A stretch of 64,000 nucleotides of DNA, taken from the NCBI GenBank assembly GCA_050331295.1, contig JBHJGZ010000004.1, positions 477,008 to 541,007 of the forward strand. The letters are read 5' to 3'. Shown in pieces: positions 1 to 64,000 of the stretch. Every line of letters starts with the position of its first letter. Positions within the stretch are counted from its first letter, which is position 1. The notes under the pieces were generated by a model, which did no database searches, was not told the DNA's origin, and saw nothing but the letters and a program-made list of their open reading frames with translations. This stretch comes from Myxococcota bacterium. GTDB lineage: Bacteria; Myxococcota; Kuafuiibacteriia; Kuafuiibacteriales; Kuafuiibacteriaceae. Both the position numbers and the translations under genes were made by a program.

Positions 1-398
1 AGTTCGCCGTCTTCCTTGTAGATGGCTTCGACGGGCCGATTCTCGAGGAGATCGAGGACGGTCTCACTGGGTCGACAGAGCCTGACACCGCGCGGTGTCG
101 CCACCAGAGGTCGGTTCACCAAGATGGGGTGCTGAAGCATGGCTTCGAGAAGCTCATCCTCGGGCACGTTCGGGTCCAGCAAGCCGAGCTCGGCGGCCGG
201 AGACTTTGTTTCGCGAAGCGCCGTTCGCGGCGTGATGCGCGCCGCCGCGAAAAGGGTCAATAAGTGGCCCCTGGTCCAGCCGGTCCGAAGGTACTCGATG
301 ATTTCGGGTTCATAACCGGCAGCCCGAACGATGCTCACGACGTTCCGAGAGGTCCCGCAGTCGGGATTGTGGTGGATGACAACGGGGAATCGATTCAT
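1..398 (-). CDS. arsC: Arsenate reductase, glutaredoxin-type (ArsC/Spx family), 3' end runs off window
   Basis: Reverse-strand translation from ATG at 398 gives MNRFPVVIHHNPDCGTSRNVVSIVRAAGYEPEIIEYLRTGWTR...LQHPILVNRPLVATPRGVRLCRPSETVLDLLE. This is nearly colinear with E. coli ArsC (HNPACGTSRN...LCRPSE). No stop is reached before position 1. Confidence 0.75.
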   Translation of the reverse strand, partial: MNRFPVVIHHNPDCGTSRNVVSIVRAAGYEPEIIEYLRTGWTRGHLLTLFAAARITPRTALRETKSPAAELGLLDPNVPEDELLEAMLQHPILVNRPLVATPRGVRLCRPSETVLDLLENRPVEAIYKEDGE

Positions 399-452
399 GC
401 CGACACGTTGCTTGCGTATGTCGGGTGTCGACAAGGCCCAAGCAAAGTTCGG

Positions 453-1340
453 CTAAGACTCGCCCGATGGTTCCGCCTTGTCTTGCGTCTTGGTTTCGAA
501 GTCGCCCGCGTCGTGGCGCTCGCGAAGCTGGCTGCTGGGCTCGCCCCAAGCGCGATTGACCATGCGGCCGCGTCGAGCCGCGGGCCGGGTTGCGATCTGC
601 TGCGCCCAACGCTTCACATGGGTGTATCTGTCCACGTCCAAGAACTCTGCGGCATCGTACAAGAGCCCTCGAACCAGAGCTCCGTACCATGGCCAGATGG
701 CGATATCGGCGATGGAGTACGCATCCCCGCCCACGAACGGATGGTCCGCCAAGCGTTGATTCAATACGTCGAGCTGTCGCTTGGTCTCCATCGCGTACCG
801 GTCGATGGCATATTCGATGGTCGTCGGTGCGTAGGCATAGAAGTGGCCAAACCCTCCGCCGAGAAAGGGCGCGCTTCCGACCTGCCAGAAGAGCCATGAC
901 AAGCACTCGGCCCGCTGGGCCGAGTCCGTGGGAAGAAGAGCCCCGAATTTCTCGGCCAAGTAGAGGAGTATGGCGCCGGACTCGAACACGCGAGTCGGTG
1001 AAGGTGTGCTCAGGTCCAGGAGCGCCGGAATTTTGGAGTTCGGATTGACCGCGACGAAGCCGCTTCCGAATTGTTCGCCGTCGTTGATTCGGATCAACCA
1101 CGCGTCGTACTCGGCTCCGTCGAATCCGAGGGCCAGCAGCTCTTCCAGCATCACGGTGACCTTCACTCCGTTGGGCGTCGCGAGAGAGTACAGCTGGAGG
1201 GGATGCTTGCCGCGGGGCAGCTCCTTGTCGTGCGTTGCCCCCGCGGTCGGCCGATTGATCTGGGCGAATTGGCCGCCGCTCTCCCGTGTCCAGGTCCACT
1301 TTCGAGGAAGCCGGTCGTGGCCTTCGTTTTCTCCGGTCAT
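453..1340 (-). CDS. yghU: Glutathione S-transferase, Nu class (YghU-like disulfide-bond reductase)
   Basis: The 295-aa ORF aligns end to end with E. coli YghU, for example KWTWTRESGGQFAQINRPTAG, HPLQLYSLATPNGVKVTVMLEELLALG, FLGGGFGHFYAYAP and RHDAGDFET. Confidence 0.9.
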   Translation of the reverse strand: MTGENEGHDRLPRKWTWTRESGGQFAQINRPTAGATHDKELPRGKHPLQLYSLATPNGVKVTVMLEELLALGFDGAEYDAWLIRINDGEQFGSGFVAVNPNSKIPALLDLSTPSPTRVFESGAILLYLAEKFGALLPTDSAQRAECLSWLFWQVGSAPFLGGGFGHFYAYAPTTIEYAIDRYAMETKRQLDVLNQRLADHPFVGGDAYSIADIAIWPWYGALVRGLLYDAAEFLDVDRYTHVKRWAQQIATRPAARRGRMVNRAWGEPSSQLRERHDAGDFETKTQDKAEPSGES

Positions 1341-1469
1341 TTGCCATCCGTATCGGTATCCGACTCGGGAACAAAATCAGATCCGCCCGGCCAGACCGAG
1401 TCTCGTGAGAACAGACTGTTCGCAACTCAGGGTCTTTTCGATCGGCTCGGTTGGAGTTACTCCGCCACC

Positions 1470-2060
1470 ATGACTAAGGTCGCCATCATTTACTACTCCA
1501 TGACCGGAACGAACAAAGCGCTGGCTGAAGCGGTCGCCGAAGGCGTCAAAGCCGCCGGAGGTGAGGCTCGGGTTCGGATCGTGCAGGAAACCGCGCCCGC
1601 GTCCGCCATCGCATCCAATCCCGCGTGGAAGGCGCTTCAGGATTCCGTCAAGGACGAACCGAAAGCGTCGCCAGATGACATCGAGTGGGCCAATGCCGTG
1701 GTCCTCGGAACGCCGACCCGCTTCGGCAACGTCTCGGCTCAGCTCAAGGCATTCATCGACACGCTCGGAGGATTGTGGTTTCAGGGCAAGCTTGCCAACA
1801 AGGTCTACGCAGGATTCACATCAGCCCAAAACGATCACGGGGGACAGGAAAGTACCCTCCTGGCATTGTTCAACTCCATTTATCACTTTGGCGGCTATAT
1901 CGTAACGCCGGGCTATACGGACGCGGTCGTGGCGGCTGCCGGCGGGAACCCGTATGGACCGTCGGTCACCGCATCGAAAGACGGAGTACCGGGTCCCGAC
2001 CTGGACCACGCTCGCTACCTCGGGCGCCGGGTCACGGAGACCGCCAAGAAGCTGAGCTAG
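1470..2060 (+). CDS. wrbA: NAD(P)H:quinone oxidoreductase WrbA (flavodoxin-like)
   Basis: Begins MTKVAIIYYSMTGTNKALAEAVAEGVKAAG and has a GGAG RBS. The protein is 197 aa with WrbA-type motifs TPTRFGN, QESTL and HFGG. The upstream part of track ORF 1071..2060 is antisense to yghU and is ignored. Confidence 0.9.
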   Translation: MTKVAIIYYSMTGTNKALAEAVAEGVKAAGGEARVRIVQETAPASAIASNPAWKALQDSVKDEPKASPDDIEWANAVVLGTPTRFGNVSAQLKAFIDTLGGLWFQGKLANKVYAGFTSAQNDHGGQESTLLALFNSIYHFGGYIVTPGYTDAVVAAAGGNPYGPSVTASKDGVPGPDLDHARYLGRRVTETAKKLS

Positions 2061-2278
2061 AGGCTCGGCTCCTCCATCTCACCTGTCCTCTCGCCCTCGG
2101 ACCCCTCTCCAAGCCGTTCCGTCGCCACCGTCTCCGGCTCGGATACTTCGAGCGAAACCCTGCATCGGCTTCCCGTCGCCGAACTTTGGTTCATCGGGCT
2201 CGCGCTCGGTCCGGGCCGGGGCGGAATTTCATCAGCCGTCGTTCTTTCGGCCGATTCGGACTCCGCCTCGCTTCTCTT

Positions 2279-3472
2279 ATGCTCGCCCCGATGACTTCGG
2301 CGTGGCGACGGCAACTGCGCTCCGCGACGCTCTTTGCGGGTGACGTGGGGCGTCGATTGCAAGGCCTTCTTCCGCCTCGACCCACGCCCTCGGTGGGGGA
2401 TCAGGTCCTCGTTGCACTGTTGCTGCTGCTCGCACTGACCGAAGGCTTCGCGAGGCCGGACCTCGCATGGAGACCGCTCGCGGTGGTTCTGGCTGTTGGG
2501 ACCGTCGCCTCTCTGCTCTGGAGACGAAGCCACCCATTCACCCTCGTGGTCATGGACTTTGGTCTTCACCATTCGGTTCGGTTTGCCGCCTCCCTAGCCA
2601 ACGTGCCGTGGAGCAGTTTGTTCACCAGCATCTGTCTGGTCCTGCTCCCCTACTCTCTCGTGCGCCGGAGTTCATCCTGGCAGATCGCGGTGGGCCTGGC
2701 GGTGATGCTCCTCGGTCCCGCCATGATGGTGCAGCGCGAACGGGTTCCCGAGGCCGTTGCTGCGACCGTGTTGCTCCTCTTGCCCGCGATGCTCGGAGCG
2801 GTCGTGCGGCTTCGGGCCTCTGCTCGCCAGCGGGAGATCGAAAGGGCCAAGCACCTCGAACGTGAGCAGCTGGCTCGAGAACTCCACGACACGGTTGCTC
2901 ATCACGTGTCGGCGATTGTCGTTCAAGCCCAAGCCGGGCGGACGTTGTCGTCCGATCATCGCGAACCCGCAGCGCGCGCGCTCGAAGTGATCGAAGAAGC
3001 AGCCGCGCGCGCGTTGGGAGACATGCGAAGCTTGGTTCGGACGCTCCGCTACGAGGAGCAGCCGCAAATGGCACCTCTTCCGGTGCTGTCGGACTTGAAG
3101 CGACTCGCCCGCAACGCCACCGACGACTTGCCCGTGGAAGTCCAGCTGTCTGGCGACCTGGAAGCACTGGAGCCGACCATTGCCGCGGCCATGTATCGCC
3201 TCGTGCAAGAATCCATCACCAACGCGATTCGTCACGCCCGGGGTGCGACCCATATTGCGGTCAGCATCGTCGGGGAGAAGGATGTGGTTCGTCTCGTCAT
3301 CCGAGACGACGGACGGCTTCGTCATTTCGAAGAGGCCAGGGCCTCGGGATTTGGTCTGGCCGGCATGGCGGAGCGAGCCAGTCTCCTCGGCGGCACGTTT
3401 CGAGCCGGTCCAAACCCCGAACGGGGTTGGACGGTGGAAGCCGTACTGCCGCGAAAGGGTGCTCCGTCGTGA
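2279..3472 (+). CDS. Sensor histidine kinase (HisKA_3 dimerisation + HATPase_c, NarX/DesK type) with polytopic N-terminal membrane domain
   Basis: Several predicted TM helices are followed by the H-box ELHDTVAHHVSAIVVQAQAG. N and G boxes follow: ESITNAIRHARGATH and GFGLAGMAERASLLGG. The stop overlaps the response-regulator start as GTGA. The true start is uncertain and the track ORF begins spuriously at 1685. Confidence 0.8.
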   Translation: MLAPMTSAWRRQLRSATLFAGDVGRRLQGLLPPRPTPSVGDQVLVALLLLLALTEGFARPDLAWRPLAVVLAVGTVASLLWRRSHPFTLVVMDFGLHHSVRFAASLANVPWSSLFTSICLVLLPYSLVRRSSSWQIAVGLAVMLLGPAMMVQRERVPEAVAATVLLLLPAMLGAVVRLRASARQREIERAKHLEREQLARELHDTVAHHVSAIVVQAQAGRTLSSDHREPAARALEVIEEAAARALGDMRSLVRTLRYEEQPQMAPLPVLSDLKRLARNATDDLPVEVQLSGDLEALEPTIAAAMYRLVQESITNAIRHARGATHIAVSIVGEKDVVRLVIRDDGRLRHFEEARASGFGLAGMAERASLLGGTFRAGPNPERGWTVEAVLPRKGAPS

Positions 3473-4125
3473 GCATTCGCGTCTTAATCGCGGATGACCA
3501 GGACCTCGTTCGGTCCGGCTTCAAGATGATCGTCGACGCCCAAGCGGACATGGAGGTCGTCGGCGAAGCGGCGGACGGTGAACGAGCGGTGCGGCTCGGC
3601 CGTGAACTCCGGCCCGACGTGTGTCTATTCGACATTCGAATGCCGCTCATGAACGGCATCGAGGCGACGCGACATCTGGCCGGACCTCACCTTACGGATC
3701 CCCTGGCCATCGTGGTGATCACGACCTTCGATCTGGACGAATACGTCCACAATGCGCTGAAGGCTGGGGCCCGGGGCTTCCTTTTGAAGGATGCCGGTCC
3801 GGACCTTCTGCTTCAGGCGATTCGCGCGGCGGCTCATGGCGATGCGCTGATCGCCCCGAGCATCACGGCGCGCCTCCTGGACCGGTTCGCGCACGCAGGC
3901 GCATCATCTCTGCCAGCTCACCCCATCGAGGCCCTCACCGAGCGCGAGGAAGAAGTCCTGCTCCTTGTCGCCCGTGGTCGTACCAACGCCGAGGTCGCAA
4001 CCGACCTGTCCATCCATCTCAGCACAGTGAAGAGCCACATCGCGAGCCTGATGGGAAAGATTCAGGCCCGAAATCGAGTCGAACTCGCCATGTGGGCCTA
4101 CGAAACCAACCGCCTGGGCAGCTGA
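3469..4125 (+). CDS. Response regulator, NarL/FixJ family (REC + LuxR-type HTH)
   Basis: Receiver motifs VLIADDQDLVRSG, D in LFDIRMP and the conserved K region. C-terminal LuxR HTH: LTEREEEVLLLVARGRTNAEVATDLSIHLSTVKSH. Coupled to the upstream kinase. Confidence 0.85.
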   Translation: MSIRVLIADDQDLVRSGFKMIVDAQADMEVVGEAADGERAVRLGRELRPDVCLFDIRMPLMNGIEATRHLAGPHLTDPLAIVVITTFDLDEYVHNALKAGARGFLLKDAGPDLLLQAIRAAAHGDALIAPSITARLLDRFAHAGASSLPAHPIEALTEREEEVLLLVARGRTNAEVATDLSIHLSTVKSHIASLMGKIQARNRVELAMWAYETNRLGS

Positions 4126-4153
4126 GGCCAGGCGAGACAACCCTGGAAAGATC

Positions 4154-4975
4154 ATGACGCAGACCGAAACTCTGACCGCGACTCAAATGGATACCCGTGC
4201 CGAAGGCTGGCTTCGGGCCGCACAAAGCCTTTGGTTTGGGCTGACCATCCTCGGGCAGTGGACCTTCGTCTATTTCATCGTCGCCTACTACTTTGGCGCG
4301 ACGTGGACGGGAGAGTTCGCGCGCTGGAACCACAAGCCTCTCATCACCGGGCATGTTCCCGGGGACCTTTCCGGCAATCTGGTCTTCGCCGGCCACGTCA
4401 TCATGGCCGCCGTCATGACCGCGGGTGGAACGCTTCAGCTCATTCCACAACTCCGCGAACGAGCCGCGGGATTTCATAGATGGAACGGCCGTTTCTTCCT
4501 GATTACCGCCGTGCTTCTCGCAACGGGCGGCCTGTATCTGGTTTGGGTTCGCGGTTCCTATCTCAATTTGACGACCGCATTGGGCATCACCGTGAATGCA
4601 CTGCTGATCATCACATTCGCCATCCTCACGGTCCGGCTGGCGATGCAGCGGGACATCGATGCCCATCGGCGTTGGGCGCTTCGTACATTCATGGTGGCCA
4701 ACGGTGTGTGGATGCTTCGGGTCGGCATGATGTTCTGGGCGGTAACAACGCGGGGAGCCGGCATGACCCGGAACATGAGCGGGCCATTCGACCTGTTCTG
4801 GATTTTTGGGTGCTATCTGGTCCCGCTGGCGGGCTTGGAAGCCTATCTTTGGGTTCGCTCGTCAGGCGGTGTCATGACGAAGTGGGCCATGTCCGGTGCC
4901 TTGTTCGTCTTCAGCTTGTTCATCGGAATCGGCTCGGTGGCCGCGTATCTGCTGATGTGGGGCCCATACATATAA
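4154..4975 (+). CDS. Polytopic membrane protein (DUF2306-like)
   Basis: 273 aa with about 6 hydrophobic helices, lying directly downstream of the two-component pair. The family call comes from overall topology only. Confidence 0.55.
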   Translation: MTQTETLTATQMDTRAEGWLRAAQSLWFGLTILGQWTFVYFIVAYYFGATWTGEFARWNHKPLITGHVPGDLSGNLVFAGHVIMAAVMTAGGTLQLIPQLRERAAGFHRWNGRFFLITAVLLATGGLYLVWVRGSYLNLTTALGITVNALLIITFAILTVRLAMQRDIDAHRRWALRTFMVANGVWMLRVGMMFWAVTTRGAGMTRNMSGPFDLFWIFGCYLVPLAGLEAYLWVRSSGGVMTKWAMSGALFVFSLFIGIGSVAAYLLMWGPYI

Positions 4976-5026
4976 AGAGGCCTTCAAGCCAAACCGAGGT
5001 CTGTCGGCCGTTGCTGTACCGCCTGG

Positions 5027-5509
5027 TCAATGACGGTCGCCGGTGCGAAGAAAGTAGTCTTGGAGCTGATGGGTCTCCTGATTCATGCGCATCAAGTTGG
5101 CATGGGTGATCCGGAAGATTGCGCGCATGACCTTATACACGATCCGTGGCTGGGTTTCGAGAAGCGCTTCGAAGTCGTCGGGTTCCAAGGTCAGCACTTC
5201 GCTTGTCGTCCTCGAGCGGAGCGTTGCCTTCCGCGCGGAGCCGTCGATGAAAGCTCGGGTCCCGGCACATTCTCCTGGCTGCATCTGATGAACGGCCTGC
5301 TCTCCCTTGGGGCTCATCTTGCAAACGTCGATGGATCCGGACGCCAGCATGAACAGCGTCCGACGCGTCTCCCCTTCCTTCACCAGCGTTTCGCCCTCCC
5401 CGATCGTCTGACTTCCCATACGTTCCACCAGGAGCGCCCGCTCTTCGGTGTTCAGTTCGGCGCCCAGTGTGGAGTGGGCAAGGGCTTCGGTCTTGCTCGT
5501 CGAATTCAT
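5027..5509 (-). CDS. Cyclic nucleotide-binding (cNMP) domain protein
   Basis: CAP-like beta-roll motifs: GETLVKEGE, RTLFMLASGSIDV and GECAGTRAFIDGSARKATLRSRT. Start chosen at MNSTSK, which has a GGAGAG Shine-Dalgarno sequence; the track ORF extends to 5578. Confidence 0.6.
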   Translation of the reverse strand: MNSTSKTEALAHSTLGAELNTEERALLVERMGSQTIGEGETLVKEGETRRTLFMLASGSIDVCKMSPKGEQAVHQMQPGECAGTRAFIDGSARKATLRSRTTSEVLTLEPDDFEALLETQPRIVYKVMRAIFRITHANLMRMNQETHQLQDYFLRTGDRH

Positions 5510-5913
5510 GGGGCACTCTCCTTCGGCAGCGGACGCTAGCCAAGAGATCACCTGAGGTAAAATGGGGTTGGGCAACAATAACGCCCTCAGCGACCGTGGG
5601 GGATGGGACCGGAACCTTCCGGCGGGGACTTCATGGGAGGCGTGGCCGTCTTCCGCGGGGCGTCTCGAAAATGTGCGAACCCCAAGCTGGGAGCCCTGAT
5701 CACGCGATGGAAGGGACGCGGCGCCGTCGGCGGCTCATCCGCGGACTCAGGGGGTCCGTTCCAGCGCCAGGTCAAAGCGATCAACGTGAGTGCGAGCGCC
5801 ACCCAGATTTCGAACTTCACGCCATCCCCACCAGCAACCGACGGGCCACGCTGGGGCAGCCCGGGCTCGAAGAAAAACCGAGACGGTTCGTCCGGGCGTC
5901 GTCCGGACCCGAC

Positions 5914-6513
5914 TCACTCGGACCCGGCTAGACTGGTTTCCAAATGGGCCGAACCTTCATGGGACGGCTGAAGCGTCCATTGGTCGTCGCATCGCTCGAG
6001 TCGGGCACTGACCAATCCAAAAGGCTCGGGTGTGATTCCGCGCAGACCGTCCCAAACTTCGATGGCATGCGGGACGAAGAGAACGTTCACAAAGTCGGGA
6101 TCATCGGGCCCTCGTGGCCAAAAAGCCGTCCACGATGGCATGAACTTCTTGGCTTCGGCTTTTCGTTTTCCCAGGACCTCAGCCCGGCCCACAAGAGTCA
6201 CGCATGCTGCGCGTGCGTCGTCCTGGTAGATCAGGGAGGTCCGAGGATCTGATTCGATCTCCTCCACTTTCCGCGAACTTCGACTGGTACCCAGCAACAC
6301 GCTGAAATCGGACCGTGGTGGATAAGGCTGAACCACCCGAGCATGGATGCCCTCTGATGCGTAGGTGGCGATCACGCAATATCTCTTGCGCATCATGGTC
6401 GCGCGCGCGGCCTGCAGGACCCTTTGCGCCGAACCATCCCATCGGGCGCGCCCCCAGCGTCGATAGACCAGTCCCAGAGTCGACTGGAGGTTCATCGAGT
6501 TCATGCGGAACAT
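5914..6513 (-). CDS. Pyridoxamine 5'-phosphate oxidase-like FMN-binding split-barrel protein
   Basis: Motifs CVIATYASEGIHARVV, ACVTLVGRAEV and PSWTAFWP fit general-stress-protein-26/PNPOx-like proteins. Start uncertain, possibly an internal Met. Confidence 0.55.
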   Translation of the reverse strand: MFRMNSMNLQSTLGLVYRRWGRARWDGSAQRVLQAARATMMRKRYCVIATYASEGIHARVVQPYPPRSDFSVLLGTSRSSRKVEEIESDPRTSLIYQDDARAACVTLVGRAEVLGKRKAEAKKFMPSWTAFWPRGPDDPDFVNVLFVPHAIEVWDGLRGITPEPFGLVSARLERCDDQWTLQPSHEGSAHLETSLAGSE

Positions 6514-7202
6514 CGGCGTTCACCCGGCTTCAAGAGAAAGCTGAGCAGCATCGGCCAGCCTAGGTGCTTTTCGGCTTTGGGATGCGAGCTCGTCAGCGAG
6601 GGCGTGACAAAATGCTCCTCCATTCGGACCAACTCGAAACCCGCTTGCACAACCGCCATGACGTAGTCGGAGACGTTGTGCTCGTAGCCCTTGGGACGCA
6701 CTTCGAGTCCTTCGTGGCGGTCGCTGAATTGAGCTTGCCCGTCCCGAAGGCGCATCACGGGATGCAGGTCCGAGAGATGAATCCATCCGTCTCGCTCGCA
6801 AATCCGGCGGATTTCTCGGAACAGGGGTGGGAGATGGGCGACGTGCTCCAAGACGAGGGCGCACACCACCACGTCGAACGCGGCATCTTCGAAGGGCAGC
6901 GGCTCCGTCAGGTCGTGACGGCAGAAACGAACTCGAGGGGCCCGAGGGTGACGTCGCGCGACGTCCATCATTCGCTCCGAGAAGTCGACGGCCGTCACGT
7001 CTGCACCCGCTTCCAGAAGCCGATACGTGTTGCGTCCAGTGCCGCAGCCCAAGTCCACGGCGCGGGAAGGCTTCACCCGAAGTTCTTCCATTCTTCGCGT
7101 GAGGGCGAGCTCGTCCAGCGCAATCAACGGATTCGGCTTTGTGTCGTAGGTGTCAGCCCAGCGGTCGTAGCCCTCACGGGTCGGTAGTTCGAGAATGTCC
7201 AT
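6501..7202 (-). CDS. Class I SAM-dependent methyltransferase
   Basis: Motif I VDLGCGTGRNTYRLLEAG, motif II VTAVDFSERMM and motif IV FDVVVCALVLEHV. Start at MDILELPT; the track ORF's upstream extension is ignored. Confidence 0.75.
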   Translation of the reverse strand: MDILELPTREGYDRWADTYDTKPNPLIALDELALTRRMEELRVKPSRAVDLGCGTGRNTYRLLEAGADVTAVDFSERMMDVARRHPRAPRVRFCRHDLTEPLPFEDAAFDVVVCALVLEHVAHLPPLFREIRRICERDGWIHLSDLHPVMRLRDGQAQFSDRHEGLEVRPKGYEHNVSDYVMAVVQAGFELVRMEEHFVTPSLTSSHPKAEKHLGWPMLLSFLLKPGERRCSA

Positions 7203-7269
7203 CCGGACTCCACATGATACAGCCTGGCGTACCGGGAACCCGGTGCCGAGCTCCCCGAGCGTACGGAGC

Positions 7270-7920
7270 TCAAGAACGGAACAGGTGAACGAAGGCCTCT
7301 CGGATCTGTCCAATGCCCGATGACACCTCGTCCTTGAATTCGCCCAGGCGCTCGCTCGCAAGGTTTCGTCTGGAATCGAGGTTCCGCTTGAGCTCACCGA
7401 TGCGTGTGGCGAGGTCCTGCCGGTGCTCCTCGAAATCCGCCTTGAGTTTGGCCTCCCCCTCCTCGATCCGAGCGGAAATGGCTTCTTGCTCGGCGCGGAA
7501 GGCATCGGCGGCCGCTACGAAGCGCCGCTGAAGGTCGTCCCGAGTTTGATGTGCTTCCTCGGTGGTGGAACCGACTGCCCGGTCGACCTCCGCTTCGAAG
7601 CTCTGGATGGCGCTGTCGAGCTTACTCATCTGCTCATGATATGCGTCGCGGGTTTCGGCCTTCCCGAGGGCGAGCTGCACCTGAAGGTGGTCAAAGGCCG
7701 CCTGCACCTTCTGCTTGGAGTCGGAAGAGACGCGCTCGGCTTCGTTCACGAAAGCGCGAATCCGTTCCGCTTCCTCTCCGAAAGCCTTCTTCTGCCCCTC
7801 CCACTGCTTCAGGGCCTGGTCGCGGCCGATGCCCAGCTGCCTCTCGAACGCGGAGAGCTGAGCCTGAAGCTGATTCAATTTGGTATCGAGCGTACTTCGG
7901 ATCTTTTCGATGGTGCTCAT
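7270..7920 (-). CDS. Coiled-coil protein with apolipoprotein/phasin-like amphipathic helices
   Basis: 216 aa, almost entirely heptad/11-mer helical repeats rich in E, K, R, A and Q, with no signal peptide. No specific family recognised. Confidence 0.5.
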   Translation of the reverse strand: MSTIEKIRSTLDTKLNQLQAQLSAFERQLGIGRDQALKQWEGQKKAFGEEAERIRAFVNEAERVSSDSKQKVQAAFDHLQVQLALGKAETRDAYHEQMSKLDSAIQSFEAEVDRAVGSTTEEAHQTRDDLQRRFVAAADAFRAEQEAISARIEEGEAKLKADFEEHRQDLATRIGELKRNLDSRRNLASERLGEFKDEVSSGIGQIREAFVHLFRS

Positions 7921-7986
7921 AGCCCGGCCTAACGCCGGAAACGACTGGGGGCAAGCATGGGACCGAGGCCTTCTTTGGAGAAGAAC

Positions 7987-8448
7987 TCAAAGAAACTCGG
8001 CCCCGGTCTGAATGCAGACATGCTGCGTGGGGCCCGGTCCGAATGGATTGATCTCCATGATGAGCCCATCCGGAAAGGGGAGCCATCGGACCCGGAAGCG
8101 TTCGAACGAACCGGTATCACTGAAGTCCGCGAACTCGTTTCGACCTGTGAAGATATAACGGGCGAACGGGGAGACGAGGTCACCCGCCGTCACGTACGTG
8201 ACCTCACCCGTGCCGATCACGCCCGTGATGTCCGGGTTCGGGCCGGATCCGAACGTCACTCCCGTGACACTGATGGCTTCCACATCCATGGTCAGCGTGC
8301 CCGAAACCCCCTGCGTCAACTCGCATTCGAAGGTGAAGCGGGCAAGATTGGAGGCTCCTTGCCCGGACCGGAAACCATCGACAGCCTCGCCCCCGCACGA
8401 CATGACCGCCGCCGCCAGAAAGAAAAGGACCCGCATGGCCTGAAACAT
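7987..8448 (-). CDS. Predicted lipoprotein
   Basis: N-terminus MFQAMRVLFFLAAAVMSCGG contains a lipobox-like LAAAVMSC. The rest is Gly/Thr-rich with beta character. Confidence 0.5.
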   Translation of the reverse strand: MFQAMRVLFFLAAAVMSCGGEAVDGFRSGQGASNLARFTFECELTQGVSGTLTMDVEAISVTGVTFGSGPNPDITGVIGTGEVTYVTAGDLVSPFARYIFTGRNEFADFSDTGSFERFRVRWLPFPDGLIMEINPFGPGPTQHVCIQTGAEFL

Positions 8449-8660
8449 AACTCAGCGGACTCATGTGTGGGATGCCCCAGCGGCCGTTCTAGGCCGTGAC
8501 AGTCATCGCTCAGCCGACCTCGCGGCTTCCCTCCTCCGCCGCAGACCGTGCGCCCTGCCGGCCTCACCCTGGACCGCCGTCTTCATGGGAGAGCCGAGTC
8601 GACCCGCGCGAAGGCGGACTTTACTTGTCAGCCACTTCCGAGGTCCGCCAATTCTGAAAC

Positions 8661-9314
8661 ATGGAAGTGACGATTGAGCATCGATTTCAGGCCAGTTGTG
8701 TCGCCGCGCTGTTGGCACTCGGCGGCGCGGGCTGTGCCTCTACTCAAGAGAGCGCCGGTTCCGAACGCCCGGCCTTGGTGGAGTGGCAGGGAGCAACGCG
8801 AGAAGCGGTCCCCTATCATGGACAGACCGAATACTTTTTCTCGCTGCACGACGAAGATACCGCCCCCTTTGTCACGGTGTGCACCAAGAGCGACTTCACC
8901 GGTTCTCGTACCGGCGGAGCCATCGGAACCGGTGTCGTCGGTCTCGGAGGGACCCGGATCACCACCGACGATACGTGCGACTTTCCGGACCCGGCGGAGC
9001 AGCTCAGATTTATCTGCCTCAAGGGCTTTCCGTCCACCGCTGGGTGTCCTCTGGGCCGAGTCAGCGCCATGGCGGAACTGCTCGCGTACTACGCGAACCT
9101 CGAACTACAGAGGCAGATCGAGGAGCGAGGCGATGTCTCAGAGCCCCTGGTGCTGGACATGACTCGGGACGAGTACAAACTACGTTATCTGTTCATGGCG
9201 CCGGATAGCAGGACGGTCGCTTCGCGCATTCGACGACTGGAGCATTTGTACGAGGAGCCGTCGCCCTTCCGGCGCCCGCTGCCCCAAGCCGAGCCGGCGT
9301 CCGACCTCAAGTGA
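8661..9314 (+). CDS. Predicted lipoprotein
   Basis: Signal peptide with lipobox-like LALGGAGC. 217 aa. Divergent from the preceding lipoprotein gene. Confidence 0.5.
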   Translation: MEVTIEHRFQASCVAALLALGGAGCASTQESAGSERPALVEWQGATREAVPYHGQTEYFFSLHDEDTAPFVTVCTKSDFTGSRTGGAIGTGVVGLGGTRITTDDTCDFPDPAEQLRFICLKGFPSTAGCPLGRVSAMAELLAYYANLELQRQIEERGDVSEPLVLDMTRDEYKLRYLFMAPDSRTVASRIRRLEHLYEEPSPFRRPLPQAEPASDLK

Positions 9315-9365
9315 GTTCGCCCACCTTCGCTTTTCGCACCGACTTCGAGCGCCGCCGCAGATCGC

Positions 9366-9905
9366 CTATTCGGTGGCCGGCTGGGGTTGAGTGGGAGGCG
9401 CCTTGCGTCCGCTCTTCAGCGTCTCTACGTAGCTCGTAAACTCGTCCTGGCTCACCTGCTCGTCCCCATCGCTGTCCATGGCTTTGAATCGCTCATTCCT
9501 CTGAGACTTTCGAGCGTCGGCGATTTCATCCGGCGTCAGCTCACCGTCTCGGTTCGCATCGACTGCGGCGAAGTCCAGATCTCCGAACTGCGACCGGTTG
9601 GCATCGACGTTGATTCCGCGACGTTTGGCGATGCGTGCTCGGAAGCCGCGAGCCCGCTCCTTGGCGCTGTCGAGTTCGCTCTGGCTCAAGGTTCCGCTCC
9701 CGTCGGAGTCGATCCGGGCGAACACCGCATCCATCCGGCCTCGGGCGTACGCTTCGAACTCGGCTCTGCCCACGGCTCCGCTTTGATCGGAATCCATCGC
9801 CTGAAAGGTCGCTTCGGGGGTGGGACGTCGACCGGGCTGAGCCCACACGGTCGACGATAGACCGGCCGTCAAAGCGACGATGGAAAACACATTCATTCTG
9901 TTCAT
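9366..9905 (-). CDS. Secreted EF-hand calcium-binding protein
   Basis: Signal peptide MNRMNVFSIVALTAGLSSTVWA after a perfect AGGAGG RBS. Four DxDxDG loops: DSDQSGAV, DSDGSGTL, DANRDGEL and DSDGDEQV. Confidence 0.75.
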   Translation of the reverse strand: MNRMNVFSIVALTAGLSSTVWAQPGRRPTPEATFQAMDSDQSGAVGRAEFEAYARGRMDAVFARIDSDGSGTLSQSELDSAKERARGFRARIAKRRGINVDANRSQFGDLDFAAVDANRDGELTPDEIADARKSQRNERFKAMDSDGDEQVSQDEFTSYVETLKSGRKAPPTQPQPATE

Positions 9906-10012
9906 GAAACCTCCTGGATGTGCCGCCTGGCGACACACTCACCAGGCATTCAACACCGCCAGCGCGTCCAGGTTGTCCTGCTTTACATTTCTTCAGGAAC
10001 GCCGCCTATTCT

Positions 10013-11746
10013 GTGGGCGTGGACACGTCGGCCGAGGCCGTACCCGCCATCGAGGGGTACGAGCTACTGGACCGCATCGGTTCGGGGGGCATGGGCCACG
10101 TCTACGTCGGCCGACGGCGCGGGGTGTTGTGCGCGGTCAAGGTCTTGAAGCGAGACCTCATGACCCATCCGGCGGTGGTCAGACGCTTCAAGAAAGAAGT
10201 TCAGCTTTTGATGCTGCAGAACCATCCCGGCATCGTGGCCCTGGAAGACGCGGGGCACACGGAGGATGGGCGGCTGTACCTCGCGACCGAACTCATACCG
10301 GGGATGGACCTGTTTCGGGTCATCCAGCGCGTGGGACCGATGCCGCCCGACATCTGGACCGCGCTCGCCACACCGCTGTTGAGCGCGCTGGCTGCAGCCC
10401 ACGAGTTGACAGACCACGACGGCCGCCCCGTCCGCCTCATCCATCGCGACATCAAGCCTGAGAACGTGATGGTGGGATACGACGGACGGGTGGTCATCCT
10501 CGACTTCGGACTCGCACAAGCTCGGCTGAGCGAGGAGCGTTCTCGCATCACCCGAGCCGGGCAGGTCATGGGAACGCCCAAGTACATGGCACCCGAGCAG
10601 ATCCGGTCCCCCGACGAGGTCGATCAGCGAACCGACCAATTCGCGGCGGCCGTGACCCTGTATGTTTGTGGTATCGGCCGCACCGTCGGCTCGGACCTTC
10701 CGAACGGAGATGATGCCCTTCCTCTGCCCCAGCTCTGGGCCCGGCTCATGCGCCCCCATTGGCGACCCTTCACGGAGCTCGCGCCGGACTTCCCTGGCGA
10801 ACTGGACGGCGTCTTGGCTCGGGCGATGGCTACCGAGCTTCGAGACCGCTTCCCGACCGTGACGTGCTTTCGAGACGCAGTCACCGCGGTGATTGGACCG
10901 CCGAAGCCCGGCGTCCTTCGAGACTTCATCGCGTCCACGTTCGTTTCGGAACGAACCGCCCATCGGGAGTGGCTCGAAGCGCGCGCGACAACCTTGGAAG
11001 CCGAGGCCCATCGAGCGACGCGCGCGGATGGTCAGCGTTTCGCGTTCGGAACGAACCAGGCTTCGTCCGAGGCGACGTCGAACCGGCCGGGCGATGGGTT
11101 TAGCGTCCACACGTCCCCTCTACTCTGGGCGGCGATCTCCGTGGTTCTCTTCATGGCGGCCACCCTTGTTGCCATCACTCTGAGGGCATCGACCGGGATT
11201 CAGGAGAGCGGCACGCTGCCTCCGTCAGCCCGCGCCGCCTCAGCCAGACCGCAGGCCGTCCCCGTGCCGGCTGGCCTGGAGATTTCGATTGTTCCTGCGG
11301 ACGCCTCTGGTGACGCTTGGGCCACCGGTCTCGTCGCAGCGGCGAACGGACCCGGCGGGTTAGACCTGCCACGAGAATCCATCGCCGCCATCGATGATTC
11401 TCGTTCGCCATCCTCACCGAGGGAGCCCGAGCTCGACGCGTCCGGTGGCGCCGCATCGCCGACATCCCCATCGTCTGCGTCGGGCGAGTCGATCCCGCCG
11501 AGCCGGCAACCATCCATCTCACCCGAACCGTCGATCCTGAGCCCGCGCGCGCTCCGGCGTGAGCAGGCTTGGGCTCGGGTCGACCGCTTACTCGGGAACG
11601 CGCGACTCGAGCCCAGCGAACGAAGGCGCCGCATCTTTCATGCTCTTTTGGAGGTCGCGCCGTACGACATCCAAAGCCCTTGCAGTCGGAACGCCTTGTT
11701 TCGAACCGAGTTGACCCGGTACATCGAGCTTTGCCGACCTGATTGA
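10013..11746 (+). CDS. Serine/threonine protein kinase (Hanks-type), membrane-anchored with Pro/Ser-rich extracytoplasmic tail
   Basis: Gly loop GSGGMGHVY, catalytic K in AVKVL, HRDIKPENV, DFG and GTPKYMAPE. A TM helix LLWAAISVVLFMAATLVAITL follows the kinase domain. Start is GTG at 10013 or 10019; ATG at 9920 would overlap the divergent gene. Confidence 0.85.
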   Translation: MGVDTSAEAVPAIEGYELLDRIGSGGMGHVYVGRRRGVLCAVKVLKRDLMTHPAVVRRFKKEVQLLMLQNHPGIVALEDAGHTEDGRLYLATELIPGMDLFRVIQRVGPMPPDIWTALATPLLSALAAAHELTDHDGRPVRLIHRDIKPENVMVGYDGRVVILDFGLAQARLSEERSRITRAGQVMGTPKYMAPEQIRSPDEVDQRTDQFAAAVTLYVCGIGRTVGSDLPNGDDALPLPQLWARLMRPHWRPFTELAPDFPGELDGVLARAMATELRDRFPTVTCFRDAVTAVIGPPKPGVLRDFIASTFVSERTAHREWLEARATTLEAEAHRATRADGQRFAFGTNQASSEATSNRPGDGFSVHTSPLLWAAISVVLFMAATLVAITLRASTGIQESGTLPPSARAASARPQAVPVPAGLEISIVPADASGDAWATGLVAAANGPGGLDLPRESIAAIDDSRSPSSPREPELDASGGAASPTSPSSASGESIPPSRQPSISPEPSILSPRALRREQAWARVDRLLGNARLEPSERRRRIFHALLEVAPYDIQSPCSRNALFRTELTRYIELCRPD

Positions 11747-11854
11747 AGTGGCTCTGGACCTTCTTGCGGCGACCCATCGGCTGGTTCGGCCCAGAGCGAA
11801 GTCGAATTGCTTACATGGCGGATCGGCTTCGGATGCTGGACCCGGTCCGATGCC

Positions 11855-12307
11855 CTAGTCGTGACGGTTTCGAAAGGCTTCCAGAGAGACGACGTCCCCT
11901 CCGGACGCGCCACCCCCGTCTCGGCTTTCCTCGGCCGGCGACGAAAGGGAACTCGGTCCTTCAAAGCGCAAACCAAAGTCGACGTGGGGATCCACGAACT
12001 GCGTGATGGCCTCATAAGGCACGACGATTCGAGACGGCTGCTGCTGAAACGAAAGACCCACCGAGAAGCGGTCCTCGGAGACCTCGAGGTCCCAGAAATG
12101 CTGCTTCAGGACGATTTGGATCTGTTCGGGGTAGGCCTCTCGGACGTGCGCTGGAAGCTCTACCCCAGGAAAACCGGTTCTGAAGCTGATGAAGAAATGG
12201 TGTTCTTCGGGCATGCCACCCACGGCCCGCTCGAGCGCCCAGCGGATTACAAGGCGCATCGCCGCTTTCGTGAAAGCATCGTAGGGTATTGCGCCAGACA
12301 TCTCCAT
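11855..12307 (-). CDS. sspB: ClpXP specificity-enhancing factor SspB-like (stringent starvation protein B family)
   Basis: Block HHFFISFRTGFPGVELP...IQIVLK...LEVSEDRFSVGLSFQQQPSRIVVPYEAI matches the SspB pattern (VPMEYARDGQIVLNIAP...GGIPRQVSVP). Acidic C-tail. Start at the internal Met avoids overlapping bamB. Confidence 0.65.
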   Translation of the reverse strand: MEMSGAIPYDAFTKAAMRLVIRWALERAVGGMPEEHHFFISFRTGFPGVELPAHVREAYPEQIQIVLKQHFWDLEVSEDRFSVGLSFQQQPSRIVVPYEAITQFVDPHVDFGLRFEGPSSLSSPAEESRDGGGASGGDVVSLEAFRNRHD

Positions 12308-12356
12308 AGCCCTAGCAGGGCAGACCGCGTCTCGCCACTCGCGGGCCGGGAGACGC

Positions 12357-13571
12357 TCAGGGTTCCGGCGACACCACCTTTGGGCCACGATCTACGGGTA
12401 GGGTTCCGCTGAGGTTCTGGGAATGGCCCTTCGCGAGGATCATGGCCATGCCCTTGTTGGAAAGGAGCACTGCATTGCTCCCCCGAACGAACGGAGCGGT
12501 CGAGACGCCGGACCCGGGCGAGAGGGCCTGCAGTGGCTTTCCGGTCCGTGCATCCAGAAGGTGAATGGATCCACGGGATGTCCCAACCCACACGTGGCCA
12601 TCTCCTGCGGCAGAAGGTCTCGTCGGAAAGCCATCCTTCACGTTAAGGCTCCACGTGACGCGACCTAGATCGGGGTCGAAGCCGAGGACGTCGCCCCGGC
12701 CGGTGCTGAAGACGATGGTTTCCAGCGGCTCGGCACGCACCAGCCCGTGAACATTCTTCAAGGAACGCATGTACACGATGGACCCGTCCTCCACGGATAG
12801 GCGGTAAACCCCCTTGTTGAAGCTGGCGGTCAGGATCTCTCCTCCGTTTGGTCCGACGGGCAGCGGGGTGGCGTCGATGTCTTGAAACTGCTCTGCCGGC
12901 TCCCCGAGGCGGACCAACCACCGAACGTCGCCAGACTGCAGCTCGACGCCCAGTAACGTGCCGTCCGAGAAGCCGAGGACCGCCAGCTCGAGCCCTGGAT
13001 GGATGTACGCTCCCGCCTGCCCGCGAATGGTCAGTCCGTCCGGAGTCGGCCGCTTTTGACGCCATAGGACGCTCGCGCCCTCGGCCGAGATGCTCAGCCC
13101 AACGAATGCGTTCGGACGAGCCGGGACGACGGCGATGTCGTTCATCATGGCGACGCCCCCGGATGGCGTTCCACCCACATCCACCGCCCATTTCTCGCGC
13201 CCGGTGTACTTGTCCAAGGCGACCAGACGCGGACCTTGTCCAACCAACAGGAGGCCGCCCACCTCAGACATCTCCGCCCCAACCTCTCCAAACTCGGGGC
13301 GAGACCAGATCACCTCACCGCTGCCGAGGCGACGGGCTTCCAGTCGTTCGGAGCGAAGACCCAAGTAAACGTGGCTGGACTGCTCGTCGATGTACGGGCG
13401 GGACCATTCTTCGCGGTTGATCTTCAGGAACTCGAAGCGCCCGAGATCGACGATGTATCGGGCCCCCCAATACTGCTGACGCTGGGCCTCGGATGTCGCC
13501 AGGTCGCCGGGCGGCGCGGCCCCGAGGAGTGCGATGAGCCCAGCCGCGGGCCCCCAGAAACATAACGTCAT
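12357..13571 (-). CDS. bamB: PQQ-like beta-propeller repeat protein, BamB-like outer-membrane assembly lipoprotein
   Basis: Signal peptide followed by repeated WxxxxG beta-propeller blades, about 400 aa, immediately downstream of a YfgM-like gene. This matches the E. coli yfgM-bamB arrangement. Confidence 0.65.
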   Translation of the reverse strand: MTLCFWGPAAGLIALLGAAPPGDLATSEAQRQQYWGARYIVDLGRFEFLKINREEWSRPYIDEQSSHVYLGLRSERLEARRLGSGEVIWSRPEFGEVGAEMSEVGGLLLVGQGPRLVALDKYTGREKWAVDVGGTPSGGVAMMNDIAVVPARPNAFVGLSISAEGASVLWRQKRPTPDGLTIRGQAGAYIHPGLELAVLGFSDGTLLGVELQSGDVRWLVRLGEPAEQFQDIDATPLPVGPNGGEILTASFNKGVYRLSVEDGSIVYMRSLKNVHGLVRAEPLETIVFSTGRGDVLGFDPDLGRVTWSLNVKDGFPTRPSAAGDGHVWVGTSRGSIHLLDARTGKPLQALSPGSGVSTAPFVRGSNAVLLSNKGMAMILAKGHSQNLSGTLPVDRGPKVVSPEP

Positions 13572-14279
13572 CTATCGCAGGAGCTTCAGCCGATTCTCGG
13601 CATAATTCTGAAGGAATAGGGATGGCTCCGTCTCCAAGAGCAACTGGAGGCGGGACCGGGCTTCTTCGACCTGTCCGTCCGCCTCCAAGACCCGAGCTTG
13701 ATGCTTGAGTGCATACGCTTGGGCGAAAGGAATCTCGGCCAACAGTTCGAAAACCCGAAGGGCCTCGCTGTATTCGCCGAGGCTCTCATATGCGTAACCC
13801 TGACCCTCCAGGGCGATGAAACGCAGCGGATCGTTGGACACGGCCGAATCGAGATAGGCGCCGTAGAGGTCCGCTGCCGACCGGTAAGCTTCCTGCCTGG
13901 CGGCCAGGTCCGCCTCGTAGAGGAGCGCAAGACGAGCTGCTCCCCGGTCCGAATGCTCGGACCGGAACCGACGCAATTCATTCTGTGCGTCGCCATACGC
14001 CTGCTTCAACATTTGGGTGGAGGTCGCGGTGGACGCGAATTGTGGGGACGAAACTCGCTGATACGACTCCAGCGCATCGCCGAGCGCGGCCGTCACTTCG
14101 GACGCGCTCCGCGCGCTGCTGCTTCCAGCCATCTGAAATCCGACGATGCCCACCAGGATCGTACCCAAGGCGAGGAGCACCAGGCGAACGTTTTTCTCCA
14201 GCCAGGCTACCCAGGGCGCCCCTCCCTCTTGGAACGCGTCGGGGCCCAGAAGCTTGTCAGCTTCCTTCTTGCGGGCCAT
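13572..14279 (-). CDS. yfgM: YfgM-like single-pass membrane protein with TPR-like helical domain
   Basis: The N-terminus has a short cytoplasmic stretch and a TM helix (LVLLALGTILVGIVGF). A TPR-like domain follows (GQGYAYESLGEYSEALRVFELL). The stop abuts the bamB start. Confidence 0.55.
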   Translation of the reverse strand: MARKKEADKLLGPDAFQEGGAPWVAWLEKNVRLVLLALGTILVGIVGFQMAGSSSARSASEVTAALGDALESYQRVSSPQFASTATSTQMLKQAYGDAQNELRRFRSEHSDRGAARLALLYEADLAARQEAYRSAADLYGAYLDSAVSNDPLRFIALEGQGYAYESLGEYSEALRVFELLAEIPFAQAYALKHQARVLEADGQVEEARSRLQLLLETEPSLFLQNYAENRLKLLR

Positions 14280-14327
14280 GGGGACCGGGTTTTGGAGAGA
14301 GGACCTGTCCGAGTCAAGGACTGGTTG

Positions 14328-14825
14328 ATGCCTGGAACGGTCATCGCCGGAGCGCTTTGGGTCATGGCTGCTTCCCCCAACGCGTGGGCAGCGGAGGGTG
14401 AGTGGATGCTCAACGCGTCGACGGAGGTCATCGGTCGATTCAGCCGAGACGGCGAAGGTTTGGAGCCCGGAGGTCGACTGACGGTCTCCGGAGCACGCGG
14501 CGTGGGAGCCTGGATCTGGTTGATGGGCACGGCGGGACTCGGCGCCGTCGCACCTGGACCAAGGGTCGATTACGACATCATGGTCGGGGTGTCGGGGGCC
14601 GTCGACGTGGTTCGTTGGGTACCCTCCATCGAGCTGCTCGCGGGCTTCGGAGGAACCGGGGACCAGTTGGGCTTCGCGTTTGCCGGGTCAATGGGCGTGG
14701 AACGGTTCGTCGCAAGGCGCTGGAGCCTAGGGGTTCGGCTGCAGGGCCGCGGGGTGATCCGGCCGGACGACCTGGATCCAGGTGCCTCGGTTCAGATTCG
14801 CATCTCGCGTCGCATCGGTTTCTGA
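14328..14825 (+). CDS. Small outer-membrane beta-barrel-like protein (hypothetical)
   Basis: Sub-ORF of track 13698..14825 starting at ATG with an AAGGA RBS. Signal peptide MPGTVIAGALWVMAASPNAWA. Alternating hydrophobic beta pattern and a terminal Phe (QIRISRRIGF), typical of OMP C-termini. Confidence 0.4.
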   Translation: MPGTVIAGALWVMAASPNAWAAEGEWMLNASTEVIGRFSRDGEGLEPGGRLTVSGARGVGAWIWLMGTAGLGAVAPGPRVDYDIMVGVSGAVDVVRWVPSIELLAGFGGTGDQLGFAFAGSMGVERFVARRWSLGVRLQGRGVIRPDDLDPGASVQIRISRRIGF

Positions 14826-14893
14826 CCCGGTCAGCGGCGCAGCCATCGGTCCGGCCCTTTCGTGATGGGGTCGACCTGAGGTATGCGCGCAAA

Positions 14894-16555
14894 GTGCAGG
14901 CATTCTCGGAGGTTGTCGACTTCCTGAACCACTACGTCTGGAGCTTTCCCGAAGCGCTCCCTTGGCTGGTCGTCGCGCTGCTGGGGACCGGGCTGTTCCT
15001 GACCGTGCGGCTCGGGCTGATCCAATTCCGCAAGACGGGCCATGCTTTGGCCATCGTCTCCGGCAAGTATGACGATCCCGAAGACTCCGGGGACATCAGC
15101 CATTTCCAAGCTCTCTCGACCGCGCTCTCGGCGACGGTGGGCGTCGGAAACATCGCCGGCGTCGCGACCGCCATCCACTATGGCGGCCCCGGTGCGGTGT
15201 TCTGGATGTGGGTCACCGCTCTGTTCGGTATGGCGGTCAAATACAGCGAGTGTACGCTGGCTCTGAAGTATCGAACGTTTGACCATGATGGTGCGGTGGC
15301 GGGCGGCCCGATGTACTACATCGAGCGAGGCCTCGGTTCTTCCTTCAAGCCTTTGGCGGTGCTCTTCGCGGTCTGCGGCGCGCTGGCCGCGCTCGGCACC
15401 GGCAACATGAATCAAGCCAACACGGTGGCAGTAAGCGCCGGGACCGACTTCGGGCTGTCTCCCCTGCTGGTTGGGTTCGTTTGTAGCGCAGTGGTCGGAG
15501 GTGTGATCTTGGGCGGTATTCGCCGGATTGCGGCGGTGAGTTCTCGGCTCGCCCCCAGCATGGCGGCTGTCTACGTGGCAGGTGCCTTGATCATCCTGGC
15601 CTTGCACGCTCCGCAGGTTCCCGGCGCCTTTCTCACCATCCTCGAGCACGCGTTCAATCCACGCGCGAGTGTGGGAGGGTCGGTGTTGGGCGCCTTCAGC
15701 GTCACCATGCTCTGGGGCGTGAAACGCGGCCTCTTCTCGAACGAGGCCGGCCAAGGAAGCGCGCCCATCGCCCATGCGGCGGCCCGGACCGACGAACCGG
15801 TCCGAGAAGGCGCCGTCGCCATGTTGGAACCGCTCATCGACACGCTGATCATCTGCTCGATGACGGCGCTGGTCATCATCGTGACCGGGGTCTGGGACCA
15901 GCACAATGAAAGCTCCATCGCCTTGAACAAGGCAGCGGTGGTTCGAGCAGAGGACATTCCTACCGAGGGCCGAATCTACGACCGCGTACAGGAGGCCTTG
16001 GCGGCCGAAGGGCCGTTTGAATTCGAGGTTGAGGACGGCGTGCCCAACGGGGTTGGATTCATCGCCTACGACGGTTTCGTGGGGGATCCTCGAATCGTTT
16101 ACAACGGGGATGTCTATAGCGGTCGAATTCAGGCTCCGCTGTCCACCAACACGGACATCAGTCTCCTGCGCCTGGAAGGGAAGATGTTGCTCAACAGTTC
16201 GGCCCTCACTGCGGAGGCCTTCCGCGTCGGCCTTTCTCGTATTGGAAACTGGGGGAACTATATCGTCACTCTGTGTGTATTCATGTTCGCTATATCGACG
16301 ATGATTTCTTGGTCCTATTACGGAGACCGATGTATCAATTATTTAGCGGGCTATCGCTTTGTCTTGGCGTACCGAATCGTGTTCACACTCTTCGTCTTCC
16401 TCGGAGCGGTACTCGCGCTCGAAACGGTCTGGTCGTACGGTGATCTCATGCTGGGCATCATGGTGGTCCCGAATCTCTTGGGAGTGCTCCTTCTGTCTCC
16501 GGACCTCGTACGCACCACCCGCAAGTACTTCGATGAACTGAGGTCTTCTTCGTGA
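14894..16555 (+). CDS. Sodium:alanine (amino-acid carrier) symporter, AGCS family
   Basis: The N-terminal region LFLTVRLGLIQFRKTGHAL...SHFQALSTALSATVGVGNIAGVATAI is AGCS-like, as is the C-terminal core. Start GTG at 14894 is an estimate; track ORF start 14402 is a spurious extension. Confidence 0.8.
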   Translation: MQAFSEVVDFLNHYVWSFPEALPWLVVALLGTGLFLTVRLGLIQFRKTGHALAIVSGKYDDPEDSGDISHFQALSTALSATVGVGNIAGVATAIHYGGPGAVFWMWVTALFGMAVKYSECTLALKYRTFDHDGAVAGGPMYYIERGLGSSFKPLAVLFAVCGALAALGTGNMNQANTVAVSAGTDFGLSPLLVGFVCSAVVGGVILGGIRRIAAVSSRLAPSMAAVYVAGALIILALHAPQVPGAFLTILEHAFNPRASVGGSVLGAFSVTMLWGVKRGLFSNEAGQGSAPIAHAAARTDEPVREGAVAMLEPLIDTLIICSMTALVIIVTGVWDQHNESSIALNKAAVVRAEDIPTEGRIYDRVQEALAAEGPFEFEVEDGVPNGVGFIAYDGFVGDPRIVYNGDVYSGRIQAPLSTNTDISLLRLEGKMLLNSSALTAEAFRVGLSRIGNWGNYIVTLCVFMFAISTMISWSYYGDRCINYLAGYRFVLAYRIVFTLFVFLGAVLALETVWSYGDLMLGIMVVPNLLGVLLLSPDLVRTTRKYFDELRSSS

Positions 16556-17970
16556 CTGCCCGTGGCCACTGGGGGTCTCGTTTCGCGTTCGTCCTCGCGG
16601 CCGCGGGCTCGGCGGTCGGTCTCGGAAACATTTGGAAGTTTCCGTACATCACCGGAGTCTACGGCGGCGGTCTCTTCGTCTCGGTGTACCTGGTCTGCAT
16701 TTTGTTCGTGGGAATTCCGGTTCTCATGGCTGAAGTCATGATCGGTCGAGCCACGCAAAAATCGCCAGTAGGCGCATTTGCGTCTCTTTCCGCCGGCGCT
16801 TCGGCTTGGTCCTTGGTCGGCTGGATGGGAGTCGTCAGTGGTCTGATTATCCTCTCCTACTATTCCGTCGTGGCCGGATGGTCGCTCCACTACGTCTTTC
16901 TCTGCGCCACCAACAGTTTGAGCGGCATGGATTCGGATGCGATAGCGAATGTTTTTGGGAGTCTCTACGCGCACGGTGCCTTGAACGTGTTTTGGCACCT
17001 CGTGGTCATGTCGCTGACGACGTCTATCGTCTTGGGAGGTGTTTCGGGCGGCATCGAGACGTCCGTGAAGATCTTGATGCCGGCGCTCCTGATCCTCATG
17101 AGTCTGCTCCTGGTAGATGCGATGTTTCAGAAGGGATTCCTTCCGGCAGTGAGCTTCATCTTCGAACCTCGGCTCACCGAGCTTTCGGCCGAAGGAGTTC
17201 TCGAGGCGCTCGGTCACTCCTTCTTTACCCTCAGCTTGGGGATGGGAGCGATGCTGACGTACGGAAGCTACCTTCGAGAAGACGACGACGTGCCGAGCGC
17301 GGCCATCTTGATCGGCGGTCTCGACACATTCGTGGCTTTGGTCGCCTGCCTCGTCATCTTTCCCATCATCTTCACCTTCGACCTCACCAGCCAAGGGGGG
17401 CCCGGTCTCGTATTTGGAACGATTCCCGTCGCGTTGAGTCAGCTGCCTGGCGGTGGGATTCTGAATTTCGCTTTCTTCACGCTTCTTTTCTTCGCCGCCC
17501 TTTCCTCGACGATTTCCCTTCTCGAAGTCGTCACCGCCACCGTCATCGACCAGTTCGGCTGGAGCCGGGTACGGGCCACCATCGCGGTTGGGCTCACCAT
17601 CACGCTCTTGGGTATTCCATCCGCTCTCTCTGGCAGCAGCGCGGTGTTCGGGGACGGCTGGGCGTCCGTCTTCGGAAAGAATTACTTCGATAGCTTCGAT
17701 TGGGTTGCATCGAACGTTCTACTTCCGACCGGCGGGCTGCTCATCGCCTTGTATGCAGGATGGGTCATGCCTCCGCAGATCCGAGAACTCGAATTCAAGC
17801 GCGGCTCTCGACTGGACGGTCTCTATCCGGTTTGGCTCGGGATCATTCGCTACGTGAGTCCCGCAGCCATCTTTGTCGTGCTCCTTTTTTCCTTGGGACT
17901 CTTGGAACCCCTCATTTCGTCGGAGACGAGTGCGCAAGTTCCTGCGATGACGAAAGCAACGGACGGGTAG
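16552..17970 (+). CDS. Sodium-dependent transporter, neurotransmitter:sodium symporter (NSS/SNF) family
   Basis: MTARGHWGSRFAFVLAAAGSAVGLGNIWKFPYITGVYGGGLF is the NSS TM1 signature. About 12 TM segments. GTGA-coupled to the AGCS gene. Confidence 0.85.
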   Translation: MTARGHWGSRFAFVLAAAGSAVGLGNIWKFPYITGVYGGGLFVSVYLVCILFVGIPVLMAEVMIGRATQKSPVGAFASLSAGASAWSLVGWMGVVSGLIILSYYSVVAGWSLHYVFLCATNSLSGMDSDAIANVFGSLYAHGALNVFWHLVVMSLTTSIVLGGVSGGIETSVKILMPALLILMSLLLVDAMFQKGFLPAVSFIFEPRLTELSAEGVLEALGHSFFTLSLGMGAMLTYGSYLREDDDVPSAAILIGGLDTFVALVACLVIFPIIFTFDLTSQGGPGLVFGTIPVALSQLPGGGILNFAFFTLLFFAALSSTISLLEVVTATVIDQFGWSRVRATIAVGLTITLLGIPSALSGSSAVFGDGWASVFGKNYFDSFDWVASNVLLPTGGLLIALYAGWVMPPQIRELEFKRGSRLDGLYPVWLGIIRYVSPAAIFVVLLFSLGLLEPLISSETSAQVPAMTKATDG

Positions 17971-17980
17971 TCGCTCAATC

Positions 17981-18766
17981 CTACGACGATTGGGGCTTGA
18001 GCCTCAGGACGACCACCGTGATGTTGTCGGAGCCTCCGGCGTCTCGAGCAGTGGTGACAAGACGGTCCACGATGGCCCGTGATGTCGTCCCTTCGGCAAG
18101 ACCCCGCAAGATGACGTCTTCGGGGACTTCCTTCGTCAGACCGTCGCTGCACAACATGACCACATCTTCGTCGCGGATATCCAAACGAAACACGTCGGGT
18201 TTGGGCTCCCGGTCTGAGTGTGCCTGGAGCGCGTTGTAGAGGATGTGGTGCATCGGCGAATCCGGTCCGGTGTCTTGGTCCGACCGCAGCTCTCTCTTGA
18301 GTTGCTCGGCCAAGGTATGGTCCGTCGTGAGCTGTTCGAGGTTGCCGTCGCGTAGCAGGTACGCACGGCTATCGCCGACGTGGCCGACCACCAATCCCGG
18401 AGGGTCGACCTGAACCACCGTCAAAGTCGTCCCCATGGTGGGATGATCGGGACGCTGCTGCGCCTCGTCATCGAGGTCGCGCTGCGCATCCGAAATGATC
18501 TGCTGCAGGTCGTCTTTGTGTTCGAATCCTCGCAACACCGCCTGCATGACGACTCGGGAAGCGACGTCTCCCCCGCCATGTCCGCCCATGCCGTCGGCGA
18601 CGGCCATTACGAGGGGAGGAGACGCACGCGAGGGGTCCCCCAGCGTACTCCGGAAGCTCGCATCGAACACCACGACCTCCGGCTCCAGCCCGGCGATCAG
18701 ATACTGATCTTCATTCTTGGGACGTCTTCGACCGGGATCCGTTCTGCCTGCGACATCGATACTCAC
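17981..18766 (-). CDS. PP2C-family (PPM) Ser/Thr protein phosphatase
   Basis: DPGRRRPKNEDQY, MAVADGMGGHGGGDVAS, LCSDGLT and GGSDNITVVVL. Confidence 0.85.
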   Translation of the reverse strand: MSIDVAGRTDPGRRRPKNEDQYLIAGLEPEVVVFDASFRSTLGDPSRASPPLVMAVADGMGGHGGGDVASRVVMQAVLRGFEHKDDLQQIISDAQRDLDDEAQQRPDHPTMGTTLTVVQVDPPGLVVGHVGDSRAYLLRDGNLEQLTTDHTLAEQLKRELRSDQDTGPDSPMHHILYNALQAHSDREPKPDVFRLDIRDEDVVMLCSDGLTKEVPEDVILRGLAEGTTSRAIVDRLVTTARDAGGSDNITVVVLRLKPQSS

Positions 18767-19311
18767 GGTTCAAGTCTCATCGGTTCGGGGTCGGTGCCCT
18801 CAGGGTTGGATTCAGGCATCCAAGTGGCCTGGTTCCGCACCCGCTGCCAAGCATCCAAAGCCCACTTGACCGTGGGAAATGCAAGCTCCTCCCATGGTAG
18901 ACCGCCATACGGGAACAAAGACACCTCTTGGCTCTCGGGACCAGCCGAGACCACAGGATCTTCCAGGATCGCGCGGTAGATCAGCTGAACCTGACTGATC
19001 CTACGGACAGAGTAGACCGCGAGCAGGCCCTCTACCCGAAGTCGAGCCCGCGCCTCCTCCCAGGCCTCCCGAATCGCCCCCTCTTCCGGGCTCTCGCCCG
19101 ATTCCAGGAAACCGGCCGGGAGCGTCCAAAACCCGACCCGAGGGGGGATGGCGCGCCGACACAGGAGGACGCGGTCTCCGTCCACGGCCACTACGCCAGC
19201 CACGATCTTCGGATTGTCGTAGGCGATATAGTCACAATCCGGGCAGACCAAGCGCTCCCGATCGTCGCCGGGGGGGATACGCCGGACACGAGGTCCCCGC
19301 TCATCGCTCAT
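18763..19311 (-). CDS. NUDIX hydrolase with N-terminal zinc-ribbon
   Basis: CPDCDY...Nudix box GFWTLPAGFLESGESPEEGAIREAWEEA. Overlaps the PP2C start by 4 nt. Start at MSDERG; the track start is 19338. Confidence 0.75.
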   Translation of the reverse strand: MSDERGPRVRRIPPGDDRERLVCPDCDYIAYDNPKIVAGVVAVDGDRVLLCRRAIPPRVGFWTLPAGFLESGESPEEGAIREAWEEARARLRVEGLLAVYSVRRISQVQLIYRAILEDPVVSAGPESQEVSLFPYGGLPWEELAFPTVKWALDAWQRVRNQATWMPESNPEGTDPEPMRLEP

Positions 19312-19391
19312 GTCGACCAACCTGCCTGCGATGGGCACGGGACGTCATCCGATTGTTGCTGCGGGGGCTCAGATCGAGGGAGATCAAGAAC

Positions 19392-21344
19392 ATGGAGCTG
19401 CGAGAAGCGGCGGAGCGAGTCCTATTCGGCACCGATCTCGAGGACAAACTTTGGTTTCCGGACCGAGTTTCCGACCTTCGACCCGGACCTTCGAGGCCCG
19501 CGCCCCCGGGTCCGGGCCGACCTCCGGGGCTCGATGGTCGATCTTCCATCACGACCGCATCGGCCCATTCCAGATTCCCGCGCGGGGCGCTCGAGGAACC
19601 GCTGGTCAGAGGTCGAGCCCTGCACTTCTTTGCGAACCATGAGCTTTTGGCGCTCGAGACAATGGCTTTGATGCTGCTCCGCTTCCCCGATGCTCCGGCC
19701 GGTTTGAGACGAGGCTTAGCGCGGACACTGACCGAAGAGCAGTCTCACCTGCGTCTTTATCTCAATCGCATGAACCAGCTGGGCGTCGAGTTTGGCTCAC
19801 TCCCGGTCAACGACTTCTTTTGGCGTTGCTTCAACTCCGTCGACCGTATCGAGGGTTATCTCTCCGGAATGAGTCTGACCTTCGAGCAGGCCAATCTCGA
19901 CTACAGTGCACAGTACGCCGAAGCCTTCGAAGCGGTCTCGGACATCCCTTCGGCCGAAGTCATGCGGAAGGTATTGGCCGACGAGATTCGCCACGTCGCT
20001 TTCGGGCGTGTCTGGCTGGGGAGGTTACGGCCCGAAGCGGACCTCTGGCAGCAGTATCTCGCAACGCTCCCGCCACCACTGGTCCCGCGGCGCTGCCGGG
20101 CAGATCGGATGTGGCTTGCACCTCGCCGACGCGCCGGGCTGCCTGAATCGTTCATCTCGAGGGTTGCATGCTCCGCCGAGAGCCGGGGTCGGAATCCGGA
20201 ACGGTGGACGATGAACCTCGACCCGGACGTCGGAAGGACGTCCACCCGCTCCGCCACGACCTCCCTAGAGCGGGACTTGGCCCCTCTGCTTCAGCTGTTG
20301 ATGCCCGCCGACGACGTGATCGTAGGGGTGCAGGCACCGGATCCCGAGTTTCTCGACACCTGGCACCGAGCTGGGTTGCCCGTCCGCACCTGGTCTCGGC
20401 CTGTAGCCAATGGCGAGGACCGTGACCGAGCTACGCGAGGTTGGGCGGACTACGCCCTTCCATCGGCTCCCGACCATCCAGGCCGGGCGCTGGCGCGAAA
20501 GCGCACAGCAGCCCGCTGGGAGCGAAGCTGGATGAGAGAGCGCCGGGATCCGATGGTCGGGCCTCGCCCCGGGGCTTCTTTCGCAACTACGCTGCGAGAA
20601 CTGCTTCACTGCAGCCGAGCCATGCTGCCGAGTGGTCCTGTACGCTGGAAACGTGACGTGGGCGCGTCCGGTCGAGGACACCGTGTGGTCACGGAAATCT
20701 CGGCCGAAGACCGAAGCTGGGCGAAGCGGTCTCTGCGTTTGGGCGGTGTGGTCGTCGAGCCGCAGCTCGTGCCCGTGATGGAGCTCGGTCTGATTTGGAA
20801 TTCGAAGGGCCCGGTCCGCGTGCTCCAGAGCTTGACCGACCCACGAGGGCGATACGTAGGCCACGTCCTCGGGGCTCCTTGGCGGAGAGTAGCTCAGCAC
20901 TTTGGTCGGAGAACCCAACAGGTCCGGTCGCTGTTGCTCGACGCGGCGGGATTCGTCCGGTCTCGCCTCTCGAAGTCCGGCTTCGAGGGACCGGCCGGGG
21001 CAGACTGTATGATCCACCGCCGCGGAGGTCGGCTGGAGCTTCGTGTGATTCAAGAGATCAACCCGCGATTCACGATGGGCCATGTCGCGCAGGCGCTCGG
21101 GAGGCACCTCGCTCCCCAAGCCGAGGCGAGACACATCCTCCTCAGCAATCGAGCACTGCAAAAGCATCGAGGCCTTTGCCTTCGGGAACTGCACGAACGA
21201 CTCCCCTCCAACCTTGGTTGTCCGCCTTGGGACCGAGGGCGGCTTTGGACCACGGATCCCCGCCATGCCGAGCACGCTGGCCTGCTGATTGTGAATCCCC
21301 AAACTCCTCTGGAATCGGCTCTGGGGTCGCCGCACCTGCTCTAG
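19392..21344 (+). CDS. DUF455 ferritin-like domain fused to a C-terminal ATP-grasp-like domain
   Basis: The N-terminal ~250 aa is a ferritin-like four-helix bundle (HFFANHELLALETMALML...ADEIRHVAFG). The C-terminal ~400 aa ends ...GFEGPAGADCMIHRRGGRLELRVIQEINPRFTMGH, an ATP-grasp-type E-I/V-N-P-R motif. Single uninterrupted frame. Confidence 0.6.
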   Translation: MELREAAERVLFGTDLEDKLWFPDRVSDLRPGPSRPAPPGPGRPPGLDGRSSITTASAHSRFPRGALEEPLVRGRALHFFANHELLALETMALMLLRFPDAPAGLRRGLARTLTEEQSHLRLYLNRMNQLGVEFGSLPVNDFFWRCFNSVDRIEGYLSGMSLTFEQANLDYSAQYAEAFEAVSDIPSAEVMRKVLADEIRHVAFGRVWLGRLRPEADLWQQYLATLPPPLVPRRCRADRMWLAPRRRAGLPESFISRVACSAESRGRNPERWTMNLDPDVGRTSTRSATTSLERDLAPLLQLLMPADDVIVGVQAPDPEFLDTWHRAGLPVRTWSRPVANGEDRDRATRGWADYALPSAPDHPGRALARKRTAARWERSWMRERRDPMVGPRPGASFATTLRELLHCSRAMLPSGPVRWKRDVGASGRGHRVVTEISAEDRSWAKRSLRLGGVVVEPQLVPVMELGLIWNSKGPVRVLQSLTDPRGRYVGHVLGAPWRRVAQHFGRRTQQVRSLLLDAAGFVRSRLSKSGFEGPAGADCMIHRRGGRLELRVIQEINPRFTMGHVAQALGRHLAPQAEARHILLSNRALQKHRGLCLRELHERLPSNLGCPPWDRGRLWTTDPRHAEHAGLLIVNPQTPLESALGSPHLL

Positions 21345-22456
21345 GGTTGTGGTGTCTCGAGTCGAGCGGTCCGTTGCCGAAGCCAGTGGTCCGCGAGAAC
21401 GATGGCCACCATCGCTTCGGCCATTGGCACGAAGCGGGGCAGAAGACAGGGGTCGTGGCGCCCTCGAACCTCGACCGAGGTCTCTGTGCCCGAACGAGTC
21501 ACGGTGCTCTGCGCCCGGGGGATGCTGCTGGTCGGCTTCACCGCCGCCCGCAGCTCGATGGCCTGCCCAGTGGAGATGCCGCCCAGCATGCCACCATGCC
21601 GATTGGTTTCGGTTTCGACGACGCCATCCGCGGTCGCGATGAAGCGGTCGTTGTGCTCGCTCCCCCTCATGGACGCCGCCTTGAAACCCGAACCGATCTC
21701 CACCCCCGTGACCGCGGGAAGCGAGAACAGGGACTTCGCGAGATCGGCTTTCAACTTGTCGAATACCGGTTCGCCCAAGCCTGGGGGCACGTTGCGAGCC
21801 ACGATCCCAGCCACGCCTCCGATCGAATCCTTCTCCCGGCGAATCGTCTCGATGAGCGCTTCCATCGCCGGCGCTGCTTCAGGGTCGGGGCATCGAATCG
21901 CGTTTGGCCGTCCATCGGAATGGTATTCCACCGATTCCAGGGTGACTTCGAGCCCGTCGACCTTCGCTCGGATGGAGCCGACCTGATCCACCCACCCGAC
22001 GACCTGGACGTCGATGGTCTCCAGCAACCGCTTCGCCACCACCCCGGCCGCCACCCGAGCCGCGGTCTCGCGGGCACTGGAGCGGCCACCGCCTCGGTGG
22101 TCTCGACGTCCAAACTTTGCATCGAACGTGAAGTCGGCATGCCCGGGCCGATAGACTTCCCGCAACGCTTCGTAATCCCGCCCCCGCGCATCCTCACTTC
22201 GAAGCAACAGCGCGATGGGGGTCCCGGTGGTCTTGCCTTCGAAGACACCGGACAAGATTTCGACCTCATCCCGCTCTTGGCGGGGACTGGTCAGTCGACT
22301 TTGGCCGGGCCGCCGGCGCGCCATGTCCAGTTGAAAGTCCTCGGGGCTCAAGGCAACGCCTGCAGGACATCCGTCGACGATCGCCACCAACCCGGGACCA
22401 TGGGATTCGCCAGCGGTGGTCACGCGGAAACAAGAGCCCCATGTGCTTCCCGCCAT
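21341..22456 (-). CDS. aroC: Chorismate synthase
   Basis: Motifs GESHGPGLVAIVDGCPAG, RRPGQSRL, GRDYEALREVYRPGHADFT and GRSSARETA. Confidence 0.95.
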   Translation of the reverse strand: MAGSTWGSCFRVTTAGESHGPGLVAIVDGCPAGVALSPEDFQLDMARRRPGQSRLTSPRQERDEVEILSGVFEGKTTGTPIALLLRSEDARGRDYEALREVYRPGHADFTFDAKFGRRDHRGGGRSSARETAARVAAGVVAKRLLETIDVQVVGWVDQVGSIRAKVDGLEVTLESVEYHSDGRPNAIRCPDPEAAPAMEALIETIRREKDSIGGVAGIVARNVPPGLGEPVFDKLKADLAKSLFSLPAVTGVEIGSGFKAASMRGSEHNDRFIATADGVVETETNRHGGMLGGISTGQAIELRAAVKPTSSIPRAQSTVTRSGTETSVEVRGRHDPCLLPRFVPMAEAMVAIVLADHWLRQRTARLETPQP

Positions 22457-22579
22457 GGCCCGACGCTAGCCTACGTCGATGGGGGATCAAATGACGAAGC
22501 GGTTTGCCGACCCGCCAAACCCATCGTGGCCCCCGATTCGGGGTGACGGATGAACTGACCTCAGGTAGGTCCGCCGGCC

Positions 22580-24244
22580 ATGCTCGGAACCATCCTCGGA
22601 GCTTGCATCGTCGCCGGTACGCCCTTGCTCCTCGCGCAGGCTCGGCCGTCTACGGACACAACGGCCCGCCCTTCGGTCATCGAGATCGACAACATCGAGA
22701 TCCGAGGCAACGTAGCCCTGCCGAAAGGCGTGTATCGTGGCGTGCTACGTCGGCGCGCAGAGGAGTCGTCATTACCCCCGGAGCAGGTTCAGGCCATCCT
22801 GACGGAGTTTCTTCATCGAAGCGGTTACGATCTGGCTTCGGTCGAAATCGCCGACAACGTCGTGACCGTTGATGAGGGCCGACTCGACAGTGTGGTGTTC
22901 GTCGGCGCCAGCACAGGGGCGGTCCTCGGTTTCAAGCTCAGCTTCAACCTTCCAGGCCAGATCTTCAATCGATCCCTCATCGAGCAAGAGCTCGACCGCA
23001 TCGTTCGTGAAGGCGAGCTTGCCTCGGCAACCTGGGAACTGGTTCCTGCACCCCAAGCGAAGGGAAGTTTTCTTCAGCTCGAAGGAACCCGACGGATAGG
23101 CACGGTCACGGTCTTTTCTCCTGGGACCGAGTACTCACTGCGGATTTACGTCAAGCAGAGAGAATACGCCCCTGGCTTCGACCTGAACTTCGGTTTTCGA
23201 CCGCCGGACGGCATCTTCGTGAATACGGAATGGCGTTTCGTGAACGCCTTCTTGCCCCGGGATAGGATCACGTTTCTGAGCAGTCTCGGCGTAGACATTC
23301 TCGACCTTGCCGACGAACCGTCTGACCGGCTGGGAATCACCCGAGCAATCGCCGACGTCAAGTGGTTCACGCCGCCCTTGGGGGTGCCATGGCTTCGCTT
23401 CTTTCTCAATGCGAGCGCGCGAGGCCAAGGCCGGAACCGTACCGAAGATATCGGTGTTCGGAGCTATATCTTCTTCCCGCTGGTTGGTTCGGCAAACATT
23501 CAATTCGACTTTGGAGATATCGAGACGTTCTTCGGTGGCGGCGTCGAGCAACGCTTTACGTTCCGGGTAGTCTTGGCGGATGAGTTCGATGAGGACGCTG
23601 CTCCCATCTCCGTGCCGGCCGATACTCTGGAACCGGATGCCAATCTCCGTCCGTTCTTTGCGTTCGGCGGAGAGTACAATCTCGCGCCGGGACGGGTTCG
23701 CAAGGATCGACGTCACTTGTTCCGCCTTGCCGGTCGCGTGCTGGGGTCAGGACCGGACGACGCCGATGGAATCATCGATGTTCAAGCCTTCTATAAGAAT
23801 ACGGTTCTGTTCGGATGGGACGAATTGCGCTATGGCGCGGCCGGCGCCTTCATCGGCGGAGATGTGCCATTCTTCAATGAAGTCGCCTTCGGCGATGGCT
23901 TCTTCAGGGCCGCCTTTCTGGATGAGCTCTATACGACGCGTGTCGTGACGGGAAAGATCGAGTATCGCTTCTCGATCAGCCGAGACGTATTCAAGCTGAG
24001 CATTTTCAACGACGTGGGTGTTTTCGAAGAGCTCGACCTCTTCGACGACCCCGAGTTCGCCGGCTTTCCTCTCCGTAGCCGCCTCGGGCCGAGATTTGTC
24101 GAGGCGCCAGGCGTAGGGTTGCACGCTTTGGTCTTGGACGTGTTCCAGGTCGACCTCTACACCGGAGCGGGTTTCGTCTTCGGGACCGGTGATGGAGTCG
24201 ACGCAGACGTCGACATATCGCTTTCGATCGCTCAAGTGTTTTAG
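22580..24244 (+). CDS. Omp85-family outer membrane protein (BamA/TamA/TpsB-like: POTRA + beta-barrel)
   Basis: Signal peptide, POTRA-like IEIDNIEIRGNVALPKGVYRGVL and a long amphipathic beta region ending ...DISLSIAQVF with a terminal aromatic. Which subfamily is unresolved. Confidence 0.65.
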   Translation: MLGTILGACIVAGTPLLLAQARPSTDTTARPSVIEIDNIEIRGNVALPKGVYRGVLRRRAEESSLPPEQVQAILTEFLHRSGYDLASVEIADNVVTVDEGRLDSVVFVGASTGAVLGFKLSFNLPGQIFNRSLIEQELDRIVREGELASATWELVPAPQAKGSFLQLEGTRRIGTVTVFSPGTEYSLRIYVKQREYAPGFDLNFGFRPPDGIFVNTEWRFVNAFLPRDRITFLSSLGVDILDLADEPSDRLGITRAIADVKWFTPPLGVPWLRFFLNASARGQGRNRTEDIGVRSYIFFPLVGSANIQFDFGDIETFFGGGVEQRFTFRVVLADEFDEDAAPISVPADTLEPDANLRPFFAFGGEYNLAPGRVRKDRRHLFRLAGRVLGSGPDDADGIIDVQAFYKNTVLFGWDELRYGAAGAFIGGDVPFFNEVAFGDGFFRAAFLDELYTTRVVTGKIEYRFSISRDVFKLSIFNDVGVFEELDLFDDPEFAGFPLRSRLGPRFVEAPGVGLHALVLDVFQVDLYTGAGFVFGTGDGVDADVDISLSIAQVF

Positions 24245-24246
24245 CC

Positions 24247-25053
24247 ATGACCAAGGATCCGGTCCACACCGAGCTCGATGACCTCGGTATTTTCACGGTC
24301 ACATTCAATCGTCCCCAAAAGATGAACGCGTTCACCTACGCGACCTACGAAGGATGCGTCGCTGCGCTTCGACGCGCGGAGGAAGAGAGCGCGGTCCGGT
24401 GTGTCATTCTCCGTGGTGCCGGCGACGCGTTCACGGCCGGAAATGACCTGCAAGACTTCATGCAGAACCCGCCGTCGGACGAGAAGAATCCGATCTTTCA
24501 GTTTTTGTTCAGCTTGGTGCGTTTTCCCAAGCCATTGATAGGCGCCGTTCAAGGACATGCAGTCGGAATCGGCACAACCATGCTTCTCCACTGCGATATC
24601 GTGGTCGCCTCCCGCAGCGCGAAGTTCCGACTCCCCTTTGTCAATCTCGGATTGGTACCAGAGGGTGGATCCACGGTCTTGCTGCCCCAGCTATGCGGTG
24701 CCCAAAAGGCGGCTGAACTCTTGCTGCTCGGGCAAGCCTTCGACGGTGCTCAAGCCCATGAATTCGGTTTGGTGAACCGGCTCACGGACGGTGCGCCGTT
24801 CGAAATGGCACGCGAGCTCGCATCGCAGCTGGCCGCGCAGCCCCTTGGCGCTGTGATGGATGCGAAACATGTCATGCGCGCCCCGTTCCGAGCCGAAGTG
24901 GAAGCCGCCATTCGCCGTGAGGGTGCCGTGTTTGCGCAGCGCCTCAGGTCCCCCGAAGCCCTGGAAGCACTTCAGGCGTTTGTGGAAAAGCGGTCACCCG
25001 ACTTCGGAAGAGTGACCCCGACAGCGGTTGTCAGTCGGACCCAAAATTCCTAG
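24247..25053 (+). CDS. Enoyl-CoA hydratase/isomerase (crotonase) family
   Basis: Motifs TVTFNRPQKMNAF, VILRGAGDAFTAGNDL and AVQGHAVGIGTTMLLHCDI. Confidence 0.85.
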   Translation: MTKDPVHTELDDLGIFTVTFNRPQKMNAFTYATYEGCVAALRRAEEESAVRCVILRGAGDAFTAGNDLQDFMQNPPSDEKNPIFQFLFSLVRFPKPLIGAVQGHAVGIGTTMLLHCDIVVASRSAKFRLPFVNLGLVPEGGSTVLLPQLCGAQKAAELLLLGQAFDGAQAHEFGLVNRLTDGAPFEMARELASQLAAQPLGAVMDAKHVMRAPFRAEVEAAIRREGAVFAQRLRSPEALEALQAFVEKRSPDFGRVTPTAVVSRTQNS

Positions 25054-25064
25054 CGTGACTCGGC

Positions 25065-26396
25065 ATGGCCGCCCCCTCGTACTGCCCGCTCTGCGATTTG
25101 GAGCGGGAAGAGGACTGGTGTTCCATCCACCAAGTGCCGACCCTTCCCCCTGGCACCGGGCGACCGGCCCAGATTACCAACGGTTCATTGATGGTAGGCC
25201 GATATCGGATCGACGGCCTGCTGAGCCACGGAGGGATGGGAACCGTCCTGGAAGCGACTCAGGTCGGCATCAATCGGAGAGTCGTGGTGAAGGTGCTGAG
25301 AGGCACCCGCTCCGACGACCGCGCCCGGGTTCGACGGTTCTACCAGGAGGCCCGGCTCGTCTCGAGCCTGAATCATCCGCACATCGTCCGGATCTTCGAG
25401 TTCGGCGTCGACCCGAAGTTCCGCGTGCCGTTCATCGCGATGGAGCGGATCGAAGGGGTCACCCTTCAGCGGCTGGTCGACCGGGAGGGCCCGCTCCCGG
25501 AACGGCGCGCCAGTCGCTTGTTCTCTCAAATCGTGAGGGCGCTTTCGGTCGCACACGGGAAGGGCGTGCTTCACCGAGACCTCAAGCCGCGAAACATCAT
25601 GGTGAATCGTCTTCCCGAAGGCGACGAGCACGTCACGGTTCTCGACTTCGGCCTGGCCAAGCTGCTCCAGGACGAGCAGGACGTCCCGCCATTGACGGCA
25701 CCAGGTCGGACCGTCGGCACGCCGGGTTTCATGAGTCCTGAGCAGGTCCTGGGCCGACGACTGGACGCGCGTTCGGACCTGTACGGTGTCGGCTGCATGC
25801 TCTTCGCGGCCGTTAACGGGAGCCCGCCCTTCGAGGGCGCGGCGGCCCTCAGCGTGATGCGGAAGCAGGTAAGAGAGCCGCCTCCCCCGCTCCCCCGCCG
25901 CCTCTCGGATGGGGCGCCCCCCTCGCGTGCCCTCACGTCTTTGGTGTTCGCCCTCCTGGAGAAAAAACCGGAGGAGCGGCCATCCCGTGCTGAAGACGTT
26001 CGGGTCCAGCTGGACCGGATCGCGGCCGCCCAAACGAGCGATAACGCAGAAACCCTGCCCGGTGCCGTGCTCCCGAGAAGACCTCGAACCGCAGCCTCTT
26101 CGAGCAGCGGAACCACGGGGTCGCTTCAGCCTTCGACGCCCCCGGTCCGACGTTCCGTCCAGATCAAGATCGATGACGCCCCAACCGCAACGCCCGCATC
26201 CACGTTCGGGGCCAAGGACCCACTGGATGACGTGACCACGCTGCGTTTGCCAGACGGCTTTGATCGGGCCAGCGCCGCCGCCGATGTGGAATCTGATTGG
26301 AATCCCGTTCCGCCCGGAGCCATGGCCCGAACCATGATGGTCGTCGTCGCGTGTCTCGCCCTGGCGGCGGTCGGAACGTGGTGGATCGCCAGCTGA
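25065..26396 (+). CDS. Serine/threonine protein kinase (Hanks-type), C-terminal TM anchor
   Basis: GHGGMGTV, VVKVL, HRDLKPRNIMV, DFGLAK and GTPGFMSPEQ. A Pro/Ser-rich linker and a terminal TM (MMVVVACLALAAVGTWWIAS). Second kinase in the window. Confidence 0.85.
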   Translation: MAAPSYCPLCDLEREEDWCSIHQVPTLPPGTGRPAQITNGSLMVGRYRIDGLLSHGGMGTVLEATQVGINRRVVVKVLRGTRSDDRARVRRFYQEARLVSSLNHPHIVRIFEFGVDPKFRVPFIAMERIEGVTLQRLVDREGPLPERRASRLFSQIVRALSVAHGKGVLHRDLKPRNIMVNRLPEGDEHVTVLDFGLAKLLQDEQDVPPLTAPGRTVGTPGFMSPEQVLGRRLDARSDLYGVGCMLFAAVNGSPPFEGAAALSVMRKQVREPPPPLPRRLSDGAPPSRALTSLVFALLEKKPEERPSRAEDVRVQLDRIAAAQTSDNAETLPGAVLPRRPRTAASSSSGTTGSLQPSTPPVRRSVQIKIDDAPTATPASTFGAKDPLDDVTTLRLPDGFDRASAAADVESDWNPVPPGAMARTMMVVVACLALAAVGTWWIAS

Positions 26397-26403
26397 CGTC
26401 CGA

Positions 26404-26922
26404 TTACTTGTGCACCTTGTTGTATTCGCGAATGACCTGGTTCGTGAGGTCCAGGTGCTGCTTGGCGAAAAGAAGCCGATTGGATTGGACTTCCAGGATG
26501 AGGGTGTAGCCCCCGGCTTTGCCGATGGCTGAGATGGTCTCACGCATCTTGTTGGTAATGCTCGCGAGCTGCTGCTGTTCGAGGTTCTGCAGCTCCTTTT
26601 GCTCCTTCATGATGGTCTGCTGAAGCTCGACCAGTCGTCCTTGGAACTCCGCCTGCCTCGCTTTGACTTCGGGAGAATCGGAGGCGGCCGTGGCCCGTAG
26701 CTCCTCCTGCAAATCCTTGAGCTTCTGCTCTTTGGCGGTGATCTGTTCCTGCTTTTCGCTGAAGACCTTTTCGATGGCCGCTTTTGCGCGTTTTCCCTCC
26801 TCAACACTGACGATCGCCCGCTGAAGATCTACGTAACCGATCAGCGGATCCTCCTTGGGAGCCGCGAAAGCGGGTTGCGAGAGAAGCGCGGCCAGCAGGA
26901 ATGCTCCAAGGCGCAGCATCAT
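26404..26922 (-). CDS. skp: Periplasmic chaperone Skp (OmpH)
   Basis: Signal peptide, 172 aa, coiled-coil body typical of Skp: IGYVDLQRAI...AIEKVFSEKQEQ...TLILEV. Confidence 0.8.
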   Translation of the reverse strand: MMLRLGAFLLAALLSQPAFAAPKEDPLIGYVDLQRAIVSVEEGKRAKAAIEKVFSEKQEQITAKEQKLKDLQEELRATAASDSPEVKARQAEFQGRLVELQQTIMKEQKELQNLEQQQLASITNKMRETISAIGKAGGYTLILEVQSNRLLFAKQHLDLTNQVIREYNKVHK

Positions 26923-27018
26923 ACGAGTTCGTGCGGTTAGACGGGGTTTCGTTCATCCGTCAAGATGTAGCTTTTCCTTGCGGGGCGGAAGACCAGATGA
27001 CCCGAGGTTCGGGTTTCT

Positions 27019-28290
27019 TCAGCCTTGCCGGTGTCCAACGGCCTTGGGCGCTCCCAGCTTTTCCAGAAAGAGGTCCCGCAGCTCACGGATCTCTTTGTCT
27101 CTGCTCTTGAGTCCGCGAAGGCTCGTGATCAACTCCGGATTCGCCCGGACCCGACCTCGATCCTCCAGTTCGAGGAGTTCCTCGATGGCGAGCTTTGTCA
27201 GCTTGTTATCCCCGAGTGTCATCACCTTCATCAACAGGTTCTGATCCGGCGGCAGGCGGAAGCGCTCGGCCAGGGTGTGTGCCGCCTTCAGAGCTCTTTT
27301 TCCACCCTCGATGCGGAGCTCTGTGGTCAATGTGTCTTGCTCACTTATGCGAAGCTGAAACTCGGACTTGTGAATCGGCGGATCCAACGCCGGAGGAGGC
27401 GGAGGGCGATTGCCTTTCGGCTTCCAGTTGGGAGCAATCTTTTGAAAGGCTGCTTCGGCTTCAGCCCGCTGCCGTTCTGCGAAACTCATGGGCTTGTGTT
27501 GGGGTCCTCCTGCTTCGGGGGCACCAGCCGAACGGTCGCGGTCTTTCCCTGCCGCACGCGCCTTCCGTTTGGCGGCTCGTTCGTCCGCCGACATGCGAAT
27601 CACGCCGGCCGCACGCCGAGGTTTGGTGTCCGGTACCGACTCGACAGCAGCGCTCCGAGGGGTACTTCTGGACGTTGACGTGGACTTCTTGGGCTCGGAT
27701 TGAGCCTCGTTGGTTGGTGACTTCACGGGGGACTTGGTCCTCGAAATGGCGGGCGCTTTCCGGCCCGAAGATGTCGCTTTACCGGCGCGGGAAACCCGCT
27801 TGAAGAAGGGCCCGGTCGGCAGGGCGGCGGCGGTCGTCTCCCGCGGAGCCCCCTTCGGAGCCGTTCGAGGGTCCGAAGCGGTCTTGCGGGTTGGACCCGA
27901 CGTCACAGCAACCCTCTTGCGAGGGCTCGCCTTTTTCGCCGCCGCAGCTTTCTTGGCGGTGGAAGGACGAGATCCTCTCTGGGTCTGCGCAGCTGATCGT
28001 CGAGTGCTTACCTTCTTCGAAGCCGCTGACTTCGTCGCTTTTTTTGCTCCGCGTACCGCCTTCTTCTTCGTCGCCTTCTTTCGCGCGACCGAAGTTCCTG
28101 ATGCCGAGCGGCTCGCGCCTTTCGTTGTCGAACGTTTCGGCGTCGCCTTCTTCTTGGTTCGTGAGGCTTTTGTACCGGAACGGCTCCGCGTGCTTTTGGT
28201 GCTCGTCGCCTTCTTTTGGCTGGTTGTCTTGGATGTTCGCTTCGCCGCTTTCTTCTTCTTCTTCTTCTTCGCGACGCGGTCAGTCGTCAT
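27019..28290 (-). CDS. Histone H1-like Lys/Ala-rich protein with C-terminal helical domain (hypothetical DNA-binding protein)
   Basis: The first ~220 aa are AKK/KKA/TKK low-complexity (MTTDRVAKKKKKKKAAKRTSK...AAKKASPRKR). The last ~150 aa form a charged helical domain. 12 nt downstream of purL and upstream of skp on the same strand. The antisense ORFs are Phe-rich junk. Confidence 0.6.
   Translation of the reverse strand: MTTDRVAKKKKKKKAAKRTSKTTSQKKATSTKSTRSRSGTKASRTKKKATPKRSTTKGASRSASGTSVARKKATKKKAVRGAKKATKSAASKKVSTRRSAAQTQRGSRPSTAKKAAAAKKASPRKRVAVTSGPTRKTASDPRTAPKGAPRETTAAALPTGPFFKRVSRAGKATSSGRKAPAISRTKSPVKSPTNEAQSEPKKSTSTSRSTPRSAAVESVPDTKPRRAAGVIRMSADERAAKRKARAAGKDRDRSAGAPEAGGPQHKPMSFAERQRAEAEAAFQKIAPNWKPKGNRPPPPPALDPPIHKSEFQLRISEQDTLTTELRIEGGKRALKAAHTLAERFRLPPDQNLLMKVMTLGDNKLTKLAIEELLELEDRGRVRANPELITSLRGLKSRDKEIRELRDLFLEKLGAPKAVGHRQG
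28249..28269 (-). repeat. (AAG)6-AAA homopurine triplet run encoding K7 at codons 8-14 of the H1-like gene
   Basis: The plus strand shows tttcttcttcttcttcttctt, a perfect 21-nt polypyrimidine/polypurine microsatellite inside coding sequence. Confidence 0.7.
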
Positions 28291-28302
28291 ACCGCTTTCT
28301 CC

Positions 28303-30534
28303 TCACCGATTCAGCGCTTCCTCGAGTCCTTCATGAAAGGCTCGAGCCAGCGCGGCCACCGGAACTTCAAAATCACCTTCGATGATCAAGTGATCGCCTC
28401 CGACCCATCCGAGCGCCTGGGCGGGGCATCCCGCTCGTGTTGCAAATTCCAGGGCCTCTTCAAGGTCGTTCGACCGTACCGACATCACGACAAGGTCTGC
28501 GCCTTCACCAAACCACACCCGATGAGCATCCTCTTCGGCCAAATGAGTCGTAATTCGAGCTCCTCGGGTTCGATTCGGGTCCGAAACGCAGCATTCGGCC
28601 AAGGCGGTAGCAAGGCCGCCTTCGGCCGCATCGTGGGCGGACTGCACAGGCAGCCGAGATACGAGGCCGAGGGTTGTCTCCAGCAACGTGCGAACCCCGT
28701 GATAGTCGGGCTCGACGGGCCGGCCCGTCAGCTCGCCATGCCTCATCAGCTGAATTTCCGAGCCGGCCCAACTCGCCCGGCGCGGGTCACCGAGCAAGAT
28801 GATCGCGTCGTCCTCGTTCTGGAAGGCAATACCGGGCACACGCCCTACATCATCGACCTTCCCCACCATCCCAATGGTCGGAGTGGGGAGAATCGGTCGC
28901 CCTTCGGTTTCGTTGTACAAGGAAACGTTTCCAGACACCACCGGTGTCTTCATCGCCTTGCAGGCCTCCGCCAACCCCTCGATCGCTTCGACCAGGGTCC
29001 ACATGACGCTCGGCTTTTCCGGGTTCCCAAAGTTCAAGCAGTCGGTCACCGCGAGTGGTACTGCACCCACGCAGGCAAGGTTGCGTGCGGCCTCGATGAC
29101 GCCGAGCGCCGCCCCCCTCCGCGGGTCCAGAGAAACCCAACGTCCGTTCATGTCCAAAGTGATGGCGACCCCTTTTCGGGTGTTTGAGGTGGGCCGTAGA
29201 CGATGATCGGTGAGGCGAACCACCGCAGCATCGGCTGAGCCGGGGCCAGCAACCGTCGACGCCCGGACCGTGCTATCGTACTGCTCGTATGCCCATCTCT
29301 TGCTGGTAATGGTTGGTCGGGCCAGGAGTGTAACCAGCGTGTCCGCCGGATCGTCGATCCTGACCGGTGGAGATGTCCAACGCTCAACGTGCTGGGCTGG
29401 CCGGGCATACGGACGATCATAGCTCGGCGCCGCATCCACCAGCAGGGAGGTGGGGAGGTCTGCCACGACGTCATCCCCGTCTTTGATCACCACGCGTCGC
29501 GAGCTCGTCACGCTTCCAACCACGGCCGACGCCAAGTCCCACTTGTCGAAAATTCGCTTCACCACGTGTTCCGTGCCGGGCCGAACCACCATCAGCATGC
29601 GCTCCTGGCTTTCCGACAACATGACCTCGTACGGCGTCATTCCAACCTCCCGCCGAGGCACACGCGCAGTGTCGATCTCGATTCCCACATCGCCTTTCGA
29701 GGCCATCTCACACGATGAGCTGGTCAAGCCGGCCGCTCCCATGTCCTGAATGGCCACGATGGTGTCCTCGTCCATCAACTCGAGACAAGCCTCCATGAGC
29801 TTCTTCTCGGTGAACGGATCTCCCACCTGGACTCTCGGCCGTTTGGACTCGCTCTCAGAACCGAACTCTTCCGAGGCCATGGTGGCGCCGTGAATCCCGT
29901 CGCGGCCGGTTCGGCTTCCGACGTAGACCACCGGGCTCCCCACGCCGGCTGCGGCGCTCCGAAAGATACGGTCGGAGCGAAGAAGTCCGAGCGTGAAGGC
30001 ATTTACGAGAATGTTTCCATCATAGCTGCGGTCGAACGCGATCTCTCCACCCACGGTGGGAACGCCCACGCAGTTCCCGTAGTGACCTATCCCGCCGACG
30101 ACACCCGCCATCAGGAACTTCATCCGTGGCGCCTCCGGCCTTCCGAATCGGAGTGAATTCAGGTTCGCAACCGGACGAGCTCCCATGGTGAAGACGTCGC
30201 GGAGAATGCCTCCCACCCCGGTGGCCGCGCCCTGGAAGGGCTCGATGAATGATGGGTGATTGTGGGACTCCATCTTGAAGGCGGCGGCTAGACCGTCGCC
30301 CAGGTCCACCACCCCTGCATTCTCGCCCGGACCCTGGAGGACCCAGGCCGCATCGGTCGGAAGCTTCTTCAGGTGCCTCCGACTACTCTTGTACGAGCAA
30401 TGCTCGCTCCACATCACACTGATAATGCCGAGCTCGACCCAAGTGGGAACGCGTCCGAGTGAGTCTACGACCTTGCGCCACTCATCCCGCGTCAGACCGT
30501 GAGTCAGGGCCGCTGCCTCATCTACTCTGGTCAC
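28303..30534 (-). CDS. purL: Phosphoribosylformylglycinamidine synthase subunit PurL (FGAM synthase II)
   Basis: 743 aa with [36 protein letters not shown] and duplicated AIR-synthase-related domains. Confidence 0.95.
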
Positions 30535-31211
30535 AGCGAACCTGTTCTTTCGATGGAATTGAACAGGGACGAAAAGAGGTCGAGGCCATCCGAGCTCCCG
30601 AGGAGCGTTTCACAGGCACGCTCCGGATGGGGCATCAGGCCCAAGACCCGTCGGTTCTCGCTCACGAGACCGGCGATGTCGCGACTCGAACCGTTGGGGT
30701 TGCCCACGTAGCGGAATGCGATCCGGCCCTCGGACTCCAGTCGGTCCAGTTCCTCGTGCGGCGCGAAGTAACGGCCTTCGTGATGGGCGATGGGCAGCAT
30801 GAGCTCGACGCCGGTTGGCCAAGACTGCGTGTAAGGTGTTTCGGATGACTCGACGCGGAGTCGTTGGAGTCGACACACGAACGTTCGACGATCGTTCTGC
30901 AGCATCGCACCAGGCAGCAGTCCAGCCTCGAGGAGGATCTGAAAGCCGTTGCAGATGCCCATCACGAATCCGCCACCCTCCGCGAATGAGCGAACAGAAG
31001 CCATGATCGGCGAGAATCTGGCCAGCGCCCCCGAGCGAAGCGCGTCGCCATAGCTGAAGCCTCCGGGGAGAATGACCAGGTCGGTCCCCTTCGGTAGGAC
31101 CCGTTCTCGATGCCATACCGATGATACAGAACGGCCAAACACGTTCTCCAACACGTGAACCGTGTCTTGGTCGCAGTTGGACCCAGGAAAGGTGACCACC
31201 ACCGATTTCAA
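30531..31211 (-). CDS. purQ: Phosphoribosylformylglycinamidine synthase subunit PurQ (glutaminase)
   Basis: [15 protein letters not shown]...GICNGFQIL...HPER are class I GATase motifs. Start TTG giving MKSVVV; the track start 31259 adds an Arg-rich leader. 4-nt overlap with purL. Confidence 0.9.
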
Positions 31212-31270
31212 CTCGATGATCCTCGAACTTCTAACGCGCCTGCGGCGCCCCTCCGGCAAGACCGATGACT

Positions 31271-31510
31271 TCAGGCCAGCTCGACCTGGAAGTCTTCGAT
31301 GACGGTGTTGGCCAGAAGCTTCTGGCTCATCTCCCGCAACCTTTCGGTCGCACGGTCGGCAGGCATGTCGTCGATTTCAAACTCGATCACCTTGCCGATT
31401 CGCACATCCTGGACCTCATCGAAGCCAAGCTGTCGCAGGCTGTCTCCGACCGCCTGTCCCGACGGATCCAGAACTCCTTCTCGGAGCGTCACGAGGACGC
31501 GAGCGCGCAT
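31271..31510 (-). CDS. purS: Phosphoribosylformylglycinamidine synthase subunit PurS
   Basis: 79 aa beginning MRARVLVTLREGVLDPSGQAV... Confidence 0.9.
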   Translation of the reverse strand: MRARVLVTLREGVLDPSGQAVGDSLRQLGFDEVQDVRIGKVIEFEIDDMPADRATERLREMSQKLLANTVIEDFQVELA

Positions 31511-31669
31511 CTCTCGTGGACGACCTAGCAGGCAGCTCTTTTTGAGTCAATGTTTAGGTGCTGAACTCCAGATTTCAAAAACAAACCTACAAGCATCAAG
31601 TTGATTCAGGGGACATCCAATCCGCTGACCCGCCCCCTCCAGCGACGACGTACCCGCTTCAGCACCCGC
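31511..31669. promoter_or_regulatory. AT-rich intergenic island between topA stop and purS start; presumed purSQL-operon promoter and topA transcription-end region
   Basis: 159 bp containing ~80 nt of about 35-40% GC (tttttgagtcaatgtttaggtg...gatttcaaaaacaaacctacaagcatcaagttgattc) in a 65% GC background. The minus strand carries TTGACT, then a 17-nt spacer, then a weak TAGGTC. Confidence 0.35.
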
Positions 31670-34537
31670 TCAGGAACCTTCGGACGCCGCGAGCGAACCC
31701 ACCGGTCGGGGCTTCGACGCCTTCTTCGTCCTCGCCTTCTTTTTCTTAGCGGCCTTGCGAGGACCTGCACTCTTCTTGCTCGAAGCTTTCTTGGCCGCCG
31801 CTTTCTTGGCTGAAGCCTTCTTCGACGCAGCCTTCTTTCGGCTCGTTTTCTTGGTCGACTGCTTCTTCGCCGTCTTCTTTTTTTGGGCCGGTTTGTCCGC
31901 GTCCTCGGTCCCCTTCGCTCCTCGGCCGGGTCGAGGCGGAAAGTCGAACCCATGTCGGCCATTGTCTCTCAAATACAAAATGGCCGAGAAGGGCCGCCCC
32001 CGACGAGAGGTGAACTCCTCCAAAAGCGGAGTCTTCCCGTCGCGGAGGTAGGTTTCCGCTTCGCTTCGGGTGATCTCCCGCTTGCACACCGTCCGGGGAA
32101 GAAGGAACCCGCAATAGTCCATGCCTTCCGGAATCTTCCGGGGCCCGATGGTCATCGCGTACGTGTCATCACGACCGAGTGCTCGAATCACTTCCAGGCC
32201 CCGGCTGCAGACAAAGGTCTGACGTGTTTCGACTACTTTTCCTGCATTACACACCGGACAGGATCCGAGGGGCGTCTCGTCGACCTCGTATTCGGGGACA
32301 TCGCTCGCATCCTCAGAGTCTCCACCCTCGAGGCGATTCAATTCGACGTCTTTGTCGTGAAGAACCAGTTCTCCGCGATACGACCGGCCCTGCTGGGTCA
32401 TGAATCCGTCCAGCGGACGGGACTTTCCTTGCTCCAGGAGCTCGGTCACGGTCTTCCGGTCGATATACCGATTGGACTTATCCTTCCAGACTCGGAACTC
32501 ACAATCCTCGATGAGGTCGATGCCGGCTTCGGCCATCTTCTTCCGTTTTCGCTGGTTGGTCTCGAGTCCTTCCGGTTCCTTGCATCGATAGAACCAACTG
32601 CGTTCGTACACCGGCCGTTTCTTGTCGCACGGACAAAGACCGAGCGGTGCCCGGTCCGGAAACAGATCCTCGAACTCGAAATTCTTGGTCAGATCCACGA
32701 TCTCCTCTGCGTATTCGTAGATCTCGTCCATGAACGCGTCGCCCTTCATCTTTCCGCGTTCGACCTGCGCGAGGTGCTGCTCGAGCTCACCCGTGAGTGC
32801 AGGTGAAGCCAGCCGCTCCGCTCTCATTCGTCTGAGTATATCAATGAGTCGGATACCTTTGACCGAGGCCTTCAAGCCTCTGCCGGCCCGTAGGACGTAA
32901 CCCTTCGAGATCAGATTCTCGATGATCTCGGCTCGGGTAGCAGGTGTCCCGATGCCTGAATCCTTCATCGCTTCGGCAGCCTCCTCGTCGTCGACGAATC
33001 GTCCCGCCGTCTCCATGAGGGAGAGAAGCCTCGCTTCCGAGAGGCGATTCGGAGGCTTCGTCTGGTCTGCATCGAGCTCAACGCTTTCGGTTTCGACCCC
33101 CACACCATCCGTGGATTCGGCATCGGAGATTCGTCCAGTGACGGGGCGCAGAGGCACGAGTTTGCCTTCACCCTCGGTTTCGCCCATGACCTCTCGCCAT
33201 CCGGCGTCTTGCAGAAAACGGGCGGACGACCGAAAGTGTTCGCCTTCGACGACGGTGGTTCGATTGATTCGAATCCAGGTTGCCGGTCCGAAAAAGGTCG
33301 CCAGGAACCGACGCGTTACGAGGTCGAACAACCGAGCGTCGTCGCCACCGAGGTCCGTGACCAGAGTTCCGGTGGGCACGATAGCGAAGTGATCCGAGAC
33401 CTTGCTGTCGTCGAAGACCCGTTTCGTGTTCAGAAGACCATCTTTCTTCAGCGCGCTACACGCCTTGGCGAACCGGTCATCGGAAGCGAGTTGGTCAATG
33501 ACGTCGTCGACAACCGAACGGTAGTCACTGGGAAGTGCCTTCGAATCGGTACGGGGATACGTCAAGATCTTGTGCCCCTCATAGCAACGCTGAGCGGCAT
33601 TGAGGGTGCGACGGGCGGACCAACCGAATCGACTGTTGGCGGTTCGCTGGAGGCTCGTCAGATCGAACAACGCGGGCGCCAGCTCCGTACTCGGTTTGAG
33701 GGTCTCGCTGGCGAGCCCAGCCTTTCCTTGGACCTTCGCCACCACGTCCTTCGCCTTGCCCTCTTCGAAGATCCTGTCGTCTCGAGCCTCCTCTCGGCTG
33801 GGGTCGGACTTGAAGCTGGGGTCGAACCAAACGCCTTCGTAGCCGTCATCTCCGTGGAGAAACTGAGCTTTTACCCGCCAGAAGGCCTTTGGGACGTGAC
33901 TTAGAATCTCCAGTTCACGGTCCACCAGCATCGCCAATGTCGGCGTTTGGACCCTTCCCGCGGACCAGCCTCCAACTTCGCTCCGGGTCTTGAGACGCTT
34001 GGTGAGCGCTCGGGACGCGTTCATGCCGATGAGCCAATCCGAATAGGTGCGGCAATAGGCGGCGGTCTTCAAGCCGTCGTATCTCGAGCCTGGCTGGAGT
34101 TTGGCAAAACCTTTGCGAATCGCATCTTTGGTCATCGACTGAAGCCAAAGGCGCTCGACCGGCTTCCGACTCTCGAAGTAGTCGGCGATCTCCCGAAAGA
34201 TCAGCTCGCCTTCCCGGCCTGCGTCGCAAGCGTTGACCAGTCCCTCGACGTCATCTCGCTTGAGTAGCTTCTTGAGGGTCTTGAGGCGCTCATCTGTCTT
34301 TTTCTTTGGTTTGAGTGGAATAACCTTCGGATTGATGGGCAAGGCGTCGAGGGTCCAAGCTTTCCATTTGGGATCGACCTCTTCTGGCTGCATCAACTCG
34401 AACAGATGACCGACGGCAAAGGTGACGACGAAATCCTCGTTTTCCCAGTATCCGTCGTGCTCAGAGAAGCCTCCGAGGGAAGCCACGATATCTCGCGCTA
34501 CACTCGGCTTCTCCGTGATGACTAGGCGTTTGCCCAT
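31670..34537 (-). CDS. topA: DNA topoisomerase I with C-terminal zinc-ribbon repeats and Lys/Ala-rich basic tail
   Basis: MGKRLVITEKPSVARDI, TFAVGHLFEL and catalytic Tyr region GHKILTYPRTDSKAL. C-terminal Cys4 ribbons (CPVCNAG...C). Final ~75 aa KPAQKKKTAKKQSTKKTSRKKAASKKASAKKAAAKK. The track start 34588 precedes the conserved MGKR. Confidence 0.95.
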   Translation of the reverse strand: MGKRLVITEKPSVARDIVASLGGFSEHDGYWENEDFVVTFAVGHLFELMQPEEVDPKWKAWTLDALPINPKVIPLKPKKKTDERLKTLKKLLKRDDVEGLVNACDAGREGELIFREIADYFESRKPVERLWLQSMTKDAIRKGFAKLQPGSRYDGLKTAAYCRTYSDWLIGMNASRALTKRLKTRSEVGGWSAGRVQTPTLAMLVDRELEILSHVPKAFWRVKAQFLHGDDGYEGVWFDPSFKSDPSREEARDDRIFEEGKAKDVVAKVQGKAGLASETLKPSTELAPALFDLTSLQRTANSRFGWSARRTLNAAQRCYEGHKILTYPRTDSKALPSDYRSVVDDVIDQLASDDRFAKACSALKKDGLLNTKRVFDDSKVSDHFAIVPTGTLVTDLGGDDARLFDLVTRRFLATFFGPATWIRINRTTVVEGEHFRSSARFLQDAGWREVMGETEGEGKLVPLRPVTGRISDAESTDGVGVETESVELDADQTKPPNRLSEARLLSLMETAGRFVDDEEAAEAMKDSGIGTPATRAEIIENLISKGYVLRAGRGLKASVKGIRLIDILRRMRAERLASPALTGELEQHLAQVERGKMKGDAFMDEIYEYAEEIVDLTKNFEFEDLFPDRAPLGLCPCDKKRPVYERSWFYRCKEPEGLETNQRKRKKMAEAGIDLIEDCEFRVWKDKSNRYIDRKTVTELLEQGKSRPLDGFMTQQGRSYRGELVLHDKDVELNRLEGGDSEDASDVPEYEVDETPLGSCPVCNAGKVVETRQTFVCSRGLEVIRALGRDDTYAMTIGPRKIPEGMDYCGFLLPRTVCKREITRSEAETYLRDGKTPLLEEFTSRRGRPFSAILYLRDNGRHGFDFPPRPGRGAKGTEDADKPAQKKKTAKKQSTKKTSRKKAASKKASAKKAAAKKASSKKSAGPRKAAKKKKARTKKASKPRPVGSLAASEGS

Positions 34538-34671
34538 GACGCCGCAGCAAAGACACAAGCTGACCGGGTGCGCAAGTCCAGCCCGCACAGTGAACGGCGC
34601 CAGCGCGCTCCTCCGTCATGCAGGAGGGGTTGCGGCTCTCAGTAGACGATGAGTCGAAGGGTGGTCGGGCG

Positions 34672-36267
34672 CTAGGCGCGCGCCCGCGACACCGAGATGA
34701 CTCGCTGACCTGCGTCGACGTCGTATACGACCAACGGTACGCGGTCTCCAGGCCGTAGGACCGACGTGAGGTCGGTCGGTTCGGACGCCCACTCCTCGGC
34801 GGGCAATCGACCCTCGATTCCGGGCTCGAGCTCGACGTAGGCTTCGTCGCGGCGGACCTTGAGGGCCCGTCCTTCCACCGACGAACCCGGCTGAAGGTAG
34901 TCCGGCATCGCCCGCCACGGGTCGTCGGTCAGCTGCTTGACGCCGAGACTGAAGCGCTCGTTTTCCACGTCCACGTTTAGGACCACCGCTTCTACGTCGA
35001 GATTCTCTTCGTACAGGTCCGACGGGTGACGAAAGTTCCCGGCCCAAGACAGATCGGACACATGGACGAGGCCGTCGATGCCTTCTTCTACCCCAACGAA
35101 GATTCCGAAGTCGGTGATGTTTCGGATCGGTCCCGCGATCACGGTTCCGACCGGATACTTCTTGGCCAACAGCGCCCAAGGGTTCGGCTCGGTCTGCTTG
35201 ATTCCGAGCGAGATGCGTTTTTGCGAGATGTCGATATCCAACACGATCGCATCCACCTCGTCACCGATGCTGTACAGCTTTGAAGGATGCTTCACCCGCT
35301 TCGTCCATGACATTTCCGTCACGTGGACGAGGCCTTCGATCCCGGGCTGGATTTCGACGAAGGCTCCGTAGTCGGTCAGGCTCACAATCGAACCGCGGAC
35401 ACGAGTCCCAACTGCGAAGTGTTGGTCGGCTTCGGTCCACGGGTCGTCTTGAATCTGCTTGAGTCCCAGTGAGACCCGTTCGGTGCTGGCGTCGAATTTC
35501 AAGACCTTTACGCGAAGGTCGTCTCCCACCTTGAAGAGGTCCGAGGGATGATTGAGTCGCCCCCAACTCATGTCGGTGATGTGAAGCAGGCCGTCGATGC
35601 CTCCCAGATCGATGAAAGCTCCGTACTCGGTGAGATTCTTGACCGTACCATCCAAGATCGCGCCTTCCTGAAGCTTGGCGAGGGTCTGCGTCTTCTGTTC
35701 TTCGCGCTCCTTCTCCAGGACGGCTCGGCGCGACAAAACAATATTGTTTCTCCGCTTGTTAAACTTGATGACCTGAAATCGATGTCGCTCCCCCACCATC
35801 TTGTCGAGGTTGCGGACCGGCCGGATGTCCACTTGGGAGCCCGGTAGAAACGCCTTGACCCCGATGTCGACTTGGAGCCCGCCTTTCACTCGGGCCAAGA
35901 CGACTCCTTCGATCGGTGTTCCTGAATCGTAGGCCGCCCCGATGTCGTCCCAAACCCGCATGCGGTCGGCTTTCTCTTTGCTCAGAACGCACAGGCCGTC
36001 CGCGTTTTCGCGTTTGGACTCGACGAGTACTTGAATGACTTCGCCTTCTTTGACCTTGAGGCGACCGTCCTCTCCTCGGCTGAACTCGGAGGCGCGGACG
36101 ACGCCCTCCGACTTGAAACCGAAGTCGACGATCACCTGGTCTTTTTGAACCGCGACGACGGTGCCATCGACGATGTCGCCCTCGCGGATCTCCTTCTCTT
36201 CAAAGCTCTGTTCGAGCATGTCGATGAACGACATGTCGTCTGGGTTGGGTGGGTTGGTTCCGGACAT
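34672..36267 (-). CDS. rpsA: 30S ribosomal protein S1
   Basis: 531 aa with six S1 domains (repeated GxxVxGxVxxIxxFGAFVxL). The N-terminal EGDIVDGTVVAV matches the S1 start. Confidence 0.95.
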   Translation of the reverse strand: MSGTNPPNPDDMSFIDMLEQSFEEKEIREGDIVDGTVVAVQKDQVIVDFGFKSEGVVRASEFSRGEDGRLKVKEGEVIQVLVESKRENADGLCVLSKEKADRMRVWDDIGAAYDSGTPIEGVVLARVKGGLQVDIGVKAFLPGSQVDIRPVRNLDKMVGERHRFQVIKFNKRRNNIVLSRRAVLEKEREEQKTQTLAKLQEGAILDGTVKNLTEYGAFIDLGGIDGLLHITDMSWGRLNHPSDLFKVGDDLRVKVLKFDASTERVSLGLKQIQDDPWTEADQHFAVGTRVRGSIVSLTDYGAFVEIQPGIEGLVHVTEMSWTKRVKHPSKLYSIGDEVDAIVLDIDISQKRISLGIKQTEPNPWALLAKKYPVGTVIAGPIRNITDFGIFVGVEEGIDGLVHVSDLSWAGNFRHPSDLYEENLDVEAVVLNVDVENERFSLGVKQLTDDPWRAMPDYLQPGSSVEGRALKVRRDEAYVELEPGIEGRLPAEEWASEPTDLTSVLRPGDRVPLVVYDVDAGQRVISVSRARA

Positions 36268-36647
36268 TCGAATGTGCTCAATCGACCGTTCCCATTAGGG
36301 GTAGCGATCGAATCGCCGGCGGAGGCGACGCTCGCCGATACGTTTCGCCTTCAAGCCGAGGGTTCTCAGAAGACGACGAAACGCGTCCGTCGACGCCGCA
36401 GACGGTAATTTTGGCCCTTCTGCATGTCAAAGGAATCTTGAGGCGTTTCGACACTGGGGTTAGCGAGCGGTCCTAAGCGCGGCCGGGCTCTCGCCCGCTC
36501 CGAGCCCAGCAATGAACCTCCTTCGCGACCGGGCTGTTTGACAGCAGATCGGGTCGCGGCTAGGGTTCGCACGCCGGACGAAATTCGGCTTAAATCGCGG
36601 GATCACGCGTCGATTTCGGCAATCGAGGACATCTCAGGAAGACGTAC

Positions 36648-37295
36648 ATGGCAGAGCTTGGCCACACCATTCAGAACGGCGGACCCTTCATGATCATGAA
36701 CATCGGGTTCTTGATCATTTCCATCGCGGTCATCATCGACCGCAGTATCGCGGTGTTCTTTCAGCTGCCCCTAGACGGGAACCGTTTCATGGCCCAGGTC
36801 GAGAAGCTGGTGGTCAGCAACAACATCGACAAGGCGGTCAAGTTGTGCAACGCCGCGCCCAAGGCGGCCTTGGCCCGGGTCCTGCGCGCGGGCCTGACCC
36901 GTGCCAACCGGGGGGTTCTCGAGATCGGCAATGCGATTGAGGAGGAAACCCTGTCTGTGACGCCTCAGGTCATGAAGCGCGTTTCTGCACTCTGGTCCCT
37001 GGCCAACATCGCGGTTCTCGTAGGTCTCTTGGGCACGGTGACCGGCCTCATCAAGGCGTTCGGAGCCCTTGGTCAGGCCGCTCCCGAGCAGCGGCAAGAG
37101 CTTCTCACGGTGGGTATCTCGGAAGCGCTCAACAACACCGCTTTCGGACTTTTCATCGCGGTGACGTGCATCACTGCCCACCTGGTCATCAATGGTCGGG
37201 CGAAGCGGATCGTGGAGGAGATCGAACTCCACAGCCTGAAGCTGGAAAACATGCTGACCCGACGGGCGGTCGCCGAACTCCCCGAAGGACGCTGA
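36648..37295 (+). CDS. exbB: MotA/TolQ/ExbB family proton-channel protein
   Basis: AGGAAG RBS. Three TM segments with the conserved LANIAVLVGLLGTVTGLIKAF...GISEALNNTAFGLFIAV region. Confidence 0.85.
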   Translation: MAELGHTIQNGGPFMIMNIGFLIISIAVIIDRSIAVFFQLPLDGNRFMAQVEKLVVSNNIDKAVKLCNAAPKAALARVLRAGLTRANRGVLEIGNAIEEETLSVTPQVMKRVSALWSLANIAVLVGLLGTVTGLIKAFGALGQAAPEQRQELLTVGISEALNNTAFGLFIAVTCITAHLVINGRAKRIVEEIELHSLKLENMLTRRAVAELPEGR

Positions 37296-37305
37296 GGTTC
37301 ACGTC

Positions 37306-37929
37306 GTGACTAGGCCTGGCGGTGACGGCTTTTCCGCCACGACCGGCACGTTCTCGCATCCGGATGTCGCCTACTTCCGGAAAAAGCGTCGCCCCAGATT
37401 GGAAACCGAGTCGCCGGAAGAGTCTGGTGAGCTGAACATCGTTCCATATCTCGATATCATCGTGAACCTGATCATCTTCCTTTTGGTGATTCAGGCGGTG
37501 CTCGTATCCGTCGGTATGATCGACGTGACTGCACCGACCTATGCTTCTTTGACGAGACCTCCGCCGGAACCCGGGGAAAAGGAAAACAAACTGAACCTCA
37601 CGGTGGGGGTTGCGCTCAACGGCTTTTACATCGCCGCCACCGGCGGGGTGTTGCCGGGTCAAACCGAGGAAGAGCAGACGAAGCAGCTCACGGCGGAGGA
37701 GGTTCAACAGCAACCTCCCACCATTCCACTCCGACCCGACGGCTCTTACGACTTCGAGACCTTGGCCCGAAAGCTCCGCACCATAAAGGAGGCGTTCCCA
37801 AAGACGAACGCGGTCAACATCGCCGCGGACAAAGAAATCACGTATGATCTCATCGTCAAGACCCTGGACACATCCCGAGAGGACGCCCGCGGTGAGCTGT
37901 TTCCGGGCGTCGTTTTCACGAAGTTCTGA
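37306..37929 (+). CDS. exbD: ExbD/TolR family protein (long form)
   Basis: ELNIVPYLDIIVNLIIFLLV is the ExbD TM signature. It carries a Pro/Glu/Gln-rich insert before the periplasmic domain. Confidence 0.8.
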   Translation: MTRPGGDGFSATTGTFSHPDVAYFRKKRRPRLETESPEESGELNIVPYLDIIVNLIIFLLVIQAVLVSVGMIDVTAPTYASLTRPPPEPGEKENKLNLTVGVALNGFYIAATGGVLPGQTEEEQTKQLTAEEVQQQPPTIPLRPDGSYDFETLARKLRTIKEAFPKTNAVNIAADKEITYDLIVKTLDTSREDARGELFPGVVFTKF

Positions 37930-37931
37930 CC

Positions 37932-38498
37932 ATGACCGCATCGACTGATCTCAGCCAACCCACGTCCAAAGGACTCTACGAGGCGGTGCGGTCCCGCCGC
38001 GCGACAAAGCGTCGGGGACGCAAGGACGAAGAAGAAATCACTTATCTCAACATCACGCCGATGTTGGACATGATGACGATCCTTCTGGTTTTTCTTCTCA
38101 AGAGCTTCGCCAGTTCTGCCTCGAACGTGAACGTGGCCAACCTGACGCTTCCCCACTCCACGACGAAGCTCAATGTCGAAGAAGCCATACAGATTTTGAT
38201 CACCGAGGATCAGATCCTCGTGGACAGCCAGCCGGTTTTGGCCCTCGGACCTCGAGCCAAGATCCCCAATGGCGATCTCCGCGGCAGCACGCTGGTCGGA
38301 CCGCTTTATGACGCTCTCTCCGCGAAAGCCGGCTACCTCAAGCGAATTCAGGAGTTCGGTGGTGCCCAGTTCAATGGCAAGGTCGCCATCGTAGCGGACC
38401 AACAGACGACCTACGAAACGGTGGAAAAAGTCCTCTACACCGCCGGACAGGCGGAATTCGGATTGTTTCGGCTGATCGTTCAAAAACCTGCCGGCTGA
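37932..38498 (+). CDS. exbD: ExbD/TolR family protein (second paralog)
   Basis: ITYLNITPMLDMMTILLVFLL. 2-nt gap from the first exbD and 2-nt gap to cmk. Confidence 0.8.
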   Translation: MTASTDLSQPTSKGLYEAVRSRRATKRRGRKDEEEITYLNITPMLDMMTILLVFLLKSFASSASNVNVANLTLPHSTTKLNVEEAIQILITEDQILVDSQPVLALGPRAKIPNGDLRGSTLVGPLYDALSAKAGYLKRIQEFGGAQFNGKVAIVADQQTTYETVEKVLYTAGQAEFGLFRLIVQKPAG

Positions 38499-38500
38499 CG

Positions 38501-39181
38501 ATGACTTTCGTCGTGGCAATCGACGGGCCGGCCGGTGCCGGAAAGTCTTCCGTGGCGCAAAACGTTGCTCGCAGGCTCTCCATGACCCGACTGGACACCG
38601 GCGCACTATACCGGTCGGTGACGCTGATTGTGCTTCGGGAAGGAACCGAAGACCCCGTGCGCTGGGCCGAAATAGCCCGGGATCTCGACATACGCTTTGA
38701 CCGATCCCTCGTCTACCTGGCCAACGAAGACGTCACCGAGACCATACGCAGCGCTGAAGTCAATCAACACGTCAGTCGGGTTGCCGCGGATCCAGGTGTG
38801 CGACGCGCCCTGCTCCAGACCCAGAGGGTCCTTGCTCGGTCATGCTCCCAGGGCGCGCTTCTGGAGGGGCGGGACATTGGTACCGTGGTGTTTCCGGATG
38901 CCGACCTGAAGGTGTTCTTGACAGCTTCCGACGAAGAGAGAGCCAGACGTCGATGGGCAGAACTCCCAGATGGCACGGCAACCATCGCGGAGGTCCTCGC
39001 TTCGATTCGAGCTCGGGATGCGTACGACGGAGGACGCGAGCACGCTCCTCTTCGTCCGGCGCCCGATGCGGTTCATATCGATTCCACTGGACTCACGCAG
39101 GCCGAGGTCGAGCGACGGATCGTGGAACTGGTGGAGGCAGCAAGAAGCGAACACGTTGGGTCGGAACCTTCCCGTCAGTGA
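38501..39181 (+). CDS. cmk: Cytidylate kinase
   Basis: P-loop VVAIDGPAGAGKSSVAQ...LDTGALYR is the CMP-kinase signature. 226 aa. Confidence 0.9.
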   Translation: MTFVVAIDGPAGAGKSSVAQNVARRLSMTRLDTGALYRSVTLIVLREGTEDPVRWAEIARDLDIRFDRSLVYLANEDVTETIRSAEVNQHVSRVAADPGVRRALLQTQRVLARSCSQGALLEGRDIGTVVFPDADLKVFLTASDEERARRRWAELPDGTATIAEVLASIRARDAYDGGREHAPLRPAPDAVHIDSTGLTQAEVERRIVELVEAARSEHVGSEPSRQ

Positions 39182-40539
39182 TCCACCACTTCGACATCCG
39201 CCCCCAAGATCTGAAGGTCACGAACAAAGTCCGGATAAGAGACCGCAATGCAATCGGGGTCTTCGACCTCGGTCCAGCCAGACAGGCCGAGACCCATGAC
39301 GGCCGCCGTCATGGCGATTCGATGGTCTCCTCGCGGATTGATCCGAGCCGGCCGCATTTCACGGGGAAGGATGTCCATACCGTCATCCTTCAATTGAACC
39401 TCCACGCCGAATGCCGTCAACACATCCGCCATGGCGGCGAGACGATCGCTCTCCTTGACCCGGAGTTCGCGCGCATCCCGGAGCCGACTCGGCTGGTCGT
39501 GAAAGGCCAGCATGCCCATGACCAACGGCAGTTCGTCGAGAGCTCGTAGCACCGGACCACCCGAAAGCGAGACCGGTCCTGCGTCGTGGTCCGAGCGCGA
39601 CACCGAAACGAAGGTCCAGGGTTCTCCAGATTCGGATGTCGGGGTCCCTTCGTACCGGATGTCCGCCCCCAGACTTTCGAAGACTTCAAAGATGCCGGAA
39701 CGGGTCGGATTGAGACCCGCACCCACCGCGAGCCCCGGGCTTTGGGTCACCCATCCAGCCCCGAGGAGGAATGCGGCGGAAGAGAGGTCGGGCGCCACAT
39801 GAAAGATCCGCCCTGACCAAGGCCCGTCGCCAGGACAAAGCTCGTGCCGGTACGCATCCAGACCTTCGGTCACGGGACCGCTCCGAATCTCGACGCCCAG
39901 CTGCCGAAGCATCCGCTCGGTATGGTCCCGGCTGAGCTTGGGCTCGATCACGGTGGTCTTCCCTTTGGAGAATACGCCCGCGAGAAGAAGTGCACTCTTC
40001 ACCTGCGCGCTCGCGACCTCCAGGCGATGGGTTGCGCCCGTCAAATGGGTCGCACCCTCCACCGCGAAGGGAGGCGTGAGGACCTCGAACGGCGCTCGCG
40101 GACCTTGCGGCTTGGATGCGGCCGTCAGCCGTGCCCCCATTCGTTCCAGCGGTCGAAGGCGCTCCATCGGCCTTCGGCGCAGGGAGGTGTCGCCATCGAG
40201 CACCACGGATCCCGGTCTTGCCGAAAGCAATCCCGCTAGGAGTCGGATCGTGGTCCCGCTGTTTCCGCAATCCAGGGGACCGGGCGAGGGGCGAAAGTTT
40301 TTGGGGTGCTCCACGCCCTGGACACGCGCTTCATCGTTGCTCACGTGGATCCGCACACCCAGCTCCGACAGCACCCGGGCTGTGGACCGGACGTCCAGGC
40401 CGGGACGATGGGGTCGGATGATGCTCTCGCCCTCGGCCACCGCCGCCATCATGAGGGCTCGGTGGGCAATGGACTTGTCCGGTGGTGCGAGGACTCGACC
40501 GGCGAGACGAGCTGGGCCGCGGATGCGTAGCGTCTTCAT
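39175..40539 (-). CDS. aroA: 3-phosphoshikimate 1-carboxyvinyltransferase (EPSP synthase)
   Basis: IRGPARLAGRVLAPPDKSIAHRALMMAAVAEGES, LDCGNSGTTIRLL and DHRIAMTAAV. 454 aa. The 3' end overlaps the cmk 3' end convergently. Confidence 0.95.
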   Translation of the reverse strand: MKTLRIRGPARLAGRVLAPPDKSIAHRALMMAAVAEGESIIRPHRPGLDVRSTARVLSELGVRIHVSNDEARVQGVEHPKNFRPSPGPLDCGNSGTTIRLLAGLLSARPGSVVLDGDTSLRRRPMERLRPLERMGARLTAASKPQGPRAPFEVLTPPFAVEGATHLTGATHRLEVASAQVKSALLLAGVFSKGKTTVIEPKLSRDHTERMLRQLGVEIRSGPVTEGLDAYRHELCPGDGPWSGRIFHVAPDLSSAAFLLGAGWVTQSPGLAVGAGLNPTRSGIFEVFESLGADIRYEGTPTSESGEPWTFVSVSRSDHDAGPVSLSGGPVLRALDELPLVMGMLAFHDQPSRLRDARELRVKESDRLAAMADVLTAFGVEVQLKDDGMDILPREMRPARINPRGDHRIAMTAAVMGLGLSGWTEVEDPDCIAVSYPDFVRDLQILGADVEVVDH

Positions 40540-40982
40540 CGGAGCTCGAAGTCGAACGCGCCTGACGATGAGGAACGCTCTCGTACCCGAAAGGAGAATG
40601 GCCGCTTTTGCCCCGGTTCGAGGCGGCCTTTCGGAATGACATCATTTTGCTCGACCGCCATCACGTTGCCTGCTGCGTCCTTGGCGTAGAACACGAGGAT
40701 GACCTCATCGATCCAGCGGCTTCCCTGGTTGCTAACGAATCCCTCGACCCTTTGGAGACCCGGCACCGCCTCTCGACCATCCGGCTCGACGTCCGCACCG
40801 ACGGTCAATTCTGTAACTTGAATGTATTCGGCTACGTAAGCCATTCGCTCTTCTTCGGTCATCCTCTGGTTTCTGTTTGGTGTGACCGGAACCGCCTCCT
40901 TCTTCGGTTCGGGCTGAACCAAGAACGATGCGACCAGCGCGCAGCCAACGAGCAATAGAGCGGGCATCCAAACCCGACGCAC
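40536..40982 (-). CDS. Predicted lipoprotein (hypothetical)
   Basis: MRRVWMPALLLVGCALV (lipobox LLVGC). 148 aa. Coupled between hisC and aroA. Confidence 0.5.
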   Translation of the reverse strand: MRRVWMPALLLVGCALVASFLVQPEPKKEAVPVTPNRNQRMTEEERMAYVAEYIQVTELTVGADVEPDGREAVPGLQRVEGFVSNQGSRWIDEVILVFYAKDAAGNVMAVEQNDVIPKGRLEPGQKRPFSFRVRERSSSSGAFDFELR

Positions 40983-40990
40983 GGCTGATC

Positions 40991-42124
40991 CTATTCGGTA
41001 CCCGTACCCAGAGGGTCAAGGCTCCGAAGTCGCGTCAACGCTTCCAACAGTCGGTCATTGGCCTGAGCGCATCCCACCGATACACGAAAACAGTCGGGCA
41101 GATCGTATGCGTCGAGCGATGCCACCAGGATCCCCGAGTCTCGCAATTCCTGAACGAGGCCCTGCGCCGGCCCCGAGCTCCGAACACAAAGGAAGTTGGC
41201 CTGACTGGGACAGACCTCGAAACCGAGCTGGTTCAGCGATCGAGACAGCCGTGCCCTCTCGCGGCGAACGAGTTCCTGGGAACGCTCCAAGTGCTGAACG
41301 TCGCGAAGTGCCGCCAGGCCCGCGGCCTGGGCCGGCCCGCTGACATTGTAAGGTCCCCTGACCGCGTGAACGAACCTCGAAAGCTCTGATTCCATCACCC
41401 CATACCCGAGTCGAATCCCGGCCAGTCCAAAGATCTTGGAGAACGTCCGCAATACCACCACTCGTTTTCTTGCCTTCATCGCCGCAATGCCGTCCGGAAA
41501 GTCGGACGCGGTCACGAACTCGAAATATGCCTCGTCGAGGGCCACGATCACGTGAGGAGGTAGCCGGTCGAGAAAGGCACTCAGCTCGCGTCGACGCAGG
41601 TAGGTGCCGGTAGGGTTGTTCGGATTGGCCAGGAAGACGATTTTGGCGCGCTGGTCGACGAGGCCAGCCACCGCGGCCAGATCGACCCGAAACCCGCGCA
41701 AGGGTGCCGTGAGCACCTCGCGGTTCGTGGCTTGCGCGGCCAGGCGGAACATCACGAAACTCGGCCACGGGCACACCACCGTTTCGCCCGGACGAACAAA
41801 GGCACGGACCAGCAGCTGGATGATCTCGGTGCTGCCGTGACCGACGACCACTTGACTCGGTGAGACCCCGTGGCGGTCGGCCAAAGCCTCGGTCAGCGCC
41901 TGGCTAGTACAGTCCGGAAAGGTGCTGACGCCAGCAATGGACCCTCGGAGCGCCGCACAGGCCGCAGGGGAAGGACCGAGCGGATTCTCGTTCGAATGAA
42001 GGCGAATCGCGTCAGGCCCCCCCGCTGACGCCTTCCACCCGCCCTGACGTCCCAGCGCCAGCACGCCGGGCTCGACCAGGCTGGAATCGACCTCGAAGAC
42101 ACGCTCCTTCTCAGCTCCACTCAC
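40991..42124 (-). CDS. hisC: Histidinol-phosphate aminotransferase
   Basis: LHSNENPLGPSP, class II aminotransferase PLP-Lys region (FSKIFGLAGIRLGY) and YFEF. GTG start shares 1 nt with the accA stop. Confidence 0.9.
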   Translation of the reverse strand: MSGAEKERVFEVDSSLVEPGVLALGRQGGWKASAGGPDAIRLHSNENPLGPSPAACAALRGSIAGVSTFPDCTSQALTEALADRHGVSPSQVVVGHGSTEIIQLLVRAFVRPGETVVCPWPSFVMFRLAAQATNREVLTAPLRGFRVDLAAVAGLVDQRAKIVFLANPNNPTGTYLRRRELSAFLDRLPPHVIVALDEAYFEFVTASDFPDGIAAMKARKRVVVLRTFSKIFGLAGIRLGYGVMESELSRFVHAVRGPYNVSGPAQAAGLAALRDVQHLERSQELVRRERARLSRSLNQLGFEVCPSQANFLCVRSSGPAQGLVQELRDSGILVASLDAYDLPDCFRVSVGCAQANDRLLEALTRLRSLDPLGTGTE

Positions 42125-43188
42125 TAGGCTTCCTCATCCAGGGACGTCGTTCCATCCTTCCTGGCTGTCGGACCGACCGGCGCTACGAGAGTTGCCCCGC
42201 CCGTGACTTCTCCCAAGACGCGAAACCGTCGATACCGGTCATCCCGCAGTTCTTCTGGAGACATCCCGCGAAGAGCTCGTAGCTGGCCCGAGATCGCATC
42301 GGCAAGGGCCTCCGCGCTTTGTTCCGGGTCGCGATGGGCACCTCCCAACGGTTCCTTCACCACTTGGTCGATCACCTTGAGCCGCAGCAGATCTTGAGCG
42401 GTCAGTTTGAGTGCGTCAGCGGCGCGTTCCGCCAGTTTGGCGTCCTTGAAGAGGATCGAGGCGCATCCTTCCGGGGAGATCACGGAGTAGGTTGCATACG
42501 AAAACATCAGAATGCGGTTCGCGACGCTGATCGCGAGGGCACCACCGCTCCCTCCCTCTCCGATCACCGTGGAAATGACCGGTACTCCAAGCCCCGCCAT
42601 CACCTCCAGGCTTTCGGCGATCGCTTGAGCCTGGCCGCGTTCTTCAGCACCCAGGCCCGGATAAGCGCCCGGTGTATCGACCAGGGTGATGATCGGAAGG
42701 CCAAATCGGTCGGCGAGTTGGAAAAGACGGACTGCCTTGCGGTAGCCTTCAGGGCTCGGCATCCCGAAATTGCGCCGAACGTTTTCCTCGGTGCTTCGCC
42801 CTTTCTGATGGCCCACGACCATGACCGGGGTCGATCGGATTCGGGCGAGGCCGCCGATCACCGCCGGGTCATCTCCGAATCGGCGATCCCCATGAAGCTC
42901 CACGAAGTCGGTAAAGATACGCTGAATGTATTCCGTCGAGAACGGTCGCTCCGGATGCCGAGCCAGCTGTACGGTTTGCCAACGGCTGAGGCGTGTGAAA
43001 ACCTGCTCCTTCAGCTTGACGGCTCGCTCCTCTAGCTTTGAGATCTGGCGCTGAAGAGTATGGATCTTTGGGCTCGGGTGGGTCGCCGTCGACGAGCCTG
43101 TCGCCCCGCCCGCCGCAAGACTCCGCAAGTGTTCGATCTGTCGTTCGATCTCGAGGACCGGCCTTTCGAAATCGAGCTCTCGACCCAT
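42124..43188 (-). CDS. accA: Acetyl-CoA carboxylase carboxyltransferase subunit alpha
   Basis: Colinear with E. coli AccA: LDFERPVLEIERQIEHL, QLARHPERPF, PVMVVGHQKGRSTEENVRRNFGMPSPEGYRKAVRL, TPGAYPGLGAEERGQ and VIGEGGSGGALA. Start at MGRELDF; track start 43272. Confidence 0.95.
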   Translation of the reverse strand: MGRELDFERPVLEIERQIEHLRSLAAGGATGSSTATHPSPKIHTLQRQISKLEERAVKLKEQVFTRLSRWQTVQLARHPERPFSTEYIQRIFTDFVELHGDRRFGDDPAVIGGLARIRSTPVMVVGHQKGRSTEENVRRNFGMPSPEGYRKAVRLFQLADRFGLPIITLVDTPGAYPGLGAEERGQAQAIAESLEVMAGLGVPVISTVIGEGGSGGALAISVANRILMFSYATYSVISPEGCASILFKDAKLAERAADALKLTAQDLLRLKVIDQVVKEPLGGAHRDPEQSAEALADAISGQLRALRGMSPEELRDDRYRRFRVLGEVTGGATLVAPVGPTARKDGTTSLDEEA

Positions 43189-43205
43189 TCGGATCTGGAC
43201 TACGA

Positions 43206-44123
43206 CTAGAGAGCTTTCGGGTCCAGCACCATCCTTCTTACCTTGGCCACATCCAAAGTCGCATCGATCCACCGCACCGTCGGTTCGTGATTGAACCAGT
43301 TGCGCTGACGCTTGGCGAACTGACGCGTCGCTATCGACGTCGCCTCAACCGCTTCTTCCTCCGTCAACCGGCCACGCACCACCTGCACTGCGTCGCGATA
43401 GCCGATGATGCGTAGACCGGGTGCGTCCGACGGCAACCCGGCGCGGAGGAGTGCCTGTGTCTCGTTCACGAGGCCGGCGGCATACATCCTTCGCGTTCGG
43501 ATATGGATCCGTTGCCACAACGCGTTACGTGGCCACGAAAGGGCGTACGCCCGAACCCCATACCGCTGCTCTCTGAAACGATGCGCCCGCTGTCGAACCG
43601 AGATCTGCTCTCCGGTCTGGATGAAGTATTCGATCGCCCTCCCGATCCGCTGCGGGTCGTTCGGGCTGATCCGAACGGCTGCATCTGGGTCCATCGATGC
43701 CAGTACTCGATGAAGTGCCTGCGATCCTTCGCGCTCGAGCCGGTCTCGAACATGTTCCCGTACCTGGGAGGAGATTGCGGGGGCCGCGAAGATCCCGTGG
43801 ATCAAGGCGCGGTACCAAAGTCCTGTCCCGCCACACAGGAAGGGGATCCGTCCACGGCTTCGAATCTCCCGGATCGAGCGATCCGCCTCTTTCTGAAAGG
43901 TAGCAGCGGTCCATTGCAGCGAAGGCTCGACCCGATCCAGCAAATGATGGGGCACACGGGCCTGGTCCTCCGGGGTCGGTTTTGCGGTGCCGATATCCAA
44001 TCCAGTGAACACCTGTGCCGAGTCGCAGCTGACGATCTCCCCATTCAGCTGTTCAGCCAGTGCGAGAGCGAGCTGACTCTTGCCAGACGCGGTGGGGCCC
44101 AAGATCGCCACGAGATCATCCAT
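43206..44123 (-). CDS. miaA: tRNA dimethylallyltransferase
   Basis: ILGPTASGKSQLALALA...IVSCDSAQVFTGLDIGTAKPT is the P-loop IPT signature. Confidence 0.95.
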   Translation of the reverse strand: MDDLVAILGPTASGKSQLALALAEQLNGEIVSCDSAQVFTGLDIGTAKPTPEDQARVPHHLLDRVEPSLQWTAATFQKEADRSIREIRSRGRIPFLCGGTGLWYRALIHGIFAAPAISSQVREHVRDRLEREGSQALHRVLASMDPDAAVRISPNDPQRIGRAIEYFIQTGEQISVRQRAHRFREQRYGVRAYALSWPRNALWQRIHIRTRRMYAAGLVNETQALLRAGLPSDAPGLRIIGYRDAVQVVRGRLTEEEAVEATSIATRQFAKRQRNWFNHEPTVRWIDATLDVAKVRRMVLDPKAL

Positions 44124-45870
44124 GGCTTCGAAAAAGCTGCTGTAGGCCGCTCACTCCGAGGATGAGTACGCAGGGCTGCCCGTCGACGCCGGTTGAAAGA
44201 GCCGACTCTCGCGAAATCATCGCCAAGAGTTCTTGCTGCTGGGCCAGGTCCTGCGGCAACGGGCGTGCACTTCGCCCCGCTACCTTGCGTGCCCACCGAG
44301 TATGTCGCGTGTCGTCGGGCTGGCCGTCGGGGTCGTCCGCGAGATCCCGGAGAAGGTCCCCGGCCTGTGCCGGATTCATGTCTGCCGGCAACGACCGCAC
44401 CGAGAAGGAATGCGTCCCGAAAGGCTCGAGAGCGAGCCCCAGGGCGCGCACGTGTTCCAGTCGGCCCTGGAGGCGGGCCGCCCTCGCGGGGTCGAGCTCT
44501 ACCACCAGTGGAATCAAGAGCGACTGGAGCGAATCAGGCTCGTCGCTCCTCATGGCGTTGAGGAACGCGATCTTTCGGTGTACCGCAGAAACGTCCACCA
44601 CCATCAGCGCATCCGTCGTCTGAGCCAGAAGGTATCGATTGAAAAGAAGACCGAGCGCGTTCGCCTCCCGAAGACTTTCCTTTGGCGTGGCGGGCTCGAA
44701 CGCGGGAAGAGATGGCTGGTCTGAGCTTAGGGACGGCGCTCCCGACCACGCCCGAGGCCGGAACATCAAGGGCCGACTCCCATCGGAAGGAGGGTCTGGG
44801 GAGACGGACGGCGGCGCCGGTTCAGACACCAACGCTCGAGCCATTTCGGCAGACGAAGTACTTCTCACCAACGACTGTTCCAGAGTTCGAGCCAGGGCGC
44901 CTACGACGGCCCGATGCACTTCCTGAGGCCTCTCAAAGCGGATCTCGGTCTTCTGGGGATGGACATTGACATCGAATCGTCCAGGGTCTTCGCTCAGATA
45001 GAGCACCGCGGCGGGAAAGCGGCCCCGCTCGAGAAACGTTCGATAGGCCTCCTGGATCCCATGTTGGATCGTTCGGTCGCGAATGAATCGCCCATTGAGA
45101 AAGACATAAAGGGACCGGCTGGTGCGCTCATGAACACCTGGCTCGGAAATCCACCCCTCCACGCCGAGTCGATGGGGACGCGTGTCGGGACTGATGGGCA
45201 TGAGCCGCTCCGCCAACGCCCGGCCCAGGATACGCGCAATGCGCCCTCGGGGGTCGTCCGCCACGGCGGGCGGAACGTCGAGAACCGTCCGGCCTGCTGC
45301 ACACAGGTGGAATAGGACCTCTGGTCTCGCGAGCGCCGATCGCGTCACCATCTCGACAACATGGGCCACCTCGGTCGCGGGCTTCTTGAGGAACTTGAGC
45401 CGGGCGGGAACATTGAAGAACAGGTCTTGCACCCTGACGACGGTTCCCACCGGTGCACCGACCTCCTCGACGCTCTCGATGCTCCCGGCGGTCACGACCA
45501 CGCGGGTCCCGCACGGCGCGGAGCGTGGCCGGCTGACGAGCTCCATCCGGCTCACGGATGCGATGGAAGGGAGCGCCTCGCCACGGAACCCGAGGCTCCT
45601 GACCCGCTCCAGGTCTTGCGCGGTTCGGATCTTGCTGGTCGCGTGACGCTCTAGGCACCGAACGACATCTTCGGGGTCCATACCGGTTCCGTCGTCCGAA
45701 ACCTGAATCAGGCTCCGGCCCCCTCCCTCGACGGTGACGGATACGTGGGTCGCCTCCGCATCGAGGGCGTTTTCCACCAACTCTTTCACCACGGAAGCGG
45801 GTCGCTCGACCACTTCTCCAGCAGCGATTTGATTGCTGACGTCTTCGGCGAGTCGGTGGATGCGAGGCAA
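44116..45870 (-). CDS. mutL: DNA mismatch repair protein MutL
   Basis: IHRLAEDVSNQIAAGEVVERPASVVKELVENALDA...DDGTGM is the GHKL ATPase N-terminus. C-terminal dimerisation domain. 8-nt overlap with miaA, preserving the mutL-miaA order seen in enterics. Confidence 0.95.
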   Translation of the reverse strand: MPRIHRLAEDVSNQIAAGEVVERPASVVKELVENALDAEATHVSVTVEGGGRSLIQVSDDGTGMDPEDVVRCLERHATSKIRTAQDLERVRSLGFRGEALPSIASVSRMELVSRPRSAPCGTRVVVTAGSIESVEEVGAPVGTVVRVQDLFFNVPARLKFLKKPATEVAHVVEMVTRSALARPEVLFHLCAAGRTVLDVPPAVADDPRGRIARILGRALAERLMPISPDTRPHRLGVEGWISEPGVHERTSRSLYVFLNGRFIRDRTIQHGIQEAYRTFLERGRFPAAVLYLSEDPGRFDVNVHPQKTEIRFERPQEVHRAVVGALARTLEQSLVRSTSSAEMARALVSEPAPPSVSPDPPSDGSRPLMFRPRAWSGAPSLSSDQPSLPAFEPATPKESLREANALGLLFNRYLLAQTTDALMVVDVSAVHRKIAFLNAMRSDEPDSLQSLLIPLVVELDPARAARLQGRLEHVRALGLALEPFGTHSFSVRSLPADMNPAQAGDLLRDLADDPDGQPDDTRHTRWARKVAGRSARPLPQDLAQQQELLAMISRESALSTGVDGQPCVLILGVSGLQQLFRSHG

Positions 45871-45886
45871 GTCGAGAAACGTTGGT

Positions 45887-46501
45887 TCAGCGCCGGGGAG
45901 CTGTTCCGAAAACGTAGTCCCATAAGGGCGAAGTCACGCCAAAGCGCGTCGGCTCGTGCTTGAAGTGATGAGCCATATGGTAGCTTCGGAGGAACTTCAG
46001 CACCGGGTTGTCGAACGTGAAATGGTGCGTCCCGTAGTGGACCATGTCATAGGCGAGATAGCCGGTGGCCAGGCCCGCAAAGGCCGGAAAGCGCGGCCCT
46101 GTCCCGAACAATTGCGTGAACAACAGAAAGAACAGGACCGCCAACGGTATCGACAACCCGGGGGGGAAAACCAAACGTAGCTTGTCGTTGGGCCAATCAT
46201 GGTGAACCCCATGCAGGACCCAGATCAACCGACGCCCCACCGCCGTCTTCGCGTCGTAGTGAAACACGGCCCGATGAAGCCAGTACTCCATCAGCGTCCA
46301 CCAAAGGAGGCCCACGGAGAACCAGCCGAGCATGCTCCAGGCGGTGAGACCCGACCACATGCCCGCCACGACCATGAATGAGATCACCGGGATGAAGATG
46401 GCCGGGGGCTGCCATGGGGGAATCCTAGAGAAGAACTCGAAGAAGTCGCTCTCGAACATGCGCTTCGACTCCGAGGTCGCGCTGGCTTTGAGGGCACGCA
46501 T
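45887..46501 (-). CDS. Fatty acid hydroxylase / sterol desaturase family membrane protein
   Basis: Histidine boxes HRAVFHY, HGVHHDWPND and HYGTHHF...HMAHHFKH. Hydrophobic segments. Confidence 0.75.
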   Translation of the reverse strand: MRALKASATSESKRMFESDFFEFFSRIPPWQPPAIFIPVISFMVVAGMWSGLTAWSMLGWFSVGLLWWTLMEYWLHRAVFHYDAKTAVGRRLIWVLHGVHHDWPNDKLRLVFPPGLSIPLAVLFFLLFTQLFGTGPRFPAFAGLATGYLAYDMVHYGTHHFTFDNPVLKFLRSYHMAHHFKHEPTRFGVTSPLWDYVFGTAPRR

Positions 46502-46561
46502 GCCTCCGTAGTCCTAGGAAAGTCGGACCTCCCCATCAACTTAAACTTGGTGTGAGCGCGT

Positions 46562-47290
46562 TTACCGACCCCCGAACTGGGCTGCCACATCGGCTTCCAC
46601 CGACTCCGCTCTGGCTGCCAGCTCCTGGGTGCGCGGCTCGGCGGCATCCGCGACCACCTCTGCAACCCGGGCCCCCATCCGAAGCGCTGCGGACACCGCC
46701 TCCAGAATCACTTCATCGGATCTCTTGGGGTCGAGCCGCGCCCGCCGAAGACCAGCAACGATCTTCGCGTCGACATGCTCTCGGTTTTCGGGGTGGACAA
46801 ACTCCGCCACCACCACCGCACTGGTCAGAACGCCACAATACTTCCGCATGCCTGAACGAGGTCGTAGGGTACGCAACGTTCGGTGCGCCAGACGACCCGC
46901 TTGGACGTGGCGCTCCACCACGCCCTCAGTCACCGGGTTGTCGGACAGGCCCTGGAGAGCGGCGACCCATCGATTCACCGCCATCGCGGTGACAAACGCA
47001 AACCTTCCGGAGGGACGAACGATAGACTGCAGGGTCGCGGAATGCGCAAGCTCGGCTGCGGCCCGGGCTTGGGCGACCCATAGCTGTCTTCTCGGCGGAT
47101 GTTCGTCGCGCTGGGTTGGAAAGGCGCTGTCCATCGCCTGCTGTGTGAGCTCGCGAGCTCTCGACTGCAGCCGGTCCCGGATCAGCCACAGACGCGACTC
47201 GACGTGGACCAGCCGGGTCGAACTGGTCCGCAGCCGCTCAATGTCGAACCGAAGTCGGAGACGGACCTCGGCCGGCGTCAATCGACTCAT
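46562..47290 (-). CDS. Hypothetical protein (helical, no recognised family)
   Basis: 243 aa from MSRLTP. The coding strand was chosen because the antisense ORF is Ser/Arg-rich junk. Confidence 0.4.
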   Translation of the reverse strand: MSRLTPAEVRLRLRFDIERLRTSSTRLVHVESRLWLIRDRLQSRARELTQQAMDSAFPTQRDEHPPRRQLWVAQARAAAELAHSATLQSIVRPSGRFAFVTAMAVNRWVAALQGLSDNPVTEGVVERHVQAGRLAHRTLRTLRPRSGMRKYCGVLTSAVVVAEFVHPENREHVDAKIVAGLRRARLDPKRSDEVILEAVSAALRMGARVAEVVADAAEPRTQELAARAESVEADVAAQFGGR

Positions 47291-47624
47291 TCCGACCACG
47301 ATGAAGCAACTGCCTCGGTTCGGCAAGACAGCCCCCCCAGGTTTGCCATTCCTTTACGGCATGGTTGGGCCAGTCCCGGTCCCCGTGGACTGATGGCGGC
47401 AAGGCGTGTTGTCCGTGTATCGACCGTCCACCATGGCTTCTGCTACATCGCGTGGGTGCGTTCCTGGGATCCACTGGCGCCTCGACGTTCTCCGCGACTC
47501 AAAGCGGTCTTTCGTGCCGTCGCTTTCGCCTCGATGGCCGTGGTTCTGTTCGTCTTGGCTCTGGCAGTCTCGGTCATCGTCACGACCCGTGCCCTGCCCT
47601 GAGGCTTTGGATCGTCGGCCGGTC

Positions 47625-47927
47625 TCAGGTCTCGGGCTTGAGCGCGTCGACGATCTTGGCCTTGGTCGCTTCAGCCCGTTCGTCTTCCTCCGCCTCGGAC
47701 CTCAGTCTCTCGAGTCGACCGGATTTCTCCAGAGCACGGAGTTCGATGGCACGGAGCTTCTCGATGAGCTCTGGGTGCTCCGTGCCCTTTTGCGAGAGCG
47801 GAAGTTCGGCTGGATATCGGAAGCCATGAAGCATTCGGATCACGCGTTCCTCCTCGGGATCGAGGGGACTAGCGGAGGTCGCGGTGGTCGTCTGAGCTCC
47901 TGCACGCTTCCGCCGCGAATCCGTCAT
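47625..47927 (-). CDS. Small acidic helical protein (hypothetical)
   Basis: 100 aa, a basic N-terminus followed by helical EERVIRMLHGF...HPELIEKLRAIELRALEKSGRLERLRSEAEEDE. Same strand as the genes on both sides. Confidence 0.4.
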   Translation of the reverse strand: MTDSRRKRAGAQTTTATSASPLDPEEERVIRMLHGFRYPAELPLSQKGTEHPELIEKLRAIELRALEKSGRLERLRSEAEEDERAEATKAKIVDALKPET

Positions 47928-47978
47928 GTTGGCGAGACGCTAACGGAGCGGATCTAGAGGGTCAAATTTATGACTGGC

Positions 47979-48749
47979 TCATTGGGCGCACCGAAACCCG
48001 AGCGTGTCGTCGATCTCGGTGGGCGCTTTGGCGTCCCGGGCTGAGAGGCGCACGCGATGATGTCCGTCCCGATACGAGCCACCACGCACCACCCGTTCTC
48101 GTCCCGACGGGGGACCCTTTGGATGTTGCGACTCCACCCGGGTTCGATAGATCACGGGGTCGAAAATGTCCGCGACCCACTCCGCGGCGTTACCGGCCAT
48201 CTGGCGCACCGAGAACGGACTTTGACCCGCTTCGAACGCATCGACCGGCGCTGTTCTCGTATACGGGTCGCCGGACCGGGTGTTGGCGAGGGCCTCGTCG
48301 AACGCCCCTGGCCAGGGCCATTTTCGGAGATCGACGCCCCGCGCGGCGTATTCCCACTCCGCTTCGGTCGGCAGCCGCTTCCCCACCCATGCACAAAATC
48401 GTTCCGCGTCGTACCAAGAAACGCCAACCACCGGATGGTCCGGCTGCCCGAGGTCCGGATGGTCGAGGTAACGACCTTCGTCGCAAGCCTTCGCCTCGAC
48501 GCATGCGCGGTAGCTTTCATTCGTCACTTCGAAACGGTCGATGGCGAACGTGCTCATCGTCAAAACGTGCTCCGGGTACTCTTCGGGCTCGCCATTCCGG
48601 TCCCCCATCGTGAAGCGACCAGCAGGGATCTGCACCATCGGACCCGATGCCCTCGACGGAGCTGGCGATGGCGCGTCCGGCCGGGCGTGGCGGTAGCATG
48701 CTACGGCCAAGAGGCTCCAGGCCACGGCGTACAATCGTCTGCGTTTCAC
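47979..48749 (-). CDS. Formylglycine-generating-enzyme (SUMF1/FGE-sulfatase) family protein, secreted
   Basis: GTG start giving VKRRRLYAVAWSLLAVACY (signal peptide or lipobox-like). The FGE domain follows: IPAGRFTMGD, HPVVGVSWYDAERFCAWVGKRLPTEAEWEYAARG, GNAAEWV and RVVRGGSYRD. The start overlaps the upstream gene's stop as GTGA. The upstream part of track ORF 47979..49244 is antisense artefact. Confidence 0.8.
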   Translation of the reverse strand: MKRRRLYAVAWSLLAVACYRHARPDAPSPAPSRASGPMVQIPAGRFTMGDRNGEPEEYPEHVLTMSTFAIDRFEVTNESYRACVEAKACDEGRYLDHPDLGQPDHPVVGVSWYDAERFCAWVGKRLPTEAEWEYAARGVDLRKWPWPGAFDEALANTRSGDPYTRTAPVDAFEAGQSPFSVRQMAGNAAEWVADIFDPVIYRTRVESQHPKGPPSGRERVVRGGSYRDGHHRVRLSARDAKAPTEIDDTLGFRCAQ

Positions 48750-50458
48750 GGGTCGGATGCTATGCGGAACAGGCCCTCGACGAAACGCACGTCGATGCCT
48801 CTCGAAGCAAGGGCCGGGAGCTGCTGCCACACCGTCGAAAGGCCCCAGCCCAGCTCTCGCTGGATCGCTTCGGCAGCCCCTCGGGAGATGGACCAATCGC
48901 AAGCCAACTTGTCGAACAAGGCCTGAAGCTCTTCCGGGCGGGAAGCCGCGGTCCGCACCGCCAAGCGTTCGAGATCCTCGGAACCAAAAGGCTTCACGGA
49001 AAACGGTTGGCCCAAAGCGACCCAGCAAACTCCGGTCGCCAACGCCGTTCGCCATCCCCGTTCGTCGATGGCAGCGGGGAGAATGGCGGGGTGGGTGAGC
49101 GCCTCCACGGCTGGGCGAAGACCCATGTACGTTTCGGCTTCGAGCCATCCCTCGACGTGGTCGACAAAGGCCTCCGCCCGGTCGAGATCCCGCATGGACA
49201 AGAGAGGCCTTGATTCGGCCGGAGAAGGACCCGGGCTGGGCCAAGTGAGGACGGCCCCCGCCAGGCTCGGTCGTGGGGCGAGCAAAGCCTTAATGCCTTC
49301 CTCGAACGGCGGCTCCAGACCTCCGGTCCCACCCCAGTCGAACGAACCCGAGCTGCGGAGGCCTTTCAGTCTTCGTCCCGGACTACGGGTTCGACCGAAG
49401 CCGAAACGCACCAGGTCGCGAATCGACCGGGTCTCCAGCCGCCCTGTCGCCTCGCTTTCGCTCCCCAGCCCGAGGTCCAACCAGCCCAGGACCGTCGTCA
49501 CGCATCGACGTACCCCCTCGAAATCGGAAGGTTTGACCCGGTCGATGACCATCAAGGCCTGCACCAGCACCGGGATCTCGGATTCGACCCGAGCTTCGAG
49601 CCGCGGCAAATGTGCCTCGGCGAGGGTCGATGCCCATCTGCCTCGGGTCATGAATTGACTGTAGAGATTGGGAATCGGCCCCCTGCCCGTGTCGTGTGTG
49701 GTCATGTCCCTCTGATCCAGGGTCCCCAGCGGCTCCAGCATCTCGAAGGCTCGTTCCACGGTGGGAAAACCGAGGTCTTCGAGACGAGCGGTGCGAAAAC
49801 GAAACGATGTCTCCTCCAGGTCCGAGAGCAGGTCGGTTTCGGCGGTTCTCAGGACCTGGATGACGGTCTCATGGTCTTCGTGCAGGTAGAGTTCCTCCAC
49901 CAGCCGAACCATCGCCCGACCCTCCTCCTCTAGCCCTTCTTCTTCTTCTCCGGGCTCGTGAGGCCGAACGGCGAGAACGAACCTGCGGTCCGGCGTCTCG
50001 ATGAGTTCGAGGTCGTCACCGGCGTTCGCCAGCCAGTCGGGAAGCTCATGGGCCCGGGTGTCCTCCGACGGCTTCGAGGCGACGTAGAGCCTCCGCGCGA
50101 CGAGTCCAGCCAAAAACTCGACATCGAGGCTGGAAACCACCTCTTGCAAGATTGGCGATCCCGCCTCCCGAAACGCTTCGAGCCAAGACAAGACCTCCGC
50201 GGGCGCCAGCCGATCCCCATCCCAGGACTCCAGGTCGAATAGGGCGGATCGCTGCTCGGGCGTCATCCAACGCAGGAGCGGTGCCGCGCTCTCCGAGCCC
50301 AGCGCTTTCACGGCACCGTACGCATCGAGCTCCGAGAGCTTGGCCACCGCCTGAGGGGTACGCTCGAGCTCTTGGACCGAGGGGACGCCTCGCTGGGCCC
50401 GGCCCACAATGCGATGCCACGGCTCGAGTGGCACGACCTTGCCCTCTTCGTCCGACAT
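48746..50458 (-). CDS. Large hypothetical cytoplasmic protein (571 aa, acidic helical N-half), translationally coupled to the FGE-like gene
   Basis: Continuous ORF from MSDEEGKVVPLEP with no signal peptide and no motif I can place. The Glu-rich segment is HEPGEEEEGLEEEGRAMVRLVEELYLHEDHE. Confidence 0.55.
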   Translation of the reverse strand: MSDEEGKVVPLEPWHRIVGRAQRGVPSVQELERTPQAVAKLSELDAYGAVKALGSESAAPLLRWMTPEQRSALFDLESWDGDRLAPAEVLSWLEAFREAGSPILQEVVSSLDVEFLAGLVARRLYVASKPSEDTRAHELPDWLANAGDDLELIETPDRRFVLAVRPHEPGEEEEGLEEEGRAMVRLVEELYLHEDHETVIQVLRTAETDLLSDLEETSFRFRTARLEDLGFPTVERAFEMLEPLGTLDQRDMTTHDTGRGPIPNLYSQFMTRGRWASTLAEAHLPRLEARVESEIPVLVQALMVIDRVKPSDFEGVRRCVTTVLGWLDLGLGSESEATGRLETRSIRDLVRFGFGRTRSPGRRLKGLRSSGSFDWGGTGGLEPPFEEGIKALLAPRPSLAGAVLTWPSPGPSPAESRPLLSMRDLDRAEAFVDHVEGWLEAETYMGLRPAVEALTHPAILPAAIDERGWRTALATGVCWVALGQPFSVKPFGSEDLERLAVRTAASRPEELQALFDKLACDWSISRGAAEAIQRELGWGLSTVWQQLPALASRGIDVRFVEGLFRIASDP

Positions 50459-50598
50459 TGAAAATTCGAATCTCAAAACGTTGACCACGAGGCAAGCGGA
50501 CGCACGTACGTATCTCGGAGGCGGCGTGGTCTCGCTTGTAGTCGGGGTAAAGGACTTGACTCCCTTAATGAACGGAGCGACTCCATACAAGTCGAGAA

Positions 50599-51231
50599 AT
50601 GCGCGCTACATCCATCTTCAAAAAGACGTTAATGGCTCTTACCGGATTGGCTTGGTTTGGATTCGTGATCGGGCACCTGGGTGGGAACCTCCTTCTTTTC
50701 ACGGGAGAGGAAGCTTTCAACGCGTACGCTCACAAACTCGAGAGCTTGGGGCCGCTGCTTTACGCGGCGGAGATCTTGCTGATTGCACTCCTCGCGACCC
50801 ATGCGTTCACCGGGATCCGGTTGGCCCTCCAAAACCGCGCCGCACGAGGCACGAACAAGTATGCGGTGTCCCAGACCCACGGCCAAGCTTCCTGGGCCTC
50901 CCGAACCATGGCGGTGGCCGGAACCATTCTACTGGTATTTATCATATTACACGTCAACATGTTCAAATACGGGAATAAAGACGGAGATGGTGGGCTTTAT
51001 GGGCTCGTAATGCGGTCTTTTCAAGACCCAATTGTCGTCGGTTTATATATCATGAGCATGCTCGCCTTGGGGCTGCACTTGAGCCACGGATTCGGGAGCG
51101 CTTTTCAAACTTTGGGTGTGGTTCGACCAGACTGGAGAACCCGCCTACGAACCTTCGGCTCGGCATTTGGGTGGCTCTTGGCTTTGGGCTTCATCAGCCT
51201 GCCGGTTTACGCGTTCTTCGCAGGCGCCTGA
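50599..51231 (+). CDS. sdhC: Succinate dehydrogenase / fumarate reductase cytochrome b subunit, b558 (Bacillus-type) family
   Basis: 210 aa with 5 TM helices and conserved His positions (GHLGGN, THAFTG, LHVNMF, HLSHGF). Directly precedes sdhA and sdhB. Confidence 0.8.
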   Translation: MRATSIFKKTLMALTGLAWFGFVIGHLGGNLLLFTGEEAFNAYAHKLESLGPLLYAAEILLIALLATHAFTGIRLALQNRAARGTNKYAVSQTHGQASWASRTMAVAGTILLVFIILHVNMFKYGNKDGDGGLYGLVMRSFQDPIVVGLYIMSMLALGLHLSHGFGSAFQTLGVVRPDWRTRLRTFGSAFGWLLALGFISLPVYAFFAGA

Positions 51232-51240
51232 GGAATTTTC

Positions 51241-53157
<1,917 letters not shown>

Positions 53158-53175
53158 CCAGACAGGAAAACACTC

Positions 53176-53937
53176 ATGCATTTTACATTAAGAGTATGGC
53201 GACAGAGCGGTCCGGAGGACGCCGGTCATTTCCAGACCGTCGAGGCCAAGAACGTATCGACGGATAGCTCGTTCCTCGAAATGATGGACCAGGTCAACAA
53301 TGAGCTCGAGGCGGCCGGAGAAGAGCCCATTGCGTTCGATTCTGATTGTCGGGAAGGCATCTGTGGGACCTGCGGCATGATGATCAACGGACTCCCCCAC
53401 GGCCCGGGGCGTGGCAAGGCAACTTGTCAGCTCTACATGCGCGAGTTCAACGACGGAGAGACGCTGACTCTCGAGCCTTTCCGGGCCAAAGCGTTTCCGG
53501 TAATCAAAGACCTCGTCATCGACCGTTCATCCTTCGACCGCATTCAACAGGTTGGGGGCTACGTCTCGGTCAACACGGGCTCCGCACCGGACGCGAACGC
53601 GATCCCGGTTCCCAAGGAAAAGGCCGATGAGGCCTTTCTCGCCGCCCAATGCATTGGATGTGGCGCATGCGTTGCCACCTGCAAGAACGCCTCGGCGATG
53701 CTCTTTGTGAGTGCCAAGATTGCCCACCTGAATCTTCTCCCTCAGGGGCAGCCCGAGCGATTCCAACGCACCGCTAACATGGTTGCGCAGATGGACAAGG
53801 AAGGCTTTGGCAACTGCACCAACGAATACGAGTGCGAAGCGGCTTGTCCCAAGATGATCAGCGTTTCCAACATCGCACGCATGAATCGAGACCACCTCTG
53901 GTCTCGTATCCGAGGATATAAGGCGGAAACCGTCTGA
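53176..53937 (+). CDS. sdhB: Succinate dehydrogenase / fumarate reductase iron-sulfur subunit
   Basis: 2Fe-2[16 protein letters not shown], 4Fe-4[12 protein letters not shown] and 3Fe-4[13 protein letters not shown]. Confidence 0.95.
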
Positions 53938-54145
53938 GGGGTTTAGAGCCCCGACACTCGCCCTACCCGCCGATGCTTTCGGTCTGGCCTTCGACAGGTC
54001 GACGGATGCGCCGAAGCTCACATGGAATGTTGGGAGCGGCCCTTCACTCGCAACCTCGTCTGATCGGCTCGGCCCACTCTTTCCCATCCCACCGGCTTCC
54101 GTTGTTTGACGGCGTTGCTCGACGCGGCTAAGCCACCCTGAACAA

Positions 54146-56476
54146 ATGGACCCCAACACCTCCGAGGTTCTTCTGAGCGAAGAGGCCCAGCGCCTCTACA
54201 TGAATTACGCCCTCAGCGTCATTACCAGCCGAGCGATCCCGGATGTCCGAGATGGGCTCAAGCCGGTCCAGCGCCGGATTCTGTACGCCATGCAGAGTGA
54301 GCTCCGAGTCCTTCCGGATGCGAAACCCGCCAAGTGCGCCCGCATCGTGGGTGATGTCATCGGTAAGTATCATCCTCACGGGGAGAGCGCCGTGTACGAC
54401 GCGCTGGTCAGGATGACCCAAGACTGGGTCATGCGGGCTCCTCTCGTCACGGGCCAGGGGAACTTCGGCAATGTTGACGGCGATCCTCCGGCCGCCTACC
54501 GCTACACGGAAGCCAAGCTCGCTCCCATCACCATGGAGCTCCTTGCGGAGCTCGACAAGAAGACCGTTGCCTTCCGTCCAACCTTCGATAACGAGCGTTC
54601 CGAGCCGACGGTTCTCCCGGCTCGATTCCCGAATCTCTTGGTGAATGGCTCCCAGGGCATCGCCGTCGGCATGGCGACCAGCGTTCCTCCACACAATCTC
54701 GGTGAGGTCCTCGACGCTTGCGTTGCTCTGATTCAGGACCGAGAACTGTCGAACGCTCAGCTCCTCAAATTCGTGAAGGGTCCCGATTTTCCCACCGGCG
54801 GCGAACTGATCACCGACCGCAGGGCGTTGCGTCAAGTCTATGAGGCCGGAAACGGAACCCTCGCCGTGCGTGCAACCTACACCGTAGAAAGAGAGCGAAA
54901 TCAGGAGCGGATCGTCATTACTTCGGTCCCGTACGGTGTCCTGAAATCAGCGCTTCAAACCAAGATCGCAGACGTCATCATCGGCAAGAAGCTGCCCGGA
55001 CTCTTCGATGTTCGGGACGAGTCGACAGAGGAAATCCGACTGGTTTTGGAACTCAAGAAAGGGACGAGTCCGGAACTGGTCATGGCATATCTCTATAAAC
55101 ATACGCCGCTTCAGACCAATGTATCCGTCAATCTCACTTGCCTCGTCCCCTCCGAGAATCCGCAAGTCCCAACCCCGAAGCGGCTGGACCTTCGGTCCAT
55201 GCTCCTCGAGTTCCTGGCCTTTCGAGCCGAAGTCGTCCAGAACCGTCTCCGCTACGACCACGACCGAGTTCGCGCACGAATCCATATTCTGGAGGGCCTC
55301 GAGCGGGTCTTTGATGCCCTCGACGAAATCCTGGCTCTCATCCGAAAGAGCGACGGTAAGGCGGACGCAGCGAAGAAGCTAATGAAACGGTTCGACCTGG
55401 ATGAAGAGCAGACCGAGGCCATTCTTGGCCTTCGTTTGTACCAATTGGCCCGCCTCGAAATCCTGGTCATCCGGGAAGAACTGGAAGAAAAACGCAAGGA
55501 AGAGACGAAGCTGGCCGCACTTCTGAAGAGCCCGGCGAAGCGCTGGAGTCTCATTGCGAAGGAGATGACGGACCTCAGGTCCCATTACGCCGACCGGCGC
55601 AGAACCAAGATCGTAGGTGGGGCCAAGGATCCCGAATTCTCGGAAACGGACTTCATCGTCGACGAAGACTCCATGGTAATCGTGAGCGCTCGGGGTTGGG
55701 TCAAGCGTCAACAAACAGTCCGTGACCTGGCCGCAACGCGGGTCAAGGAGGGTGACCGGGTCATGTCTTGCCTGGCCGGTTCGACCCGAGCCTCGGCGGC
55801 GTTCTTCACAAATCTCGCCCATTGCTACGTTACTCGAATCGCCGACGTTCCGGCTTCCACCGGGTACGGCGACCCCGTTCAACGGCTGTTCAAGCTGAAC
55901 GACGGAGAAGTCGTGGTTGCAGCTGCTTCATTCGACCCTCGGTGGATCCAATTCCCAGAGGAAGAGGAAGTTTACGAAGATGGAACACCAGCTCCTCCGT
56001 ACGGCGTGGCTGTTACAAAGAAAGGTCTGGCGTTCCGGTTCCCTCTTTGGCCCCACCAGGAACCGTCGACGCGCAGTGGGCGCAAGTTCGGTCGGCTCAA
56101 AGAAGATGATCGGGTTCTCGCGGTCTTTGTTCAGAAGGACGAAGAAGATGGGTTCATCGTTGCGGCCGCCGATGACGGACACGCCATAGCAGTGGATCTG
56201 GAAGAGATTCCCGTGCTGGCCGGCCCGGGTCGCGGCAGCCAACTGATAAAGCTGGACTCCGATGCAAGCCTCATTGCAGCGCTTATCTCGCCAACGGATC
56301 AGGAAGCCCCACTCGAAGTGCGAACCACGAAGGGCAAGAAGGTGCAGCTTTGGGCCTCTGAACTCCGGGCCTCTAGAGCGAGCCGCGGAAGATTGGTCGT
56401 GAAAACGACTGGTTTCGCCGAGGTCGAATGGCCTCTTCCCCAAATTCCGATCCTGGCCGAAGAGGATGAGGATTGA
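54146..56476 (+). CDS. parC: Type IIA DNA topoisomerase subunit A (ParC/GyrA-like; likely topoisomerase IV)
   Basis: [30 protein letters not shown], catalytic region [18 protein letters not shown] and [22 protein letters not shown]. 776 aa, no GyrA-box (QRRGGKG) seen, and it precedes the B subunit. Confidence 0.9.
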
Positions 56477-58395
56477 ACATGGCCCGCACCAAGCAGAAGG
56501 CCGCATACGACGCGGAAGACATCCAGGTCTTGGAGGGGCTTCAGCCGGTTCGCATGCGCCCCGGCATGTACATCGGCGGTACCGACAGTCACGGATATCA
56601 TCACCTTCTACGGGAGATCCTCGACAACTCCATAGACGAGGTCATCAATGGCCACGCTTCCACCATCACCGTGGAACTGGACGATGACCGCAAGGGGGTC
56701 AGTATCGAAGACGATGGTCGCGGCATTCCTGTTGCAACCATGCGTAAGCTCGGCAAGCCCGCGGTCGAAGTCATCTTGACCACACTCCATGCCGGCGGAA
56801 AGTTTGGAGGCTCCGGTTATGACGTCTCGGGCGGCCTACACGGCGTCGGTTCCTCAGTCGTCAACGCCCTCTCCGAGGAACTCACCGTCGAGATCTGGCG
56901 AGATGGAGGACACTTTCAGCAGACTTTCGCCCAGGGCCTGCCCACCTCGAAGCTGGTCCGACGAGGAACGTCCAAGGAAACGGGGACGTGGATTCATTTT
57001 CGCCCAGACCCGGAGATCTTTGGGGAGAGCGGTCGGTTCGATCCGCGTCGAGTCAAAGAGCTGCTCGAGAGCAAGGCCTTCCTCAATCCTTCCGCCAGCC
57101 TACGCTTCGTGGACCCCGCTTCCGGAGAGGACGAGACATATCACCATCCCGGCGGCCTGAGAGACTTCTTGCCCACCGTACTGCAGGAGGGCGGCCGACA
57201 ATCTGCACAGCCGGAGCCATTCGTGCTCGAAAAGGACGACTATCCACGAACGCAAGCCATATTGACATGGACCGATGGAACCTCCGAGCAGATCCTGAGC
57301 TTCGCGAACGGTGTTCGGACCTCGGACGGCGGCTCGCATGAAACCGGCTTCAAGTCAGCCGTGGTAAGAGCAGTTCGGGCGTACATGACCGCGAAAAAGC
57401 GGTCCCCGAAAGGCCTCACCATCACGGTTGAGGACATTCGCGAAGGGTTGGTGGCCATCCTATCGACGTACGTGCGCGAGCCACAGTTCCAAGGCCAAAC
57501 CAAGGGTCGCCTCAATAACCCCGAAGTAGCCGCTCTGATCGAGAACATGCTGCGACCACCGCTGGAGCAATGGATGCTCGACAACGGAACGGTCGCTGAC
57601 GGGATCGTGGACCGCATCGAGCTAGCGGCCAAGGCACGTGAAGCGTCGCGGGTTGCTGCCCAGCAAGTACAACGGAAGAGCGCAGTCAGCCATCGGTTGA
57701 ATTTGCCGGGCAAGCTGGCCGACTGCTCCAGTACCGACCCCAAGCGATCCGAGCTCTTCATCGTGGAGGGCGAATCTGCAGGGGGCACCGCCAAGATGGC
57801 CAGGAACCGCGAGACGCAGGCGGTCCTGCCCCTCCGGGGCAAGGTGCTCAATACGATGCAGGCCTCATTGTCTAAGGTTTTGGATAACAAAGAGCTCGGC
57901 AATATCGTGTCCGCGCTGGGATGCGGGATCGGTCCGAAGCTGGACCTCTCCAAGTTGCGCTATGACCGAGTGTTTCTGCTCATGGATGCCGACTCGGACG
58001 GGGCCCACATCGCCACGCTTCTGCTGACTTTTTTCGTTCGGCACATGACCGAGTTGGTCCGCGAGGGGCACATCTTCCTTGCCCAACCTCCCCTGTATCG
58101 GCTCGATGCCGCCAAGGAAACCCACTGGGCCCTGGACGACCAGGAACGAGACGCATTGCTCGAGAAACTGCCCAAGAACGTCCGCGTGGGCCGGTTCAAG
58201 GGTTTGGGCGAAATGGATGCCCGCGACCTGAAGGCGACCACCCTCGACCCTACGCGCAGACGCATTGTCCAAGTCGTTCTGGATGACGCGACTTCCGGAA
58301 CGATGGAGGCGCTGATGGGCAAGGACCCCGCTCCCCGCTTCCGCTTCATCATGGACCGAGCAGCCACGGCGGACTCTTCGGAGCTGGACGTCTGA
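56473..58395 (+). CDS. parE: Type IIA DNA topoisomerase subunit B (ParE/GyrB-like)
   Basis: GHKL ATPase [51 protein letters not shown] and PLRGKVLN. Short 640-aa form. 4-nt overlap with subunit A. Confidence 0.9.
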
Positions 58396-58543
58396 GACCA
58401 AGGGGGCTGCTTGCCTACATTGATGTGCGGTACGACAACCGCAAGGACACCGGTTTGGGCCGCATTCTTGACAGCGTTTCCGGCCGGCACCATCATCCTC
58501 ACATCAGGTGATGCGCGGAGCACACCCGATTCACTGAGGAATC

Positions 58544-58738
58544 ATGGCCAATACCGACAAGAGGAAGCAGTCACTCTATTTTCCCGAAGAAATGCTCAAA
58601 GAGATCCAGGACGAGGCGAACCGGCAGGACCGGTCCCTTTCTTGGATTGTGCAACAAGCCTGGCGGATCGCAAGAACCGAAATCATGCGGTTTCCGTCCG
58701 TCAACGACGTGCTGGAGTCGGGTAAGAATGACGGCTGA
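58544..58738 (+). CDS. Ribbon-helix-helix (CopG/Arc-like) small protein, paralog 1
   Basis: 64 aa. KQSLYFPEEMLKEIQDEANRQDRSLSWIVQQAWRIA reads as beta-strand, helix, helix. Confidence 0.55.
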   Translation: MANTDKRKQSLYFPEEMLKEIQDEANRQDRSLSWIVQQAWRIARTEIMRFPSVNDVLESGKNDG

Positions 58739-58744
58739 GCGTCA

Positions 58745-58945
58745 ATGAGCGGCGGCGTCAAACAGAGCCTGTATTTTCCCGAGGACATGCTGGCGGAGAT
58801 CCAGCGGGAGGCCCAGAGGCTTGACCGTTCGGTTTCGTGGATCGTCCAGCAAGCCTGGAAAATTGGTCGAGAAGACCTACGAAGAGTTCCTTCGGCAAAC
58901 GACGTGATTCCAGACCGTAAGCCTCCGGGTGACTCGTCCAAATAG
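58745..58945 (+). CDS. Ribbon-helix-helix (CopG/Arc-like) small protein, paralog 2
   Basis: 66 aa. KQSLYFPEDMLAEIQREAQRLDRSVSWIVQQAWKIG. About 70% identical to paralog 1 and 6 nt downstream of it. Confidence 0.55.
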   Translation: MSGGVKQSLYFPEDMLAEIQREAQRLDRSVSWIVQQAWKIGREDLRRVPSANDVIPDRKPPGDSSK

Positions 58946-58956
58946 TCGACGCTGGT

Positions 58957-59790
58957 CTATTTAAGCGAAATTTGGCCGTTCTGCTGGACCGGTAGACTCA
59001 AGTCCGATACCCTCACTACTCCGTCCATTCGGAATCTCAAGACGCCCTTGGTCAACTTTTCCTTCCATCCCCGGCCATAGCTCTGCTCATCGACCGACGT
59101 CACCACCTCGAACTCCTGCACCGCCCCCGGAATGAGACGAACGGCTCTTCCGACGGTACCTTCGGACACCCCTCTTCCGTCCAGCTCGATGGCGTATTCC
59201 ACGGCATCCACCACGACACCGAACGGGTTCTCATTGACCAGACGAAGGTAGAAGGTGACGTCGATCCCTTGCGACTCATAGGTCGCTGCTTGGCTATCGA
59301 AGACCATGAAACGCGGCAGATTCGGGGGGACCAACGAACTGCGCCGTTCGAAGCTCGATTCCGTGCCGTCCCTCAAGCGAATCTTGCCCCGGAGAACCGC
59401 AGGAATCGAGTCCGCCTTCAAGAGTTCGAGATACGAGTCCACGTCCGCGCGGATCGGATAATTTAGACGTTCGTCGAACTCCACGTTGACCGTCTCGCCG
59501 GCCAGAATGGGCCCGACCTGGTTCAGGTGACCACCACGTCTCAGCTGGAGGGGGCCCGCCGACAACAAAACCGCGTAGTCGATGTCCTCGACCGTGACCG
59601 GCACCGTCCTTGGATTGAGGATGGCAAGCTCCACAGCGATGCGCGTGGTCTGCAGATCCAGATTCGTCGGGAGCATCCGTTTGACCGTGACCACGACCGG
59701 GGGCTGGGGTGAACGCGAAGCATTCAATGCGCACGACGCAATCGATGAGGCCAATAACGCCAAGAGTGGAGCGAATGGCCAGGTAGCCAT
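58957..59790 (-). CDS. LEA type 2 / WHy-domain (NDR1/HIN1-like) lipoprotein
   Basis: Signal peptide MATWPFAPLLALLASSIASCAL (lipobox). Two repeats of the LEA14-like beta-sandwich (VTVEDIDYAVLLSAGPL... and VVDAVEYAIELDGRGV...). The track start 59925 adds an Arg/Pro-rich leader. Confidence 0.55.
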   Translation of the reverse strand: MATWPFAPLLALLASSIASCALNASRSPQPPVVVTVKRMLPTNLDLQTTRIAVELAILNPRTVPVTVEDIDYAVLLSAGPLQLRRGGHLNQVGPILAGETVNVEFDERLNYPIRADVDSYLELLKADSIPAVLRGKIRLRDGTESSFERRSSLVPPNLPRFMVFDSQAATYESQGIDVTFYLRLVNENPFGVVVDAVEYAIELDGRGVSEGTVGRAVRLIPGAVQEFEVVTSVDEQSYGRGWKEKLTKGVLRFRMDGVVRVSDLSLPVQQNGQISLK

Positions 59791-60009
59791 GTTCCGAAGG
59801 GACACATTGGGCCCCCAGGGGGCAGCCGGGCGACTTGCGCGAGCTGTTCCAGGCCCGCGAACCGGTCCGTCGCTGGCCGTGAACGGGTCGGGCATCCGGG
59901 TCCGAGGCGTCCGAGGCCCGTCCACGCAACCAGCCTAGCCAGCGGATCCGAACGAGTAAATGGGCGACCTTGACCCCTCGTCGTCCGCTCACTAAGCACG
60001 ACCCGACCC

Positions 60010-60843
60010 ATGAACGACGACGATCGGGACCGGGTACGGCGCCAGATCGAAAGCGACCAGTACAATGCCCGTGGCATCGAGGCTGCCGACCGCAAGTGGT
60101 TGGACGAAGCCATCAGAGCGTTCAAACGTGCCATCGAGCTCGACCCAGAATCTGCGCACGCCCATGACAATCTCGCGACGGTCTACGGCGAGAAAGGCAT
60201 GTTCATCGATGCGCTGCGAATGTACCTGGAGGCGCTTCGTTTGGAACCGGACTCGGCCACGGCGCACTACAATCTGGCCTGCTTTCTTTCCAGCCAGGCC
60301 CATCAGATGGCAGTGGAGCAGTATCGTGAGGCGATTCGACTCGAATACGACTACCCGGACGCACACGTGAATCTGGGCCTTTGCCACGTAGATGCCGGCG
60401 AGCACGAAAAGGCGATCGAGGAGTTCCGCATCGCTTGCGAACTCGATCCCGCCGACATGGGGGCAAGACAGGAACTCGCAGCTTCCCTGATCGACATCGC
60501 CGACTACGCTGAGGCCATTCGCCATCTGAAGGAGGTCCTCCGGGCGGAGCCGGACAACGTCGACGCGTCCATCGATCTGGGCATCGCCTACTCCGCTCAA
60601 GGCTTTTATGAGGAGGCGGAGCGTGCTTTTCGAGCTGCCCGAGACCAGGAGCCCGAAGAAGCTATCGCTGCGTATTACTTGGCTGCGCTATATGGACAGT
60701 GGAACCGACTGGATGACGCCCTCGAGCACTTGGATCGGGCCATGAGTCTCGATCCTGAACGCGTACGGCAGTGGGCTCGCTCGGACCGCATGTTCGACCC
60801 GATCCGGGAGGAAAAGGGTTTCCTCCAGATGCTGGACGTCTAA
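60010..60843 (+). CDS. Tetratricopeptide (TPR) repeat protein
   Basis: Seven or more 34-aa repeats with the W/L-G-Y-A-F-A-P pattern (AHDNLATVYGEKGMFIDALRMYLEALRLEPDSATAHYNLA...). Confidence 0.75.
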   Translation: MNDDDRDRVRRQIESDQYNARGIEAADRKWLDEAIRAFKRAIELDPESAHAHDNLATVYGEKGMFIDALRMYLEALRLEPDSATAHYNLACFLSSQAHQMAVEQYREAIRLEYDYPDAHVNLGLCHVDAGEHEKAIEEFRIACELDPADMGARQELAASLIDIADYAEAIRHLKEVLRAEPDNVDASIDLGIAYSAQGFYEEAERAFRAARDQEPEEAIAAYYLAALYGQWNRLDDALEHLDRAMSLDPERVRQWARSDRMFDPIREEKGFLQMLDV

Positions 60844-61032
60844 CCAGTAATCGCTTCCCTCACGTCGAGGATGTCTGGTCAGAACACACACATGGAGCGA
60901 CCCTCTGGCGCCGACGGAGGTCGCTGCGTCATCGAGCCGTCAAACGACCATACCCACATGTAGCGTGCAGATTTGGGGCCTCATCAATGGGTTGCGTTCG
61001 AGGTTCGCCCGGCGTACATCCGACACCAAGGC

Positions 61033-64000
61033 ATGAAGATCCGACGCCTCGAAATCCAGGGCTTCAAGAGCTTCGCCGATCGGACAGTGCTGAAGTTCGG
61101 CGACGGCATTACCGGCGTCGTCGGTCCGAACGGCTGCGGCAAGTCCAACATCGTCGACGCGATACGCTGGGTGATGGGTGAACAGTCGGCGAAGCACCTT
61201 CGGGGGGCCGGCATGCAAGACGTCATCTTTGCCGGGTCGGATTCCCGGGGCCCCATGGGCATGGCGGAAGTCACCATCAGCTTCGCCAACGACGGTCTGT
61301 TCGTTCCAGCGGAATACCAGAAGTTCGATGAGATATCGGTGACGCGACGGCTCTTTCGCGACGGCTCGTCGGAGTATGCCATCAATCGCGTTCCGAGTCG
61401 GCTCCGTGACATTCTGGACCTCTTTCTGGGAACGGGCATCGGCAAGAACGCCTATTCCATCATCGAACAGGGTCGCATCGGTCTCATCGTCACGGCAAAG
61501 CCCGAGGACCGTCGGGCGTTGATCGAAGATGCGGCGGGGGTCAGTCGATACAAAGCCCGCAGAAAGCAGGCCGAGCGTCGAATTGAGGCCACCGAGCAGA
61601 ACCTGTTGCGCGTGACCGACATGACGGACGCGCTCCGGGCGCGACTCGAGACCCTGGAGGCGCAAGCAGACAAGGCTCGGGCGTACACCCAGCTCAAGGA
61701 GGAGCTGCGAGGTCTGGAGCTCCACGCGGGCGTGCTGCGGCTGCTCGAGATCCAATCCCTCGAGAGATACCATCGGGGTGAAGCGAATCGGCTCGCGGTC
61801 GCGATCAGCGAGCGGGAACAGCAGGTCGCGGCGGAAGAGCAACGAACCCTGCAACTGGAAAAAATCGTCGAAGAACGTAGAAACGCGCTCCGTGGGCAGG
61901 AACACCAATTGCTTTCAACTCGTCAGTCCAAAGCGCTGACCGAGAACAACATGGCGGCATTCTGCCGAGAGCAGACTCAGCTCGAGGCGAGACGGACGGA
62001 AGCGGAGTCCGAGCTGACCAGCTTGCGTGCCGAGCGGGAACAGCTCCGCGCGGAGGCTTTCGAGGCTGAGCAGCGGGCCGAAGCTTTGGAAGCCGACCAG
62101 CGCGATGCTGATGGCCTGGTCAGCCTGCAAAACGAACTGGCCCAAGCCGAAGAATCCCTCGAATCGGCCCGGACGCGTTTGGAATCACAGCGAGAGGAGC
62201 TCTTCAAGCTCAGCGCACGAGCCACGGAAGCCCGGGCCGAAGCGGCTTCGGTCGCCCAACGGCGATCCGAAGTCGACGCACGCCTCGACAAGCTCCATGG
62301 AGCACGGAAAGCATCGATCGAGCGCGCCCGAACCGCCTCGCAGAAACTGTCTCATCTCGAAAGTCAGCTGAGTGAGCGGCAGCAACTTCGACTGGCGCTC
62401 GAGACGCGGCGAACGGACCATGCCGAAGTACTCGAGCGGATGACCCAGGAGCTCGCAGCCTTTGACCAACGCGTTCAGGAACACCAGACCGAGCTCGCCG
62501 ACCGCCGGGCTCATCTCCAGTCCCTTCAGGAGATTCAACGTTCCTACGAGGGATTCGACGACGCGGTGCGCACTCTCATGCGGCGCAAGAGCGAGCAGGA
62601 CCGATTGGGGGCGTCGCTTCATGGGCTGGTCGCCGACGTCGTGTCCGCTGAACCGCAATACGAGACAGCGGTCGAAGCGGTCCTCGGCGATCGACTTCAA
62701 TACGTGATCGTGGACAGCCTCAATGAAGGTGTCGAGTCGGTCCAATATCTTCGGTCCCTCGGTGAAGGACGATCGACGTTCGTTCCCCTGGACCTGCGTG
62801 AAGACCATGCAAGCTGGGCGCCACGTCGTCGATGGTTTCGTTCGAGCCATCCTCCGTGGACCGAAGATGGTGACATGCCTCTCTCCGAGTTGCCCCGCCC
62901 CGCATCATCCTCGCCTGGGTTTCAATCGGATGCCGGACCTGCCATTCCAGCGCCTTCCTCACTCCGATCTTCTGGCGACGAGAGCTTTCATGCGCCGATC
63001 TTGGACCACGAAGCCTACCCAGGAACGCTGTTGCCGGCCACCGGCCCGGTCCAAGACGTGGACCCTGACCAAGTCGCAGGAGTAGGCGAACCGCGAGCGC
63101 TATCGGCGACCCAGCCTCCGCCTCCGCCCCACCCCGAGGAGGACCTGCCGATACCCGATTCAGCAGACTCTTTCGTTTGGGTGGAAGCCGAAGACGATCA
63201 CTGGCCAGACCTCTCTCATCCTTCGGTCGTCGGAAAGATGGTGGACCTCGTCCGCGCCCAGCCCGGCTATGAGCACGTCGCGCGGGTCCTCTTGGGTGAC
63301 GTGGTGGTGGTGCAGGATCTCGACGTCGCGCGTCGCATTTGGAGCAACAACGGCCACCGCAAGACCCTCGTGACCCTGGCCGGAGAAGTGTTGGACCCCG
63401 TAGGCCTTTTGACCGGGGGCGCTGCGCAAGCCAAGACGACCGGGGTTTTGGGTCGCAAGCGGACCATCCTCGAGCTTCAAGAAGAGGTGGCGCGCTTGAA
63501 TCAGAGCCACGGAGAGACTCGGGCCCGGAGGGACCAACTGAAGGCGAAAGTCAAAGGCCTCGAGACCGAGCTGGCCGACCTGTCCCGTGAGCGCCACCAG
63601 GAGGAGCTTTCGCTCCTGAATCTCGAACAGGAGGCTTCTCTGCTTCGGTCGGAAGTGGATCGAGAGGCAGCGGAACAGCGCGCGCTGCTCGAGGACATCG
63701 AAACGATGGAGGGACGGGCGGCAGAGCTCCAGGCAACCCAGGCTTCCTTGGTCTCTCCCGATGTCTTCGAGGAAGAACACAAGAGTCTGGATGCGTCGGT
63801 TCAAGTTTCCGCTCAGTCGGTTCAGGACCTCGTCGACCGTCATCGAACGCTCCAAGAGGCCGTCACGGAGCTCCGAATTACCGTAGCCGCAAATCGCGAA
63901 AGGCGAGTGGCCTCTCGGAGGTCGCTCGAACGCCTCCGCGATCGGCTCACGGATGGCGACGTTCGGGAAGAGAAGCTTCTGGAGTCACTGGACCGCATCG
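61033..64000 (+). CDS. smc: Chromosome segregation protein SMC, 3' end beyond window
   Basis: MKIRRLEIQGFKSFADRTVLKFGDGITGVVGPNGCGKSNIVDAIRWVMGEQSAKHLRG (Walker A head), long coiled coil and a hinge (ETAVEAVLGDRLQYVIVDS...GRSTFVPLD; ...LLGDVVVVQDLDVARRI...LVTLAGEVLDPVGLLTGG). The frame stays open to 64000. Confidence 0.9.
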   Translation, partial: MKIRRLEIQGFKSFADRTVLKFGDGITGVVGPNGCGKSNIVDAIRWVMGEQSAKHLRGAGMQDVIFAGSDSRGPMGMAEVTISFANDGLFVPAEYQKFDEISVTRRLFRDGSSEYAINRVPSRLRDILDLFLGTGIGKNAYSIIEQGRIGLIVTAKPEDRRALIEDAAGVSRYKARRKQAERRIEATEQNLLRVTDMTDALRARLETLEAQADKARAYTQLKEELRGLELHAGVLRLLEIQSLERYHRGEANRLAVAISEREQQVAAEEQRTLQLEKIVEERRNALRGQEHQLLSTRQSKALTENNMAAFCREQTQLEARRTEAESELTSLRAEREQLRAEAFEAEQRAEALEADQRDADGLVSLQNELAQAEESLESARTRLESQREELFKLSARATEARAEAASVAQRRSEVDARLDKLHGARKASIERARTASQKLSHLESQLSERQQLRLALETRRTDHAEVLERMTQELAAFDQRVQEHQTELADRRAHLQSLQEIQRSYEGFDDAVRTLMRRKSEQDRLGASLHGLVADVVSAEPQYETAVEAVLGDRLQYVIVDSLNEGVESVQYLRSLGEGRSTFVPLDLREDHASWAPRRRWFRSSHPPWTEDGDMPLSELPRPASSSPGFQSDAGPAIPAPSSLRSSGDESFHAPILDHEAYPGTLLPATGPVQDVDPDQVAGVGEPRALSATQPPPPPHPEEDLPIPDSADSFVWVEAEDDHWPDLSHPSVVGKMVDLVRAQPGYEHVARVLLGDVVVVQDLDVARRIWSNNGHRKTLVTLAGEVLDPVGLLTGGAAQAKTTGVLGRKRTILELQEEVARLNQSHGETRARRDQLKAKVKGLETELADLSRERHQEELSLLNLEQEASLLRSEVDREAAEQRALLEDIETMEGRAAELQATQASLVSPDVFEEEHKSLDASVQVSAQSVQDLVDRHRTLQEAVTELRITVAANRERRVASRRSLERLRDRLTDGDVREEKLLESLDRI

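Follow-up and report, generated by a model that had tools for sequence, protein, structure and literature searches.

A DUF455 ferritin-like domain and an ATP-grasp module share one polypeptide in a Myxococcota genome and in related loci of about eight bacterial phyla

DUF455 (PF04305) is described as a family of standalone ferritin-like proteins of about 275 aa, for example in Sinorhizobium meliloti; the family is old and widespread and appears in eukaryote genome studies as well. Our literature search for a functional study of DUF455 found none. Catalytic ferritin-like di-iron oxygenases that can be compared with it include the cyanobacterial aldehyde-deformylating oxygenase (5UX2, 4KVS), MiaE-like 8FHC and the VlmB homologue 6D9F. 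Among ATP-grasp enzymes, the best described relatives for our purpose are amide ligases. PGM1 (PDB 3WVQ/3WVR), the pheganomycin peptide ligase, is encoded inside a biosynthetic gene cluster (PMC8939145). In LdmS (PDB 7R8P/7R8Q), an L-Asp--L-Met ligase, Lys173 and Glu215 bind ATP, Asp288 and Asp301 are Mg2+ ligands, and Arg305 is the catalytic arginine that positions the carboxylate (PMC9486568); its substrate-binding residues are described as Arg47 and a hydrophobic Met pocket. A third such enzyme is BesA (PDB 8YI6), an L-propargylglycine--L-glutamate ligase.

Here we describe a gene that joins the two kinds of domain in a single frame, an architecture for which we found no description in the literature. 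The gene lies in a Myxococcota contig, in a stretch of 64,000 nucleotides that we analysed as a whole (the window). Neither half of the encoded protein has a characterised close relative. Its C-terminal half is 15% identical to PGM1 and to the Streptomyces peptide ligase 8YND, but the PGM1-type enzymes are standalone, whereas our protein has an added N-terminal di-iron domain and lacks a cluster context; LdmS and BesA, at 12-15% identity, have no fused oxidase. The di-iron oxygenases named above show no significant sequence relationship to the N-terminal half (E 0.21 with a profile), and their substrates (fatty aldehydes, tRNA and hydrazine-type intermediates) have no demonstrated link to the fusion protein.

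The gene and its ferritin-like half

The fusion gene occupies 19392..21344 on the forward strand (650 codons plus stop). Its enclosing ORF runs from 19353 to 21344, with an ATG at 19392 that yields a protein of 650 aa, and the alignments of relatives begin at this Met1. A public gene call, P0001 (in the record of GCA_964605845.1), is shorter, a 560-aa protein starting at Met91 (19662); it leaves out the first ligand helix with its invariant HFFANHELLALE, and therefore its start looks mis-called. Homology supports 19392 over Met91 as the probable start. The gene was expected from an earlier note to sit between a NUDIX hydrolase and aroC, and Pfam calls on both flanking ORFs agree: the upstream, divergent neighbour (18763..19338, reverse strand) matches NUDIX plus Zn_ribbon_Nudix, and the downstream, convergent neighbour (21341..22456, reverse strand) is chorismate synthase (Chorismate_synt, E 1e-133), its ORF overlapping that of the fusion by 4 bases at their 3' ends. 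Further upstream in the window, beyond the NUDIX hydrolase, is a PP2C phosphatase gene. Translation also placed the three motifs quoted in the earlier note where it had put them: HFFANHELLALE spans aa 78-89, DEIRHVAFG aa 197-205 and LELRVIQEINPRFTMGH aa 548-564. An AF2 model of the full-length protein had a pLDDT of 90.6 and a pTM of 0.89.

Database searching yielded 2128 relatives at E <= 1e-3, and the best 120 of these are nearly all 620-775 aa long and cover 88-100% of the query; because relatives are so numerous and the best of them nearly all full-length, the ORF lies well outside what chance would produce. When one genome per species was scanned, at least 571 loci emerged; in the best 80, the match to the query starts within residues 1-7 and extends to residue 569 or beyond. 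Verrucomicrobiota make up the majority of the loci, with Myxococcota, Bdellovibrionota/Oligoflexia, Gemmatimonadota, Latescibacterota, Planctomycetota, Lentisphaerales and Leptonemataceae also represented. Cultured Thalassobacterium and Pelagicoccus strains are among the bearers of the fusion.

Pfam matches DUF455 at aa 49-255 (19536..20156, forward strand) with 130 bits (cut-off 34.3) and an E-value of 1.5e-37, spanning model positions 38-246 of 247, and the family is likewise matched in 42 of 42 aligned relatives. Ahead of this match is an N-terminal extension, aa 1-48 (19392..19535, forward strand), in which K19, P41 and R43 are invariant in the alignment; its first 40 residues are modelled at a pLDDT of 95-97. 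The half has the four-helix-bundle fold of ferritin-like di-iron carboxylate proteins, with core helices at aa 70-97, 103-129, 153-181 and 185-212 of the AF2 model. Helix 1 carries HFFANHELLALE (19623..19658, forward strand) with the proposed first metal ligand, E84; this residue, H83 and E89 are invariant (85/85), and H78 is found in 84/85. On helix 2, an ExxH motif (E116 and H119; 19737..19748, forward strand) is invariant in all 85 and kept in standalone DUF455. The helix-3 motif EQANLD (19884..19901, forward strand) supplies E165 as a ligand, which with Q166 and D170 is present in 85/85, while N168 is present in 84/85. Helix 4 has a second ExxH (E198 and H201; 19983..19994, forward strand; 85/85), aligned by profile with the DEYTH ExxH stretch of the aldehyde decarbonylase 4kvs. 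A check for the di-iron ligand set therefore found it complete on helices 1-4 (E84, E116xxH119, E165, E198xxH201, all 85/85), and with a Pfam score above threshold and the bundle fold this upholds the reading of the N-terminal half as a DUF455 ferritin-like bundle.

The fused domain and the S. meliloti protein score 130 and 321 bits, respectively, with 28% identity. Common to both are E84, E116, H119, E165, E198, H201, H78 and D170, whereas N82, H83 and E89 are peculiar to the fused branch. Judged by sequence, the fused domain is a divergent branch of DUF455.

The ATP-grasp half

The ligase module comprises aa 262-650 (20175..21341, forward strand), including a pre-ATP-grasp N-subdomain at aa ~262-360. 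Foldseek matched 272 PDB chains at E <= 0.001, and the best 50 of the 272 are all ATP-grasp enzymes; the three-subdomain fold of the superfamily is present. Alignment to LdmS (7r8p) identifies K420 (20649..20651; 85/85) as the ATP phosphate/adenine-binding lysine, equivalent to Lys173, E456 of E456-P457 (20757..20762; E456 85/85) as the adenine-binding hinge glutamate, equivalent to Glu215, and D538 (21003..21005; 85/85) as a Mg2+ ligand, equivalent to Asp288, all on the forward strand. The stretch E555-I-N557-P-R559 (21054..21068, forward strand; E555 in 84/85, N557 and R559 in 85/85) holds the second Mg2+ ligands and the catalytic arginine. The pairing of E555 and R559 with LdmS Asp301 and Arg305 rests on position and spacing, namely an acidic residue followed by an arginine four residues on, downstream of the aligned Asp, because the alignments stop short of that stretch. 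The ATP-binding lysine, hinge glutamate, Mg2+ ligands and catalytic arginine are thus all in place and conserved in 84-85 of 85. From the LdmS alignments, the residue roles and this conservation it follows that the ATP-grasp assignment is correct; the earlier note had made it from a motif, allowing that the fold might be lacking, and residues of the lysine, glutamate and asparagine kind that it named (K420, E456 and N557) are each present in 85/85.

Curated family models recognise this half poorly. No Pfam or NCBIfam model scored above threshold on it, and NCBIfam gave no match of any kind, so its membership of the ATP-grasp superfamily rests on fold and motifs. The sole Pfam family to touch it is DUF3182 (PF11379), with 15.6 bits against a gathering threshold of 26 (E 0.008, aa 402-460), a family matched in 8 of 42 relatives (best E 3.2e-9) and recognised as ATP-grasp by Burroughs et al. 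(PMC4431377). PreAtp-grasp (PF18604) matched 5 of 42 relatives (best E 1.6e-6), the window protein remaining unmatched. A single-sequence search against solved structures returned nothing significant and profiles gave marginal matches only; a profile of the C-terminal half matched LdmS (E 0.0036), PurD, PGM1 and BesA by sequence. The C-terminal half is unusually basic, with a median pI of 8.8 and a pI of 11.3 in the window protein.

Ranked by structure, the closest match is PGM1 (score 26.2, 331 residues aligned), followed by the Streptomyces peptide ligase 8ynd (24.2), BesA (23.6) and LdmS (22.5), and then, across a clear gap between these four amide ligases and the purine-pathway enzymes, by PurK (18.9) and by PurD and PurT (both 18.6). 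The ranking supports placing the modelled module structurally in the PGM1/BesA/LdmS group.

Genomic context and standalone ligases

The order NUDIX, fusion, aroC recurs only in one closely syntenic Myxococcota MAG, and three more distant homologues have unrelated neighbours. All-against-all clustering of the ORFs at 85 loci found no partner gene common across phyla: the largest neighbour cluster is a generic ABC transporter, present at 14 loci and at varied distances, while a TrpRS, a DEAD-box helicase and an enolase-superfamily gene are each confined to one lineage. With no neighbour cluster spanning phyla, we reject a conserved operon partner; the fusion needs no partner gene. Nor were there matches to PADLOC models when we looked for a role in anti-phage defence.

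Separate DUF455 and ATP-grasp genes lying side by side, which the earlier note had thought worth looking for, did not turn up in the sampled loci. No ATP-grasp gene was found near standalone DUF455 at two alphaproteobacterial loci (S. meliloti and Azospirillum), and eleven standalone ligase loci, three of them from Bacteroidales, contained no DUF455-like sequence in any frame. In-frame stop codons occur just upstream of all five standalone ligase genes that were looked up (P0241, P0256, P0259, P0263 and P0267). One protein that is homologous to the C-terminal half from end to end (hhalign E 1.2e-32) is a Parabacteroides 'hypothetical protein' of 402 aa; it has no Pfam domain, and it stands for more than 1,300 proteins of a Bacteroidales branch. 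At three Bacteroidales loci the gene for this homologue is preceded by a DUF349 gene. The standalone loci without DUF455 argue that the ligase module is an autonomous enzyme. A divergent DUF455 domain has been gained by one large branch of the ligase.

Searched for exhaustively with a profile of the C-terminal half alone, the family numbers 1,658 clusters (50% identity) at E <= 1e-30; relaxing the cut-off to E <= 1e-10 raises this to 5,018. The best 150 cluster representatives comprise 117 full-length fusions, 14 that are apparently N-terminally truncated and 19 short forms, about 390-560 aa long, whose match starts within the first 50 residues; some of the short forms have no start Met or start inside the DUF455 region, and so may be fragments.

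In four of the five standalone contexts examined, an enolase-superfamily gene adjoins the ligase gene on the opposite strand, and these four enolase-superfamily genes are 67-79% identical among themselves; at one of the four an amidohydrolase gene lies between the two. An orthologue adjoins the fused gene or lies within 2 kb of it (5 kb in locus L084) at six Gemmatimonadota and Latescibacterota loci. In the enolase-superfamily protein the KxK motif is retained, as are metal ligands one and two; H-F aligns opposite the D-E of 2qde and 2p88 and a Val opposite a Lys of 2p88, positions that we take to be those of the third metal ligand and of the beta-6 catalytic lysine, respectively. We considered whether this neighbour might be a dipeptide epimerase or N-acyl-amino-acid racemase, a reading left unsupported by NCBIfam scores that were all far below cut-offs and disfavoured further by both substitutions. 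Other standalone ligase copies lie 10 bp downstream of an amidohydrolase gene, or come first in what looks like an operon that also encodes an HDIG protein and a PA/M28/TFR_dimer peptidase.

Proposed chemistry and competing readings

Fold and motifs do not reveal the ligase substrate. The neighbours, which offer lineage-restricted hints, and the structural ranking together point to a small amino-acid-derived carboxylate or amide. The earlier note had suggested that a small molecule or peptide is modified in two steps, and with amino-acid and peptide ligases as the closest structures we infer something similar. We give an even chance to the reading that the fusion product is a self-contained bifunctional enzyme, acting as a ligase and as a di-iron oxidase on the same molecule, with a small substrate. 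The protein would be cytoplasmic. Its ATP-grasp half would act as a carboxylate-amine ligase that, with Mg-ATP, converts a carboxylate to an acyl-phosphate (K420, E456, D538, E555, N557 and R559) and then transfers the acyl moiety onto the amine of an amino-acid-like partner, so as to yield a dipeptide, an adduct of the gamma-glutamyl type or an N-acyl amino acid. The DUF455 half would hold a carboxylate-bridged di-metal centre, most likely di-iron, at E84, E116xxH119, E165 and E198xxH201, and would use O2 to oxidise the substrate or the product of the ligase, most likely by hydroxylation, desaturation or N-oxygenation. Both the order of the two steps and the action of both domains on one molecule are presumed here. 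Precedents by analogy are BesA and BtrJ, whose ligations are followed by oxidations by BesE and BtrO, respectively. The presence of the ligase module in many bacteria with no DUF455 nearby implies that the oxidative step is unneeded for the basic role of the ligase, and that step could serve a different purpose, such as regulation.

A first objection is that the substrate is a macromolecule (a tRNA, an rRNA, or a ribosomal or translation protein), of which the di-iron half would hydroxylate a residue or base while the ATP-grasp half adds an amino acid. Such an enzyme would be likened to MiaE for hydroxylation and, for the ligase, to RimK, which adds an amino acid onto ribosomal protein S6. The high pI of the C-terminal half keeps a macromolecular substrate in play, and would also fit one that is acidic. 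We consider this reading unlikely.

A second objection concerns the type of ATP-grasp enzyme, which might be a carboxylase or kinase (PurK, PurT or biotin carboxylase-like) whose carboxyphosphate or acyl-phosphate modifies the substrate of the di-iron domain. The E-x-N-x-R motif, here EINPR, is common to biotin carboxylase, CPS and PurK, and it counts for this reading, as do the highly significant Foldseek matches to PurK, PurT and biotin carboxylase. DUF3182, the only and weak Pfam match, has moreover been placed in the CPS/BtrJ clade (PMC4431377). We regard a carboxylase-type enzyme as quite improbable.

Third, the DUF455 domain might carry out no substrate chemistry at all, and be instead a regulatory domain that senses iron or oxygen, or holds iron, and switches the ligase. 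The surroundings of the metal site argue against this: many polar residues that are not ligands are invariant there (H78, N82, H83, Y123, T163, Q166, N168, D170, R234 and R245), a pattern typical of a substrate pocket. The domain also exceeds Dps-type bundles in length, and among catalytic enzymes the alignments that are longest and highest in identity are with oxygenases, MiaE-like 8fhc (162 residues, 20% identity) and the VlmB homologue 6d9f (186 residues). A purely regulatory role therefore seems very unlikely to us.

Finally, the source is a metagenome-assembled genome and chance long ORFs are common at 62-65% GC, so that the single ORF might be an artefact of a frameshift, of chimeric assembly or of read-through across two genes. 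We consider the chance of this negligible: both halves share one uninterrupted frame at every one of 84 related loci, which were assembled independently and span about eight phyla; the 117 full-length fusions are found among the best cluster representatives; and the junction between the halves is itself conserved (SKGRxP...FNPxxE). The single-polypeptide fusion claimed in the earlier note, which a frameshift dividing the ORF into two genes would have undone, therefore stands.

The protein is assigned to DUF455 by Pfam; its fold and catalytic motifs place it in the ATP-grasp superfamily, but it belongs to no curated ATP-grasp family. Its C-terminal 390 residues represent an ATP-grasp family of large size, with about 1,650 clusters at E <= 1e-30, for which neither Pfam nor NCBIfam has a model; these resources do not recognise the ligase, so its members carry no annotation beyond 'DUF455 family protein' or 'hypothetical protein'. 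Relatives have the fused di-iron domain, the divergently paired atypical enolase-superfamily enzyme, or both, and these two may be alternative or successive means of processing the same ligase product. It is a tentative and rather doubtful proposal that the fusion represents an undescribed widespread pathway, in which one polypeptide builds an amino-acid-derived amide and then oxidises it with O2 to give a new metabolite or modification; the groups concerned would be Verrucomicrobiota, Myxococcota, Bdellovibrionota, Gemmatimonadota, Latescibacterota and Planctomycetota. If it is true, the substrate of the ligase would also give DUF455 its first assigned chemistry. The fusion of DUF455 to a ligase whose nearest structures join amino acids or peptides narrows the search for that substrate to amino-acid-derived carboxylates and amides. 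As a single-protein system that can be directly expressed and screened, the fusion offers a first experimental lead to DUF455.

Start and charge of the fusion protein

The public call for the DUF455/ATP-grasp fusion protein, P0001 (L001:10001-11683), is 560 aa long and starts at Met91 (window 19662), dropping 90 conserved residues that include the invariant HFFANHELLALE ligand helix. Comparison with homologues supports the ATG at window 19392 as the start, in preference to the public Met91 call. The two halves differ in charge across the window protein (window 19392-21341) and its 84 relatives: most members have a basic ATP-grasp half (median pI 8.8, and 11.3 in the window protein), against a median pI of 6.1, or mild acidity, for the DUF455 half. 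Small-molecule ATP-grasp ligases are not generally known to be this basic.

Standalone ATP-grasp homologues and their neighbours

The ATP-grasp half has an end-to-end standalone homologue (hhalign E 1.2e-32) in a Bacteroidales family of 402-aa "hypothetical proteins", which numbers more than 1,300 proteins and carries no Pfam domain. We located one copy in Parabacteroides distasonis (NZ_OY725768.1, L088:5548-6756) and others in L089 and L090; a DUF349 gene lies directly upstream in all three of these loci. Another standalone protein, P0256, shares 65% identity with a Latescibacterota fusion protein, and its gene comes first in an apparent operon (L094:281-4512 and L095:181-4412), followed by genes for an HDIG-domain protein and a 755-aa peptidase with PA, Peptidase_M28 and TFR_dimer domains, a combination that resembles glutamate carboxypeptidase II. 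At a further locus (L096:3491-6317) an Amidohydro_3/Amidohydro_1 gene is followed after 10 bp, on the same strand, by a standalone ATP-grasp gene; an enolase-superfamily gene lies divergently upstream of this pair.

Such an enolase-superfamily gene (MR_MLE_C) is found divergent to the ATP-grasp gene, adjoining it or a few kb off, whether the latter is standalone or fused to DUF455. Examples are L091:429-1712, L092:3610-4896, L096:2025-3329 and L097:3597-4937, with further cases in L058, L072, L074, L078, L084 and L085. Its product is well conserved across loci (67-79% identity) and retains the KxK motif; in alignment it places H-F opposite the D-E of structures 2qde and 2p88, presumably where the third metal ligand sits, and Val opposite the Lys of 2p88, presumably the beta-6 lysine.

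Other genes of the window

The sodium:alanine symporter at window 14402-16555 is listed as a 717-aa ORF with a long Arg/Gly-rich N-terminal extension, which is probably an open-frame artefact of GC-rich sequence because the public call (L001:5233-6894) is only 553 aa. Window 22580-24244 encodes a 554-aa protein for which Pfam gives a weak POTRA match (E 0.077) and nothing significant. The syntenic Myxococcota MAG has in the equivalent position a 516-aa gene, likewise without any Pfam match, so the two are probably orthologues; the 554-aa protein may be an uncharacterised outer-membrane protein.

Gene order around the fusion in relatives

In that MAG (GCA_039024635.1), which is the nearest relative with synteny, a histidine-phosphatase-family gene (His_Phos_1, L002:7273-8004) separates the NUDIX gene from the fusion gene and shares 4 bases with the latter's start. 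No His_Phos_1 gene stands between these two genes in the window, where they lie 53 bp apart. At six loci of the Oligoflexus/Bdellovibrionota lineage (L008, L011, L012, L018, L019 and L024; e.g. L011:6834-7982) the fusion gene lies directly 3' of, and in the same orientation as, a gene for a class I aminoacyl-tRNA synthetase of the Trp/Tyr type (Pfam tRNA-synt_1b), which is probably trpS; there is almost no space between the two, and the pair looks like a lineage-specific operon.

Follow-up and report, generated by a model that had tools for sequence, protein, structure and literature searches.

Does the long, lysine-rich reading frame that lies between purL and skp in a Myxococcota genome encode a genuine two-part protein, and if so, what might such a protein do? 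The question arises from a 64,000-nucleotide stretch of DNA (hereafter, the window), in which a single open frame of 423 codons, here called X, begins with an ATG on the reverse strand. An earlier note, made from the sequence alone, had described X as a histone H1-like protein in which some 220 basic, low-complexity residues are joined to a structured helical C-terminal domain, and had regarded its presence in a biosynthetic/envelope operon as an unusual insertion. The public annotation (GCA_964605845.1) offers a different picture: X is called there as a protein of only 156 amino acids that starts at M268 (27487-27489), and a 196-aa gene is placed on the opposite strand.

Position and spacing of the gene

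We compared the placement of X with the sequence and the ORF list. Both bear out what the earlier note had said of it: the frame and its coordinates are correct (Table 1), and the gene lies 12 nt after purL and ahead of skp on the same strand. The purL stop codon (TGA, 28303-28305) is followed by the spacer GGAGAAAGCGGT, which contains a GGAG, and the product of purL carries AIRS, AIRS_C, and FGAR-AT linker domains. Downstream, skp (26404..26922; OmpH family, E 5e-28) starts 96 nt beyond the stop codon of X. A scan for promoter and terminator motifs around X yielded nothing above background, and Rfam returned 0 matches across the window. Given so short a gap and the negative outcome of the motif scan, X is probably co-transcribed with purL.

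Table 1. Features of X and of the DNA that encodes it (positions are those of the window).
Feature	Residues of X	Positions	Strand	Basis or remark
Shine-Dalgarno-like GGAG		28299..28302	-	8 nt before the X ATG, directly after the purL TGA; read from the sequence
X, complete CDS		27019..28290	-	423 aa plus stop at 27019-27021; ORF list; full-length architecture in 11 other complete loci
Polycationic low-complexity region	1-233	27592..28290	-	composition, entropy, TRF
Motif A, GVIRMSADERAAKRKARA	229-246	27553..27606	-	alignment of homologues; family consensus VVRIAxGERxxK
Motif C helix, KPMSFAERQRAEAEAAFQKIAP	266-287	27430..27495	-	three alignments, AF2 helix; contains M268
Pro-rich variable linker, NWKPKGNRPPPPPALDPPIHKS	288-309	27364..27429	-	pLDDT <55; alignment variable and gapped
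HEAT/ARM-like domain	310-416	27043..27363	-	six helices, forming three hairpins
Antisense ORF, 196-aa gene in the public annotation		27746..28336	+	gene table of locus L017 mapped to the window; judged an artefact of lysine-codon-rich sequence

The long frame versus the annotated genes

If the annotation were right, only the 156-aa protein would be made, and the 800 nt upstream of M268 would be non-coding or would belong to the antisense ORF. Both calls are, after all, present in the public record, and M268 is preceded, at a distance of 15 nt, by a GGAGGA. Codon usage does not favor the sense frame either: in this DNA of extreme composition and weak codon bias, neither GC3 periodicity nor synonymous-codon scores separated the frames. 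It is also true that GC-rich, AAG-rich DNA tends to be open in several frames. The antisense call sits within a somewhat longer ORF (27710..28336, +; 208 aa) over the lysine-rich DNA of X, and a comparable antisense call, of the FFATAFF type, is seen at locus L001. The openness of the X frame nevertheless exceeds chance: when the 801-nt N-terminal part was subjected to mononucleotide shuffling, 17 of 20000 shuffles remained open in frame.

The comparison of related loci argues for the long protein. At 12 of 12 loci, the sense frame of X stays open as far as the upstream gene, whereas any other frame is open at no more than four (0-4 for the antisense frames), a count that is partly circular in that the regions had been delimited from the ORF. 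Independently of ORF-defined regions, the frame extends to about 12-180 nt from the purL stop wherever purL lies upstream (10 loci), and in L008 and L011, its start lies about 130-600 nt beyond topB. At 11 further loci that are complete, the frame of the C-domain runs 190-455 codons further upstream as a basic, often repeated region rich in K, A, T, and P; loci with such an extension are L001, L003/L012 (one contig, fetched twice), L006-L011, and L013-L016. Motif A, which lies 5' of the annotated start at M268, is conserved at the protein level across the family. Because the same basic extension recurs in 11 other complete loci and motif A is conserved, the 423-aa X is, judged from these comparisons, a genuine gene, and both annotated calls, the 156-aa one and the antisense one, are artefacts.

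Two further points weigh against the annotated model. It would leave an atypical gap of 813 nt after purL, and the basic composition of the upstream region is kept despite unrelated sequences, with repeat periods that are multiples of 3. That the short protein alone is made is thus very unlikely, and the comparative data, which contradict it, have largely refuted it. An extra internal start may be used in addition to that of full-length X.

The errors in annotation extend beyond the window. Many database entries of the X family are truncated calls of 100-250 aa, listed as hypothetical. The error is systematic: gene-calling programs place the start of such genes at an internal Met or Val codon, and in some cases, they also annotate a “gene” on the antisense strand of the lysine-codon repeats. 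Corrected calls are important to surveys that count the nucleoid proteins of Myxococcota. Assemblies, too, break or are masked within the repeats of X-family genes.

The N-terminal polycationic region

The first 233 residues of X comprise 18% Lys, 17% Ala, 15% Ser, 14% Thr, 12% Arg, and 7% Pro, with a pI of 12.0, a net charge of +63, and a sequence entropy of 2.6-3.2 bits. Hydrophobic residues account for 0-12% across residues 1-260. We infer that residues 1-233 are intrinsically disordered. The C-terminal ~190 residues, by comparison, have an ordinary composition. At the DNA level, TRF detected an (AAG)7 at about 28249-28270, which encodes a run of seven lysines, and no other tandem repeat in the N-region of the window X.

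Is this region H1-like, as had been proposed? In composition and charge, it is. H1 tails are roughly 40% Lys, however, and the N-region of X has less Lys and more Ser, Thr, and Arg than a textbook H1 tail; moreover, X matches neither the Pfam HC2 model nor the linker-histone model (PF00538), even at E<=10. The label thus stands for the bulk properties of the region and not for membership in a histone family.

Relatives of X vary widely around the same theme. The N-regions of full-length members carry net charges of +34 to +140, with 12-39% Lys and 16-29% Ala. They often consist of in-frame tandem repeats with periods of 33, 54, 66, 69, or 123 nt (33 and 66 nt in L001; 54, 69, and 123 nt in L003), all of them multiples of 3. 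By eye, these N-regions cannot be aligned to one another, at a C-domain identity of 43-69%; several members with complete N-termini begin with MSAKRA. Selection has evidently preserved the charge and composition of the tail and not its sequence, with turnover by repeat expansion and contraction. Such behavior is the signature of an electrostatic binder of polyanions.

A neighboring gene for a Ser/Thr kinase had drawn attention to (S/T)Px(K/R) sites, which resemble SPKK/CDK sites. This lead was dropped, as the sites were not clearly enriched over shuffled sequences.

Neither a signal peptide nor a membrane helix was evident in X from the hydrophobicity of residues 1-260 and from the N-terminus, MTTDRVAKKKKKKK. 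This result bears on the notion that X is a periplasmic envelope protein that works with Skp, its tail serving as an extended K/A/P-rich spacer like those of TolA and TonB. Both of those proteins have extended domains rich in K, A, P, and E, and X directly adjoins skp in the window, in L001, in L002/L005, and in L010. But X has neither the membrane anchor of the TolA/TonB type nor an export signal, and X and skp are separated in most relatives by two genes, one of them dapA-like. A role in the envelope is therefore extremely improbable, and we regard X as a cytoplasmic protein in what follows.

The C-terminal domain and its fold

We obtained two AlphaFold models of X, from alignments of 9 and 13 sequences. 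In both, residues 311-411 are predicted with high confidence (pLDDT 94-98) to be entirely helical, with six helices arranged in three hairpins. A low-complexity N-region rich in K and A is thus joined to a structured helical domain, much as the earlier note had claimed. In the last two hairpins, a sequence repeat of ~34 residues is visible, P-[DE]-x-L-[LI]...L-x-[ED]-x-[LF]-L-E-x-L. The invariant elements of the domain are LPPDQ, ALEELLELxDRGRVR, and LLEKLG; X carries all three in this order, after a helix of the form KPMSVAEKxRAxAEAxF. Upstream of the domain, helices are predicted with medium confidence at motif A (residues 235-248, pLDDT about 66-76 in AF2) and within the motif C segment (residues 270-285, KPMSFAERQRAEAEAAF), and the Pro-rich linker connects these helices to the domain. 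Another motif, EINPKLESSRG, is present in many relatives and missing from the window X and its closest relative, L001.

The stacked, antiparallel helical hairpins of the models form an alpha-solenoid. At the level of the fold, the modeled C-domain is a generic HEAT/ARM-like repeat, without a match to any curated sequence model. Indeed, when X and 26 family members were compared with the curated HEAT and Arm models, none matched at E<=0.1; faint matches (HEAT_2, E 0.031; Arm, E 0.056) appeared only in distant small relatives. Pfam, NCBIfam, PHROGs, and PADLOC likewise produced nothing significant for full-length X, its C-domain, or the 26 members. Foldseek found no match in the PDB at E<=0.001 (best E-values 0.07 or higher), and single-sequence and profile searches of the PDB gave only noise (E 0.06 or higher). 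Compared with alpha-solenoids such as E. coli YibA, the TOG domains, and alphaRep, the domain of X differs in having three repeats only, and the lack of a significant Pfam or Foldseek match sets it further apart. Folds of the HEAT/ARM class are used overwhelmingly for protein-protein contacts. The modeled fold thus suggests that the C-domain binds protein rather than DNA.

A small family in uncultured Myxococcota

The C-domain had been noted as belonging to no recognizable family. No curated family claims it, yet it has homologues of its own: an exhaustive profile search across 1.84 billion cluster representatives returned 49 matches, 40 of which were clusters at E<1e-10. In all full-length proteins among the 49, which reach 687 aa, the domain occupies the extreme C-terminus, and in members whose N-terminus is complete, a basic region of low complexity, rich in K, A, T, and P, is retained there. 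These homologues also dispose of the concern, voiced in the earlier note, that the frame might be a compositional artefact. The window X is 43-69% identical to the family members aligned or matched to it.

The source records name every match “hypothetical protein”, and the named organisms are all metagenome-assembled genomes of uncultured Myxococcota, Myxococcales, or “Deltaproteobacteria”. In a genome scan, the family was present in at least 12 species-level genomes. Genomes in the host group are large, and none of the matches comes from a cultured member. We found no description of the C-domain family in the literature. It is best filed as a small new family outside the curated ones, confined, as sampled, to an uncultured lineage of Myxococcota.

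A set of small proteins (129-238 aa, P0047-P0054 among them) matched the domain weakly, with E-values of 1e-6 to 1e-3. We considered these distant HEAT-like relatives as a lead to function and set them aside: they are unnamed and match no family, and the two genomic contexts examined, those of P0049 and P0050, are unrelated neighborhoods.

Gene order and the proximity of topB

In 10 relatives with complete flanks, we observed the co-oriented order topB-purS-purQ-purL-X-(dapA-like, unknown)-skp, and beyond this block, on the opposite strand, genes for a Ser/Thr kinase and an enoyl-CoA hydratase (ECH). There are two variations. The dapA-like insert is missing from the loci in which X adjoins skp, named above, and in L008 and L011, purSQL is missing and X follows topB directly. 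Because the same order recurs in relatives, X was not inserted into the operon; on the evidence of these loci, the order is ancestral in the clade, and what had seemed an unusual insertion is inherited synteny. All the related genomes recovered have the family at a single syntenic locus, which makes X a candidate for a lineage-specific chromatin or tethering protein.

The window's topB (31670-34588) scored 597.2 bits against the NCBIfam subfamily model NF005829, “DNA topoisomerase 3” (cut-off 597); its best match is the topoisomerase III equivalog NF006032, at 853 bits against a cut-off of 1058. It lies upstream of X, in the same orientation, at 11 of the 11 loci that have the flank. TopB ends in a lysine-rich C-terminal tail at 10 of 11 loci, and the only two K-rich segments encoded in the 64-kb window belong to X and TopB.

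Could X be an accessory of topoisomerase III? Its HEAT-like domain would then bind TopB or the TopB tail, and the basic tails would co-localize both proteins on DNA. The constant linkage and the shared K-rich tails are consistent with this proposal, as is the ability of ARM-type solenoids to bind (KR)n peptides (compare the PDB matches 5mfi and 6s9l). On the other hand, the entire block (purSQL, skp, kinase, ECH) is syntenic, so the adjacency is not specific to topB, and the C-domain lacks the Trp/Asn ladder that is characteristic of importin-type ARM repeats. We thus deem an accessory role unlikely; the linkage of X to topB may reflect inherited synteny rather than function.

A candidate nucleoid tether

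What was observed for X is its full-length gene, its two-module architecture, the fold class, the distribution of the family, and the synteny of the locus, and we hold the structural claims among these with high confidence. From them, we infer activities for the two modules. The first (residues 1-233), a disordered polycation, would most likely bind DNA, or another polyanion, through non-specific electrostatic contacts. The second (residues 229-416), which comprises the two short conserved helices and the three-repeat HEAT/ARM-like domain and shows strong sequence conservation, would most likely bind a protein partner or mediate self-association. X would thereby attach its partner, or itself, to the nucleoid as a tether or bridging factor. 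We assign a probability of roughly 55% to this reading of X as a DNA/nucleoid tether that carries a protein-binding module.

Several observations speak for the tether. Full-length members are all polycationic, two relatives have N-regions with a Pfam HC2 match, and X is always found downstream of, and co-oriented with, the gene for topoisomerase III. Others speak against it: the tail in the window contains just 18% Lys alongside much Ser and Thr, and neither the H1 nor the Hc2 models recognize it; a HEAT-like fold is a generic one that points to no particular partner; and tails of the AlgP type may target polyphosphate instead of, or besides, DNA.

A more elaborate scheme can be imagined, in which the HEAT/ARM-like C-domain would read lysine-rich tails, whether that of TopB or, in trans, the one on X itself. 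Through such multivalent contacts, X would then self-associate into a polycation network or condensate that sits on the nucleoid and recruits topoisomerase III. We consider this scheme as a whole decidedly improbable. If true, it would amount to a clade-specific, chromatin-like scaffold in which a single polypeptide supplies both tail and tail-reader.

Comparison with known systems

The tether that we favor has precedents in part. The C-terminal tail of histone H1 and the chlamydial protein Hc2 bind DNA non-specifically through electrostatic contacts. The tail of X resembles the disordered, polycationic C-terminal tail of eukaryotic linker histones H1/H5, rich in K, A, P, S, and T, in composition only. 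X lacks their winged-helix globular domain; its only folded part is the all-helical repeat domain. Its likeness to Hc2 (PF07382) lies in the repetitive, basic sequence rich in Lys and Ala, and Hc2, unlike X, has no HEAT-like domain. The HC2 cut-off is 40 bits; among the relatives of X, P0010 exceeds it with 46.9 bits, and the L001 ORF falls short of it with 26.2 bits. These matches reflect low-complexity similarity and do not by themselves demonstrate homology.

In Streptomyces, DdbA is described as having a histone H1-like, lysine-rich DNA-binding region at its N-terminus and a DksA-like domain at its C-terminus (PMC3643593). X shares with DdbA, as it is described there, the order of an H1-like N-region followed by a globular effector domain at the C-terminus. 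In X, however, that domain is HEAT/ARM-like and not DksA-like, there is no sequence similarity, and the two proteins come from different phyla.

AlgP and PhaF of Pseudomonas combine a helical protein-interaction module with a long, polycationic, disordered tail, which tethers a cellular structure to the nucleoid or to polyphosphate, and peptides and tails from these proteins bind DNA (PMC9239181). The net charges are similar, +55 for AlgP and +73 for X. Their tails are C-terminal, with regular KPAA repeats, whereas that of the window X is N-terminal, non-repetitive, and rich in S, T, and R. With no phasin or AlgP Pfam match found in X, we do not count it as a member of AlgP/PhaF; a functional analogy is possible.

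That analogy underlies another alternative, namely that the tail of X targets polyphosphate granules, RNA, or ribosomes, organized in AlgP-like fashion by the HEAT-like domain. AlgP, a helical domain with an H1-like KPAA tail, localizes to polyphosphate granules and spaces them (PMC9239181). The electrostatics of disordered polycations are not specific for DNA, and the composition of X would suit any polyanion. Nevertheless, no genes for polyphosphate, PHA, or ribosomes lie near X; topB is its sole DNA-related neighbor; and most characterized K-rich tails in bacteria bind DNA. We view a target other than DNA as somewhat unlikely and retain the nucleoid tether as the preferred reading.

Judged by its sequence, X is a member of none of the DdbA, AlgP/PhaF, Hc2, or H1 families: it has no winged-helix, phasin, or DksA domain and no Hc2 match. 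H1-like tails as such are already known from bacteria; new in X is the coupling of such a tail to an undescribed, well-folded HEAT-like domain. In actinobacterial HupB, TopA, and Ku, lysine-repeat tails on folded proteins raise DNA affinity or processivity (PMC5676037, PMC7398561, PMC3553676), and myxobacterial CarD is described as containing an HMGA/H1-like domain (García-Heras et al. 2009). Each of these has a folded part already known to act on DNA as an enzyme or to bind it, whereas that of X is an uncharacterized HEAT-like domain. The likeness to X lies in the basic, low-complexity tail carried on a folded protein, and the TopB of the window has such a tail as well.

A motif within the X family and its small relatives

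Most members of the family defined by the C-terminal domain of X (the 423-aa protein with a polycationic N-terminal region and a HEAT/ARM-like C-terminal domain) share a short conserved motif, (V/I)E(I/L/V)NP(K/R)LESS(R/K)G, placed between motif A (X residues 229-246) and motif C (a helix, residues 266-287). It was seen in homologous proteins P0010-P0036 and in the mid regions of the homologous loci L006-L016; the X of the window and its homologue in L001 lack it. The sequence may be a linear interaction motif.

The HEAT-like core is common to a set of small proteins from other metagenomic contigs (P0047-P0054; 129-238 aa; E-values of 1e-6 to 1e-3). Several of these conserve an N-terminal motif, KK(S/T)W(R/K)(D/E)ID...YKSxLxKxFD, and the genomic contexts of the two examined, P0049 and P0050, are unrelated.

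Lysine-rich repeats, gene calls and assembly

Public annotations place antisense “hypothetical proteins” opposite the lysine-codon repeats: their products are Phe/Ala-rich and FFATAFF-like, and the calls overlap the 3′ end of purL. They look like gene-caller artefacts. The K-rich repeats of X also break or confound metagenome assemblies: the contigs L002/L005 and L004 break off (at their start) within this region, and a masked run of N lies inside it in L003/L012 (~5700-5800).

Coordinates of the features discussed
Feature	Sequence	Positions	Strand	Remark
Antisense “hypothetical protein”	window	27746-28336	+	
Antisense “hypothetical protein”	L017	3154-3744		
Antisense “hypothetical protein”	L001	5223-6002	-	
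Small HEAT-like protein	L018	6001-6717		
Small HEAT-like protein	L019	6001-6462		
Topoisomerase III C-terminal tail	window	31670-31900	-	lysine-rich; within topB (31670..34588)
Eukaryotic-like Ser/Thr kinase	window	25065-26396	+	convergent with skp
554-aa ORF	window	22580-24244	+	near skp; also a gene in the public record

Genes flanking X

Topoisomerase III carries a lysine-rich C-terminal tail (example stretch, KKKTAKKQSTKKTSRKKAASKKASAKKAAAKK). When the 3′ ends of topB from L001, L007-L011 and L013-L016 were compared, besides that of the window, the composition of this tail, and not its sequence, was found to be kept in 10 of 11 related genomes. For L014 and L007, the tail and the X encoded in the same genome are similar in repeat style. 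The interval from topB to X is devoid of purSQL in L008 and L011 (positions ~4000-4800), where ~200-600 nt of unassigned sequence separate the topB stop from the first ATG of X.

On the skp side, the position of the Ser/Thr kinase is kept in L002, L006 and L008. Three (S/T)Px(K/R) sites occur in the tail of X, which is rich in Ser and Thr; this number is not significantly higher than in shuffled sequences. The 554-aa ORF had no match in Pfam or NCBIfam. Outer-membrane beta-barrels typically end in an aromatic residue; this ORF ends in ...SIAQVF.

What the first reader, a model, noticed from the sequence alone, without database searches (positions are those of the whole stretch)
58544..58945. 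Tandem pair of paralogous ribbon-helix-helix mini-proteins with no toxin or enzyme partner
Two 64/66-aa ORFs 6 nt apart share about 70% identity and a clear RHH signature (KQSLYFPE[ED]ML.EIQ.EA.R.DRS.SWIVQQAW). RHH proteins are usually antitoxins or repressors paired with a cognate gene, but here the neighbours are parE upstream and a convergent LEA-2 lipoprotein. A TTGACA-17nt-CATCAT sigma70-like promoter candidate lies about 60 nt upstream within 58396..58543. A duplicated orphan RHH could be an autoregulatory pair or a heterodimeric DNA-binding switch.
Basis: partly seen in the sequence, partly recalled or inferred. Interest (0 to 1): 0.55.

Follow-up and report, generated by a model that had tools for sequence, protein, structure and literature searches.

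The report
cdbA–cdbB nucleoid-protein operon of Myxococcota
The two tiny tandem genes are the myxobacterial cdbA–cdbB pair, already characterised in Myxococcus xanthus as ribbon-helix-helix proteins that coat and bend the chromosome and bind the signal molecule c-di-GMP, so the finding is real but already explained.

Summary
ORFs 58544..58738 (64 aa) and 58745..58945 (66 aa) lie 6 nt apart and share 37 of 57 residues (E 8e-27). A TTGACA-17-CATCAT promoter-like site lies upstream.

They are not orphans of unknown function. Both score above the curated cutoff of NCBIfam TIGR04563. ORF A matches the crystal-structure sequence of Myxococcus xanthus CdbA (PDB 6sbw/6sbx) at E 1.7e-27, with 46 of 61 residues identical. 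ORF B matches it at E 7.5e-20.

Skotnicka et al. 2020 (PMC7156744) describe the same arrangement: two small RHH paralogs, cdbA then cdbB, in one operon. Both proteins bind c-di-GMP. CdbA is an essential tetrameric nucleoid-associated protein that bends DNA. CdbB is dispensable and interacts with CdbA.

[quoted passage not shown] ORF B carries the signature of second-position copies across the phylum: F50 at the tetramer centre is replaced by an aliphatic residue.

None of 89 related loci has a toxin neighbour.

The only additions here are a lineage-specific gene order (parC-parE-cdbAB-LEA_2-TPR-smc) and that interface signature. Novelty: already known. Interest: low.

The parts
58468..58496 (+). 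Candidate sigma-70-type promoter of the operon (TTGACA, 17-nt spacer, CATCAT)
   Evidence: Pattern scan: 10 of 12 positions match, 1 site found against 0.3 expected. The -35 block TTCTTGACA and a CAT[CG]AT-like -10 are conserved in 8 of 10 loci of the same clade, within an otherwise diverged intergenic region. Promoter activity itself is inferred, not shown.
58536..58540 (+). Shine-Dalgarno-like GAGGA, 3 nt before the cdbA start codon
   Evidence: Read directly from the sequence. The spacing is short, so this is inferred.
58544..58738 (+). cdbA ortholog: 64-aa RHH protein, CdbA-type
   Evidence: TIGR04563 scores 124.1 bits against a cutoff of 65. phmmer against PDB 6sbw/6sbx CdbA gives E 1.7e-27. 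46 of 61 residues are identical, and all listed functional residues are conserved except K41R and A52S. F50, diagnostic of the A type, is present.
58745..58945 (+). cdbB-type paralog: 66-aa RHH protein
   Evidence: TIGR04563 scores 96.9 bits against a cutoff of 65. The match to CdbA 6sbw is E 7.5e-20, 35/54 identical. In the AF2 model the core has pLDDT 89-95, and the top Foldseek hits are 6sbx/6sbw. It carries the second-copy signature L47, R48, aliphatic 50 and falls in the NJ clade of second copies.
54146..58395 (+). Context, not part of the operon: type IIA topoisomerase A subunit (54146..56476, ParC-like) and B subunit (56473..58395, ParE/GyrB-like)
   Evidence: Pfam and NCBIfam hits. This gene order upstream of cdbA recurs in the window's clade: L001-L005 and L009-L013.
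58957..59925 (-). Context: convergent LEA_2-domain gene. The true start is probably the ATG at 59790, giving 277 aa with signal peptide and lipobox I-A-S-C
   Evidence: Pfam LEA_2 E 8e-12. Homologs are 273-277 aa. The N-terminal sequence was read. The lipoprotein status is inferred from the motif.
60010..64000 (+). Context: TPR protein (60010..60843) and SMC (start about 61033, runs off the window end)
   Evidence: Pfam TPR hits. The SMC N-terminus MKIRRLEIQGFKSF... is followed by a long open frame. SMC_N and SMC_hinge are annotated in the syntenic loci.

Best explanation
The two ORFs are the cdbA-cdbB operon of a Myxococcota bacterium.

Shown here by sequence:
- Both proteins belong to the CdbA/CdbB (TIGR04563) family of stand-alone RHH proteins.
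- ORF A is the CdbA-type copy.
- ORF B is the CdbB-type copy.

Inferred from the M. xanthus experiments on the orthologs:
- Each chain pairs into an RHH dimer whose two-stranded beta-sheet (K8, S10, Y12) reads the DNA major groove.
- Two dimers join through the C-terminal tail (F50, V53 into the W34/I42/I47 pocket) into a tetramer whose sheets sit about 35 Å apart. Binding to a GC-rich direct repeat therefore bends DNA.
- The abundant protein occupies hundreds of chromosomal sites and helps organise and segregate the nucleoid.
- c-di-GMP binds the same beta-strand and helix1-helix2 loop surface (K8/S10, R27/R30) and so competes with DNA.
- The B copy is accessory. It also binds c-di-GMP, hetero-oligomerises with A and can partly substitute for it.

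The pair is probably transcribed from the conserved TTGACA-17-CATCAT promoter. With a 6-nt gap and no strong ribosome-binding site for B, translation of B is probably coupled to that of A.
For: Family and ortholog identity:
- TIGR04563 scores are 124.1 and 96.9 bits against a cutoff of 65.
- Matches to the CdbA crystal-structure sequence are E 1.7e-27 for A and 7.5e-20 for B.
- K8, S10, Y12, R27, D29, R30, S31, W34, Q38, I42, R44, N54, D55 and V56 are identical in A and B.
- The predicted structure of B matches 6sbx/6sbw best, then PutA, Arc and CopG.

Arrangement and distribution:
- The A-then-B tandem order recurs in at least 31 of 89 loci, including Corallococcus, Cystobacter, Archangium and Hyalangium. 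Single copies are always A-type. This matches PMC7156744.
- Named homologs are all Myxococcota, Myxococcales or 'Deltaproteobacteria'.
- The -35 block of the promoter is conserved in the clade.

Mechanism comes from PMC7156744 and PMC10313047.
Against: No biochemistry exists for this organism's proteins. c-di-GMP binding, tetramerisation, nucleoid association and essentiality are all extrapolated from an ortholog with 75% identity (82% over residues 1-56).

ORF B has small residues at the tetramer core (F50V, V53A, I47L, A43G), lacks K6, and is 20 residues shorter than the 86-aa M. xanthus CdbB. Its oligomeric behaviour may therefore differ.

The monophyly of B-type copies has only moderate bootstrap support, 45%.

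The CdbA DNA motif is given only in a figure of the paper, so its occurrence in the window could not be tested.
Confidence: 0.9

Rival explanations
1. The pair is a remnant of a type II toxin-antitoxin module: RHH antitoxins whose toxin gene has been lost.
For: RHH domains are common in antitoxins. There is a very weak NCBIfam hit to the BrnA antitoxin, E 0.013-0.015 and about 15 bits against a cutoff of 60. Antitoxin RHH domains appear among distant structural matches at E above 0.3.
Against: No toxin-family gene is adjacent in any of 89 loci. The neighbours are ftsH/folP/glmM, an ASH/HYDIN Ig-like protein, LEA_2, a 1029-aa family not run through Pfam (the Corallococcus example has a signal-peptide-like N-terminus), 5'-nucleotidase, MOSC, a large membrane protein not run through Pfam, and a 50-aa ORF family with no Pfam match. 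The family is extremely conserved across the phylum, with A-type copies 85-100% identical. That is unlike mobile toxin-antitoxin genes. The ortholog is an essential chromosomal protein.
Confidence: 0.02
2. The pair acts mainly as a classical sequence-specific repressor of the Arc/CopG/MetJ type. It would autoregulate its own promoter or control the adjacent parCE, LEA_2 or smc genes, rather than act as a nucleoid-associated protein.
For: It has the RHH fold. The spacer between -35 and -10 is conserved in the clade, which could hide an operator. The linkage to parCE and smc is conserved in this lineage. In M. xanthus about 35% of all CdbA ChIP peaks, and 47% of the top 100, are intergenic. One peak lies upstream of cdbS.
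Against: No direct or inverted repeat typical of an RHH operator lies in 58380..58560. The only repeat is a 10-nt inverted pair with arms 66 nt apart. In M. xanthus, CdbA depletion changes transcription only modestly. Its DNA affinity is 0.4-4 µM against 10-200 nM for RHH repressors, and cells hold about 7000 monomers. The parCE/smc linkage is absent in most other lineages.
Confidence: 0.07
3. ORF B is not an ortholog of M. xanthus CdbB. It would be an independent, lineage-specific duplicate of cdbA that converged on similar substitutions or is simply redundant.
For: Distances are ambiguous. Corallococcus CdbB is 80% identical to window A and 78% to window B. Bootstrap support for one B clade is only 45%. 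At least one locus, L015, has a clearly recent A-like second copy that keeps F50. B-type tail lengths differ: 66 aa here, 86 aa in M. xanthus.
Against: Shared derived states occur in distant lineages: aliphatic residue 50 in 30/31 second copies, R/K48 in 30/31, L47 in 25/31. A-type copies have F/Y50 in 89/89. In the full-data NJ tree, 24 of 25 unique second copies form one clade with no A-type sequence. Window B is closer to Corallococcus CdbB (78%) than to its own A (70%) or to Corallococcus CdbA (66%).
Confidence: 0.15

Closest known systems
CdbA (MXAN_4361) of Myxococcus xanthus; PDB 6sbw/6sbx; Skotnicka et al. 2020, PMC7156744
   Same: ORF A has 46 of 61 residues identical. It has the same length class (64 aa against 67 aa) and the same RHH core and C-terminal tetramerisation tail. 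K8, S10, Y12, R27, D29, R30, S31, N54, F50, V53, W34, I42 and I47 are all identical. It is the first gene of a two-gene operon and occurs in Myxococcota only.
   Different: The host is an uncultured Myxococcota lineage whose window has 61% GC, against 69% for M. xanthus. There are minor substitutions (K41R, A52S and the far C-terminal tail). The genomic neighbourhood differs: parC-parE upstream and LEA_2/TPR/smc downstream, instead of the divergent ftsH-folP-glmM block seen in Myxococcaceae and Anaeromyxobacter loci. No experimental data exist for this protein.
CdbB (MXAN_4362) of Myxococcus xanthus
   Same: ORF B is the second gene of the pair and belongs to the RHH family TIGR04563. The c-di-GMP/DNA-interface residues are kept. 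It shares the second-copy signature (L47, R48, aliphatic 50) with the Myxococcaceae second copies, and its core is 78% identical to the Corallococcus CdbB ortholog.
   Different: It is 66 aa rather than 86 aa, with a short tail. Orthology has only moderate support. The M. xanthus CdbB sequence itself was not available to the tools, so the syntenic Corallococcus second copy was used as a proxy.
Arc / CopG / MetJ-type RHH repressors and RHH antitoxins (ParD, CopA, BrnA)
   Same: They share the ribbon-helix-helix fold and the principle of a dimer of dimers on DNA repeats.
   Different: There is no partner toxin and no extra ligand domain. In this family the RHH domain itself binds c-di-GMP. DNA affinity is low and binding is genome-wide rather than at one operator. 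Sequence similarity is only at superfamily level (Pfam RHH_1 17-21 bits).
Other bacterial nucleoid-associated proteins (Fis, H-NS, GapR, HU)
   Same: The functional analogy was drawn by the authors: small, abundant proteins with moderate sequence specificity that bend DNA and whose loss gives chromosome-segregation phenotypes.
   Different: The fold is unrelated. The binding sites are GC-rich rather than AT-rich. Activity is modulated by a ligand, c-di-GMP.

Membership tests
CdbA/CdbB family (NCBIfam TIGR04563) | Scores above the curated family cutoff of the TIGR04563 HMM | tested here: met
   A scores 124.1 bits and B 96.9 bits against a cutoff of 65.
CdbA/CdbB family (NCBIfam TIGR04563) | Close sequence relationship to the experimentally characterised CdbA | tested here: met
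   phmmer against PDB 6sbw_A CdbA gives E 1.7e-27 for A and 7.5e-20 for B. Identities are 46/61 and 35/54.
CdbA/CdbB family (NCBIfam TIGR04563) | Stand-alone ribbon-helix-helix fold (strand, helix 1, helix 2, C-terminal tail) | tested here: met
   The AF2 monomer model of B has an extended N-terminus and helices 13-26 and 30-47, with core pLDDT 89-95. The best Foldseek hits are 6sbx and 6sbw, then PutA, Arc and CopG. For A this rests on homology to the crystal structure.
CdbA/CdbB family (NCBIfam TIGR04563) | [quoted passage not shown] | tested here: met
   All are identical in A and B. Only pocket residue K6 is G in B. The definition of these residues comes from PMC7156744.
CdbA/CdbB family (NCBIfam TIGR04563) | Tetramer interface (F50 and V53 into W34/I42/I47; V56 with P14/M17; Q38/K41) | tested here: inconclusive
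   A keeps all of these except the conservative K41R. B has F50V, V53A, I47L and A43G. This is the pattern of second copies across the phylum. Whether B forms homotetramers or only mixed oligomers cannot be judged from sequence.
CdbA/CdbB family (NCBIfam TIGR04563) | Two-gene operon in the order cdbA then cdbB; a lone copy is CdbA-like | tested here: met
   The gap is 6 nt on the same strand with no terminator between. The A-then-B order holds in 31 tandem loci, and the 53 single copies all have F/Y50. Co-transcription itself was not tested.
CdbA/CdbB family (NCBIfam TIGR04563) | Restricted to Myxococcales/Myxococcota | tested here: met
   All named sources are Myxococcota, Myxococcales or 'Deltaproteobacteria'. 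The exception is one 5-kb contig binned as Fredinandcohnia. It carries two downstream gene families (9, 12) that also lie downstream of cdbA in Anaeromyxobacter-type loci, so it is probably mis-binned. The exact B protein is labelled 'Myxococcota bacterium' (P0121).
CdbA/CdbB family (NCBIfam TIGR04563) | [quoted passage not shown] | not testable with these tools
   Known only for the M. xanthus proteins.
Type II toxin-antitoxin RHH antitoxins (ParD, CopA, BrnA and similar) | Adjacent cognate toxin gene | tested here: not met
   No toxin-family neighbour occurs in the window or in 89 related loci.
Type II toxin-antitoxin RHH antitoxins (ParD, CopA, BrnA and similar) | Match to an antitoxin family model above its cutoff | tested here: not met
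   BrnA_antitoxin_add scores 15.4 and 15.7 bits against a cutoff of 60.
Arc/CopG/MetJ-type operator-specific RHH repressors | Repeated operator half-sites at the regulated (own) promoter | tested here: not met
   The upstream 181 nt hold no direct repeats and only one 10-nt inverted pair with arms 66 nt apart. The published CdbA motif could not be retrieved as text, so a CdbA-type site cannot be excluded.

The most novel reading that the evidence does not exclude
In this uncultured Myxococcota lineage, cdbAB sits between the topoisomerase IV-like genes (parC-parE) and smc. That order persists in loci whose SMC proteins are only 43-57% identical to the window's. The linkage might reflect a functional module in which the c-di-GMP-responsive CdbA/B proteins cooperate with topo IV and SMC in chromosome segregation. 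In the same reading, the conserved remodelling of the tetramer core in CdbB-type copies (F50 to V/I/M, V53 to P/A) would make B an obligate hetero-oligomer partner that tunes the sheet-to-sheet spacing, DNA bending or c-di-GMP sensitivity of CdbA.
Probability: 0.12. Interest if true: 0.45.

Novelty: already known. Interest (0 to 1): 0.14.

Why it matters
The result matters mostly as a correction. The 'orphan RHH pair' is an ortholog of a characterised system that links c-di-GMP signalling to chromosome organisation. Public annotation still labels these genes 'TIGR04563 family protein' or 'uncharacterized small protein', which is why the pair looks mysterious from sequence alone.

Two modest additions came out of the check. 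First, the family is far larger and more conserved than the 2020 survey of complete genomes could show: 5609 clustered proteins, with A-type copies 85-100% identical. Second, CdbB-type copies share a phylum-wide signature at the tetramer core. That gives a concrete, testable handle on why CdbB cannot replace CdbA.

Tried and rejected
- **Toxin-antitoxin remnant:** rejected after mapping neighbours in 89 loci and annotating the recurrent neighbour families.
- **Classical repressor with an operator:** the repeat search upstream found nothing convincing. The published CdbA motif exists only as a figure, so no motif scan was possible.
- **Regulatory RNA in the window's leader:** Rfam found nothing in the whole window at gathering thresholds. 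The sRNA-like element seen upstream of cdbA in other lineages is absent from the window.
- **Terminator after the operon:** none was found. The only hit is a weak hairpin inside cdbA, consistent with chance (1 found against 0.8 expected).
- **General conservation of the parCE-cdbAB-smc synteny:** it is not general. It is confined to the window's clade. Anaeromyxobacter, Myxococcaceae and Archangiaceae loci have ftsH-folP-glmM upstream, and Nannocystis has other neighbours.
- **Identity of the 'putative lipoprotein' pulled down with CdbA-FLAG in M. xanthus:** it could not be retrieved from the text or the held supplements, so a link to the adjacent LEA_2 lipoprotein is untested.
- **Literature search for 'TIGR04563':** no papers.
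- **Technical dead ends:** a crude GC3-based gene caller missed parC and was replaced by conservation-based clustering. A Biopython NJ bootstrap timed out and was redone with a numpy NJ.

Full report
**Observation.** The window holds two same-strand ORFs: 58544..58738 (64 aa) and 58745..58945 (66 aa). Six nucleotides separate them. BLASTP of one against the other gives 37/57 identical residues, E 8e-27, and 70% identity over the 50-residue core. Both contain KQSLYFPE[ED]ML.EIQ.EA.R.DRS.SWIVQQAW. Pfam sees only weak RHH_1/RHH_5 similarity. A TTGACA-17-CATCAT site lies at 58468..58496, one site found against 0.3 expected from shuffles. Upstream are a ParC-like A subunit (54146..56476) and a ParE/GyrB-like B subunit (56473..58395) of a type IIA topoisomerase. 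Downstream is a convergent LEA_2-domain gene.

**Identity.** NCBIfam places both proteins in TIGR04563 well above the curated cutoff: 124.1 and 96.9 bits against 65. A database search with ORF A returned 5609 proteins. Many are 90-100% identical, and where named they are 'TIGR04563 family protein' from Myxococcota, Myxococcales or 'Deltaproteobacteria'. ORF B returned 1813, including an exact match labelled Myxococcota bacterium. Against the PDB, ORF A matches chain 6sbw_A, 'CdbA', at E 1.7e-27, and ORF B matches it at E 7.5e-20.

**What is known about CdbA and CdbB.** Skotnicka et al. 2020 (PMC7156744) describe the system in Myxococcus xanthus:
- CdbA (MXAN_4361, 67 aa) and CdbB (MXAN_4362, 86 aa) are small RHH paralogs encoded in one operon.
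- Both bind c-di-GMP.
- CdbA is an essential tetrameric nucleoid-associated protein. It binds more than 500 chromosomal sites through a GC-rich direct repeat and bends DNA.
- c-di-GMP competes with DNA for the beta-strand and helix1-helix2 loop surface.
- CdbB is dispensable, partly substitutes for CdbA, and interacts with it in a two-hybrid assay.
- Every complete Myxococcales genome has at least one copy. A lone copy is CdbA-like, and none was found outside the order.

Seidel et al. 2023 (PMC10313047) add two points. CdbA-FLAG pulls down CdbB. A CdbB Q22R substitution suppresses the essentiality of CdbA.

**Residue-level test.** I aligned both window proteins to CdbA. ORF A keeps every residue the paper assigns a role except K41R and A52S. 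ORF B keeps the mutagenesis-defined binding residues K8, S10, R27 and R30 and the pocket residues Y12, D29, S31 and N54. It differs at the dimer-dimer interface (F50V, V53A, I47L, A43G) and at K6G. An AlphaFold2 model of B, built on a 36-sequence alignment, has an extended N-terminus and two helices with core pLDDT 89-95. Its best structural matches are the CdbA crystal forms, followed by PutA, Arc and CopG.

**Is ORF B a CdbB?** I fetched 80 loci from species-representative genomes and 8 from metagenome contigs, then extracted 125 family members.
- Among the 89 loci (window included), 31 show a tight A-then-B tandem by my pattern. Three more appear by tblastn.
- About 50 loci have a single copy.
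- Five have a more diverged third type about 2 kb upstream.
- First or single copies have F or Y at position 50 in 89 of 89 cases.
- Second copies have I, M or V at position 50 in 30 of 31, R/K48 in 30 of 31 and L47 in 25 of 31.

A neighbour-joining tree on the 50 core columns puts 24 of 25 unique second copies in one clade with no A-type sequence. Bootstrap support is moderate at 45%. Window B is 78% identical to the Corallococcus second copy, used as the Myxococcaceae CdbB proxy. It is 70% identical to its own A. The most parsimonious reading is one ancient duplication followed by losses, for example in Anaeromyxobacter and Nannocystis, so ORF B is a CdbB-type copy. I keep an independent-duplication rival at about 0.15. 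One locus, L015, clearly has a recent A-like duplicate.

**Toxin question and neighbourhood.** Conservation-based clustering of all ORFs in the loci, with Pfam annotation of the recurrent families, finds no toxin partner anywhere.
- In Anaeromyxobacter, Myxococcaceae and Archangiaceae, cdbA is divergent from a conserved block. By reading the representative sequences, I take this block to be ftsH-folP-glmM-pdxJ.
- In several lineages an ASH/HYDIN Ig-like gene lies upstream.
- In the window's own clade (L001-L014, L021) the order is parC-parE-(0-3 genes)-cdbA(-cdbB)-LEA_2(convergent)-(lipoprotein-like gene)-TPR-smc.
- The window shows the compact version. SMC starts near 61033 and runs off the end.
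- In these loci ParC is 53-70%, ParE 67-76% and SMC 43-57% identical to the window proteins. The order has therefore survived considerable divergence.

That fits CdbA's role in chromosome organisation, but it may simply be a conserved housekeeping block. The rest of the window is ordinary chromosome: a two-component system, a Ser/Thr kinase, aroC, purL/purQ-like genes, a type IA topoisomerase, ribosomal protein S1, aroA, accA, miaA, mutL and sdhCAB.

**Expression signals.** In an alignment of the cdbA upstream regions from ten loci of the clade, TTCTTGACA and a CAT[CG]AT-like hexamer 17 nt downstream are conserved in eight. The surrounding sequence is diverged. No operator-like repeats were found upstream. 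The published motif is not available as text. No Rfam family hits the window. No convincing terminator follows cdbB; its stop is 11 nt from the stop of the convergent LEA_2 gene.

**Mechanism.**
- Shown here: family membership, ortholog-level similarity, conserved binding residues, the tandem arrangement and the conserved promoter block.
- Inferred from the M. xanthus work: RHH dimers pair into a tetramer through the C-terminal tail. The two beta-sheets contact a direct repeat and bend DNA. The abundant protein shapes the nucleoid. c-di-GMP occupies the DNA-binding surface and releases or retunes binding. B joins A in mixed oligomers.
- My own inference: the systematically smaller residues at the tetramer core of B-type copies point to a weakened or altered B-B interface and to function mainly in mixed oligomers.

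**Verdict.** Novelty: already known. Interest: low (0.14). The residual novel reading has a probability of about 0.12. It comprises a functional topo IV-CdbAB-SMC module in this lineage and CdbB as an obligate hetero-oligomer tuner.

Noticed in passing
L017:7665-7741 (+); also L056 ~7700-7780, L085 ~7700-7790, L079 ~7725-7810 and about 26 more loci; absent from the window: A candidate small RNA of about 75-80 nt lies on the cdbA strand, 100-260 nt upstream of cdbA, in 30 loci of Anaeromyxobacteraceae, Myxococcaceae and Archangiaceae. It has a 12-bp hairpin with a C-rich loop (UCCCCCCCCUCCC). Forty nucleotides are identical across families. A terminator hairpin plus U-run follows, with compensatory changes (8 pairs changed on both sides). 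A TTGAC-type promoter lies about 35 nt upstream. No Rfam family matches at gathering score; the only hit is weak, to alphaproteobacterial ar14 (E 0.12). It could be an anti-Shine-Dalgarno-type sRNA or a leader/attenuator of cdbA.
   Followed up: partly
window 54146..64000; L001-L014, L021: The gene order parC-parE-cdbA(-cdbB)-LEA_2(convergent)-TPR-smc is conserved in the window's clade, although SMC identity to the window is only 43-57%. Other Myxococcota lineages place cdbAB next to ftsH-folP-glmM instead.
   Followed up: partly
L018:2067, L022:6022, L063:5639, L082:6029(-), L083:5901: A third, more diverged paralog type is 56-64% identical to window A, with D29E, S31P, Y50 and L56. It is encoded about 2 kb upstream of cdbA, usually across an ASH/HYDIN Ig-like gene. 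The pocket residues differ, so c-di-GMP binding may differ too.
   Followed up: no
L056:12352-12840 (-) and L056:12851-13123 (-); the same families occur in 13 and 10 Anaeromyxobacter-type loci: [quoted passage not shown] This is of note because a PilZ protein (CdbS) is genetically linked to CdbA function in M. xanthus. Orthology to CdbS was not tested.
   Followed up: no
window 58957..59925 (-): The 322-aa ORF of the LEA_2 gene is probably over-extended. An internal ATG at 59790 gives a 277-aa protein, MATWPFAPLLALLASSIASC..., with a signal peptide and a lipobox-like IASC. This matches the 273-277-aa homologs. A 'putative lipoprotein' of unstated identity co-purified with CdbA-FLAG in M. xanthus.
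   Followed up: partly
L060 (DATGOH010000257.1, 4959 bp): This contig carries an 88%-identical cdbA. Its two downstream gene families (9, 12) also lie downstream of cdbA in Anaeromyxobacter-type loci. It is labelled as a Fredinandcohnia sp. (Bacillota) MAG, which is almost certainly a binning error rather than occurrence outside Myxococcota.
   Followed up: no
L015:47 and L015:267: In this locus the second tandem copy is A-like (F50 retained, 90% identical to window A). This is an apparently recent, independent duplication, distinct from the CdbB type.
   Followed up: no
P0055, P0076, P0096 (102-107 aa): These database entries carry a CdbA-type sequence that runs on into a second, degenerate KQSL.FP...-like copy. 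They may be fused or read-through gene models of a tandem pair.
   Followed up: no
window 31670..34588 (-), 44116..45870 (-): The window also encodes a 971-aa type IA topoisomerase with C-terminal Toprim_Crpt repeats, and MutL. DNA-topology and maintenance genes are therefore frequent in this 64-kb stretch.
   Followed up: no
window 22580..24244 (+), 25185..26543 (-), 27019..28290 (-), 46629..47393 (+), 47406..47957 (+): Five ORFs of 183-554 aa have no Pfam match at E <= 1e-5.
   Followed up: no
whole family: There is an annotation lag. IMG and NCBI sources still name these proteins 'uncharacterized small protein (TIGR04563 family)' or 'TIGR04563 family protein', and no searchable paper mentions TIGR04563. 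Yet the family is the experimentally characterised CdbA/CdbB.
   Followed up: yes
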